A stretch of 64,000 nt of DNA from NCBI GenBank assembly GCA_000708835.1, contig DF237069.1:62001-126000 (forward strand), written 5' to 3'. A model generated the notes under the pieces. The model searched no databases, was not told the origin of the DNA, and saw nothing but the letters and a program-made list of their open reading frames with translations. This DNA comes from Klebsormidium nitens. Taxonomy: Eukaryota > Plantae > Klebsormidiophyceae. Position 1 is the stretch's first letter; each line of letters opens with the position of its first letter. Shown piece by piece: positions 1 to 64,000 of this stretch. Position numbers and translations under genes: made by a program.

Positions 1-3000
1 TTCTGGAGGGGGGGTGTACAACGTGGCAATCCAACAGGGGATCGGACTGGCGAGTGCTGCCCAGAGCACGCTTTCCGGTGACGGCATCAATTCCGTCGTC
101 GTGGCCGGACAAGCCTGCAACCTCACGCTGACGCTCGTCGACGCCAACGGAATCCTGCTGAGGAACGGAACCGCCACGAACGTGACCACCGTGGTGACGT
201 CAGCGAACGGCACGGACGCAGCACCGGGCGTCCGCTTCGCTGACGCACGCAACGGCCAGTACTTCGCCAGCTTCAGGCCCCTCGTGAGCGGAACCTTTAC
301 GGTTACCGTTTCCGTCAACGGCCAGCCGTTAGCGGCGTACCCCAACGGCTTTACGACAGCGGTGGCTTCCGGCGCAACGGATCCCCTAACGACGCGCGTT
401 GAGATTTCCCCCGCGACGGCAAAGCGCGTGCCCGGTCCCGTAGTCATCCGCATCCTTCCCCGGGACGCGAATTCAAACCCCCTGGACTACCTCATTGCGG
501 GCCTTGACGCCTTCTCCGTTGTCATAACCCACCCCGACAGCAGCACGGTCACCTTAACCGCCACCCTAACCCAACACAACGGGACCAACGCTTTTACGGC
601 CAGCTTCGCGCCCCTGCAAGTGGGCGCTTACAAAGCCCAGGTGCTGATGTGCAGCCCCAGCCGGCCGGAACTAGGCGCGGCGACAATCGGAGGGGCTGGT
701 TACGTCAGCGCTTTTGGCGTGACGTCAGGGTTGCCGGACGCGAGCAAGACGGAGCTGCACTGGCAAGCCCTGGCCGGCATGCAAGGCGTCACCCTGGCCC
801 GTGCGGGGATTCCCGCGCAGCTGCGCGTGGAGCTCAAGGACACCGGTGAGCGATTCAGTCGTCTTTCTGGGCTGCGATCCATTGAGAAAGGATATGCTTT
901 TCCTCTGGTAAGCGAGTGTGTGTGTGTGCGGGTGCATCTCAAAGACGAACTTCAATTGCACTGTTTCGAGTTTGTGATAGGTTCCCTACAATACTCTGTG
1001 AGCAGCAGAGTGGATCGTAAGAGGTCCATAAAGCCAGTTGGCGAAGTATCCCCTCAAAATCATCTAACCGTGTCTGAAGCACACTTTCAAACTGACTTCT
1101 GAGACTAAGCCGTTCTCAAACGTCAGAGGCAGCATCGAGGAGCAGCATACGCAGTGTTGTGACAATTGCAGCTTTCTTTTCTTATGTTGCAGACGCAAGC
1201 CTCAAAAGCTTCATTGCTTCTTTGAAATGTGCAGGGGGCAACCGCGTTTCCGTTAGCGATCTGAAGGCCAACCCTCCGACGGCTGCCGTCAGCGCGTCTC
1301 AGAACGCCACCTCCAATGCAACCGTGTCCTGGAACTACGCGCTTGATCCCCTCCTGGGCGACATCTACAACGGCACTTACGTGGCGGTCCAAAGCGGGGA
1401 CAGCGTCTTGGACTTCACCGTCACAAATAAGACCCAGCGCTTCCCCGGCCCTCTGGTGATAGCAGGTAATGCTTTGGAAAATCCATTGCACACTGTGACT
1501 AAAATTTTTTTTGGGTTAATTCGTACGACATCTACACAAGTATCTCGGTATCTAGTACCCACTTTGTTTTTGACGCAGGCAGACCTAGGTTAAGCACGTT
1601 TGTCAGGTCTCGTCGACATGGCCAGTCGCAGAAGAGAGTCGCAACGCGTTCTCTCAAAACGGGATGCGGTGACAATCGAGGGAAAATGCTTTCAAGGGCT
1701 TTGCTCTCGCATCGAGACCAGAGCCCCTGCTGCGTAAGATCGGCCGATTAAAAGGCGGTAGACAAAGGGGTGAACCTCCACGAAACAAAAACCCCTGAAC
1801 AAGTCCTTAGACCGTTTCCGTTTCCTTTCTACGCTTTTGCACGCTTTGGCTTTTCCTGGTCATCACTTTGCCTTTTTCCTGATACACCTTGTCAATGAAT
1901 TCTTCTCCGAAGCTCAAGGAAGGACACGTTAAGAAAGGAATGTGATTCTGGCCTGTTACGATTGTCGTTGTCTTGATTGTGTGAAGCAGAAACTTGGAAC
2001 CGATCGCTGAAAGCAGCTTGAGTAGTTCAAGTGAAATTTATGAAAAGCTGGTGCCTAAATGTTGCTTTTTTAAAACTTAGGTGAGCCTGGCAAATGACTG
2101 CATGTTGCTTTGGTATCTCAGAGGAATAGTTGATGTTATCTGGAGCGAAGTTCTGACCGTCCTTCCAATCGTTTCTGCGCAGGTGCCGTTTCGCCAGCCA
2201 ACAGTTCTGCCTCCGGCCCTGGCATCGAAACCCCGTCCTCCCCTCAGAGCGTGCAAGCCGGCGTGCGGTCCGTCTTCTCCATCTTCCCCAAAGACTTCTT
2301 CGGAAACGCGGTGCTTGAAAGCGGCATGAGCTTCCGGGTTAAGCTAACCTCGAACGGGTCACAGCCAGCTGCGCTCAACAGTGACTATGTCAACTTTGTG
2401 ACGGACCACTACGAAGTTGGATACACCCCCGTCAAAGCGGGCAACTATACGGTGAGAATACAAAGACTGCAGGTTGTGCCGTTGAGTGGATTGCTGGCCG
2501 CTTGTTGGTCGATCTTGTGAAGAAGACTCTTTCTTATTTCCTGACCTTGTGAAAGGACTCCATTCTGTGCTTCATTGCTACGTTTTTTAGTTTGTGCGTC
2601 GTGCCTCTTTGCTTTAGACCTAAATAAGGATTCTAATGTTCATTTAAAGCTGAGCTTTTCACACTTCCTGGAAACCCTGCTTTACACATCACTTGCTTAC
2701 TACTCATCTATACTTGCTGTCCTCCGTTTCAACTTCGGGTTGCAGAGGCTATCGTTTCTACAGTAAAAGAGCGTCTAGACTTTTAGCGTCTAGCTTAATA
2801 CCCATTCTGCTGCCGCTCTTTATCGAGATAACTTCAGGAAGATTTTCAACCAAGGCCGCACCTGGTGCTCTTCTTTAGCAACTACTGACTTGTACTTCTT
2901 AACCCAGGTCTCCATCTCCCGGTCCAACGTAGCCTTCGGCGGCGGCCCCTATTCCGTCACCGTCCTTCCGGGCTCCGCTTCCGCTGCCGCCTCCAAGCTG

Positions 3001-6000
3001 TCCCCAGACTCCACAGCCAACTGCTCCTCCGGAGGAACACGTGTCGTCACCGTACTGGCTTACGACGCCCTCGGCAACCCGGCCACCAGCACCGCCGACA
3101 GCTTCTCCGTCACCGTGACCGGAACGGATTCCGTTTCCGGTCAGATGACCCCTTCCGCCCCGGGGCAGTACAACTTCAGCTACCCTTGCGTCGCCGCCTC
3201 CAACCAGAGGAGCTTCCTGACGGTCGCGCTGACGTCAGGTTCCGACCCGGGCCCGGTGATCAGCAACCGGCCCCTGACAACTTTCCCGGGGCCTGTTAGC
3301 CCCGCCAACATCCAAGTCAGTCCCCCGGGCACTTTGACGGCCGGGGCGCCTTCCCCAGTCTCTTTTACCGCCCTGGATGCGAACAACAACCAGCTTTGGA
3401 CCGGCGGCCTCAGCATAATCTTGCAGGCTGCAATGGACGGCCATCCCCCGGTCGTCTTCCCTACCACCGACCGGGGCGACGGTACGTACCAGGCGGCGCT
3501 GGTGCTCACCGCCGCGGGGACGTATCACCTGAGCGCCAACGTTTCTGGGCAGCAGTTCTACCCGGGCGTGAATGGGAGTCAGTTCGTGTCCGTTCAGCCG
3601 GCCGCGCCCGCGCCCGCGCTGACGGCCGTCTCCCTACCGGCGAGCTTCACGGCCGGCGCAGCTAGCAGCTTCACGGTTCAGCTCCTCGACCAGTTCTCTA
3701 ACCCGGTCCTAACCAACCTGGTTAGCACGGCGAACCTGCAGCTGTCGTCCGTCTCCAGCCAGACCGGGTTATCTTCCCCGCTCGCCTCGACCGTCGCCCA
3801 GGACCCCTCGTCGGGAATTTACACCGTCGCATTCACACCGCTGGCGGCTGGGCTGCTCCGGGTTGCCCTGTCGGTGAACAACGTACCGGTTCTCAACCCT
3901 TCCACCCGGCAGCCATTCTCGACGGCCGTTCTGCCCGGCGTGGTGTCCCCCTCTAACTGTCGCGTAACCGGGGCGGGTTTCGTGGTGGGAGCCGCCTCCG
4001 GCGTGCCGGCCGGTTTCTTCATTTCGGCAAATGACGCCTTTGACAACAGCGTGGCTTCCTTACCCCCGGGCACTTCCTTCGACGTCACTTTCTCGGACCC
4101 AACTCTCAGCCTGAGCGCTCCCGTCAGCTTGCAAGGCAGCGGGGTCTACCTGGCTACTTACACGCCCACTGTTGCCCAGGTTACAGCAAACCCAACTCTA
4201 ACCGTTACCGTGGGTTACAACGGAACCAATATCGCCACGAACGCCGTCAAGGTCTGGCCGCAGCCCGGCCCCGTGTCCGTTGCCGCCTCTCGGGCCGTCG
4301 ACTTGAGCGGAATTCCGGTCGGTTCCGCTGTCAAGGGCGTCGTCGGAACGCCACTCCAGCTGTACATCCAGCCGCGCGACGCGTCGGGGCTCGACATCCG
4401 CAGCGCGGCCGCGGCGAATGTGTTCAGCGCGACCGTTCCGGACCTGGGGGTGCTCGTTCCGGTCCCGCTCACCGACGGAACCGGGCGCTACGTGCTCACG
4501 TTCACGCCCCCCCGCGCCGGCCTCATCGCAGTTCAGATCACGAGTTACACGGTGTCCTCTGAAACGCTCGCGAACAGCCCCGTGATGGCGCAGATCGCCC
4601 CGGGGCCGACCGCGGCCGCGACCGCGCAGCTCCTCCAGGCCGGGGGCTCCCAGCCGTTCTCCTCCGCCACCCCCCGGGTGGCCGGAGTGGATGACGTCAT
4701 CGTTGTCAAGTCTTACGACGCACAGCGCAACGCGCAGGTTTACAACGCGCTCGCGGGAGGTGACGTGTACGCGGCCGCGCTGACGGGCCCCGCGAACGTC
4801 AGCGCCAGCATGACGGACAACCAGGACGGCACGTACGCGCTGCGCTACACGGCGACTGTTACCGGCACGTACAGCCTCACCGTGTCGCTGCGAACTGGCG
4901 GGGTGTGGGCCCCCGTCAACGCTCAGCCGCTGCAGATTAGCGTGACCAACTCCGCTTTCAGCATAGCGCAGTGCTCCGTCCGGCCAACGCCTGCGCTGGT
5001 GACCACGGCGGCTTCGGGGGTGCCCTTGGTGTTCACGATCTTGGCCAGGTAGGTTCTACGGCAGCTATTAAAATATTGAATCGTATTGCGCCGCCTTGAT
5101 TCAAAGACGCAGCAAAGAGTCTCAAAAAGGATACATCAGCCAAACGAAGATGGTGCCAAACAGAGCCAGGAACGTATTGAGCAAATGACTGAGCACAAAC
5201 TAGCTGTATGGATAACTCTACATACTAATTCCAAGATCACGGAATCAACCAGATTGCAACAACTCGTGATCACCAGACCTTAAGATTTTTCAAGTTCCGT
5301 TCGCGCATCCAACATTGCCTTGGAAGCCGCCATGCCAAGCAGAAAACATCTTCTACAGCGTCATTCGCACACTCCTGCATCTGCTTTCACTATCTCATGT
5401 ACATCTTCTGATCCAAATAATGTATCAGGGACGGCTACGGCAACCCTTACACGACGGGCGACAAGTCGTTTGCGGTCCCTTCGAGCGGCCCCGCGGCTCT
5501 CCAGTGCACTGTGGCGCCCACGAGTGTCCCGTCCGAATTCCAGGCATCCTGCACCGCCGGCCCGGTGGGTACGTACCAGCTGACCGTGGCTGACGCCAGC
5601 GATGCCAGCGCGACGGTGCCCGGCACTCCCTTCCAGGTGACGCGCAGCGCTGCTTTTTCTACCATCTTGGCTCTCTCGATTTGTAATATTCTGTCCCTTG
5701 TTTCGGTAGATGCAAGAACGTTTTGGATTGGCGCCTTTTGCTTCAAATTTGTTGGCTTTGCCAACCCGCTTCTGTCATCCGCCGGCTCTGATTTGAAATT
5801 TGAAATCTTGGTTTTGTTTAGAATCACAAGAGGATGTCACCAGCTTCTATCAGTTCTCTTTTTGATCAAGCAGACGATCGCTTCAAGGCTGCACGCTTGC
5901 ACGTGGGCGCAGAGTTTGCCTTTGTCTAGCTTGCTTAAGCTAGCCGTTTATTAGCTGTATTCTAAGGTGCATAGTGAACGTGCTTCGCGGCCGCTCACTC

Positions 6001-9000
6001 CCTCTCTAACTCTCTTCCCTGCAGGTACAAGTCATTCCGGGAGCCGTTTCCGCCGCCACGAGCAGCGCCACCGGAACCGGTCTTTCTGTCGGCTCCGCCG
6101 GAAAACCGGCAGCTTTCGCCGTGACGGCAAGAGATGACGCCGGCAACATCGTCAGCAGCCTGCCGACCGTTTCTTTCGTGCCCAAGACCGCCGCAGACGC
6201 CACCAGTCTGCAGATTGCACTCACCGGTTGTGCAAACGACGGGACGAACTGCCAGGCGACCGTTACATACACACCGGTGCAATATGGGGACATCAAAGTC
6301 ATAATCTCGTACGGGACCATCGGTGAGTCTCTCGAAACTTTAAACAATAATTGATCAGAAGCCGTCCTTCGGAGCGAGGGCAAAATTTTAGAAGGCCAAT
6401 CAAGAGGCTGACAACGGGTATTGAACTTGGTATTGGGGGCCTCGTACTTCCATAAAGCCGGCCTATATCCAGAAAATGGCTTACTGGATGGTTCCAGGTG
6501 ATTTAGAAGGTACTTGAACACCTGAGCAACCCCCATACTTTGAATCCAAGAAGCTGCTGAAAGGCTCTGCTGACCTCGTTCCGTGCATCTTGGATAGGAA
6601 GCTTCCTCAAAATGCACATTGACTGACACTTTCTTTCAGTAGGCCTGCCGAGCCGTGCTTCCTCCAAACGCACTTTGCTTGACTCATTTGCATCCGGTGC
6701 AGTGGTGGGGACCTTCTCCCCGGTCATTTCCCCCGCACCCGCCCCCCAGCTGCTGCTCGCCCAGTTGACTCCCAGCCTGGGCGGCATCGTGCTTATCTTC
6801 GACCAAGACACCAACGGCGGCCGCTTACAATACTCCACCACGACAGCCGGCCTCCAAGGCACGTGCCAGAAGCTGCTCGATCCGGTAGTCATCCCCAAGC
6901 TCGGTTCCGGCACCGTTTACTGCACCTGGCAGAACCGGCGGAATCTCCTCATTACGCTCGGATATAACTCCACGATTCTCCCGGTCGGCAGCGCGGCGCC
7001 GGACGCGGTGACGATCCGTTCGGACGCGATCGCGAACGCGGCGTCCAACTCGTACGACGCGTCCGGTTCCGTTCCGCTCAAGGGCCCGGACACGGCGCCG
7101 GTGCCCGTGGCGAGCGTGGTGGCCCCGGCCGCGGTCGGGGTGTGCGACCCGGTCACGCTCAGCGCGGCCGCGACGGGCGGCGGCGGGCGGCCGCTGCATT
7201 ACAGCTACTACGTGCAGGTAGGATATTGCTATTTTGAGGAGCAATCAAATCATTTCGCGTCAGAAGCAAGTAAAATTTTTGCTGTGTTCTGAGCGGAAAG
7301 AAGAACAAACAGAAAGGAAGTTTGTGCAGGCTCGTATGTACTTCGACAAACGTCGAAATTTTGCACAGATTTGCCCTCCGAATGTCTTTCAGCTGATTGA
7401 CCGCCTGTGGTAAAAAGTGGCCGAAACTCTTGTTCAAAATTCACTTTTCGACAGACTTTGAAACGAGTATGTGAATCAAGAGCAACTCGAACGAAATGGA
7501 CCAATTATCATATTCCTGAGCCTGGACATGAAAGGATAGGCTCCACCGATCTGCTCCAAGACCCATGCTAATTGTTGCTGGTTCAGCATACTTCAATTCG
7601 CAAGTTTTGCTATTGCTGCAGAACGGCAGCATGATCTCTTCCTTACAATGACCCATTCTCGTATTTAATTAGCAAAGTCACACGTGCACAGCGGAAAATA
7701 TTCCCCGTCGGACTTCGTCTGCTTTCTTCTCAAGCCTCCGCTCTTGACAGGGCCCCAATGACGAGTACACCGCAGCCCTGACCACCAAACTCGCAAGCTT
7801 CACGGCTGCCGGAAGTTACTCTTCCATCACGCTAGCGTCCAACGACCTTGGCCCCGGCTTAACGTACACCTTCACCGTCACGGCGACCAACTTCCTAGGC
7901 GTCGCCAGCACGCCGGTCGCCGTCACCGTCGCCAAGCAGAGCGTTCCGGTGCCCATTCTCACTCTGGCCAACCCGACCACGGGCCCCGAGCGCCGCATCA
8001 CGTGGACGTCTAGCAACATGATTCGCGTGTCAGCGACCGGGAGAGTGCCCGGGAAGTGGGTATGGGTCAACGGCCAGTGCGTCCCGGGCGGCGGGAACCT
8101 GCCGCTGAAGTACACGTGGCAGCAGCTGAGCGGTCCGATCATCGATCTGAGCACGCTGGGAGGCAATATGGTCGCGCAAGTGACGACGGCGTCCTTTGCG
8201 TCGCCCACGCTGGTCATGCCCGGGAGCCTGCTCCAGGTCGGCTTCGACTACAGCTTCCAGGTGAGCGCGCGCGCGGGGCTTGTTGGCACATGGGTCCATC
8301 ATGCTCGCGCAGCTTTGAGATTGCCGTGCACGTAGATATCATGCAGATTCGTGGTCCGCGGAATTTGGGGTCCTTGTTTGCTCGCAAGAAAATTTCGAAC
8401 TTTCAAAATAACGTTTCTTCTTCATCCTTCTGGTATGTCATCGATATATTCCCTTTGCTCGACAGTGCCTTCTCGAAACCTCTTGCGATGCTGAAGCTCA
8501 AGCCTCCACAAAGCCGAGACAAAGCGCGCTACTCTAAGTGGTGAAGGTTCCCATGATCTGCTCCCTACCATTTTCTCACAGCTCTCTGCTTCTTTCCTTC
8601 TTGCAGCTGTCGTGCGCCCAGGTGGACAACACGACCACCACGACGGCCTCCACGGTGCAGGTCACGCTCAGCCTGCAAGCACAGCCCATCACGGTTACCA
8701 TCCCTGGCGGTATCACCGTGGTTAACGCCGCTAACCCGCTGGTCTTGGCGGTCGCCGCCAAAGATCCCGACCACTCGGTCGACGTCAGCGGGCGGCCCAT
8801 CCCCTTCCAGTACGAATGGAGCTGCGCCCAAACCCTGCCTGACGCGGCCGCGGCCGCGCTCTTCGAGAACGACGCGGCTAACAATTTTGGCCAGCAGCTA
8901 ATCATCCCGGGAGGGGTTCTGCCCAACGGAGTGTACACATTCAGTGTTCAAGTGAGTTTCATTCTGTCAACGATGGACGCGAATTATGAGCTTTGGTAGC

Positions 9001-12000
9001 AGCTTCTAGGCCGTTTACAAGAGTCAACCACTTCCTCTCCTCTTGGATTGATGCTCCAATTTTCTCCAGTTGAATCAGTGGATTTGGACCAAGGAAGAAA
9101 TCAGAGGTCTTAAAATGTTAAGTAGGCACGAGAATCGAGATCTACTTTTCTGTTTTCAAAGCTGTTGCCAAATTGCTGTTTCACTTTCTCAGAATTAGAG
9201 TGTCCCCCTTACTCCAGGTCTCCAAAGAGCCCCTCTCGAGCGGCCGCATCAACGTGGCTGCTTCCGCCACCGTCACGGTCGTTTCCGCTGCCGTCATCAA
9301 GATGGGCGTTTCCGTTCAGGGGAACGACATCTCCGCCGGAATCAGCGCGTCCCGCAACCTGCAGCTGACGTGCACTGCTGACATCGCCAACACCGTCTTC
9401 TCTTGGGCAATTACGTCAGCAGACGATCCACGCGCAATTGGATACGTTGCCAGCCAAGATGGTTCTCAGATCACCATTCCGCCCAACAGCTTCTCTTCCG
9501 GCCACACGTACGTCGTGACGTGCTCGGGAAACAGCACGTTCGGCGTTGGGGCGACCGGTTTCGCGTCACTCCCGGTCTCGGTCCTGGACATTCCTTCGGG
9601 CGGAACCATCTCCGGCACCTATTCGCAGGTGAAGCGTCAGAGTGCGCTCAGACAGCTGACTGCAATCACAGTAGTTCCAGAGGTTTCACATCCGTTCTTC
9701 AGATTGCTAGCGCAAATGGTTTTAAACGATGCCTCTTTCGTTTTGGCAGCGGTCCGAGACGCTTGACCCAATGCACATCAGCGAATACGGCACAATGTCT
9801 CCCTCTTCTGGTCTTCTCACACAGTTGCAGTCTGTATGTGCATTTCATTCTAACCATCTACTTACTTCTTTCGTTTTACCGCCCACCAACATTTGAGTAC
9901 GGCACCAAATCTCACTTTCCTGACTTCTTCCAAAAAGTCTCCGTCTGTTTGTGCCCTTCTGATTATCTGCTAATCTTCTGACATATCTTCCTGCGCAGCC
10001 CTTCTTCGCGGGCCTGAGCGTCTTCCAGGCGGCCGCGCTCAACTGGGTGCCCAGCGCCGACGCGCAGTCGGGCAGCCTGCAGTACCAGTTTCGGTACAGC
10101 GTCGCCTCAAGCATCTACGAGACCATCGTGTACGCGGGAGCCAGCAGCACCGCCAGCTTCATTCTGCCGGCAGGCCAGATCACGCTCATCGCATATATCA
10201 ACAACCCGGGGACGGTCGCGGCCGCCTCGCCTGGGGACCAGCCCACTGGAGCGAGGTGAGAGGAAAGTGTCCAGTCTATTTTCAGGTTCACCTCGCAGGC
10301 TTGCCTTTGAGAGGACTGTGGAAGAGGATCTAATGATTACTGATTTGCTTTTGCTCGTCTCGTACACTGCAAAGAAGATAGAACGACTCCTATTCTTGTC
10401 GTGCGGAGGAGCGAAAGCTTACGTGATCGATGGCGGAGTTAAGCAACTGCAGCTCGCGAGGAAACAAGCAATCTTAAAATCCAAAATCGACAAAAGGCGC
10501 TTTCGGTGTGAGGATCGGCTTGACTGTCGTTTACAGCAGCCTATCAATTCTTAGATTGAATCAAAGAAGAAGTGGATCATGAAGGCGGCACTCAGAAGAA
10601 GGAGGTGCACGCCTTCTGCGGTTGAAGCCCCAAATTCGCTTTAGCAATGGCGCGCGCTGTGTAGCTCTTTCCAAGCGGCCCTGCAAACCCGAACTGCAGA
10701 TTCACAGCCCCAACTCTTCAGCTTGACCAAATCCTCTGGCTAACCAATGCTGAAGCTTCCTCACTTATTCTCCCCAGGTTTGTCTACGGCTCCCTCACCG
10801 TACTGGAGTCCCTATCTGCCCCCTCGCGGCGCCTCCTCTCCTTAAAAGACCAGTCCGCTCGCTTCTCCCCTTGGGGCCGCTCTCTCCTCGACTTTTCCTC
10901 CGTCAATCACACCGTCGCCGAAACCAGTTACGAGTCCGTCTACCTCCCGGCGGCCTACCAGCCCGTCAATTACGCCGGCGTGCTGACGTGGGCGGCCGCG
11001 TGGGCCGGCGAGTTCGCGCCCGCGCAGCCGCTCGCGACGGGCTGCGGCGGTGGCAGCCAGCAGATGCGGTTGCAGAAGGCGGACGTCCTCAAAATCATTG
11101 CGGCGCTCGACCAGTCCGCGCCGCCGGCGTTTACTCCAAGTGAGATTTGAGAGCGGGGTTGAACTTTGGTTGTAATAGGAAGAAGGCTGAGCATTGAGCG
11201 GCGGGAAAGAAAGTTTTAGAAAGAGATGATGGTCAACAAGCATGCTAACGGCAGTCAACTTGACATGTGTTTCAAAGTGGCTTGTTGTCAGGTATGTGTT
11301 GCATTTGATCCAGACATTTTGTATCTGCTTTCAATCAAGCGGGTTCGAACGCTTGGCTACTGTTCGTCTTGCTCGAAGCGGCCCCGGGCGCATTTTGACT
11401 GATCGAACAATGCACTCCCCTTTCCAGGCATCGACAGCTCGCCCGGCGCCACGATCGCGGTCCAGCACGCGTGCGCGCTCGCGTCTCTGCTTTCCGTCCC
11501 TGACGAGGTCGCGCTCGCGGTCCTCCCCCCTGGCGCGAGCAACAACAGCCTCTCCGCCTCGGTCGCCGAAACGCAGCCCGCCATCCAAAGCGCGATCGTT
11601 ACGTTCCTGCCCAAGCTTCAGATGATTGCCCAATACGGGCTCGCCACGTCACCCTGCGGAGCGCCGCCAACGGCACCACCGTCACGTGCGATAACTACCA
11701 GTGCTTCACCGCGGCCGCCGACGCGCTGCTCAACGCGGTCGCGGCGCACTGCGGGGCCCAAACCCTGCCCAACCCCTGGTGGGCCGACGCGGCCGCGTTC
11801 GCGCCCGTCCTGCTGGCCAAGATATACGGCGACGATCCGACGGTCTCGAAGCCTGGATTGCGCACCAGCATGCAGGGCCGCACGTTTGACTGGACTGTGA
11901 TCCAGGCGGCTCCCAGCGATTCTTTCATACGAGCGACTGCGGGCAAGTTTGGCTTCTCGGTTCCTGTTTCCGGTGGGGGCGTGACGGCGTATGCGGTGGC

Positions 12001-14790
12001 TTACGCGGACGGCATCGTGGTCCCCCCCGCGGCCGCGGAGACGAGCGGCGGCGGGCCGGTCAAGGCGGCCGCGCTCTTCCTGGCCAGTAATGGTGGTGAG
12101 ACAATTAGCGTCACTTTGCCCGTAGATGGCGACTTGTGCTCATTGCGATTGGGATGGCGACTTGTGTTCATTGCAATTGGAAAGCTCTGTCGGGTGAAAC
12201 CAAGGTAGCTTTGGAGGAGGCGATTGAAGGTGCATCCGGCTTTTGTTATCCGCCTGAAGGGTTGGAGAGATTTGCCAAAAGCTTCTGACCCCGTGATTCG
12301 GGATAAGATTAGGCCAATGAGTTGAGTGCTAATAAGGTCGGACTTGAACATTACGACTTTCCGAAGTCTCTGTCCCGAGACCTGAAGACGAGGTTGGCAG
12401 AAACTTTACAAAAGCTCGGCTACAACAAGCAGATTTTTGGAGCAATCATCTTATCCAGTTCGCTGGTACTAGAATGCCCGTCTGAGCGTGCTCTTGTATC
12501 AAGCGCTTGCTTCTTCGACTTTCTAGTCTCGTATTTAGAAATGAGTCTCTTCGAACGAACGAATGGCAAAAGTCTTGCCAAGGGAACGTTTTTCGGTCAT
12601 GCAATGAAAGCGGTGGGAGCCTCTCCACTCCTAATCCATTTAGCTACACCGTTTACTCACACCAGAAACAGCCCTTTTTATAGCGCTATATTAACCAGTG
12701 CACCTTCCTTTCGTTTCATCAAGAAGTGCCTTTAATAAACCGACCTCAAGCGGAACGCCCTCCAGGTTGCTTTTCGACGATTCCAGTCTGAGCCAACCAC
12801 TCTTTTGTGCTCTTTCGTTGCAGCTTCCTTCTCAGCCGGCCCGGGCACCGTCATCTTCACCAGCCTGGCCGCCCCCCCGACCAACACCGAGTACATGGTG
12901 GACGTCTACCGGGCAACCGGGTGCAACCTGTGGACTCTCTTCCCGGGTGACTCGGTTGGGGTCCCCGACTACACGGCCTGCGCCTGGACGGCCGTCGCGG
13001 CAAACGTCAGCGTCGCTTACGACAGCACCGCCAAAATCGGCATCGCTGCGATCGCCGTGTGGAACGCCGTCTTCGTACTGCGCACCCAGAGTCTTCCCCC
13101 GCCCACCCAGAACTGGGCGATCGCCGACACGAACCCCGCCCAGTCCCAAGACACGCTCAGCCTAGTTGTTCCGGGCAGAGCCGCCGCTTCCGCTTCCGTC
13201 GTGGGCGTTTCCATCGTTGACGCCCCGGCCACTGACCCGATCACCGGAGTGATCGTGTATTACACCGGGGCCACTCAACCTGTCACTGCGTGGTCAGCTG
13301 ACGTCACCCCGGCCGCGGCCGCGGCCGTTTACTTCACCCAAGCCGCGGGCGCGTTCTACCCGTTCACGGGCTCGGTTGTGTTCCAAGCCCTCCCCGCCCC
13401 GGCCTCGGGCACGGCTTACGTCATCGACGTGTACCAGGCTGACGGGTGCACTCTGCCCGCGCCGCCCCTGCCAACCGACTCCCTCTCCGGTTGCTCCTGG
13501 ACGTTCGTTTCTCAGAAAAACCCGGTGGATTTCAGCCCGGGGGCGCGGACCGGGACGTATAGCCCGGCGCAGTCCGAGTGGAACGGCGTCTTCGTTCTCT
13601 ACACGGTAGACGAGTCTGGCGTGCCAACCCCCGCCCCGTCTGTCCCGGTCACTTCAGGCATAACCGGGTACGACCCAAAGCTAACCAGCTTCGTTTCGGC
13701 GGCTGTGGACACCACCTGGAGCTACGGCTTCGCGGCGACCGGAACGGACCTCATCACCGTTACAAGCGTCTCTTACGGGGACCACGTCCCGGTCGCCTTC
13801 AACAACCTGCCCTCCTCTCCGGTCGTGGGCGCGGTCGGTTTATACCTCGCCCAGGGCACAAGCGCATATACCCCTCCGTCTGGGACCGTTTCCTTCAACA
13901 ACGTCTCACCGCTGACGCCGAAACGGCGGGCCCTGCTTGTCGTTTTCGCAAACCAGCTGCAATACACGGTGGACTTTTACGCAGCGACCGGCTGCACCCC
14001 GGCCATGCCCCCGGTGAACGCCACCGCCTTCTTCGGCTGCTCGTGGACCGTATTCCGGAACCTGGCAGTCACATACGATGCCGCCCGGGGAAAGGTCACC
14101 TTTGCCCCGGCCACCTCGGCGCAGTGGAACGGACTCTACCTGTTGCATGTCATCCCAGTGGCGGATGCTCCCCCCCCTCAACAAACTAAAACCCCGACAC
14201 CCACCCCGACTGCAACTCCGGCCCCGACCGATCCCCCGAGCACTGGTTCGCCCCCTCCTGGGGTAGCGATCGGAGGCGCGGACAACGCCACGACGCTCGG
14301 CATGGGGCTTGCCATCGGCGTCGGCGGCGCCATGTTCGTTGCGGCCGCGCTCGCGTACGTCATCAAGGTGCGCGCGGAGGCGGCCGAGGCGGCCCCGGGC
14401 GGCTCGCCGCCCCTAGTTGCTCCCGCTGATGACTCGTCCCAAGGGCCCCTTGAGGCGGACGCACCCTTCGAGTTCCCGGCGCCCGAGCAGGCTCCGTTGG
14501 AACGGGGCGAGAGCTCTGCGGCCGCTTACGAGGCGGGGCCTGAAGGAGAGACGGAGTATGTGGCCGAGGAAGAAGACGCTGGGGGGGTATACCAAACAGG
14601 CGATGATGGCCCCCTGGAAGGATTGAACACTCACCCGATATCACCAAAGAGAGAAGCCACCCTCTCTTCAGCAGCTCAGGAACGGTATTCCGAGGACTTT
14701 TCGGATGGGGCCCTGCAACAGGACGTCCCGCTGGATGACTCGACCCTCCGCCGCCGTTCTAAGACGATGGGGTTCCCCTTCGATGATTGA
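1..14790 (+). CDS. Giant type-I membrane/cell-surface protein (5' end outside window, about 3000 aa within it): at least 11 filamin/Ig-like repeats, REJ/PKD-like region, three ~175-aa Cys/Trp repeats, one TM helix and an acidic cytoplasmic tail
   Basis: 14 exons joined by GT-AG introns with matching phases: <2-845, 1193-1465, 2183-2451, 2908-5048, 5429-5636, 6025-6322, 6640/6643-7217, 7751-8260, 8607-8951, 9218-9628, 9999-10255, 10779-11139, 11428-12095, 12824-14790. Recurrent filamin-like motifs PRDANSN, PKDFFGN, AYDALGN, LLDQFSN, ARDGYGN, ARDDAGN. REJ-like YTFTVTATNFLG, YTWQQL, FQYEWSC. TM segment TLGMGLAIGVGGAMFVAAALAYVIK at ~14293-14370. One apparent 1-nt frameshift at ~11646. Confidence 0.85.
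12125..12180. repeat. Intronic 28-bp tandem duplication with 2 mismatches
   Basis: gatggcgacttgtg(c/t)tcattgc(g/a)attgg occurs twice. Confidence 0.9.
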
Positions 14791-15889
14791 CGTTTCTGCA
14801 AATAGTGAGATGAGCACACAAAAAGCCCGGTAGATTTCTAGAAAGGAAAGTGGGCGGCGGGATAACTCGGTTGAAATAGGCTAACAGGCTAAGGAAGGTA
14901 GGCTTCTCGTTATAGAACGGCTTGGTGAAGAACTCCCTTGCAGAAGGATTTTGAGTATATTAGCATCGTTGCTGACCGGTGAACCCGCTTGAGGGTTTTC
15001 CTTCTCTGCTCACTTGACATACTGACGTTTTAGATAAGCGAGATCGACACGACCACAAGTCGTCAGGGTGTTGCGCTTTGGTTTTTCAAGACTGCTTTTC
15101 ACGCGATTTAAGGCCGGCAACTTGGTAGATTGGCGTTATGTACAATTGAAGGCACGAGAGCCTGAGTTCAATTTAGGATGAACAAGAGTGCCATGTAGTC
15201 AAATCAGCATTAACTTATACACCTCCAATTCTGCAGCGAGCCTTATAGTCATAGCTGCACGGATCTGCATGCATTTGTGCGTCAAATTGTTGATTCAATA
15301 TAATCGTTTTATGTTATTGTCGGACATTTGTAAGTTGAAGGCAGTAAACTCAATTACCTCCAGACCACCTCGACATCATCGGCTCAGCATGTATGTTTTT
15401 AAGCATAAGTGATCGCACGATTTGTATGCAATCAGCTTAACATGCCAGGCTCTCGGACCATATCAGATGTCGTAACATGACATGATATATCTATGTTTGA
15501 GAGCATCCGCAAATCGCAAGGGACGGCCGCGCGCCGCCATCGCCGGCGCGGCGCAGCTGTAGCTGAGCTGCTCTAACTAGGCCCGGTCGCGGGTGGGCCA
15601 AGGCCCCCGAGGAGACAGGTGTCTAGCTCCGATTCCTCGCAGTAAATTGGATTGATGTAACTATTTTACCGCGTTCCATCGATTGATCTCGACTATTACT
15701 ATAAAACCTTGACTAAATCATGTCAAGTGTGCCGCTGACCAAACCAAGGCCACCACCAGTGCCGCACAATTGCGTGCGGCGGCCTTCCGTTGTCGCACCA
15801 GCTGTTTGGACTCTGACAAAGAGGCGGTATATTGCCAAGGTAGCCAAGCGTCTCTGAAGGGATACAGGACTACGACCTTCTAAGAGGGC

Positions 15890-18800
15890 TCACGAGCCTG
15901 CTGCCCTTGCCCTCGCCTTGTCGGTTAGGTTTATCAACAATCTACCCTCACCCTCGGGATGCTTTTCCACCCTCGTCCCGTACTCTTCGCTCAGCTTGGC
16001 CAACGCCCGGGCGAGCCACTCCCGGTCGTCCTCGTCCACGGCACGGGTCACCCCCAGGTTTCTGATCTTGGTGGGCACCAGCTCCACGTGGTGCCACGTG
16101 GCAGCGTCCGGATCCCAGTGCAGGACGTACGCGAAGCTGAGGTTGCTGCGGAAGCTCTCGTCGACGGCGTAATCGTCCACGAAGTCGCCGCAGCCGTACA
16201 AAACTACTGCGCCGCCGTAGTGTTCGATCCCCTGGCAACAAAAGAGAAGCAGCTCGTTTTCGGAATGACAACTACTGGAAGGAGAACGCGGAGTACCGTC
16301 GAATCAACCGTCGATTCCACCGGGTTATAGCCAAGGGGGCTCGCAAGGGTGGTCGGAAGTCTATGTTCTCCCTGCGTCCGTTCTGGCAGCTTTCGTAGTT
16401 TTGGGGTTTGCCCAACTAGACCGTATGAGTTCCAACAAAAGCAAGGGGAGAAGCATGCATTGTTGCGAACTCAGATCTAAGTCCACTCCATCCCTCAATG
16501 ACTTTAGTCTGCGTTAAAAGAAAACCAAGGGCAAGGGAGGCGAGCTTCTTGCGTGCAAACTAATGGACTGGGCTGCAATCTGAAAACGAAAATATCAGCT
16601 TCGTGCTGCGGCGCTCTCGTTACCTGGATGTGGTGGGCTGACGTTCCGTGGACGAGATTCACCCCACACGTGTCCACCAAGTCGTGCGCCAGCTGGCGGA
16701 TCCCAGGGCTGCGGTGCGCAGAAGGGCAGCATCAAATGGTGCCCGTTTTCAGTTCAATCTAGTTGCCATGGACAAGCATGTCGCAGTTTTTGTTGAAAGC
16801 GCGCTTGGCGCTCATTTTTCTTGTGGGCAATAAGAACGGGATGGAATTTAAGATCGAGAGCATGATAGAGAGCCATTTAGAGCGAAACCAGAGGGAAGGC
16901 GCATATAGCCCTTCGGTCGCTTCGCACAAACGGCCAGAACTTGTGGAAAGCCAACGTGGAATCGAATCGAGCTTCCTTGACCCCCCTACAGTCCAGGACC
17001 CTTGGAGTGCGGCAGATGACGTTATCAATGATCACGGGCTTTGTACGCCATGTCCGCTAACCGGACTCAGGGGCCAGTATCTTGAGTGTCACGATTCACA
17101 CTGTCTGCAGCGGAACAGCGGCCGGGCTCAACGACGTGGATCTTCGTGCACGCAGAGGGTCCTCGACTGTAGAAGCTCAATTCGAGTCCCCGTTCCCCTT
17201 CCACGATTTCAGCAGGAATATTCGTGCTCTCGGCTTTGATGATCGGTCTACGACTCGAAAAGAAGGTGGTTCGGCAATAAAACGATTTGACATCAACAGC
17301 TGAAGCAGTCATTGGCGAGCCCCTGGAAATGCAGTCCCTACCTCACCGACCGACTCTCCGTTTGCATACGAGCCTGGCGTTGCCTGCCCACCTGGGCTTC
17401 CAGCCCCAGTTGGGGCCCCAGTGGATGCTCACAAACACCATGTCCGCCCCGCCCTCCTCTCGCGCCCGCACAGTCTGCCGACAAATGAAGTCGAGCGGCG
17501 CGCCGCGGTGCCGCCCCGGGTCGACGAGCCAGATGCCCGGGCGGTCGGGCCCCGCTGCCCAGTAGTCGAAGTGGTCGGAGAGGGAGAAGCAGGCAACGCG
17601 CTTGTCACTGAGCTGCGCAGGACGGAGGGCGGGGAGAAACCGGGGAGAAAACTTCAGGAGGAATGGGCGGAACATTGAGGGTGCTTCACTGACTTGGGAG
17701 TGTGCCTGAGAAAAGAAGATGTGTTGAAGCTCGTCCGCAGGGCGCTAGAGCAGATACATATGGCACAGAAGGTGGAGTGCAACAGACACGTACAGTTGAC
17801 AAAGGCTAGCGAACTACCACTCGAGCATTTCCTCGGCCAAGTCTTTCATAAATGTGCACGAGAATACGAACAAAGATTTGGGGGGACTTATGCACGTACC
17901 TGAAGCATGGCAGGGCGGGCCGCATCTTCGAGGTTGTCCCCCGCCCCCGCCCAGCGGATGCCTGCCGCATCCAGCGTGCGCTGCGTTTCGTGCATCCCGG
18001 CCTCCTTGAAGTCCAGGATGTGGTTGTTGGCCAAGGACAAGAAGTCGATCCTGCAAGAGAGACTTTGCAGACGGTCAGAGAGGCCTCGCAACCAATCCGA
18101 ACCTGCAAGACGGAGTACATGTCTGAAAGATGTGCTGGGTTACGGGTATGAAGGTGGATTTCAGAAGGGTCTCGATTGCACAATCAATTGACCGCAAGGC
18201 GGCGACCGACCCGGGACTGGCTGCAAATGCAGCAAAACGACCGCTGTCAATGTTGCACAAGGGACATGCTTCGCTGAGGTTGATCGCAGAAGCGAGCAGG
18301 TTGATTGGTCTGACTCGAAAAGCTTCCTAAATATAGACGGGAGGAAACCCCTTCCGAAGTAGTGAGGTTTCTAGAACGACAATTGTTCGGGAGTAGGCCT
18401 TGAAACGGACCATCCGACAATGATTTCGGTGCCCCTTCACAACCCGCCAGTGAGTCGAAGTGGCGGCAGCATACGGCCTCACCTGGCCTCCTGCAGGGCT
18501 CGCACGTTGTCTGGATGGGCCCGGAAGTTGAACGCCTGGCGGGGCCACTTCTCTGGGTGGTCAGTGAGGGACGTTTCCAGATTGGCCAGCCGCAGGTCAG
18601 CATCATGGAACAGCGGCAGAGTGTCGCCCCACACGTAGCGGTAGGGGCCCAGGGAGTGGTACTGGTTGAGGGACTGAGGATCTCGCGTCAACTGCAGGGG
18701 GCGAATTGTGTGTGACGTGAGAGCCGCAAGAGCAACGGTGCCTACGTACGTTCGGTTTTGAAGCAGACGTAGAGTGACAACGAACCAGAGGACCTTCAAG

Positions 18801-19738
18801 ATTTTCGCGTTGCATCAAAAGCTTGTTGAAAGCACAATTTTCTATATTTGCTTCTTTCTGGTCTGAAACGTTTTTGCGTCATGAACCTTCAAAACCTTTT
18901 GCCCAACTACAAGTTCCTCTTGCAACGGAACTCATCACAGCACGAATCTATTTGAGGAGCTATTTGAATGCAGCGTGATTGTTTCATCTGAATGCAAGAA
19001 TGGAAACTAGAGAACAGACCCGATCAAGTGGCATAACAACGTCAAGCTCTTCACGTAGAAGGGGGATTGCAGCGCAAAAAAAGTGATGTGGGGTTCAACA
19101 AGCTCCAAATGTAACTTCTTAAGATTGCCATGTAAGCCTTGTTCAGTGGAGACGGAAGCAATCTCCAGAATGCTGACTTCATTCCTGCCTAGCCCCAGCG
19201 CTTATTCCCCTGCTTCACCACAATTAGCTGAAACTCAGGAACCAGAACCTCCCCCGTCAAACTTCTCCAAAAAGGGCCAGCTCACCAGCGTCTGAGCATG
19301 GAGCCTGTTCTCAGGCTCCTCATTGTGCGTTGGAAAGATCTGATCGACGAGCCGCCCCAGCATGACATCTCCCACGACCAGGACTTTCAGCAGCTCCGAC
19401 GCCCCACTGCCACCACCTGGCGGTTCTTCCGCTTTAGTGGCAGTCCCGCTCATCGTCTCTATTGAGTGCGCCTCTCTGCTGTCAAAGTCTGTGGGAGAAT
19501 TATGCTCAGCTTCTGCTGGTGAAAGGAGGCGCCTACTGCCGGCTGCAATTGCGAGAAGCAGGGACCTTTTGGAGAGGTTTGTGTTGGTGCACAGTGACTC
19601 TGCCTTACGCCTCAAGCTTGAGCTGCAGACAGAAGTTCTAGCTCCGCAGCGCAATCGCTTGGAAAGGCATCTTGCCAGAAGGGCAGCATGCAGCAATGCA
19701 ATCAGCTGCCTCGCAGTGCATCTTTTGAACCGGGTCAT
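15890..19738 (-). CDS. capA-like: CapA/PgsA (poly-gamma-glutamate synthesis protein, PGA_cap) family metallophosphatase
   Basis: 6 in-phase exons: 19738 (or 19453)-19286, 18691-18483, 18051-17900, 17612-17392, 16708-16624, 16231-15890. Family motifs VGDVMLGR, ANLETSLT, FNFRAHP, LANNHILDF, SIHWGPNW, HGTSAHHIQG, YGCGDFVDDY. Confidence 0.92.
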
Positions 19739-20212
19739 AAACGGCCTCGCTGCTGAAAGTGTGCCATTTTAGCTCCAGCTTGCGTGCGCAGCGGGGCGCT
19801 GCCATCTCGAGCCAGCGAACACATGCTGTTTCGAGGGCCCCATGTCCTCAAATGCTTTGCTGTTGGACATCCTCAAAGAACATCTGTGCCGCAGCTCAAA
19901 TTCAAGGGGCCAAGCAATGCGGGTTGCATGAGCATGCAAGTTTGCAGATTGTAGGGGCAAGGAACGAGGGTTATCAGACCCCGAACCCCCATTTTGTAAG
20001 GTCTAAACCTGCCTAAACCAACAACCTGGACGTTTCTAACCCCAATTTTCTGCTGGACCAATTCCGGGATCCCCCACATCGAAGCATGGGTTTTAGAAAT
20101 CACTGCTTTAGAAAACTGGCAGTGGCATGCCCATTGCAGGCGCCTGGGGCTGCAACTGTGGCTGATGCCATGACGTGGAGCTGTTGTCAGACTTTTGCAA
20201 GGAGTACACACG

Positions 20213-23200
20213 ATGGCGCAGGGGCCCTCGGAGGGGTTGGACGGTCACCTTGGACAACTCAGAGACAGGCTTGCGGCAATCTACACGCAATTGCCCGCAG
20301 CGCTGGTGAGACTGAGCACAGTTCATCTGACGCGTCTGCAGTCTGTGTAGCCATGTCAACACCCTGGATTGCACTGCAAATGAGCGCTAGTGGCATTGTT
20401 TGTTCATTCATGTGCCCAACTAGGAGTACTAGATGCATCATTGAAGCCTGCCCTTGGCCCACTTTGCTACAGCATTGTGACGTGCCCTGTTCCGGTCATT
20501 GTATCCGAGTGGCCATGATGTGACACTCACTGTTGGTGCACAATTGCAAATTGCTGGTGACATTTTCAGTTCAGTATGCTCACACTTCAGTCCACCAGGC
20601 TTCATCTTAACCTTCTAAGGAGATTGATGCTCTGCGTCGCTGCTTCAAGTACCCTGCTTTTGGAGACTCTGGCTACTGCATCACATCTGGAAGAAGCAAT
20701 GGAGCGATCAATTGCTTTCTGCCTCTGATGCCCTGTCTCCTTGGTCCGCTGCCAGGTGACAGCCCTCGCCGCCGCACTTTCCGACCCCCCTCGGTTGATC
20801 GACCCCGACGCTCCAGAAGACACACTTCAGGAGTGCGCCACCAGTCTCCTCTCTGATCTGATCTCCACGTACATCGCTGGAGACGATCTCGCCTTTGGAT
20901 CCGACCAAAGTGGCGGTTTCCCAGCCCTCTCAGAAGTCTCGTTTGCCCTCTGCAACGTGGTGTCAAACCCAGCTTTGGGCAAGAGGAATTCGGAAGAAGC
21001 TAAAAGTGATGGCTTTGATGCGGGGAACGCCAGCCTGTTCCCACCGGCCCCACCGCAGGGCAAGAGCAAAACGCTGCCCCCTTGGTGTGTGGGGTATCTG
21101 CACGGGAAGCCTAGCCAGCACGAGGCGCGCTTGGCGGACGAGATCAAGGGCGGGGCGCGCAAGCTGGGGCAGAACCAGGGGAGAATTGCTGTGAGCAGGG
21201 ATGTGGACTTTGGGATCCAAAGGGCGGCGCCGCAGACGAGCCCTGAACAAAACGACTATGGTGAGATTCTCAGCGACTCAACAATATTCAGGGCCTTGAA
21301 AGTGGAACTGTACCTCATTGGACATATCACCAGAGGGCGTTTTTTGGTTTTCCACGAGTCCCTCAGCTTCGAACTAGGGGGAGTCCCTTATGTGTCCGGT
21401 CGGGTCAGCCGATTGCAAGATAGAAGGATTGTCAGAGAATGAAAGTATGATTGCTGAAGATCAGACCTTGCTCCTCCGCGCATCCCGCTCATGGTAAAAT
21501 TCACCTCCTCTCAGGGCTCCCAATCGCCCCCAACGTGCCCCGCTACTTCCGCACGGTGCTCATTTCGAACCAGGGCTCCAGTGAGGTCATCCTTTTCGAC
21601 ATTCGTGCCCTGCCCGAGATGAAGGACAAGCTGCGGCTCCACGACGACTTTGACCTGGCGGGAAACAACTCGGAGAAGTCTGCCAAGGACGGAAAGCTCG
21701 AGAAAGGCATGGGAGTGAGCTTGGCACCAGGGGCGGAGTACCAAGTGGCCGTGGTGAGTCTCAATTGCAAGGCGTATATCACACTCTTGAATTGGCCGTA
21801 CAAGATGTTGGTGGGGGTTTGGCATGGTAGCGTTGGTCTTTCGTTACGCCATGGGTCCGCAGTCCCTCCTTTTGGTTGCTTCAACAGAAGCACAGACTAA
21901 TGATTTATGCAGGGTGCTCTTAGAGAAACTTTACGACTCCTGTGACTAGCTTTTGACGGGTAGGCAGTCGCAGTGGAGTCTCTGAATGTCAGAATTGTAT
22001 ATCTTGGAAGTATCTTTCTTCGACAACACCTCTCATCAGACTTTGTTCCACTCGATGGACCAGCTTTTTGATGAGTAGGCGTCTAAGCATTCTCTGTGAC
22101 AACTGAATTTTAAAAAAGATCTTTCTAGGATCGTCTTCATGCCGACAACACCTCTCATCAGACCTCCTTGCATGTCGAGTGCTCGAGTCCTCTTGGGCTG
22201 TTCATTTCCGTAACCAATCTCCTTCCCCCACCTTTTATATATTGCGTCCACGACAGACTTCTAAGATAAGGGCATTCAAGAACTCAGCTGATTCTCAAAT
22301 AGAGTGCCTAGAAACTGATTCTCTCCAGTGCCTCTCGCCCGCTCGCCTCCAGGAGCTGCGGTGCATCCCCCAGGACGCCGCGCACCTGCAGCAGTGGCTG
22401 CTCCTCTCTTTCGTCCCCGCCTCAATCGCCAGCGCAGCCCTCGAACCCGCAAAGCACGTCTTTGTCATTGGCCGCCGTATCTCCGCCGTCATCGCCAAAA
22501 GCCTGGCCGACATCCAGACCCTTCTAAGCGTGGAAGCAATCCCGTTCTTCCCTGCTTCCCTCCGCACGTTGTTCGATACCCCCCCCACCACGTTCCTCGT
22601 CGGGCAAAAGCCCGCGCTGCTGGCCTCGACGCGCCTCTTCAACCTCTTAGCGACGATGTCCCCTCCCCCCGCCTATAAGCAGTCAGGCGCGCTCTCATAC
22701 GAACCGGAGAGCCTGTTCGCACCGGGGCCCACGCAGGACGTGGCACTCTGGCAGCCGCTGAGTGCGAAGACCTCCGGAGAAGACTCGAAAACGAGGTCGA
22801 AGGGGGATAAGAGCACAATTCGCGAGAACGGCATATTTCCATCTGGGCAAACTCCCCCGGGTTTCCCCACAGGTGCCGTAGGCGACGCTTCCAATCAACC
22901 CGTGACGCCCTTCTCCATGCCCACTAACCCCGCCTTTAACCAGCAACCTAACCCTTTCTTTGGAAGTTTTCCGGCCCCCGATTTCGGCCAGTTACCTAAC
23001 CAGCAACCCGCCCCCTTCATGAACCAGCCGATGAACTTTCTTGCCAACCCGCCTCAGCCCCTTAACCCCCAACAAAACCAGTTCTTCAACCCGTTTTTCC
23101 ACCAGCCAAATCCCCCTCCAAACACCGCCGTTCACCAACCCTTCATCCCCCCTCTTAACCAGGCCTTTGGGCCCCAGTTCCCCTCGCAGATGACCGCCGC

Positions 23201-26200
23201 CGCTAACCAGCCTCTTAACCCTTCTTATAACCAGCAGTTCCCCCCACTTGGTTCTCTCCCTAACCCACCGCACAGCCCGTCTGCCGCCCTTGGTTTCTCC
23301 CCCCGAGCGCCGCCGATGTCGCCCCCGCAACTCGTCCCCGCCATGGAGATCCAGCAGCTGACGTTCTGGCTCAACGCCCAGATCGCGCACACGCTCGAGC
23401 AGTTCCGCTTCTCCGGGCCGCAGCACGCGTGGCACGTGCAGGAGACGCTGCGCGCGAGCGCTCACGCCTACTTCGACAACTACGTCCGCGAGAGGCAGCT
23501 CCAGATGCGCGGCGGCGCGCCCCCCCGCCCACTGCCGCCGCCTCACTTCTCTCCCGGGCAGGGCCCGTTCCCACCGAGCTCGATGCCGGGCCCGTTCACA
23601 CCGGTCTTAGGGGAGGGGCAATTCACACCTGGCTTGGGGCTGGGGGCGCTCCCTGCTCAACCCGTACCCTTCCCAACCCCGCTCCCGGCATCCCCGTCCA
23701 GTATCCCCAAGCCTGGTAGTGGGGTGGCATCTTCTGGGGGCCTCAGGACCCCCTCTCCACAACAAACAGGGGACCGGAAGAGTGTATCCGGTCCAGGGGG
23801 ACCGGACCTCGCGTCTGAGCTGGGCCTACCGCACGACCTCTCGCCGGAACCGGTGCCCCTCCGCATACGCTCTGAAGACGGCAACACGCACGACGGCTCA
23901 GCACTACATTCTTTGGACGGCACAGCGCAGCCGCCAAAAAGCTTAAAATGGCGAAAGAAGAGAACAGCCGACGGAACGACGCCGAGCACCTCAGGGGGGG
24001 GTCGAAAGACACTGGGGCTTTGGGGGGGGTTGCGGGTGCGGGGAGCGGCAGCTGCGGCAGCTGTCGCGGTTGCTGGCGATGGAGGAGACGGCGATGGAGA
24101 AGCACATCAAGGCGCACGACCTATACAACGTGCGGCTGACGCTGCAGGCCAAGGCCGCGCCGGGGGAGCCCGCGCTGCAGCTGTTTGCGCTCGAGGTAAG
24201 GAACAAAGCTGGCAATTACGGGAGGGTGCGCCAGGCGTGAGGGACCAGCTTTTTGAGAAGATGGCCCACGGTTGTAGGTTGTGCTGGTTAAAGGAAAGGT
24301 TGATTGAAGGGGTGTCACTTTCATGCTTTGAAAGAGGCTGAGTGGGAGCCCGAAGCATAAGCCGCTTGTGGCGCTCACGCGGACTTGTTTTCTAACGGGG
24401 AATGTTCAATTGGCGTTGCTTTCAGCGGTTGTAAGTGAAAGTGGATACGGTTTTGTCTTCAAAGTGAAACGCACCTAAGGGTCTGTTCTGGAACAGCACC
24501 CTCAAGAACATGAGTCAGGCGTCATTCTTGGTGAAATTTCCAACATTCACCGTCTCCTCTTTTTGACGCCTCTTTAGCGCTTTGTCATGGCTCGTCACTC
24601 ACGTGCTCAGAATGTCTTCCGTCATGTTCCGTCATAGGTTGCTTGCACTTTCTGTCTCGATGCGATCGCATGAGAAAGTTCCTTCGGCCCCCCAGGTCCC
24701 CGGCTTGCCCGAGAACCGGCCGTCCGTGCTGTACGCGGACGTTGTGTACCTGCGCGTAGCGTCCGCGCCGCAGGTCGAGTACGCCGCCTTTGTGTGGGCC
24801 GTAGAGATGCGGCCGTCCCCGCACGTCCTGCTGGCCATCGCCAAGGACCTGCCCACCGCCGCCAAGCTCCCGGTCAAGAAAACGGGCGGGGAGAAGACCC
24901 CGGCCTGGGCGCGGGCGCTGGCGGAGGAGGCCGTGCATGCCCGGTTCACTTTTGACCGGCTACTGCTCAAGGTATGCTTCTCCATAGGAAGGACCGCATG
25001 TTTTTCCAAGGAAAGGACCTGGCAATTGCGGAATCTGGGCTTTCGCAATTCAAAATGCAATTTGAGCCTTCGTGAGGTCCTGTCTCTACATTTGGCACGG
25101 CCCCTTTCAAGATTGTCCCCCCGTAAGCTAACCCGGAGTGAGGTACTGGGCGTCTTTGCTATTTCGAACGGCCGGTCAACAGCCGCTGGTGAAGCTTCTC
25201 CTCGCAGCACCTTTGCTTGAGGCACCTCGTGCGTAACATCCTTATGTCAATCACGCTTATGTCGAAACCCCAAAATTTGACCCACTGGTTCATCTCTTGG
25301 CTTCCCGTTCCCGCCGCAGCGGATGCACCTCGCCCTCGCCAAGGCCGCGCTCGCGCCTTTTCCCCTCCTCCCCTGCGTCTGCTCGCGCGACTCTCCCCGT
25401 CAGTCCATCTCACCTCGAAACCTAGACAACGCCCCAGATGCGGACCGACGAAAATGGTCGCCTCCCCCCGCTTTGAAGTCGTCCAGCCCTAATGGGCTGC
25501 AAGAAACTAGAGATGGCGGGCCAGACCCAGACTGGGCCGACTCGTTCGCCCCAATCAACGTAAAGCTGAACCGGCAGCAGCGGCAGGCGGTGGGCAGCCT
25601 GCTAGAGGGGGCCGGTGGGAGGGGCCCGTACATCATCTTCGGGCCCCCCGGGACGGGCAAAACCGTCACCATGGTCGAAATGTGCCTCCAGGTCAGCTAG
25701 CGACGTCACGCGTAGGCTGCACTTTTCTCGTGTGTGATACAGCCTCGCAAGGCAAGGAAAGAGATTCAGATACTGCTGGCTCTAGGAAGCATCCGGTGGA
25801 TTGCTCTTGTATCTGATGTCGATCTTTGTTGTGTTAGTTATGCTAAATCCATAAGTCCGGTGTACCGAGGAGTCAAACCAAACGCGCGCTATAGCCTCGC
25901 TTCACGTCACTTATCTCCCAAACTCCTTTGATGATTGACGCAGTTGGGCTTAGCACAGCAGGGGTGCTGACTGTCACGGCTGTCTCGTCTTGCACCTCTG
26001 ATGAATCGTGTGCCAAAATGCAGTTGCTCCAGAAGGGCTTCCCCGCGCCGCGCCGCAAGGCCCGGCTGTGCGTGTGCGCCCCCTCCAATTTTGCGGCGGA
26101 CCTGGTCTGCAGCGGCATCGCGGCCGGCGGCATCGGCACTGACGTCATGTGGCGCCTGAACGACCCCCGGCGCACGCTCGCCTCGGTCAAGGCGGACGTC

Positions 26201-29200
26201 GTCAGGTGAGCTGGTCGCACGATCTGAGCAGTCCGGAAAGGTTTATATTGTCGGCTCTGGAATACCTCGTCCTCTGAGAAAGGTTTAGGCGCTCTATAGC
26301 AGAAAGAGCATGATGCAGTGCAGACACTCGGTTGCCGCTTGAGCTGATAGACTTATCGAGACTAGACACTGACCACATCTTGCTCTCGGATCCCCTCGCT
26401 AATACCCTCCACATCTTGCTCGCCAAATTTCTCTTGACCCCTCCACATCTTGCCCGTTCATCTCCTCCCTATAACGCCCTCCCGTCCGCCCTATTTCAGC
26501 TACTGCAAGTACGACGCCGCAACGGGCCTGTTCGCGCTGGCGGCTGCGCCCTCGTCGTACCGTGTGATCGTGTGCACGTGCGGCGCGGCCGCGCTGCTGC
26601 AGGAGCCGCCCCTCGCGGACACCGCCGGCGCTTTTACGCACATCCTGATCGACGAGGCGGGCCAGGCGCTTGTCGCGGAGACGCTCATCGCGTTTGGGCT
26701 CGCGCGCGAGGACACCGAGCTCGTGCTCTGCGGCGACCCCCGCCAGCTGGGGCCAGTGGTAAGGTCGCCTTAACGGGAAAAAGATTTATCATACTGTATT
26801 CTGATATCCAGGAGACCTAAACTGTTTGGGAAATCTTAAATTTTGAAAATAGTCACACTATCAGGTGCGACCCATAGGAGACCTTTGTTCACGCTGACCC
26901 CTTTGTCTGAGACCGGTGTTGGTGATGAAGGGCTTTGTATAACAGGCGCCATATCGAAGCCCGCAAGTGGCCGGAAAGAACGGTGGACTTGAGTGTAGGC
27001 TCGAGGGTTTGAGGCACCTTTCACATGATCAACACTTGGGTTGCAGCCTGCCCGTGCGCAGCCAGGCGGGGCTTCTTGGAAGCAAGGGAAGACTGTTTCG
27101 CGGACTCCTTTATGCTTAGAAACACCGATTCGGCCCGTTGAGGAGCTAGCTCTCAGTCTCTTCTCTCGTGCAAACCGGGCTGCCGCTTTCGCCGCAGGTA
27201 CATTCCCCGGTTGCCGCCCAGCACGGCCTGGCGCAGTCGCTCCTCGAGTGGTACATGAAGGCAGCCGAAAGAGAAGCCGAGACACCTACCCCGAACCCTT
27301 CAAACCCCGAGGAGCCCGCCCCCGCGGCCGGCCACACCGACATCCTCCAACGAATGTTCCCTAAAGAAAACAATGGCCCTGCCAGTGCGGAAACTTCGGA
27401 AGGTGCGGGTAGCGCGGAGTATTCACACCGGACGCACGTGGTGAAGCTGGTGCACAACTACCGGTCGCACCGCAAGCTGCTGGAGCTGCCGTCGCGCATG
27501 TTCTACAAGGACGAGCTCGTGGCGACCGCGGAGGTGGGCGGGCCCGTCCGCTGGTCGCCGTCGCAGTTGGTGTTCGCTTGCCGCTTGAAGCTGGGCTCTT
27601 CTTACTTGGCGATAATACGCGCGGCTCAAAGTACCTCTCTCGACGAGGAGCTTGAGAACTGTGCAAAGTTTCCCGAGGCCCTAACACGGCAAAGCGGCCA
27701 GAAGTCAATGGCTGCTTCGCCTTTGATCTCTTTTGGCGGCCAGATCGACCAAGAATTGCCGTCTGACCTCAGTATGTGCTTTTCCCGTCCGCAGGAGGCA
27801 ATGGTTGAACCGCCTCGCAACTGGGACGAAATGCAGGGCAGCGACTTTCCGATGCTCTTCTACGGTGAGCCGGCTGCGGGCCGTTGAACCTCGAAACATT
27901 TCTCGCTTGACAGAGTCTGGTCCAAACACCTTTGCTACACACCTCCATATGATCCTTGTCATGTTGCCTTGGGCTTGATGGAGATAAGATGATCCTGGAA
28001 AGCACAAGGAGCTTGCGCAATTCAGGTATCCAGCTGTCACACGAGCGAGGTTAACACAAACCCGTACGAGTCATGTGGCCGCGGGCAGTGGGGTCGTTGC
28101 ATAGCAACACGGTGCCAGGCGCCCGAGGCTGAGAATTCCTCTGAGAAGTGACCGCGAAGAGGGGCCTGACGGTGACACGCCATCTGCATCTTTCGTAGGC
28201 TTTTTACGAAAACAACAGAAAGTTTCTTCTGCCTGCTCAATGCTCTTCTATCTGCACATATTTGGCCGCTTCATGGGAAGGCCCCGTGGATCCTGACTCT
28301 CGCCTTTACCCGCTGTGCGTGCAGGCGTGCGGGGGCAGCAGATGCGCGAGGGCGAGGCCCCCTCGTACTTCAACCCGCTGGAGGCGGAGCGGCTGGTGAA
28401 CCTGCTGGCGGGCCTGCTGCAGCGGGGCAACATCACCACCGCCGACGTCGGGGTCATGGCGCCCTACCGCAAGCAGGTGCGCGCGCGGCAGTCTCAGACA
28501 GACTAGAATGACAGCGGGAAAGAAGTTTGTCAAGCGCGTTTCGTAGTCTGTGTGATTCAATGCGCTGGGACAACGGCAATTTAAGACCGACCGTTTCCCA
28601 ATAAGTCGACGCAGCACTTGATTACCAAACTGCCCAAAAAAGGCTTAAACATTTGTAAAGTTTGGGGGTCGAGCTATGGAGCATGAAGGTCTTCCTTTAT
28701 GTTTCCTTTCTCCAAAAGGATATGCTCATCACTCTCTTGACCCTGCCATGACCCCCCTTATTCCCTCTTCTTTCCAATGCGCGCACCAATCGCGCACCCG
28801 TTTTCTTCGTGCCAGGTCCAGAAGTTGCGGCTGCTGCTGCGCGCGCGCGGGCTGGGCGCGGTGCGCGTGGGCACGGTGGACGACTACCAGGGCCAGGAGG
28901 AGCGCGTCATCTTCATCTCCACCGTGCTCACGCGGCCGCGCGCGGCGCACGCGGGCGCGAAAACGGGGCCCGACGGGAGCATCGGCTTCCTGGGCAACGC
29001 GAAGCGGTTCAACGTGGCGATCACGCGGGCGAAAGCGCTGCTGGTCGTGGTGGGTCATCCGGTGGTCTTGTTAGAAGACGAGAACTGGAGCCAGCTGTTG
29101 CGGTACTGTTTGCAGCGAGACGCGTACCGGGGGGCGGGGTCGGAGATGGTGCCGCGGTATGTGCGGCACGGGGGGGACGATTGGACGGTCACGGAGGGGG

Positions 29201-29372
29201 GGGGGAAGAGGGGGAGTATGAGGAGGGGGACGACGATATTGCGGAGGCGGTGGGGCGGATCGCGGAGCTGTCGCTGCTCGGGATGGGGGACCTGGACCGG
29301 CAGTTCCCGGAGGGGCTCGACTCGCAGTATTCCGCGTTTAGCGAGGATCTAGAGTGGCGGGTCGTGTTGTGA
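20213..29372 (+). CDS. SDE3: SDE3/MOV10-like Upf1-family (SF1B) RNA helicase with a long low-complexity insertion
   Basis: Exons: 20213-20305 (start uncertain), 20756-21260, 21515-21753, 22329-24195, 24696-24971, 25320-25691, 26024-26205, 26500-26758, 27198-27533, 27795-27864, 28325-28476, 28816-29372. Motifs LLAMEE, VPGLPENRPSVL, FGPPGTGKT, CAPSNFAAD, DEAGQ, GDPRQLGPV, NYRSH, YFNPLEA, VGTVDDYQGQE, RFNVAITRAKALL. Apparent frameshifts at G-runs ~23994-24045 and ~29170-29205. Confidence 0.92.
22021..22163. repeat. Dispersed 21-bp direct repeat in an SDE3 intron
   Basis: cgacaacacctctcatcagac at 22021-22041 and 22143-22163. Confidence 0.85.
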
Positions 29373-31364
29373 CGGCTCTTGCGAGGGCTAGGCAGCAGGC
29401 TAGGTAAAGCAAGCATTTTCATACTTCAAAATACGTAAAATGAACTGTAGATCTGGTAGAATAGGGATGACATTGAGTCGGGACCGCAGCGGATATATAG
29501 ACAGTGCTTTGGAGCTCCTCACCTTGTTCCTCCAGTTACAGAGAAGTTTCTGTTGGCTCTTGTTCTAGCTGAATCAAGAAGATGCATCTTTGCCATGTCA
29601 GCCATACAATGCACAGACTCTGCTGGAGTAGATTCTCGGGAAGCAAGGATGAGGCGTTACATGAATGCTTGCGGTGACATTGCATGTGCAGAAGCTTTTT
29701 AGATCCAAATGATGGTCAAGCTGCCTCGTCTTTCCGGCCCCAACTCCGTATTAGTAGGAATCCCAGCTAGTGGTACCTCGTGACCATAACATGCAATTAA
29801 CCGCATGATTGCATCGTGAAGTATCGGATCAGCTTGAAGGAGACGATTTTGCACGCCACGAATATCAACACTTGCAACATGAGAATGCAATCGTAATTTG
29901 GTTGAAGACTCGACTTGGAAAGAGACGCATGGACAGAGCCACACGTGCAAATCCGCGGCGGCCCCTGCAATTGTCGTTGATGGTCCTCTTGCAAGCAGCA
30001 GCCTGGCCGTTAACGGACTTGACGTTAGCGGAGATTGGATGATTACCCAATTGAATCGAAGTACGTCGAGGGGCAAGACTCGATCATGCACACACGAGCT
30101 AGCAGCGACGGTTCACCTTTGCCACAGAACGATGACATAGCCGTGCGTACGAAAAGCGTTGATCAGCACAATGCAGACTACAGCAATAATAATAACAATA
30201 CCAATACAAACATTGGTCGATGGCCAAGCCAACTCAAAGACTTGATGCCGTCCGATCCGAGAGCCCCTGAATGGAAATCCCTGCCCTCGAATTCTATTCG
30301 TAGCTTAGTATGAGGTAATTTGTAGAGCGTCAACCAACGCGATTGGAAGGGACGCCTAAATACACTTCGGTATTGCCAATGCTTGCATGTAATCAATATA
30401 TAGTTGAGGTGAATCATGTGCCCGTCAATTGCGCAAGCACATCTTAGGATCATGCACTAGATCATGCATTATCTCCTCTTGCTTCTAGTTTTATGATTGT
30501 ATTGCTGAGCCCTGGGCATTGATTCTGATTACCCATCCAAATCGCTAAGCAATCCAGGCATGAGTGCATAAGATGCAAGTACTAGTTTGAATGTTAATAG
30601 GCTTTCCGTTATTGAAATATCATAAGCATGCAAAACTCAAAAGCCTGGCTCTCGCTCTGCTCTTCTGCTGCCGCCTCGCATCGCTCTGCGTTGTGTAAGT
30701 CAATCTGGTCATTACCACTGGCCAAGACAAACCTATAAACAGGCTTGCACGAAAGCAACCATCAATTCCCGACAATGGTGAAGGCTCATAACCCCACACG
30801 ACATGCAACAAAGTATGGATGTTCCTTTAGGGTTCTGAACAACCCACTGTTTTTGTAAAGTTTCAGCACGTGTTGAAGCACTGAAGTGACCTGCTTGCCA
30901 GAAATGCGGCACCGCTCGTGACTCAACGGTACCTTTTTCTTCTCTATTTGAGGAGTTTTTGAGTCTCCGGCATACCCGGGATAGTTTGTTGACTGAGATC
31001 GCCGTGCTCCACGGCCATGGTGGCTAAGGACGTTAATGAAATATAGAAGTTACCATCACGTAGTACCATTCTTTGCAATCATCAATGTATACATTGGACT
31101 AGATTGTAACATGGTACGTGACAGACATAAACGATGGATGCCAGTTTTGATGTAATGAAAATCAGCAAATGCGCAAATATGCTGATTGATTCAGTACGGG
31201 CTATACATCAACGCATCAAGCTAGCGCTAGACAGACAATTTGAAGAACGTAGTCTGCAAAAGTCTTCTCCAACTAACGTTTGCCCATTTCAGGTTCTCCA
31301 AGTTGGTTCAGCATAGTATCGCGTGTTTATCGCACGAGATGCATGTCTGTCTGCATAACGGTTC

Positions 31365-34300
31365 CTATTCCTTTCCAAAGCAGGCTTTTAGTTGCCGCTC
31401 CTCCTTCCTAAAAGCCTGGTCATCTAAGGACTTTTGCGCAAAGCCAAAGTCGATGCAAGAGACTTTGTTCTGACCATCAACGATGAAGTTGGACAACCGT
31501 ACATCTCCGTGGAGGTAACCACGCCGATGAACCGACCGGAGCGCTTCAGCCGCACTTCTTAGAAGCCCTTTGTCGTGAACCATCAGAGGTCGACCCTCGA
31601 TCCAGGACAGAATCACAGCATACGTGGAATCAGTGTACGGGCCATAAGCCAGCAGCCGGGGCACTGTCACGTCCCACAGAGGGCTAAGCTCCATCAGAAC
31701 CGTGGCCTCGTTGAGCAGGTACCCCAATCTGGACGTCGATCGGCTCATGTCGAGCGTTTTCACCGCAACTGCTTTTCCACCGAATCTGCAGAGGATAAAA
31801 GAAGGTCGGAAGAAAGTCAGATCCTGCGGAGATTTGATGATTGCGAGTCTGGCGCAATTGAGCACATGTGTGGCACGCGCCAATCGTAAGTCAGGCAAAG
31901 GGGCCCACGCGCGCGTGGCAACAGAAGCTTCGCACTTCGTGAAACTTCACGAACTGCAGTACGAAAACATACACCAGAAGAATGATTGCGGCGCTGGTCT
32001 TGAATCGAGTTGTCGGCAAGACTCTTTGCTTTAAACTAGTTTACGGTGCAGATGCTTGCTGGCAGCACCACATCCTCTTTAGCAGCAGTGATTCGGAGAA
32101 CGGGAAAAGCCTCTGGCAGATTTGGAGTCGAAGAAGGATCAAAATACTTTGCAACAAGCCTTCCGCATCAACAACTGTAATGTCTTTTTCAGACGGAAAA
32201 GGTAGAGGATCGGACGTCGTCGAGAAAATGGTTACAAGCACAAGGTAGATTGGCAAGGTGCGCCTGCTTTGAGATTTTGATTACGTGTGGGTGCCAAGAA
32301 GGACACCCTCTACGAGCCAACACCGACAAGGATATTTCGCGGGATCAGAACGGGCGCGGAAAGACAACCGTTCGTGAAGCAGTCCTCCTGAGCAGCATAT
32401 CAATCATTCTACCCTCGTATCTGTCTAGCTTCATCCGAAATGCTCCTACGACCTCCACGGGGTTTGCTGGCTGAAAAGCAGAAGACTGTAAAGAAGAAGA
32501 ACCAGAAAACAGACTCCGGATCCTTACAGGCCTCTAAAAACGGCTCCAGCAAATCCGTCAGTGACAAATTCCGTTAACCAAACGTCCTCCCGAAGTCCCC
32601 CCTGCTCGAGCCCGTGGCTCCTCTCTGCAGGGTGCAGACGCTCTGCATACTCAGTACCGCCTCCATGGTCAATCTCCATGTTCGGGGCAACCTCGCCTCC
32701 TTGCTGGCCCCCACTGGGATGTCCGCAGCCCCTCAGCCCCTCAGCCTCACAGCCGCCTGCGCTCCCTACGTCAGCGCCAATCAGCGCAGCGTAACCCGCA
32801 TCTGCGCCGGTCAGCGCATCGGCCGTCGCGTCGGCACTGATAGCCGTCCCGCCCCCTGCTCCAGCATCGATTCCACCGTATCCGACCCACGCTCCAGCAA
32901 TAACGCNNNNNNNNNNNNNNNNNNNNTGATAGCCGTCCCGCCCCCTGCTCCAGCATCGATCACCGTATCGACCCACGCTCCAGCAATAAGCACTGCATTG
33001 CCGCCAGCGCCAGCCCCAGTCACTTCTTCGACCCCCCAATCCGCGCCAATTGCTGTGTCGCCCCTGGCGCCAGCACTCGTCGGATTGCCCCCGGCTCCAG
33101 TCTTGATAACCGAACCGGCACCCCCTCCGGTGCTGATCACTAAATCGCCCACCTCCTCAGAGCCGGTCAGCGCATCGGCCCTCGCGTCAGCTCCGATCAC
33201 CATGTCGCCTCCGGCACCGGCGCTGATAATTGTACCGCCCCCTGCTCCAGCACTGCTCACCGTGCGGACCCCCGCACTGATCAAAGTGCCGACCTCCGCT
33301 CCAGCACTAAACACTGCATTGGCCCCAGCGCCAGCCCCAGTCACTCCTTCGACCCCCCCATCCGCGCCAATCCCTGCGTCGCCCCTGGCACCAGCACTCA
33401 TCTCCGCATCGCCCCCTGCTCCAGTGTTGATGACCGCATCGCCCCCCGCATCAGCGCTGGTCAGCGCATCACCCCCCGCTCCAGCGCCGGTCAGCGCATT
33501 GCCCCCCGCTCCAGCGCCGGTCAGGGCATCGCCCCCCGCTCCAGCGCCGGTCACCAATTCGCCTCCGGCACCAGCGCCGATCACCGCGTCGCGTCCGGCA
33601 CCGGCGCTGATCGCCGCACCGCCCCCTCCTTGAGAGCTGACCACCGTGTTGGCCCCCGCGTCAGCGTCAATCAGTGCATTGCCCCCGGCGCCAGCGCCAA
33701 TCAGCACTTCGAGCCCGGCATCAGCACCATTTATTGCATTGCACCCAGCGCCAGCACTGATCACCACACTGCCCCCTGCTCCAGCACTAACCACCGTGTC
33801 TGCCCCCGCATCAGCACTGTATACTGCAGCGCCCTCATCAGTCATCATATCGGCCCCCGAATCAGCACCGTCTCGTTCGGTAACCCCTACAGCTGCACCA
33901 ATCACCCCCAAGGCCCCTTTGCCGGCGTCGTCTATTGCAGCTGCTTCCCCGCCAGCTCTCTTCACCACAATGCCCCCAGCGCCTGCGCCCAGGACCGCGC
34001 TGCTCACCCCAGAACCGGCGCCCTTCACGTTGCTACCGCTCATTGCGGAGCCGCTGGCCCCCGGGTAACTAGCATCTGGGCCGCTGGAAGAACCGCTCCG
34101 CGGCCGAAGCTGTCGGGTGTTGCGGGGGAAGATGGGCGGGAGCTGGTTCACGTTGATCGCGTCTGGGAATGTCGGGGCGTCTTCTTCACCCAGGAGAACT
34201 TTGGTGGCATAATAGATGAGCTCCACACAAAATTCCCAGAGTTTTGGAAACTGAGCGATTAGAACCGCCACTTGCAATCATACTGAAACTCTGTATAAGC

Positions 34301-36842
34301 CACTATGCCCTATCTTCACAGCCCCATGACCACTTCCAATCTGATTCGTTCGAGGGCCCAATATCAGCCAGAGGCAGCCTGAGCAAGGCCCGCAATTGGA
34401 GACAAGCTTGCTTTCAATCGCTGTGCTTCTGATAGCCAGACTGCTCAGAAAGTCTGGCTCACAAAGGCTGGCTTTTCCTTTACTGCCTAAGCATATTTGT
34501 ACAGTTGGCTCTTACCATCTCGAAAGCTGTGCAAAGTCTTACTCACAATATCTGCAAAGGTGCAAAAAAATCCGGCGGCAGAACACAGTAGCATGGACAG
34601 CCCATGCCTGGATGGAAGAGAAGTATCGATACATCGTTGCAGCCCTAACAGTATAGTCCAGCTCTTTTGTTATCTGCACATGCCCAGCTGATCCGAATCC
34701 CACAACTTGTCCCCAATTTGTCCCAGGACCGCGATGACACATACTGCAAGTGTAGGAACGTCGCAAGGCCATGAGCTTCATACACTCCTCTTGCAATCTC
34801 CTCAGACAATCCGAAACAACGACTCTGACCATATCCAATGACGGGTAAATCTCAAGCCTGGGGGCTTCTTTGCCAAACAGGTCGGAAAGGCAAGCGGAAG
34901 GAAAGAATAGAATTCAGACTGACCTCATGAGTGCTGGGACCGACATCCGTGGACCTGAAGTGTTCTGATAAGAACGGGTCCTCCAAGTTCTCAGGGTCCG
35001 TGACAAGGGCCCACGTGAAGGCGTCGCACGTGAGCAGGGCAATAGAATAATTCCCCCTTCTTGAATAACCATGGATCTGCAACACAGAGCAAACACGTCA
35101 ATCTTAAAGGACCCTGAACCACAGTCCCCAGAAGATCTAAGAAATCATGCTTTGGACTCCCAGACCCTTCTTCCTGAATCTGGCCTTAATTGACGCACTG
35201 TAGACTGGCGGCTTCTGGGTAGGTTGCCACCCCAAGAAGCAAAGGACCCGCGCTGCTCAGCCTTGTCTTATTTCAATTCAGCAACAGTCTGTGCAGCAGC
35301 ACACTCTCTCTGCCCAAAGCTTCATACAGGCAGCATGCCGGGAACCTGCTGCGTAAGTAAGTCTTCATCGATAAGCTTTGCTCAGTTCCCTTTAAGGCGA
35401 GTGTGCTTAGTCTACAGCACAAGCTTGAACAACTAGAGACTCGTACCTGACCAAGCGACTTTGTGATAGGGTGCGAATCGTCGCCTTGGTTGAAGACGTC
35501 CACCAGGTCCACCTTGGGGTCCTCTTCCGGCTTGATTAAGAGGGGACGATCCAGGCGGTCGAGGTTAGCGGCCTCCATATCCCGGGATGTGCGCCCCTCA
35601 TGGAGTATCCACAGGCATTTAGCCTCGGCAGCCCCCTTTTTGTGGTTAGTATTTGGGATCATGAGGTTGACATCGGGTTTTTTCCCGCTTGGGGCCCCCC
35701 CCAGGCTGTTCCGCCCTGGCACGGCAGCGTTAGGAGGTAGCCTCCACTCAAAGCGAAGCCTCTGGTCGTGGTACTCCTTCTTCAGGACCCGGTTGACAAT
35801 CTTGAATGCCTGCAGCAAGTTGCGAGTACGAGTGAGGACACAGCCATATAGCCCCCAAAAAAGCAGGCTTTCCACAAACACAAGGCCTATCCTCTTGATG
35901 ATCAGCGGGCTGTCACATGCAGGACTTGCGCTCATATTCATCTACTGACACAGGTTCAGTCGGTCATCAAATCAAATTTTCATCCTACTTCATGCGCTCT
36001 CGAGAATTGAGCAAAACACATGAACCAAAACGGTAAGAGCTGGTTTTTGCATATTAGAAAGAAGAAGGCATGATGCTTCTGCCAGGCACAAAGGAGTACT
36101 TACGTTATGATACACATTGCTGTGCAGCTGCGCTTCACCCTGTGAGGGTTCCTGGCGCTCTCGGTCAAGTTCTGGGGGGACAAAATCACGGGTTGTGTCC
36201 TCCTGACTGTTCATGAATTGCCGTACCACGGGTTTCAGCTGACACCGCCTGATCGTGCGCGGAAACTGGTTGACTAACGATGACGAGCACCTCAGCATTC
36301 TTGCTTCCTGGTGTGCTACACCATTGTTGGTCGGGAGGGCCAGCAGTTCCTTGCGGGACACCGGGCCTGTAAGAGGATTGAAAAAGTAGTAAGACATTCC
36401 AAATTGAGCCAGGAATAGCCTCAGCAGGAAGGGCTTTGCAGACCTCAGGCATGCTGTTTAGCTATCGGTATTGCTAAACCTTGAGATAGTTTCTGCTAAG
36501 GCCTGCCATTTTCAGGCTGAAGACATAAGAACTGCTTCTACTACTCTCAGCCTTCAGAAGCATCCGTGGTACAAACGCTCAGCACATGCATTCAGGGTAG
36601 ATATCCAACCCACCTATGGACCTAGGGCCGCAAATGATGGACCCAGCTTGCAGGAACATCTCTTCCACGTAGCTCGACCTTCCTGCATAGATCATTGATC
36701 CCTCTGCAGTTTTTGCATATGCAAGTCCAGTTGCTGTCAGAAAATCGGGTATGCTAACGCAATTCTCGAGCAACATCACCATCCTTTGCTCCTCCATTTC
36801 TTCACCATCATAGCGGACACGGAATGTAATGGAAGTAGCCAT
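31365..36842 (-). CDS. Multidomain Crinkler(CR)-effector-like protein (~1000 aa): Ubl-like N-terminal header, PD-(D/E)xK nuclease, Gly/Ala repeat, atypical protein kinase
   Basis: 6 exons with consistent phases: 36842-36614, 36366-36104, 35809-35447, 35076-34924, 34250-32528 (spans the N gap), 31785-31365. Nuclease motifs KPD-x15-EAK and Q|IHGY (QxxxY). Kinase motifs AVAVK, LLNEA, HGDVRLSN, IDFG. The first exon is the least certain. Confidence 0.85.
32750..34050 (-). repeat. Degenerate 30-bp (10-aa) coding tandem repeat, consensus roughly GAGAGG-x-A-(L/V)-(T/I)
   Basis: Clearest at 33481-33570 (ccagcgccggtcagcgcattgccccccgct-like units). There is also an internal ~100-bp duplication, ~32991-33080 versus ~33311-33400. 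Confidence 0.9.
32907..32926. other. Assembly gap (20 N) flanked by near-identical ~67-bp copies
   Basis: 32838-32906 and 32927-~32992 are the same sequence apart from small indels in the left copy. Confidence 0.95.
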
Positions 36843-37264
36843 GCTCAGAATGAGCGCTGGAGGCCAAGCACAAAACAATGAAGCTGAAACTCGTTCGCTA
36901 CTCAGGCTAATGCCAATGGTGGCCAGCAAAGGTCATTCTGCATTCACCAGACCGCCCTGTTAAATCCACTATAATGTAACGGCAGCATCCTCACCACCCC
37001 CATGCCTTGCGCCTTATCTTGCCTAAGACCAAGTATATTATTACTACTATTATTATTAGTTCAGAGTCCGGTATATTATACCTATGCTATCATTAAATCA
37101 TCTAAGACTAGGATATAGACTGAAGAGCAATTTGATGTGAGAAGCACGCACACACAGGATGTGGCAGACAGGCTCTCTTGAAGTTGAGCAATCTTTTGCC
37201 ATTGGCAGTGTCCAGGCAAGCCTCTACAGACAAGGCGATCCTGTCAGCTGCAGGAGCACGTGAT

Positions 37265-39865
37265 ATGGCATCATGTCAGGCCCTTCTCCAGCAGCAGTGG
37301 AAGTTGCTGACGGCAGGTGCAAGCGGACGACAGCCGCCGCTGCCCTTTTCCACATTGCCACCAGTGCCTGTAATTTCGGTGCACTCGCTCCGTTCCCTTC
37401 ATATGTCGCAACCAGCACCCTTGCCCAAAATGTCGCATTCAGGACCGCCGCTGGCTTCAAAGTCAGGGCAGCCTTTTCCACAACTTATTTCAGACTGCAG
37501 GAGGCAGCGGGGCACGCGCCACGTTTTGCATAGGATGATGGCCGTTTTGCATAGGATGATGGCAAACTCTAGCAATGGTGGTGGGAGCGAAAAGTCTTTC
37601 GAGGCAGACATTGAGACTAACGTGAAGCCCGTAAGTGAACTGGGCACAGGCGCTGTTGACACCGAGGAAAGCGAGCAAACGGGGCAACCAATTGCGGCAT
37701 TGCGATCGCAAGAGACCCCCGACAATGTCAATGAAGGTGCAGTGCGTTTTCTGAGGGCTCCCGTGTGGAGGGCGGTGGGGAAGGCGCTGTTGATACCTGT
37801 GGCTCTGCTGGAGCGGACTTTAAATGGTGAAGTGAGCCCTGCTGCCTAAAAAAAATTCTTGTGGGTCTGGGCACTGGTCGAGCCTCTGATCGCAGGTCGG
37901 CAGGGTGGTGGGTTTTCCAATGTTGTTAGCAATGTTCCTCTAGTGCAACCATCATTCTGAAAGTCCAAGCTAAGGACGGGGTGGTCACGTCTTGTGGACT
38001 GCAAGCGGTCACTCTGCTCATGTGTGAGGGAGGCCGTTTGACTGACTTTTGCAGTCCCACATGGCATAGAAGCACAGGAAGCGCGTAGATCCCATCACCA
38101 ATGGCAGAGAGTTTTGGCCCCAGGAAGTCGGATCAGAAGAGTCTACCTGCACCACAATGGTCACTGGGTACCGTCAAGTGTGCCCACTTACTGGTCACAT
38201 CATTTCTTAGAGCCTGCCTCGGCCGACAATACGAAAGCCCAGACGTTCTCTGACTGATGCGCCGCTAGACCTGCTCATGTTGGAAAGTATAATCGTGAAA
38301 CTATGTGAGATTAGGCAGACAACCTTTGTGGCTGCAACGTGACTGACGTAAACATGCTTGCACAGTGGTCAGATCCGCCCAATCAGAACCTGCATCCACA
38401 ATGAATTTCTCGTCGCTCAACTTCTGTGCGGGTGCTTCCGGCCAGTGTACCGAGTCACCTCGGCGTCTCAATCCCCAGACCCATTTTGTATCAGCTTTCT
38501 TTTGTGTGAAGTCTGCTTATTTGTAGTCCTGATCTTTGACCGCAATCTCCTCACAGTGGCTGCGCAAGGAGTGGCGCGTCCCCTGGGGCGTCCACGCCAC
38601 GTTTGCCGTCTTTTTCGGCTCCCAGTTTGCGGCGGCTGTCATGGGCCAACTCAGCGAAAACCTCCTGTGTCGCATCCTGGGGTCGGAGATCGCCGGGAGC
38701 GAGCTGCAGCGCTTTGTTTCGCGGACCGCCGCCTACCTCACGGTCGCCCTTATCCTGGAGGTGTTCCTTTCCAACCAAAAGAAGAAGCTCGAGGAGAACC
38801 CGTTTGAGATGGGGCGGACGTCTCGGTGGGGGCAGCTCAAGTGGGTGGCCCTTTGGTTGGCATTCAGGATCTTGTGGGGGGGGATCGCGTCCCGGGGGCT
38901 CGTACTTTCCGGGATGTGCGAGCCGCCGTCGGCGTTTCCAATTGAGCGCATGCCGCTTACTCTGGAGCACGACATGCGGCTGGGGATCGGCGGAGAGGTC
39001 GTGGGAGGTGAGAAGCGAATGATGACAGATGTCGTGTCAAAAAAGGGCTTGATTGAATGTGTGCACATTCAGTTTCTTGTTGGTTGACATTGGTCGGCGA
39101 CTTAGACGGGAAAGGGCCCGTGTTGACAGCAAAAAAGGCAACGCAGGCTCAAGGCAGCTTGCCAACCGAAACGGCTGACGCTCGCTTTCTTGGCTGTCAA
39201 CTTTTTGTTGTGCACGGACTACCAACGGTATCACGGTATCACGGTATCATCCAAATCCAAGTCTTCACCCCTTCGGCCAATCTCAGACGGCAGCAAAGAG
39301 CCTCCTCGCTTGTCCCGACTTTGATTCACTATGTATCCGTCTCTGCACATTCTGCCGCCTCTTGATGACAAACCCGCCTTTCGGACCATGCTGAAAAAAG
39401 ACCAGACCTTGTCGCTGTGCAGGCCTGAGCGCGGAGACCGTTGCGGGGATCGCTCGATTCGCGGGCCCGCTCAATTCCCTTCTGGACGTCGCGGTCGCCC
39501 CCTGGTTCGAGGAGGCGTTCTTCCGGGGTTTCCTCCAGACCTCGCTCGCATCTGCAATCCACCCCCTTGGAGCAATCATAACAACAGCGTTCTATCAAGG
39601 GCTGGTCTTCACAGGCCGCTTACATCAGTGCAGCGTACGGCCTACGGTTCTTCACCCGCTGAGCCTCCTCTGGCGGTGGGGTGCCGAATCCGCGCTGGCT
39701 GCTGTGGCGTATGGTTTCGTATACCAGAGGACACGCTCGCTGGTGCCAGTAGTGCTGCTGCACCAGCTAGAAATTGTCTCCAAAATGCTGATCGTTCTAC
39801 AGGAGAGGGCGCTTATTGGGACGTTCCTGAAAGTGGCCTTGCGGAAAAGTGCTGCAGGACAGTAA
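37265..39865 (+). CDS. CPBP/CAAX-protease (Rce1/Abi-like) family membrane protein with a probable organellar transit peptide
   Basis: In-phase exons 37265-37831, 38557-39007, 39423-39865. Motifs WRVPW, APWFEEAFFRGFL, YQRTRSLVPVVLLH. Ser/Pro/Arg-rich N-terminus. Confidence 0.82.
37522..37563 (+). repeat. Exact 21-bp in-frame tandem duplication (VLHRMMA x2)
   Basis: cgttttgcataggatgatggc occurs twice. Confidence 0.95.
39225..39248. repeat. Intronic 8-bp tandem repeat, three copies
   Basis: acggtatc x3. Confidence 0.9.
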
Positions 39866-41022
39866 CGCATGTTCATGTAATTATGCAATCAAACATTCCA
39901 AACGATGCGTAGGGTTGCACTTCGTGTGGAAACCTGTCGATCAATCATGATAGTCTGGCGTTACTCTATATGACGGGAAGGACAACGAATCTGGAGTTTT
40001 GAAGTGGCGGCAAACACGGGTAGCGAGTCAGTCGTATCCAGAATGAAGATGACTCCTGCATGCCGCAAACTGCCGCCTTGTGCATGTGTAGGGGTATAAC
40101 ATCATATAATCAGCGCTTGCCAGGGCATCATCGCCGGCCCCTTTCATTTGATGTGCATCTATGCACACGCGGTCTCTGAAATCACCAATCATATAAGCCC
40201 GGTGGCCACGACGCCACAGCGGTCACATAGACCGTACTCAGTACTGAGCTCAGAAGAATCTTTCAAATTACAACCAGTTTTATTATGCGGTCGAAGCTGG
40301 TTCTTTGAATGCAGTACGTGACTAAGACTTGCTGCGCCGCCTATAGGCTAGCACATGTAGGACCAAACCCCGGCCGGCCAGCTGCATGTGTCGGACATGC
40401 CGGCCAGCAATTACAGAACTTCAAATGTATCGGTATAGTACTTTGAACCACTTGCAGGAGTTGCAGCCTATAAGAGTCCTCAGGCATGACAAGCAGCTAT
40501 AGAGCTGCTCAGTGCCTATCGCACAACAGTGGTATGTGTATAAAGCGAGGCTATAACTGCGGGCAGCCCCTGCACATGCATATGCATGGTATGATCGTGA
40601 TTCGACGCTCACCAGCAGAAGAAATGATCGATGTGACCATCATAACAGCAATGATGCGAATTCAGCGCACATATATGTGTCAACTCGTTATGTGCATAGA
40701 TGTGTGAGCAGATTGAAAGTTTGGGATCCTATATCCGTTTGACAAAGCCATTTCATTTCTTGATTAGGAATCACCTCTTTTAGGCAAAACAAGCCCTCTG
40801 CCGCACCTGCATCAACTTGACGGGAATTGAAAGGCGACCAGACACCCGCCTTATGACGTTTCCAACTTGTGCGCTCAAGAGTGTGCAAGGAGGTTCTCAG
40901 AAAGCTCCTTTTGATTGTGTAATGCCAACAACTGCCAACAACTGAATAAGGCAGCCAACTAAGTGCGCAGGTACCATGTGCAGAGAAGAAGCAGCTGGGT
41001 TGTGCTGGGCGCCAGCAGCTTG

Positions 41023-44000
41023 TCAGACTTGAGGTATGGTCCATTTCCGCAAGCACGCATCGTCTCCAGCAGAAAGAAGGAGCGTGTTGCTCAGCCACGC
41101 GACCGCCGTGACGCCGCCCGGGTGAGCGCCCTGCAGCAGTGCGGAGGCAATGTCAGCTCCCGCAGCACATGGACGCTGTTTAGTCTCTTGAAATAATAAC
41201 AATAAGCTCGTCCTCGTAATCAGATCTGGAGATGACTTCTTCAAGGCTCTGTAAACCTTGTGCCACAATGGCCTTCCAAGCCCAGTGCTGCTCACTAGTC
41301 CCACCTTTGTGGCACTCAGGCTTACGTGAATCGCATGCAGGAGAAATACACCTCCCCAGCACCGTGGCTGGCCTTTCTCTGTTTCTCGCACGGCTGCAGG
41401 ATCTTTCAAGGAGTTTTGCTCGGGGGCCTTCTTCCAGTTGTTCAAGTTTTGGTCAGTCATCGACGGTCCAGAATGAGGTGCGCCGTTTGATGGCAAAAGC
41501 AGAGCTTAAACTAATTACTCAACGGGAATAAGAGTGCCGCCTTCGGTCGCACCCTACCTTGATGGACTGCCGCGCGGAGGCCGGCTTGTTGACGTCCCAC
41601 ACGAGCAGGTTGGTGTCCAGGGAACCGGTGGCGAGCCGCGTGCTGTCGGGGGACCACGCGATGCTGCTGATGCGCGCCGTGTGGTACAGCATGTCCTTCA
41701 GCTTCACCTGGAGAGGGAGCGCAGGAGCCGTTCATTTTACAATAGATGACTTGGTCTTGCGCTTGGAGATGCGGTGAGCAAAGTGGATTGTGATAAAGAC
41801 CGTGTGCTGAATCTCATGTGTTCGTACTGTCCGCATCCAAGAAAACGCGATCACTGCCCTTCAATCTCTTATAACCTCTTAATTTTCAGCAAGATGTAAT
41901 CGATGTCTGCCACCCCGGTTGGAAGGTCGATTTGTGGCTCGACTCCAACCTTCCTGTTACACTCGACTTTCAAACATCAAACGCCGACGGCCCACCTCTC
42001 TCGTGACCCGGTGCCACACGACAGCTTCTCGGTTCTGGTCCGCCGTCGCAATCCAGGCCCCGTCCGGTGAGTAGCGCACGGCCATGATGGGACCCCGGTG
42101 CCGCTCGAGAACCGCCTCCTCTTCGAGAGAATCTCCGGACACTCTGTACACGCGCACCTTCCCGTCCGAACCCCCAACAGCGGCCTCCTTCCCGTCCGGC
42201 GCCAGCCCTGCGGCGGTCGCGTTGTAGCCGACTTTCGTTGTGGAAACTAACTGCAAAGAGGAGCGGTGAGGTTCGCAATGCTGAGTGGCTTTTGTATGGC
42301 GGAGCGTTTTCTTCGTTCTTCGGCAAGGTGTTTTATAGTTCAGCTCTTGGCCGAAAAGAATACCAAATCTCTCGCTCAGCGCGCCTGCAGGTTAAGGGAA
42401 CTCATCCAGCGGTTGGAATGTACTGATCAGGAAAGACAGCGCATCGGTATGTGGGGGCAGCCTGCTTCACCATGTCCGTCGTGCAAGACTTGTCGTGCAA
42501 GACAGGGCAGCGAGGCGCTCATCCGCAAGCTCTCGAGATGGGTACCGCCTTCCTCAATACAAGACCCGAACAGCTTTCTGCTGATCCCCCCAGCCGAAGC
42601 TGCCAAACACACTGCAACATCTTCAAGGCCAAGAGGCTACGTTGCGGAGTCCTCAGCGGACAAACTGACTTCGGCCACTCGCTTTGAGTATATACCTGTC
42701 CATCTCGGAAAGACACGTTGCCGTTCACTTGCCTTTCCATCTCGGAGCAACACGATGCCGTTCGCAGTTGCGACGATTGCTAGGTCTCCGGCCACGTCCA
42801 GATCGCTCGGTTGGCCGCCCAGAGGGACTGGCCCGGGCGCTTCTGCGTACTGCTCGGCTGGGAGCGGAGTCCGTCGGAACGTGTCGTCGAGACCTACGGA
42901 GAGCAGTTCTTGGGACGTAGGAGACACCGCGAGAGCAACGATGCCGTTGGTGTGACCTGCACGGAAAGGAGCGGTTGGTGCCAAAAATTTCGAGAGTAGC
43001 GCAGTGAGGTTCCACGATGACTGCGAAGACGGAAGTATGGTCTTCGCAAGATTGAAACGAAGTTGCACACTCAGTAGTAGGCTGCTCAAGGAATTGAAGA
43101 GCTTCGTCATGCGTAAAACCCCCAACATATTTGGGCTTGTTGCCAGTAGTAGCCGGCTGGTAACTCACGGCTCAAACGGCTCAAACCTGACCTTTCCTGC
43201 GGCCTCGATGTGAATCGAACTTCCTTGAGCTCGAAACCCCAAAGAGCACAGAAGTGTTTTCATCATTGCGGCGCAGATTGCTCCAAAAACCTCTCTCAAT
43301 ATAATACTGTGCCGCATTTGACAACGCCTTCCATGGTCGTTGCTCCGTGAGATTTTCTTAGCAACTACCATTTGCTCAAACAAATAAACATGGAAAAGAC
43401 TTATGGTTAAAAGTTCTAAATCCTCCGCCCAGCGACAGAATCTTTGCCCACCTTTGCCCTGAACCTTCCCAAGGCACCCCCGCTCGAGGTCCCATCGCTG
43501 CACGCTCCCGTCGTAGCTCCCGGAGAAAGCCTCCCGTGCTGGGCCGTGCTTGGCGGGGACGACGGCAAGCGCGGTGACGTACTTGACGTGGCCGGAGATG
43601 ACGCGCGCGGGCTGCTGCGGGTGGGCGGGGTCTAGATAGTTGATGGCGCCGCTGAGGGAGACGGTGAGCAGGCGCTCGTTAAGCCAGAGGCAACCGACCT
43701 GCGGAACAGTTACGAACAAAAGATTGAACTGAGGATCCTTTTGAGCGCGGGTGCCCGGCAACTGCAGGTTGGAAGTCCCCGGAAACATATATAAGTGAAC
43801 CGACGGTGGCGAGAGAGCGACGGCAAATACAGGGTAGGACGAGGCACAATCATGTCGATGGGCCGGTAAGGGGCATTCGGGCTAGAAAGAGGAGGCCAAT
43901 CGGCGTGGGCATGCGACGCGTCATTTTCCGAGCAGTTTTGGTGCTCGTATAGCAAGCAGGCTGTGAAAGCCTAATCAGTAGATTCGTCGAAGCAAACCCA

Positions 44001-46581
44001 CAGTCGGCCGAAACGGGAAGCTGAGCTACTACAGCTGTGGAGAGGCCAAGAAGAAACTGGTCCACTGCAACGTCTACTGGGAAAGTTCGATTTTCATTTT
44101 CTTCCAGGTGACGAAAAATCGCTCTCGTGACCTGTCTCGTGGCAAAATCCTACATATTCCATGCCATCAGTCTGAGAAATTGCAAGTCTGAGAAATTGCA
44201 AGGGAACCCTGGCAGTTCAAGCCGTACCTGCATATCCTCCACGGTGGGCTTGGCTGCAAACGAGAACGTAGTCTCCACTTCTCCCGTGCTTCCATCATCC
44301 GCAATGCTCCAGATCTTGGCCGTCTTGTCAGCTGATACCGTCAGAATCTGCAAACGATCAAAACGGCGGATGATGAGTCGAGCAGGGCGGAAGAAGATGT
44401 TCGAGCATGAGCACATCGCAATGAATGACGAATCCAGTACAAGACTTCACAAGAAAAGGTGAAGGGCAAAGACTGTGCATGAATAAAAGCGAAGTCTTCA
44501 AAGCCCGGGAATCGCCACAGGTGCGTAAGAGGTCTAATGTTGCCAAACATGGCTGCTGCGTGGCCCGAGAGCCATGCCTTTCCCTGCACGTCCTCTTGAC
44601 TAACCACAGTCATATTCGTGGACTTCTGATTAAGTCCACGAATATGACCGTTGTTTTTGAAATGCAACCCTGTTGCCAGTGGGATCAGAATGGAGATATT
44701 TTGCGAGTAGAACCAACCCCTCTCAAGACTTCCAGTTCTTGCAAACACGGTGAAGCAGTCATCTGCCGATTCTCATGAGCGTCCAGTACAGGCGGGGTTC
44801 TGTCTACCTTCTTACTGTCTGGGCTCCAGCTGAGTGCGTAGATGCTGCCCTTGTGGCCGTTCTCCTTCTTCAGCTCGCCCTTCTTCTCGCCTGTCGCCCC
44901 ATCGTAGACGAAGCCCTTCTGGTCTGAGGACACTGTGATGAACTTCGTTCCATCCGGAGAGTACCTCACGCAGTTGACAAAGTTGGAATGCTCCCTGCAA
45001 TGACCATCAAGATAGGGTGGTTTTAAGGTTCCTGCTGATGACTACACATGAAATCTTTCAACAATCCATTTTGCGGACCGTTCAACGAAATCTCGTGAGG
45101 TCCAGTATGCAAAGATGATCCACAAGTCAGGTCCGAGCCAAGACTGTATATGCTTCAGAATCTTGCAAGCCCATCTTATTGCTCTGCGCAATCTTACCCG
45201 CCTCTTATGGCTGATGAAAACCTGTTCTGCAGCCATTCCAGTCTCCAGCGATCTGTTGAGGCCAAAGACTGTCTGGACACAATAGCAGGTCACCAGGGTA
45301 AAAGAATGGACTCTTCGAGGTCCAGCTTCTAACAGGCGATGTTTAGTGCAGAGATGCTATGTCAGCAGGTATGTTGCGCACCTGTGGGAAGTTTTGAACT
45401 TGAACGGCGGCCCCTCGTAGTAATTCACCACGAAATCCTCCCCGCATGAAGCAATCCGGAAGGGCCGGGAGGGCTTGAAGCTACAGCTCAGGACTCGCTT
45501 GGAGTGGCCCTCAAACTCGCCCAGGTTGCCCCCAGCGTCCCACCTGCAATTGGCACAGTTTAAGTACACAAGTTATCTCAAAACAATAGGCTGCCTGAAA
45601 TCCTCTCATATTGTGCTGCGTGAGAAGATATGGTACACCAACGATTCTTCACCAAGATTGATTCTCTGAGATTGTTGTCGGCTAGTTGAGGGAGAAACCA
45701 CACAGCAGCATCGGGTATCAGAACTGATTGCTGACTCGATGGCCAGGTGCTCCCCAGAATTCCCAAAACTTACGTGAAAGCGCGCACGAATGTGGCACCC
45801 TTTGCATCGCCGCACACCACAATCCGCTGGCCGTCTGCCGACCACTGAAGGTCGTCCACACTGCCCCCCAGGGCCCTCAGCTCGTACTTCAAGCGGTGCT
45901 CAGGGCCATGGACAGCCCAGACACGGACCTGACCAAGACACAGTTTGAGACATGCTTGTATATCGCCAAAGTTTCTGGGCCTTTAACAATTCTGACATGG
46001 CTTTCGTCAGATTGTGGTGCGCTTGTCAGCTGAAAACCAGTTTTTCTCCTAGAAACACGAGTTTTTGGCTTGATTGGTGATCCTTTCCAAACAATTCTGG
46101 TAACCTGAGGGTTTGTTCGTGAAACCTGTCCTCCCTCCATCAAAAAGGGAAAGAGACCTCCGGAACATGGCAGGCAAGTGTTGCATTCCCCATCTTCCAT
46201 TAAAAAGGAACCTGCTGATGAAGCACAGGCCTAAAGAATCCAATTTCCAACAGATGTAGCTGCATAGCCGGTCCTTGACTGAGTGCCCCTGAAGAAATAG
46301 AACATGACACACATAACCCAGTTCTAAAGCCCTACCTGTCCCGAAATATCTGCTGAGGCCACCCATTCGCCATTTGGACTGAATCTTGCCACTGTGGTTG
46401 CGTAAGCGTGCTCACTGTAAATGGTGCATTCTAGTGGGTTTTCCAAGCTCCGCAAGACAACTGATCTGCCATTTGTGTAAGCAAAGCGCCCTGTCTTCAC
46501 GTCTCCCGCAATGAGGATGCCCCGACCTCTTTCTGTGCCTGGCAGACAGGCATGTGTGGTTTCCAGTTGAGGAGCAGCCAT
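41023..46581 (-). CDS. AIP1: Actin-interacting protein 1 (WD40 repeat, WDR1)
   Basis: Motifs [104 protein letters not shown], spread over multiple exons. Confidence 0.96.
44170..44201. repeat. Intronic 16-bp tandem duplication
   Basis: gtctgagaaattgcaa occurs twice. Confidence 0.9.
44609..44648. repeat. Perfect 17-bp inverted repeat with a 6-nt loop in an AIP1 intron
   Basis: gtcatattcgtggactt (44609-44625), loop ctgatt, aagtccacgaatatgac (44632-44648). Confidence 0.95.
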
Positions 46582-47034
46582 GGGCCCACTTTGAAATTCG
46601 CCAGACAATGCAGCCACTTCTGTTTTTTGGGCAAGGCAGAATGCGCCCTTCGAGACTAGTAGTAGCAAAGTTACCCAGTCTGCTGCTCCGTTCAGGCTCT
46701 TCGAGTCACAGAGCAGTCTGAGCTGCGACAGCCACTGGCTTCATACTTTGAAAAGTTTCAGGCAGAAACGAGAAAGCAAATGTCGGCTCAGCGAGTAGCG
46801 CACATCTAGGCTCAAGGGGTGGCACCACTGTGACCTGAGTTGTATCCTAGAAGCACCACTCACCTGCATCTAGAAGTACCTGAACGTGGAGGAGCTGCTT
46901 GATGCATGTTGTCAGGATCCCTCTTCTGGTCGTCTTTGAAAGCACTAGCTAATTGAGCGGTCCATTTGATCTGCACGTATAGTCGCTGCCTGTGATTGCA
47001 AGCTGGTGGACTTCTTGCAATTGTTGGTGCCACT

Positions 47035-49149
47035 ATGTCGGATTCCCAAGAGGTGGTCGCAGGTGCCGGATGGGGTAATCTTTCGCTAGATGAACCTTCA
47101 TCACGTCCAAGTACAAGTTCAAAGCCTGCTACTGTTCCTAGTGAAAGTACTCGAGCTGCAGCAATTGGTGGTCAAGGCCAGATGCCCGAGTGCTCTAGAT
47201 GGAACTGCATTTATCCTGCCTACATTGACAAGAAGAAGTCGTCGCAGCAGGGGCGGAGGGTGCTTGCTACCCTGGCTGCAGAGAATCCACAGGCGTATGA
47301 GATTGCCGATTGCTGCACGTACTTCAAATTGCCAACAGTCCTTGAGGTACATTCTGCTAATGCTGAGACTTTCTTCATAGGAAAGGTGGTGGTAAACTGT
47401 ACGCATCAGCGACATTCCCTGACAGCGTGACCTTTGACTGCCAGCCTCAACTCATTGGTGACACTCATTTCTTTGCAAGATTACTCAAGAGCTTTTTCTA
47501 CACAAATGGAAGGATTCTTAGAAAGCAGTTGGGGACGATCTGACCCATGAGCAGGTTTGAAGGTCTTCAAGAACCTGGATGCCCCAATTTTCAAGCAGAC
47601 TTTTATAAGGCTTGTTCATTTGCGGAATACTAAGTATTTCTGCCTTCTTTGATCTCGGCTTCTCTTCTATAGAAGGTCGGCTTCTCTTCTGTAGAAGGCC
47701 GCCCTTAGCGTTCTTTCTGGGGGCGCATTTCAAGGACAGCTGCAGTTCAGCAGTACGAATCAGGGTGCCCATAGATCTCTGTGCTAAAGTCTTTGCTTCT
47801 AGAAATTGAGATTACTGTTATCTCCGTTAAGAAGCCAGTTCAAGAGCACACTCGTTTCAGGGGGGACTTTGCAAACTTTTCTGGTTACGTGATTGTCATG
47901 ATTGTTGCGACACACCGGGTATCACTCAGTCTGTGATCCAAAGATTCTCTAAGCTTGTCCTCCGTCCAACACTCTTCCGTTGAATGGGCTGCTTCTTTCA
48001 CATCAACCACCTTCCGCTAATTCAGTTGTTTCAAGTGTCATCCATTGCGTTAAGATTCGAAGAGTTGCTGTGGGTATTTCATTGCGGTAAGCCATATGCT
48101 GTTGCCTGTCTTTTGACACTTGGTGCTTTGGTGCCACCCATCGTTTGGGCAGACTTCAGTTACAGGTAGACTCAAAACCAACATGCACTACTTTGCACAT
48201 CTGACCTTGCAATCAAACTGCAGTTGAACAAGAGCTACTCGAGAGACTTCCTTCAGCCTGGGAGAGTGAGGGTTCAGATAAAGCGAGAAGACGGCTCGCC
48301 TGTGAACCCAGCAATACCCAATCGTAAGTCTGTCTTCTATCCGGCATATAATCGAACAGTTATGGAAATCCGCTCTGTTGGCAGAACTCGCTTACACACT
48401 CTCTGTCTCTGTCGCTGCTCCCCCGCCCAATTCACCTTTGACTACGTTGCTTTCGTCTTCATTGTAAGCCATCTTCCGATTTGGCTGTGACAAGATGCTC
48501 ATTCTATTCTTATCGTGTAATCATACCTCTTTGAGAGTCGAAACTCGGATGGATTCTTACAACACGGTTCTCAGTCGACTCAGGGCTTTAAAGCTAGGGA
48601 ACTGCAGGCAAGAGATTTTCCACAGAGTCTGCTTGCTGCTTCTTCAACTCGAAATCGTACTTCGAAACCAGCTATGAAGCAAGAATGGTTTGACCCAGAC
48701 ATGCAGGAATCGCAGAAATCGTCGTTCTCTGTTCTACATTTGCGAAACTTCTGGCAAGTGCCATCGATCAAGCCACTTGTTGAATGGTTTGGAAGGCTGG
48801 CTGGGAGCAAGAAACAACGGCTCCCTGGTTATCTCGCTGAGCGAAGCCAGTTTGATTAATTGGTATTCGTGCAGAGGATGTAGCCAGAACATGATGAAGA
48901 TTTGGTCAACCAGCTCGATTGGCTCTCGCAGGACCATTGCATCGCGAACACAGTTTCACGGGAAAGAATTATAGGGTACAAAAGTCAATCTCTTTTGTGG
49001 CACCGATTTTTGCAGGGAAGAAGTTGCTCGAGGAGGTGGCCAAGATGGTGCCCAAGCACACGGGTAGGCAAAAGAAAGCGGCAGAACCGGCTGCAGGGGG
49101 CAGTACTTCTGGTGCAAAGTCCGGGAAATCGGGAAAGAAAAAGAAGTAG
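47035..49149 (+). CDS. SRP19: Signal recognition particle 19 kDa subunit
   Basis: Exons 47035-47346, 48224-48323, 49016-49149. Motifs WNCIYPAYIDKKKS..QGRR, KSYSRDFLQPGRVRVQIK, Lys-rich C-terminus. Confidence 0.95.
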
Positions 49150-50277
49150 ATGTTTTTGCTGTGAGGTCCTGAGTTGCTGTTGGAAAACCAATCCTTTGCA
49201 GGGTACAGACCAACACGAGACATGGTACTTCCTTTATTGAGTGCATGATGACGTAGGTAAATAGGGTCCGAATTTCACTGTTCTCAACCTCAATATCTGT
49301 ACCTTCCCTAAGGACAAACAAGCCTGCCCTGACCCACCCTTGCCCCCCTGACTGACCGACCAGAATATACTGGTTGCCTCTGGTGATTCGAGCATTCTAC
49401 TACTAAGCACTCCGACTCCATGCAGTCAAGTGACCCCGATGAGGTATGCGTGGTACTGACGTTCAGCGCCGGAGTGTGCTGCATTCGTCTAGATTGAGAT
49501 CAAATGGTATGTATTTCATAAACATGCCATGTACCGTTGAGGGGCATATATATGGTCCAAGTCTTTTCTAGAGTTCTAGAATTTGACTGCTCAGAGTGTC
49601 AACTGGATGCAGCAGACAAGGACAGTAGCTTCCGATGTCACATACCTATATGATCATGCAAGCAGTTTGATATCTGATATAATTCAGTCCATTCCCAGGT
49701 GTTCCTTCAATCCGAAGTTGAGTGTTGATGCAGGTTTCGAGTAGAGTATATATGGCGCGGAATTTGTATACTTCTCTGTTGTTGTGACCCTATATCTAGA
49801 TCCAAGGTGCATGGCGTAGAGTGCATTGTCCGCAAAGTCAAGGCTTTTGCTGTGCCTGACAGTTGCAGCTGATGGTTCAAGTTACCTTGGTTTCAAGTGT
49901 AAATCATAAGTTTATCGGTATAACAATCCTTCACCAAAGAAGTTGTCGCAAAAATTATGGAACATTGCAACTTTGAATTGCCACGATGACAAAAATCCAT
50001 TGCGCACAAAATGTAGATTCGTGCATGTGGTGTGAGAGATTGCTCATGAATCAAAAAGTTTGACAACCGTGTTACATCAGCTTGTTGTGCCGTTTGACCA
50101 ACTGGACAAATTTTTCAAACTTTATGAACAATGTTCCTCGCTACAGCTGACATCAGTCTGTGCTCTGCGACCGGAAGAAACACAATCCATGTCAGCAATT
50201 TTTTGTCCGGAACTTGTTATTGCTAACACAACTCTGCTCTTGATCTCAATCAGGTGTTGCAACTGCAATATCTTGCC

Positions 50278-52813
50278 TTACTGCCCGGGCGAGAAAGCGG
50301 TGGCGTAGGCAAAACCTGCAAGGACATTGGCAGCTTTCAGTCAGTGTACACTTCCTTCCTCGCAAGTTGCTGCTTCAATCCAATTGGTAGTTTTTCCACA
50401 GGCATGCCATGATTATCACTACAAGGAGAGATATAGCTGCAAAATTACAACATTCTTCATGGTGCACTTCACAAATATCCATGAAAGACGTACCGTTGTT
50501 GGCACCAGGATCAGCCAGATGATCCTGGAGGTTCTGGAGAGGGCCCTTTCCAGTGACCAGGGCCTGGACAAAGAACCCGAAGCAGGAGAACATAGCCAGT
50601 CTGCGATAAGCAGTAAAAGTGTCAGTCATCTGCCTATGACCAGTTCCCCAGTTCTGCTTTTTGATTTCCCAATATTCATCGTTTGAGAAGATGGAATCTG
50701 TTAGGCAATGGTACACTCAATAAAGGGCCTGCAGTGACAGGTGCAACAGGGGGAAGAAATGCTGCTGGCCTTGTAAGCCCAGTGCTCATCAGCTCCACGA
50801 CGACTCCTCAAGAAACGAAAAATGTGTACAGACCTTCCGTTCTTAATCTCCTTCACCTTCAGCTCAGCAGCCGCCTCAGGGTCGTCTGCAAAGCAACAAA
50901 TGTTAGGTCCAAAACTTCCAAAACTCCGAAACAAACAATGTAACACGATAGAGGAAGGATGAGCTCAACGATGAGCCTACCGTTTCAAAAGAAATGCCGA
51001 CACTTCTGTTGTGATCAGGAGTGCCGAACCCAAGACTGTCTAATCAAAGACACCAGCTTTGCAATTTTGTCAACACTGTATGTCTCCACTTTAGAACCTA
51101 TTATGTTCACTGAATTTAGGGTAAGCACTCATTCAACACCCACCAGCAAGACCCAAGGGGTCAAAGGCACCACCAGGGTACAGAGGGTCATCCCTCTCCT
51201 GGAAACCCTCCAAACCATTCACGCGGTACCCCTCAACGGCACCCATCAGAATAACCTGCAATTGTTCAAACAGTACAGAGTTTGACAATGCCCTCAAAAG
51301 GGACGAAGTAACTTGCAATATAAAAACGACATTGCATCAAGAGATGTTCCTTGAACTGCAACAAGAGCTAGAACAGTGCGTGGCTTTACCTGGCAAGCAA
51401 GGGTGGCAAGGATGCTCTGGGCGTGGACGAGGGAAGAGTTGCCGAGGTAGTTCAGGCCATCGCTGTCAAAGATCTGAGCACCAGCCTTGAACCAGACAGG
51501 CTCCTTGATTGGGATACCTGTAGACCATGGAAGATTTAAGTAGAAGACACCTGTGTTTGGTACTTTGCTAGATATTTATGTGAATCTGGGCTTTGCATAA
51601 CAAAGACTCTGCTCCTGCTTCTCTGACTCAAGTCCAAGATGCATGCATGTTCCAAGGACAACTGACATGGTGAAAGAGACTGGATAATAGAGCTCCACTC
51701 ATTCCTCACCACTGTCAGCCAGAACCTCAGGCAGGATCATGCCCAGGGCACCAAGCATAGCCCATCTGGAGTGGATGACCTCAAGCTCTCTGTTCCTGCG
51801 GAAGCTCTCAGGGTCTGCTGACAGACCGCTGCTGTCCCACCCGTAGTCACCAGGGTATGTTCCTGCAAGTGGAGGAGTGGCACGGAGTCAGAGGGTGATA
51901 CTGAAGGTACTACATGAATACACCTATTTGAATTGCAGGAGGCTACTTCTGAGCTGGCCCCACCCAATATGCCAGCAATGGTACTCAAGATGCAAAGAGC
52001 ACACATCAGTGAAATATTCTGTCAGTCATTGGGGCAAAACTTAGCAATCAACATTCTTACCATCTCTAAGACGTTCAAACAGCCTTTAAACAAACTCTTT
52101 GTAAGCAAGTCTCAAAGAACGACTGCCAATAAGCAGTGCAACGAAGAGGTTTGGTTGCCTCACCATCCAAGTAGGCAGGTGTGCCACCCTCAACCTCGCT
52201 GAAGGGGCCTGTTTGCAAAAACAAGAACAAGGAATGAATTCAAGGGGCGTTCAAGATTCATCAGAATAGACATAACCAACCATGCTTGGTGCGGGACATT
52301 TAAAAGTACTTTCATCCCTCCATTTTACTGTTTTGGACACGACTACTGTAATGCGCGCATTGGATCGGTGCATTATAGAGTACATTGCTTTGATTGATGC
52401 ATATGACCAACACTGATTGGTGCACACTTGAATAGAGACACGCAATGCACAGGCGCATCTTCTCACGTTTCCTCCATCTATCAGTTCATTTGGGGAATCT
52501 CATAATCACCAGTTTCAGTGCCAAACTCCTGGAGCACTACATCATTCATCATGTCAGTAGTCTAACAATGCACACCATTCAGCAATTGGAGAAGAAGCGA
52601 CATACCGAGGTACTTGGCCCTGTCAGGTCCATACCACTTGCCCAGTCCGCCGGCGCCGGGCTGAGTCTTCAGACCCGCAACATTCCTGGAGCCACCGGTC
52701 TTGCGCATCACCATGGCAGAGCCATTGCTGACCTGGGACAGCTCCTTGGCAGAGCTGATGGCAGCAATGCTGCTGATGGAAGCAACACCCGAGGTGGCGA
52801 GGGAGGAAGCCAT
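50278..52813 (-). CDS. LHCB: LHCII-type chlorophyll a/b-binding protein
   Basis: 8 exons. Transit peptide, then [81 protein letters not shown], ending [11 protein letters not shown]. Confidence 0.96.
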
Positions 52814-53314
52814 GGCAATTGGATACTAGATTGCTATCGTTGGATGGGGGGAAATGATCAACTGGAATATGGCGTTCCGGGCAAAGAAATGCAACTTTGG
52901 CCTTCCGGTCGGCTGGGAATCTGCCGACGATGCACAATGAGTCATGACTCATGACAATGTGGACTTCGGTTTCCCAACAACCGACTAGACTGCACATCCA
53001 ACGGTTGCGATTGCAGCGTCAAGGTGAAGATATCGCACGCGAAGGCTTTCGAAGCTTACAAGTGGCACGCCTTTTTGGATAAGAATCACCCGCGGAACAC
53101 TTTAGAGGTTCTGAAGATGGAAGGACACAACAAGGAGACCCTATAAGTCTTCTGTAGGTTCGACGGTCGTGATGGGCGGTTGCATGTCGATTGGATGCAT
53201 GCAAGTGACATAAAGGCCGGTCCAATCATGCGAACTTGCTGTCCACGTGGCAGCCTCTGATACGTGCGAATGGGATTCGATAGCAGCCTGTGTGTTCCAC
53301 GCGGGAAGTTGCGA

Positions 53315-53525
53315 GTACGGTACACTGTACAGGAAAGCCTGGTACCGGACTTGAGCTCAGCCACTCACATAATACCTACGGTTGGAGTCTGGACAATGGA
53401 AAAGTTAGGTACCGTACCTAGTACCGGTACCTACTGGGTAGGTACCGTCCTTACCGTACTACCTACCTAGGTACCGTACTGAGAGCTGTACAACTTCCAA
53501 GCTGAGTAGACCTACCGTACGGTAC
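53315..53525. promoter_or_regulatory. Dense GTAC/CCGTAC cluster (candidate SBP-box/CuRE sites) 0.5-0.7 kb upstream of Lhcb
   Basis: 15 GTAC tetramers in 211 bp by hand count, six in a CCGTAC/GTACGG context. Includes a 10-bp inverted repeat at 53425-53447. Confidence 0.45.
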
Positions 53526-54849
53526 CGGTATCCTGACATCAACAGGTTTCCCAGGCCATGGTCAAATCGCCAATTTTGAAAGTCCATTGTGCCATTGGAC
53601 ACACACACAAATCATACATGATGTACTAGTATGTCATGAGAAGCCTATTCGCCTACGGCCTATTTCAATGGCTACGGCGAGTAAGAAAAGAGACCATCGC
53701 TTAACTGGCATTTGAGGGCATGGGCGCGGGATGGGCGCCGCATAAGGGCAAGGTAACAAGGTAAGGAGGGGGTAAAGACTCCGCAGTGGTCATGCAGTGA
53801 GCTACATTAGTGAGGCTCGATGAGCCGAAAGGTTTCGAGTCCGATCCCCGGTCCGATCAAACACCAGTGCAGAGGATACCTAACAGGATGACAGAAAAGA
53901 GGCCATTCATAGAAGCAAGCAACCCACTGAGTTTCTTCTCTAGTGAAAAAATCATGTAAGTATGCCATGAGAAGCAGGCCGAACTGTTTGGCGGTCACGG
54001 TCGCGTAAGCACTGGCTACGGCGTCGATCATGCACAAGACCATCAACCGCGGCCTTTTATCGTCCTATTACGACCAATCGAACGATAGCCGAGGTCTAAG
54101 TGCATTTGGGCCTCCCATTGCCCGGCAGACTACAATCTGGGATTGACAATCTGCAAATTACTTAACATGTTTTCATGCTACTCAGATTCTGAAAAGATTG
54201 CCGCGATTCGCAGACAACAGGCCGCGGGCTGGCATTGTTGGAATCATGCTTCCGTCCCTTCACTATAGAATCGGCTCGCCGGACAGCTTTGACTTCGAGC
54301 TTACAGGCTTGCCAGCCAGAGTTCAATGTGACCCGCAAAGTTGCAGAATCATGGATTATTCTTACCACTCGACCTGCGTTGAGTACTTAAACATTGCCAA
54401 TGCGAGAAAACGGGATTCTCAAACAGATTTCAGGGGCGCCCGCTTCTAATCTCCTTCTAAGTTTAGTCCCGGAGCTACCGTACTTGTCTAAGCACTTGAA
54501 AACATACAAATTCACATCCAACTTATCTTTGATCTCACTTCCTTGAAACATGCAATAAAATAGCCAGTAACTCATGGTTGTCCAAACGTGCAAGAGCATG
54601 ATCTTGATATAATGATAGGCATGAGCTACGATCATGAACTAAGATCGTAATTCATGCCGAGTCAAAACAGCATATGAAGCCTAAAAGGGTCACCATGATC
54701 TCGGGCTCGTCCATCTGATGACTATGGGACTTAGAACCTCTTTGCTGCGTTGAGATCTAGGCACACGCTGCACATTTCGAGCTCGTCCTTCTCTGCCTTT
54801 GCGGGCACAACCCAAAACGTGAAGTCACAACTGACATTTGTAAGATGGC

Positions 54850-57380
54850 TTATCCCAATCCCTGGTGCGGACTAGCTAACAAGAACTTAATTTTAGACAA
54901 CGGATCGGCAGGTAGATCGAGCTGCTTGAGCGTGGAAGCCCAAAGCTCCTCAACAAGCATCTCATCTCGAGCTATTCGAGGTACGTCATTGGGCTCGAGA
55001 TTTGAAAAGTAGTAAGGACCACTTCTATATTGTTGACTCCTAATTGCGCCAGCTACTTTGATAACCTCTTCATTTGTAGCAACAAAAAGCGTACATCGAG
55101 CGCCTGTGACAGCAGAGACAGACACCCATGTCAAAGAAGCAGCGATCGCAAGATTGGCGTGCTGAGCATGCACTTCACGAAAGGTAAACCTATCTACTAG
55201 AACAAAATTGCTGATGCATCATGAGGACCTTGTGTAGGGTATCCAGTATTAGTTGAAACCAAGAAGAGATGGAAGAAGAATGGTTCCAACCTTGACTAGG
55301 CGTAAGGAGAATACTCGATAGCAAATGCTTCTGGAGCCGTTGAATGAACCTTGGCAACGACCTCGCAACGTCCGTCAGGGCCTCCCCAGGATGGAGGGCG
55401 ATGCAATTAATGCCCGAAGACTCGGAAAGTTTCCTTTGCAGAGCGTTTGTAAAGATCACCTGGAACAGTCAGAGTCAGTTCAGCACAGTTGGTCGTGAGC
55501 AATTGAGAGGCTGTGGGGGCTGTTTTATAACGTTCATGCAGCACTGCTGTATGCTTTCCTAGCAGCAATCAGAATTTTCATTCTTCCAACGGCAGGATTT
55601 GTGGCGCATTACCAAGCCGCTCCTTGCAATTGTCGTGGCCCCATGAGCGATTTACACACTAGCAAAACCCCTGTGCACATCTCTGACTCCCTTTTCCGCT
55701 CCCCTTGTGGGCGAAAATCTCCCAAAGTCAGGTCTCCTCAGTACATGCTTCTTAAATTTCTGGCTACTCTTCGCTTTTGCCGTTTCACGAGGTCTACCAG
55801 AGTGACGGGGCGCATACCTGTGCGAGCTTGCTGTTTGAATAGGCCTTCACAGACCAGTAGCTTTCTGGCTGGGTTAGGTTGGGGTCGTCAAGGTCGATCG
55901 AGCCCAGCTCTTGCATCATGGAAGATACCATGACAACTCGAGAGGATCCCGCTTGCGCCAGGTAGGGCAGCAACAGCAGGGTCAGCAGCACTGAGGCTAG
56001 GTAGTTAATGCCCCAGTGCTCCTCCAGCCCGTCTACAGTCTCACGCCGAGGGGCTGGGCAGAAAGAGGGGTTGCAAACGCTGTGATAAGAGAGCTGCGCG
56101 GCGAAAGATCAGGACAACCCTGAAGAGACTGGCGGCGACATCAGAAGAGGTCACGCTTTTCTCTTCGTAGTGGTGCATCATAAGCAAGAGGACTCCGCAA
56201 AGGAAACATGTGAAACTGCCATTCGTTCTGCCTCCTGGCGACAGGACATCATTCTATGCTGCTCTCATTCAATAAAATTCCCACCGAGACCAAGGGCAAC
56301 ACAGCCTGGGGCGGGAGCCAGGAAAGCTTAACATATTCAAAAAGCGCTGACCTGTCCACTCCAACAACGTCTATTTCCAAGCTGGGGGCAGATTAATCAG
56401 GACAGATTTGCCATGCGCATCAGATATATTAACAGACGAGTTTAGAGTAGACGCAGTAGAGTAATTTGGTTGAGCCAAGGGTTGGCTGAACGTCTTTGGG
56501 ACAATTTGCAGGGTAAATGTTGGGTTTGAGTTGAACGAGACTGAAAGTGTACAACATCTTCTCCAGCAAGTGACAACAGATTGCACTTGCGTCTGACTAA
56601 GAGTCCACTATGACGGTTTTGCCTGAGCTACCTCGTCCCAAAAAGGTACCCTGTTTCTTTAGGCTGGACTTTTTCCTGAAACTTCAGACTTTCATTGATT
56701 GAGATTCCCAAGCCGTTTCTTACCACCCATGTTGAAGATCCCTGCGTTATTAATCAGGACGTGAACTGGCCCCCCACGGGCCTTCCAGCCACTGACGAAG
56801 GTTCGAACACCTTCCAAGGAAGAAAGATTGAGGCATCGGACCTGCAGAAGTGATTGGAAGACCTTTCACTCCTGATGTGCCATCATGCGGGGCCTTCGGA
56901 ATCTTCGCAAGTATGGCTTGTGAGATAGTCAAGCACTTACCAAGAAAAGGGAACAACTGTTAGTGGTGCCCCAGCCAACAAACTTTATTTGTACTGGCAG
57001 AATTGGGAGCACCGCATATGATCAAGGAAGGGAACAGCCGTAGACTCGCAGTTGACAACAGACTGAAGGATCACCTCCGTGCTCAGTGCCCGCCCGCTCT
57101 CTTGCGCCCATTTTGCTGCCAACTCCTGTCCTCTCTGAACGTTCCGACAGGCCAGCACGACATGCGCTCCCGCTAGTGCAAGCTCCTTGGCAGTCTCCAG
57201 GCCGATGCCCGAGGTGGGGCCAGTCACAATGCAAGTCTTGCCTCTGATGGAGGGATGCACAAAGGTGGAGGCCTCAGAGGAGAGGTGCCGTGTGAACCAT
57301 CGCTGCGCAATGGCGTCCCCAGCCACCCGTGAGAGCGCAACTAGAAACTCCAACCACGTTGGGCCGTAGATCCGTGCCAT
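54850..57380 (-). CDS. Short-chain dehydrogenase/reductase (retinol-dehydrogenase-like, similar to plant FOREVER YOUNG oxidoreductase)
   Basis: Exons 57380-57075, 56841-56724, 56053-55818, 55459-55291, 55103-54850. Motifs TGPTSGIG, LINNAG, YSNSK (YxxxK), LHPG. Confidence 0.92.
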
Positions 57381-58374
57381 GGTTCTTGCAGGATGGTACA
57401 GCAGCTGTTCTCTTCGCCGCTGTCTCTCCCGCTTGGTGGTGGTATGACATGGACTGAGAATTATGTCAAGACATGTGCAAGCTGATTTAAGTGTCCATCA
57501 TTTGTCAATCTGCTAACGACAGATCTCCAACGACGAGCACGCTGGGACTGTCTTGCGTATCTCTGTTTGACTGCTTGCTCGTCTTGAAAGCCAACGTTCT
57601 GTTGTGATCGGCGCAAGAGCAGCGCCTCCTTCTGGATTAATAGGAGCTGAATTGCACTTGCAAACAAGATCAACATCAGCTTCAAAGCCTGTCCCTGAAA
57701 ACACCACCACTGTTTGAAACTTTCAACTGCAGTGGAAGAACGAATGCCACTGTTCTGTTGCCAGGGCAGATTTGCCAGTGTTTCAAACTGAATCAAATGC
57801 ACCATATAGTCAGCAGACAGCACAGTCACTCGCGCTTGCGGAAAAGTTGTGAAAAAGGTTTCGACATTGAAACTTTCTTGGGAACAAAAATAAATTGTAG
57901 AAATTGTTGTGTCGAAAAAAGTACAGCTTGGTCGAACGGAGCAGTAAGTTAACCCGAAGGGACAAATCAACCGGGTCCCGGCATATTACCTACCGTACAT
58001 GCAAAAGCTAGAGTTCTGACCGCAGCCGGTTACGGTATCCGTGCCCGGGAGATCCTGTAAACCCTTCCAGAGATAAATCAGGGTTCCGAAGACCGAGCTC
58101 AATGTAAACCCAATTCTTACCAGAGCCCTCCAGTCCACCACGGTGACCACCTGGCCAGCTCAATTGCAGAGCGTCCGCCGTCCGGTCCAAAGCCTGTGGC
58201 AAAACTGGGCAAAGGCAATGGCGGCTCTTTCGTGAACAAGCGTTGTGACCGGGCCCGGGGTACGAGCCAGCGCCTTTCGAGGTCAATTGTTTGGCACGAG
58301 GATGTGGTGACCTTGCAGCTGAAGCAAAACTTGTAATTCTGGGCAGGGCGGTCCATTCCGGGAGCCGAATCACA

Positions 58375-61300
58375 ATGGGTTCAAGATACGGTGGCCGCCC
58401 GGAGCAGGACTTTGTGGTCAAGCTCGAGCAGATCCCCCGCTGGGTGGACGCAGAGACTGCAAGCAATGGGCCCACCGAACCTGGGGCTGGAGACGGGACA
58501 GACTCGCGTTTCCTTGACCCCCTGTCGGCTGCGGCTGCGGGCGCGGAGGGTGCGGGTATACATGGAGAGGCGAGGGAACCATCAAAGTTTCCGGTTGATC
58601 AAGAAGCGAATTCCCGGCTGTATGTTTGGAGGGGGGCTCCCTGGCCGCTGGAGGTGGATGCCGTGGTGAATTCCACCAATGAGGTGGGTGGGGCGCACAA
58701 TTGGCCTCAATGCACCGATTGAATGTGCAGAATTTCGTTTGGCTCCGTTCTGAAAGAAAGTGGCGGGCAGGTGAAATTCGCAGTGCATTGCATTGCGCAT
58801 GCTTTGTGATGTCTTGGCGCATAAGGGGCCCCAAATTGGCCTATGTCTAAGTGCTTGCTGTCCAACTGGTTCTGAGAAAGCTGACTGACGCATGCGCTGC
58901 CCGTGTGATTATGCCAGACTCTGGACGAGTCGCGCAGCGTGGCGGGCCTCCATGCAGCTGCAGGACCGGGGCTGGCCGACGAATGCGAGACCTTGGTGAG
59001 CTCTCCACCCTTGATGATCTCAAGTGCAGTTGTTGCAGGACGAAACCTTTTGCTCTAACACAGCCGCTGGAAGCCAAGCAATGCAGAATTCTGCAGGCCA
59101 GTGAAGGTGAATATTGGGATTCTTCTCTCAGAAGGTCAAGCGCAAACCGCAATCCTTTCAGTTGAGTGTTGTGATGCTGAGCTGCTTTCTAAAGGCTCTC
59201 TGTGCTCCGCATTTGCAGAACGGTTGCAGGGTTGGGGAAGCCAAGATAACCAGTGGTTATGATTTGCCAGCCAGGTGGGTTTGGGAACAAGTTGTCACAT
59301 GACAACAAGTCATGCGTGCTGCATCTACGTTATTGAAGCTCTTGAGGGGCACGCTGATTATGCCCCAACATTGCATTTCCTTGCTGAAAGAAAAGTTTGC
59401 TACAATCCGAGTCCAAACCTTATTTCTGGAATTGGCAGGAAGGTCATTCACACTGTGGGGCCTCGCTATGCCCCCAAGTATCACACGGCTGCAGAAGGAG
59501 CGCTGAGCAAGTGCTACCGGAGCTGCCTCGAACTGTTGATAGAGCAAGAATTGAGAAGGTAAAGAAGTGGCTGGTTGTCTATTTCATTGGTGCTTTTGCT
59601 TTTATTAACATGCCCTTTAGTGATCAACTTGTGGTGTTGCTTCATCACCACGATGTTTGGCTGCTTGATGGAATCTTTTTTTAATTGCTCCGGTTATCCA
59701 GGAGCAAATGAGGAGCAGAATGGGTGTGGCGCAGTAAGCAATCTTTCATCTGGGCAGGACAGGGAGATACCAATGTTTAAGTATGATACGCTTTTGCAGA
59801 TTTTTGTGATTTGAGAACATTACTTTTTAGCCCAGTCCTACAGTCACTCACCCTCTCTGCTGCCTTTCCAAGTTCGAGTCTGCAACGGTCAACTGCCTCT
59901 GTTCTATTCGAACGTTTTCCCTTTTGGCCTCTGGCAGGAGAAGAGGTTCGACTGCCTTGATGATCTAGAACATACGCAGTCCTTACAGAATCGAATTAAT
60001 CAATGCGTGCAATTGTCCCGCAGCATTGCCATGGCCCCCATCAACAACGACTCCAACTATCCACGCGAGCCCGGCGCCCATGTCGCAATCCGTACGGTGC
60101 GGCGATTCCTGGAGAAGCATAAGGATAAGATTGACGCCCTGGTGTTCTGCACCATGACCACTGCCGATACCGAGATCTACAAGCGGTGAGAAACGTGTCC
60201 ATGATGGGGTCGAGAAGTGCCGCATGGCTTCTGGTTGGAGTCCCTTGGCTCGGTGGACTCAAAAGCCTATCTGCTTTCAGTCAAGCAAGAAACGACTTCT
60301 TTAAGCCAATGCTTTCTTGCTTGTTCCCTTCTTGTCGAGTGCCGCGTCGTTGTGAGTTTGCATATTCGCCTAGAGCCAATGTTTCCGCCGAGCGAATCTC
60401 ACCATCGCCGGATTTCACGTTCTTACCTGTTCTTACTCATGACTTCGTTCTGACGTTCTGCCAACCGTCATGCTGACGCCTTGCCCTGTGCCCCGCCAGG
60501 CTGCTCCCCCTCTACTTCCCGCGGGACCAGGCGGAGGAGGACGCGGCGCGCTCGAAGCTGCCGGCCGACGTGGGCGATGAGAACGGCGGGGTGGAGGTGC
60601 GGGAGCGCAAGATCCGCATCGGGGTGCTGCCGGGGTCAGGCCTGACGCCGTCGCCATCGCCCAGCCCGCGCTGGCAGGAAGGGCCCACCAGCTTCAGGGG
60701 GCCGGGGCCAAGGTACGCAGCGCTGTGCACAAAGTTTTTCATGTCGGCAGGTCGACTTTGATAGGTCGTGGAGACAGGGGCCGCGAAGGGAGGTCCACAT
60801 CAACTACTCTTGGAACTGAGCCGGAGTCTTCAATTCGATTGGGGAACCGTTTTGGTCTGAGCACAGTCCTTGATGAGAATCGCGTCGTTCTTTCTTACTT
60901 TCAGCTCTGTGAAGTCAAAAACGTAACACATCTGGAATTTCGGAATGTGAGGTATGCAGATTTTTGGCGAAGACAGGATTTGCTCGTTGCTCATACGATA
61001 CGCGTCGAGAGCGACCTAATCGTTGGTGCATCTCTCCTCCAGCTTGGACGTGCGGGAGCTGGTGGACCCCAGCTTCGTGTCCATGGCGCGGGACCCCGAC
61101 GTGCGGAGAGCGGAGCAGATGGAGCGTGCGGCGCAGGCGGCCAACAGCTGGCGGCGCTGGGGCAGCCTGGTGAGCATGCCTGTAGGCACCACAGACCCTC
61201 CTTTCTCTTCTCTCGATCACTCATGAGAAGATTTGCAAAACCACCCGGAGGCAGCTTTGTGGGAAGAAAGGTACCCTCAGCTTGCAAGGTTTCTGGATGA

Positions 61301-64000
61301 TGGCAGGGAGGATGCGTCGATGTTCTAAGGATTCCGCATCCGGATCTGGATACTGCGCATTTTGTCCGTGTGGTTCCTAGTATCGCCCCGCATGTGATCA
61401 TCCTTCCGTGGCCGGAGGTTCGTGCGTGTAGAGGAGGACGATTGCTTCGAGGAAGGCTCAGGTCCTCCCCGCCCTGCAGATTGGGCTGGGCCCGCCCCCG
61501 CTGTCTCCAGCCGAAGAGGACGCGCAGCATGCACGCTTCTTGTCCCGGGCGATGGCGACCAACCTGCAAGACCTGGCCGACATGAAGATCCTGTGAGCTT
61601 GTCCCCTGGCCCTCAAATTGTTGCCGGACCAGCTCTGTGGGCTGGTGTTGCTGTGTAACCGGCAGAACACATCGACTTTGATCGGGACCTATGTAGAATA
61701 GGGCTTGCTTGTCGGGAAGTATGGACCACACTATCCAGGGTCTTCAGCGAAAGACCCAACCAATCGACCCAGCCAACCTGAGACTCACATGCCGGCACAA
61801 ATCCGCTGGAATGCAAGCTGTTAACTTTCCTGTGAACGACAACCTGCGGAAGAAACTTCGTTTAGTGGCTGCATAACCGACCTAATACGGAGTTCCTTTC
61901 CATCCTCTGTGAGACGATGTCTGCACGTCTGTCCTATACGTGGGCTTGCAAATTCTTCACTCTCTGAAAGCGGATCTGTGCGTCTCTTCCAGGTACCGCG
62001 GCGGCATTGACTTTGAGGGGCGGCCCATAATGGTGGTGGTCGGCGCGCACTTCATCCCCCGCTCCATCAGCCTAGACAGGTTCATCCTCCATTGCGTCAA
62101 GGTGCGCTCGCTGCCCGCCGTCTTGGCCCGTATCTCACCAATGCTTCGCGGTGCTGATTATGATCCACTTGATCGTCGTTGTGCTTGGACAATGCAATCT
62201 CAGCACGCTATAAAAGCTCTTTTGGTTCGAGGCAGTTGCAAAACAGGTAGTGCGCTTTTGCTGCTAGCCTGCAACTTTGGGTGGCCTAACCTGTGCATCG
62301 GTGTTCAAGCTTGGAGCCAGTGAAAGAGAACACCGAACCTGTTGTCAGCAAGCTATAATCTCTCTCGTTCGAAAAGCGGTCGAGATGGATTGGCCCTTGC
62401 CAAGTGCAATTTCAAAGCATTGTTAATGAGGTTAATGACATGTTTTTTCTCGAGTTTCCGCAGGAGTTCGAGCCGATCTCCCAAAAACCTTTCAGCATTG
62501 TGTACATCCACTCCGCAGTCTCCTACGACCAGTGAGTACCCCTTGCATATGTGGATCTTGATTCGATTCTAGAGGCTTCGAAGAGTGTCTTGGTCTGCTT
62601 TCGATAATGTGATAATTCAGTCTTTGGAGAAACTCCATTTTTGGCTGTCAAAGACAGTCTCGTCCTCGATGCTAGGATTCGTCTAGGTGTACGTGAATCT
62701 GCGGCTGCATCTCCCGTTGATCGAATCACGAACCGAGGGGTGTGTTTCACTCCGAGTTCTGGACCTTTTCAAGAGCTTAGGCTTCCTTTGGGCTCATCCT
62801 TTGGTCTCGATCTCGTGCTGCAGACAGCCTGGCATCACGTGGCTGGAGAGGCTGGAACAAATCCTTGGTCGAAAACACCGAGCCAATCTCCGGGTGAGCC
62901 TCGTCCCCCCGCCTGCACCTGCGCCCCACTTTGTTTGACGCAATCCGAACAGGAGATAGAAAACGCGCTCTGAAAGCCCTATCATGCACACAGGCGGTGC
63001 CCAGAAACGTTAAGACCCGCCGGCACAATTGTATGCACGAAAACGCCCCTGCTCAGTCACTCGGGATGCAACCTTCCGCGTCCCTTTGCTTCTCCCAATG
63101 CGCAGCTTTCGCGATCCCGTTCTTTTTTGCTTCCTGCAGCACATCTACATCCTCCACCCCACCATCAGCTTGAAGGCCGGCCTGCTGCTGCTGCAAACGT
63201 TCGTCCAGCCCGAGGTGCGCCATTGGCTCGCTCACATTGTGCCGTGTGTTCTGTGCGTCCTGGGCCTTGGGTCGCTTACGCGGGCGAGTCGACGGCATAC
63301 CATTGCAAACCCTCAAGACAGTACTCAAAAGTGACGTCAGAATCTGGTATGTGACGAACTGGGAACGATTCCAGACCGGTTTGGCGACGAAGTGGCGACA
63401 ATCATGCGCCAAAAGTCGTAGTGACGGTCTAGTCACGTGCTTTTACGGTGCTGTTTTGTCGCTGAAGAAAGACAAGGGATTGAAGGTGTCGCTTCGGCGC
63501 CACTTTGGTATCGAATAGTACGGGGTTCGGTGCGGTTCCACAAGGCGCTCTGTTCCGGCTCCTTTATCATGATCTACCTCGGAGTCAGGCTGTCGATGTC
63601 AAAACCTCGACCTGTTGAAGTTCCGATTTGCCGGAGCACCTGCGGAGAAAATTTTATCAGACGGATCGTTGGGCTCTTGTCACTTCGAACCAATTGGGGT
63701 GCAGGGTCGATCGGAGATTCGCACAAGATGATCTCGAGCCGAGTGCATCCTATTGTTGCTGAGCTGCCCAGCCTATGGATTGGGGTTATGTAACGCTCGC
63801 AACTTTGCTGGCTTCGCAACAAGTAGCCGGCTGCCCCTGAACAGCCCTTGTGTGTGCCCAGGTGTGGAGCAAGGTGATCTACATCGAGCACCTGGGGGAC
63901 CTGTTCCGATACGTGCAGAAGGAGCAATTGTCAGGCATCCCCGACTTTGTGCTGCAGTGAGTAGCCTTCCATGCAGCACTCTGATTACACCTTGGAACCT
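58375..64000 (+). CDS. GDAP2: GDAP2 homolog (Macro domain plus CRAL-TRIO/Sec14-like domain), 3' end outside the window
   Basis: Motifs LEVDAVVNSTNE, GEAKITSGYDLPARKVIHTVGPRY, LSKCYRSCL, AHVAIRTVRRFLEK, YRGGIDFEGRPIMVVVGAHF, IYILHPT, KVIYIEHL, over more than 10 in-phase exons. Confidence 0.94.

What the first reader, a model, noticed from the sequence alone, without database searches (positions are those of the whole stretch)
31365..36842. Spliced Ubl-header / restriction-type nuclease / Gly-Ala repeat / atypical kinase gene: a Crinkler-like conflict effector in a green alga
Seen in sequence: six exons join in phase into one ~1000-aa protein. It carries an apparently intact PD-(D/E)xK active site (KPD-x15-EAK, then QIHGY, the QxxxY helix seen in RecB/HsdR-type nucleases). 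It ends in a kinase with VAVK, alphaC Glu, HGDVRLSN and DFG but a very short C-lobe. The 76-aa first exon resembles a beta-grasp fold (SMIYAGR versus ubiquitin LIFAGK). Established: N-terminal header + REase + kinase is the Crinkler/RHS-type (CR) effector architecture known mainly from oomycetes, fungi and some plants. Inference: this may be a toxin, antiviral or anti-parasite effector with a nuclease regulated by its own kinase. I am not aware of a described member with a ~430-aa repeat spacer between the two catalytic domains.
Basis: partly seen in the sequence, partly recalled or inferred. Interest (0 to 1): 0.82.

Follow-up and report, generated by a model that had tools for sequence, protein, structure and literature searches.

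The report
Mis-spliced Crinkler-like nuclease-kinase gene in alga
A green alga transcribes a gene that lines up a predicted DNA-cutting domain, a glycine-rich repeat and a kinase, as Crinkler and fungal spore-killer proteins do, but the RNA forms seen stop just after the nuclease, so it is likely a recently crippled, possibly splicing-silenced, self-restraining toxin gene.

Summary
The parts are real; the ~1000-aa protein was not seen in RNA. The gene is Klebsormidium nitens KFL_001200125. Exons 2-4 encode a predicted restriction-type nuclease closest to SPOK2_N and Crinkler+kinase clusters (TM 0.58-0.63). Exon 6 encodes a short-C-lobe kinase. The 10-residue repeat models weakly as a beta-solenoid, RTX-like but without the RTX consensus. 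The Ubl header is unproven. The DNA allows a 1020-aa frame through an acceptor at 34250. RNA contigs confirm four junctions and show the scaffold gap to be an artefact, but the 34250 junction appears in 0 of 8 runs. Intron 4 is kept or spliced out of frame to 34162 (7 of 8), giving 359- or 340-aa nuclease-only products. Contigs drop rare forms, so a minor fusion is not excluded. Best reading: a Crinkler/Spok-type nuclease-plus-kinase gene with a novel repeat insert whose intron-4 splicing has recently failed. Rivals: a splicing switch, or a split toxin and antidote. The scan noted a broken gene of this architecture before, in a rotifer.

The parts
36614..36842 (-). Exon 1, 76 codons from ATG 36842; candidate header domain (Ubl/PB1-like by eye only). 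The public model starts later, at ATG 36695.
   Evidence: RNA contig covers 37023-36613 and joins exon 2; no fold or family match
36104..36366 (-). Exon 2, conserved segment N-terminal to the nuclease core
   Evidence: junctions in 4 of 4 runs; 38-61% identical relatives P0005, P0010
35447..35809 (-). Exon 3, predicted PD-(D/E)xK-type nuclease core: Asp of KPD (35674-35672), Glu of LHEGR (35599-35597) with Arg where Lys is usual, Gln of QxxxY at the exon end
   Evidence: Atlas feature score 0.95 and TM 0.63 to SPOK2_N clusters; conservation in 5 aligned rows; coordinates
34924..35076 (-). Exon 4, rest of QxxxY helix and C-terminal strands of the nuclease
   Evidence: junction 35447/35076 in 3 of 4 runs; 49-71% identical relatives P0009, P0011, P0012
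34163..34923 (-). Intron 4 as used in RNA: retained, or spliced out of frame to 34162; internal donor at 34515 used in one run; strong unused acceptor at 34552
34161..34250 (-). In-frame 30-codon segment behind the unused acceptor at 34251; inferred last helix of the nuclease domain
   Evidence: open frame and AG in phase; likeness to the helix of P0003 by eye only, not significant (1485 of 5000 shuffles scored as high); junction in 0 of 8 runs
32772..33818 (-). Gly-Ala 10-residue repeat, about 25 units, predicted beta-solenoid, RTX-like
   Evidence: period 30 nt; amino-acid autocorrelation 0.40 at lag 10; model pLDDT 56.6 with a strand every 10 residues; VIA-align Z 11.2, rmsd 2.6, 107 aligned to an RTX domain, tied with CsgA Z 12.0, rmsd 7.4
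32838..32926 (.). Assembly artefact: duplicated contig end plus 20 N
   Evidence: 34-nt exact duplicate on both flanks; skipped by RNA contigs with 255+ letters on each side in 3 of 4 runs
32528..32771 (-). End of exon 5: linker and kinase Gly-rich loop (32562-32545)
   Evidence: donor at 32527 used in 3 of 4 runs
31365..31785 (-). Exon 6, kinase with VAVK, alphaC Glu, HGDVRLSN, DFG and a one-helix C-lobe; not in the public gene model
   Evidence: Pfam APH E 9e-10, Pkinase 1.6e-7; aligns with P0002 and P0003, which end in the same way; no self hit among stored proteins

Best explanation
This is a transcribed Crinkler/Spok-type gene for a predicted DNA nuclease and a kinase, separated by a predicted beta-solenoid repeat, whose fourth intron is kept or spliced out of frame in the RNA seen, so that it likely makes only a cut-short, probably inactive nuclease and is likely a young loss-of-function allele. 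When intact it would work like SPOK: the nuclease would damage DNA and the kinase would hold it in check (inferred from PMC6660238 and PMC9972908). The repeat would be a rigid, possibly Ca2+-sensitive spacer (inferred). Shown here: exon structure, RNA junctions, premature stops at 34150 and 34854, and an intact kinase frame. Inferred: nuclease activity, that 34250 was the ancestral acceptor, that the short product lacks its last helix and is inactive, and that the defect is recent.
For: The in-frame junction appears in 0 of 8 runs from 7 studies, the out-of-frame junction in 7 of 8, the retained intron as one contig in 6 of 8. Both forms stop at 340 or 359 aa. The public model P0001 ends in the same out-of-frame tail. 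In the 6 runs with a simple graph, retained plus out-of-frame depth is 0.85-1.24 of the upstream depth (rough, X17 and X19 left out). The used acceptor 34162 looks cryptic (2 T in its tract, against 5-9 in the four normal acceptors), and the unused 34250 has a competing AG at -22. Leaky scanning to the kinase frame is unlikely: 27-40 upstream ATGs, no depletion (criterion from the abstract of PMC11291117). The 2052-nt repeat+kinase frame has no stop; in simulation it stays open in 399 of 1000 trials at 1.9% substitution and 80 of 1000 at 4.9%, so any decay is young. Family.
Against: Contigs drop rare forms and cannot show absence; the rarest branch kept had depth 13 beside 26 and 41, so an in-frame form under roughly a quarter could be hidden. 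The junction contigs have only 28-30 letters per side, under the tool's 31-letter bar, and no contig spans nuclease to kinase. The gene has no nonsense or frameshift lesion; the repeat shows more change at third codon positions (0.27/0.28/0.42); it is transcribed in all 7 studies sampled. The test that the 34250 segment completes the nuclease failed to reach significance. All runs match the window letter for letter, so only one genotype was sampled and no relative's acceptor could be compared (one search gave a false hit).
Confidence: 0.5

Rival explanations
1. Regulated unproductive splicing: the full 1020-aa nuclease-repeat-kinase protein is made from a minor or inducible in-frame splice at 34250, and retention or the 34162 acceptor keep a dangerous nuclease switched off in ordinary culture.
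For: All six exons are intact and in phase through an ordinary CAG; repeat under apparent protein-level constraint, including a 150-nt internal duplication that kept the frame; only introns 4 and 5 are retained, while introns 1-3 are spliced out; contigs hide rare junctions.
Against: Not seen in any of 8 runs from 7 studies. The in-frame form should escape nonsense-mediated decay and so be enriched, not depleted (general knowledge). No conserved regulatory element could be shown.
Confidence: 0.25
2. Split toxin and antidote: the 340-aa nuclease is the working toxin, and the repeat-kinase is made separately, from ATG 34594 (with the 34516/34162 splice) or ATG 34043 on a transcript that starts inside intron 4, and protects in trans as SPOK kinases can.
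For: Junction 34516/34162 in X17 puts ATG 34594 in frame with a 681-aa repeat-kinase frame. SPOK kinase rescues in cis and in trans, and a truncation lacking the kinase is toxic (passages of PMC6660238). An internal start would also explain RNA cover of intron 4.
Against: That junction is in 1 of 8 runs, and one frame in three is expected by chance. 33 ATGs precede 34594 on a full-length RNA. Contigs cannot show a start site. No stored protein matches the kinase exon or the start of exon 5.
Confidence: 0.17
3. A domesticated, non-cutting derivative: the D...E-G-R site binds nucleic acid without cleaving, and the short nuclease-fold protein is the real, harmless product.
For: Arg or Cys stands where Lys is usual in all 5 aligned rows; exons 2-4 have 38-71% identical relatives, whereas none was found for the start of exon 5.
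Against: Asp and Glu are kept, and an invariant Lys lies 7 residues before the Glu and could substitute; the kinase and repeat frame is still intact; one search was a weak search.
Confidence: 0.08

Closest known systems
Crinkler/RHS-type (CR) REase + kinase proteins, e.g. CRN8 (Zhang et al. 2016, seen only through the review PMC5289972)
   Same: Order header - REase fold - kinase; QxxxY helix; short kinase C-lobe; TM 0.58 to a cluster carrying PF20147 Crinkler and Pkinase; a liverwort protein, P0003, has a related kinase (E 3.8e-7). [quoted passage not shown]
   Different: About 320 aa of 10-residue Gly-Ala repeat between the domains; Arg after the conserved Glu; no Pfam Crinkler hit for exon 1; no close paralog among stored proteins; the RNA seen does not encode the fusion.
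SPOK spore killers of Podospora (PMC6660238, PMC9972908; PF27653 SPOK2_N)
   Same: Best feature and structure match of the nuclease (0.95; TM 0.63); HsdR-like PD-(D/E)xK core with QxxxY, followed by an atypical kinase; supplies the tested mechanism (nuclease kills, kinase resists).
   Different: No C-x3-C-x13-C-x5-H-x7-H cluster before the kinase (translation); repeat insert; no evidence of meiotic drive; fusion not seen in RNA.
RTX calcium-binding beta-roll repeats
   Same: Gly at positions 2 and 4 (15 and 23 of 25 units), Asp/Asn at 6 (14 of 25), hydrophobic at 8 (23 of 25); phmmer hit to an RTX block, E 4.4e-4 with composition bias 13.7; fold match Z 11.2.
   Different: Period 10, not 9; 0 full matches to the RTX consensus; intracellular eukaryotic setting; the fold match ties with curli and antifreeze solenoids, and Foldseek gave nothing at E<=0.001.

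Membership tests
CR (Crinkler/RHS) REase+kinase | N-terminal header domain (Ubl or helical) | tested here: inconclusive
   Exon 1 is transcribed but has no Pfam, NCBIfam or PDB sequence match; the Atlas search held only its last 27 residues and found nothing; it was not folded
CR (Crinkler/RHS) REase+kinase | Restriction-endonuclease fold with QxxxY helix | tested here: met
   Atlas feature score 0.95; TM 0.58-0.63 to SPOK2_N and Crinkler+kinase clusters, about 0.5 to HsdR_N (both sides are predicted models, query mean pLDDT 0.51); own single-sequence model failed
CR (Crinkler/RHS) REase+kinase | Intact PD-(D/E)xK catalytic triad | tested here: inconclusive
   Asp in 4 of 5 rows, Glu of LHEGR in 5 of 5, but Arg (4) or Cys (1) two residues later; Glu of EAK in 2 of 5, its Lys in 5 of 5
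CR (Crinkler/RHS) REase+kinase | C-terminal kinase with catalytic motifs and short C-lobe | tested here: met
CR (Crinkler/RHS) REase+kinase | Nuclease and kinase in one polypeptide | tested here: inconclusive
   DNA allows 1020 aa; the RNA contigs show only forms that stop at 340 or 359 aa, but contigs cannot show absence
CR (Crinkler/RHS) REase+kinase | Multi-copy expansion; delivery to a target cell or nucleus | not testable with these tools
   No genome held; no paralog in the window; the other hits are unnamed metagenome fragments
SPOK spore killers | Cys/His cluster before the kinase | tested here: not met
   The segment 32771-32528 has two Cys eight residues apart and no C-x3-C-x13-C pattern (motif)
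SPOK spore killers | N-terminal coiled coil | not tested
   no coiled-coil prediction was run
SPOK spore killers | Killing of non-carrier spores with self-resistance | not testable with these tools
   needs crosses or heterologous expression
RTX repeats | Nonapeptide G-G-x-G-(N/D)-D-x-(L/I/F)-x | tested here: not met
   0 full matches; period 10; no unit has Gly at position 1 (consensus from the listing of PMC7354457); no Pfam hit
RTX repeats | Parallel beta-roll fold | tested here: inconclusive
   low-confidence model (pLDDT 56.6, pTM 0.52); RTX Z 11.2 ties with CsgA Z 12.0 and an antifreeze protein Z 10.4

The most novel reading that the evidence does not exclude
A Spok-like selfish or defensive nuclease-kinase gene in a streptophyte alga uses splicing of one intron as its switch: one locus yields a nuclease-only toxin, a separately started repeat-kinase antidote and, on induction, the fused protein, with an RTX-like beta-solenoid acting as a calcium sensor between toxin and antidote.
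Probability: 0.15. Interest if true: 0.75.

Novelty: new variant of a known kind. Interest (0 to 1): 0.4.

Why it matters
What Crinkler-type genes do in free-living eukaryotes is an open question (stated in PMC12957317). This one is transcribed in a culturable relative of land plants, resembles the only mechanistically tested nuclease-kinase pair (SPOK), and carries a repeat insert not found in my searches. If it is a recently crippled allele, it shows one way a host disarms such a toxin, and that the public annotation misses the first 49 codons, the repeat and the kinase. If the splicing is regulated, it would be a splicing-controlled toxin/antidote switch that RT-PCR and yeast assays could test directly.

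Tried and rejected
No whole genome is held, so paralogs could not be counted. AlphaFold on P0001 alone failed (pLDDT 30) and was not used. A profile of exon-3 relatives found nothing in the PDB; hhalign of A1 against P0003 gave probability 0.09; Pfam, NCBIfam and PADLOC gave nothing for P0001. The metagenome scan returned one locus, L001, a chance match to the antisense frame of a bacterial gene; rejected. Viral contigs: none for the nuclease, one generic kinase fragment. No relative of the start of exon 5 among 40 candidates (weak search). P0013 is a repeat artefact and was dropped. The test of the 34250 segment against P0003 was not significant, and other AG-started tails scored higher. The codon-position entropy used units picked by amino acid and is biased; one search is the unbiased version. 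A hidden cassette exon restoring the frame is possible on paper (620 paths) but none is seen in RNA. Leaky-scanning bicistronic translation was rejected. The runs are labelled RNA only by guess; GT-AG joints and introns 1-3 skipped by contigs show that they are spliced RNA. X19 was too shallow to cover intron 4 fully. In some searches the slice called e5c was out of frame; no conclusion rests on it. Zhang et al. 2016 is not held; its supplements, not seen, may already list this gene. One search fetched an unrelated paper.
Full report
Observation. The finding is a minus-strand gene at 36842-31365. Splice-site reading gave six exons. Exon 3 matches, at 100%, a stored 291-aa protein named KFL_001200125 of Klebsormidium nitens. 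That public model starts 49 codons into exon 1, ends just after exon 4, and omits the repeat and the kinase; no stored protein matches the kinase exon itself. A 20-N gap sits in exon 5 at 32907-32926, with a 34-nt exact duplicate on both flanks.

RNA test. Twenty public runs hold part of the stretch. I laid 8 of them, from 7 studies; all are assembled contigs, not reads. Over the whole gene (4 runs), junctions 36614/36366 and 36104/35809 appear in 4 of 4, 35447/35076 in 3 of 4 and 32528/31785 in 3 of 4, and the gap artefact is skipped in 3 of 4. For intron 4 (8 runs), 34924/34250 appears in 0, 34924/34162 in 7, an unbroken contig through the whole intron in 6, and 34516/34162 in 1. The 34162 splice is out of frame and stops at 34150 (340 aa); retention stops at 34854 (359 aa). 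The public model ends in the same out-of-frame tail. In the six runs with a simple graph, the out-of-frame junction carries 0.33-0.47 of the two forms, and together they make 0.85-1.24 of upstream depth (X17 and X19 left out; contig depth is rough). Limits: contigs drop rare forms; the junction contigs have 28-30 letters per side, under the tool's 31-letter bar; no contig spans nuclease to kinase; no run differs from the window in any letter, so one genotype was probably sampled.

Nuclease. No profile library names it. The Atlas search of residues 112-291 gave a feature score of 0.95 to a cluster with SPOK2_N on 11% of members. Its structure matches were SPOK2_N (TM 0.63, meets the bar for a name), a Crinkler+kinase cluster (0.58), other fungal kinase-linked clusters and HsdR-type nucleases (about 0.5). 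Both sides are predicted models, and my own single-sequence model failed. The only sequence relatives are eight short gene-caller fragments from unnamed contigs, 38-71% identical; a ninth hit was a repeat artefact. In five aligned exon-3 rows the Asp of KPD is kept in 4, the Glu of EAK in 2, the Glu of LHEGR in 5, followed by Arg in 4; the Lys of EAK is invariant. The Glu that ends a hydrophobic strand is the usual catalytic position (general knowledge), so the site is better read as D...E-G-R. Whether it cuts is open. The 30 codons behind 34250 resemble by eye the last helix of the nuclease-like region in the liverwort protein P0003, but a shuffle test did not support this (1485 of 5000).

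Repeat. About 25 units of 10 residues span 33818-32772. In a fixed 30-nt register the mismatch rates by codon position are 0.27, 0.28 and 0.42, and a 150-nt internal duplication kept the frame, which suggests selection on protein. A three-row model has a strand every 10 residues at pLDDT 56.6. VIA-align ranks curli CsgA (Z 12.0, rmsd 7.4), an RTX domain (Z 11.2, rmsd 2.6, 107 aligned) and antifreeze solenoids as near ties; Foldseek gave nothing at E<=0.001; phmmer hit one RTX block at E 4.4e-4 with strong composition bias. There is no full RTX nonapeptide. It is a predicted beta-solenoid of RTX-like pattern; calcium binding is a guess.

Kinase and header. The kinase has all named motifs and hits APH and Pkinase; its Gly loop is at the end of exon 5. 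Two eukaryotic relatives end in the same one-helix C-lobe, so the short lobe is normal for this group. Exon 1 is transcribed, but no test matched it to a beta-grasp fold; the likeness to ubiquitin is recalled, not tested.

Mechanism. In SPOK3 the nuclease is needed for killing and the kinase for resistance, in cis and in trans (passages of PMC6660238); SPOK1 kills through DNA (abstract of PMC9972908). The review PMC5289972 (passages and section 11) gives the same division for Crinkler REase+kinase proteins. The intact gene here would work likewise. The RNA seen makes a nuclease without kinase and without the inferred last helix in growing cultures, so that product is most simply harmless. Translation of the kinase frame by leaky scanning is unlikely: 27-40 ATGs lie upstream, without depletion (criterion from the abstract of PMC11291117). 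The repeat+kinase frame would usually have gained a stop by 5% neutral change (80 of 1000 open; indels not modelled), so a defect must be young. I give 0.5 to a recently crippled allele, 0.25 to regulated unproductive splicing, 0.17 to a split toxin and antidote (junction 34516/34162 opens a 681-aa repeat-kinase frame from ATG 34594) and 0.08 to a non-cutting derivative.

Known and new. Crinkler homologues in chlorophyte algae and land plants are reported (passages of PMC12957317). Alternatively spliced killer genes exist in rice (abstract of PMC13562694). Searches for Crinkler with Klebsormidium gave one oomycete paper, the locus tag gave none, and none of the 15 listed of 148 RTX papers named Klebsormidium; one search gave only PMC12957317. 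Zhang et al. 2016 and its supplements could not be read. Neighbours are ordinary: a MOV10-like helicase on the left, an Rce1-like protease on the right (108 of 164 frames scanned), and no paralog in the window.

Verdict. A real, transcribed variant of a known kind: Crinkler/Spok-type nuclease plus kinase, with an unusual solenoid repeat and consistently unproductive splicing of the one intron that would join the two enzymes. Interest 0.4.

Noticed in passing
window 34551-34516 (-): A 36-nt exon-like unit inside intron 4: strong acceptor (13 of 17 pyrimidines) and a GTAAGA donor that is used in one run, in frame with the kinase frame at 34162 but out of phase with exon 4.
   Followed up: partly
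window 32527-31786 (-): Intron 5 is also covered by unspliced contigs in 3 of 4 runs, at lower depth than the flanking exons; splicing of the 3' half of the gene seems generally inefficient.
   Followed up: no
window 37023-36843 (-): The RNA-covered leader holds four upstream ATGs (37003, 36988, 36943, 36936), which could lower translation further.
   Followed up: no
window 30964-31037: Beyond the 3' end, a 34-nt piece is shared with an unrelated contig in 4 of 4 runs, with an opposite-strand joint in one; single copy in the window. Possibly a small repeat or transposon end.
   Followed up: partly
window 34923-34770 (-): Relatives P0011 and P0012, read through by a gene caller, show that the 5' part of intron 4 is still alignable but frame-shifted between copies: homologous intron, not a conserved exon.
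   Followed up: partly
window 24567-29369 (+): MOV10-like RNA helicase (MOV-10 barrel, AAA_11, AAA_12), tail to tail with this gene; an RNA-silencing or antiviral type of gene, link unknown.
   Followed up: no
window 2-14787 (+): Very large gene or genes with filamin/Ig-like repeats and REJ-like segments.
   Followed up: no
window 17346-18814 (-), 39395-39862 (+), 41960-45041 (-), 46996-47427 (+), 56988-57497 (-): PGA_cap (bacterial capsule synthesis-like), Rce1-like protease, WD40, SRP19 and short-chain dehydrogenase exons.
   Followed up: no
protein P0002: An amoebozoan-labelled transcriptome protein has the same kind of kinase behind a short N-terminal domain but is too short to hold a nuclease: a possible stand-alone kinase of this group.
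   Followed up: no
L002 5001-5084: Kinase fragment in a viral contig (46% over 28 aa); looks like a generic kinase match.
   Followed up: no
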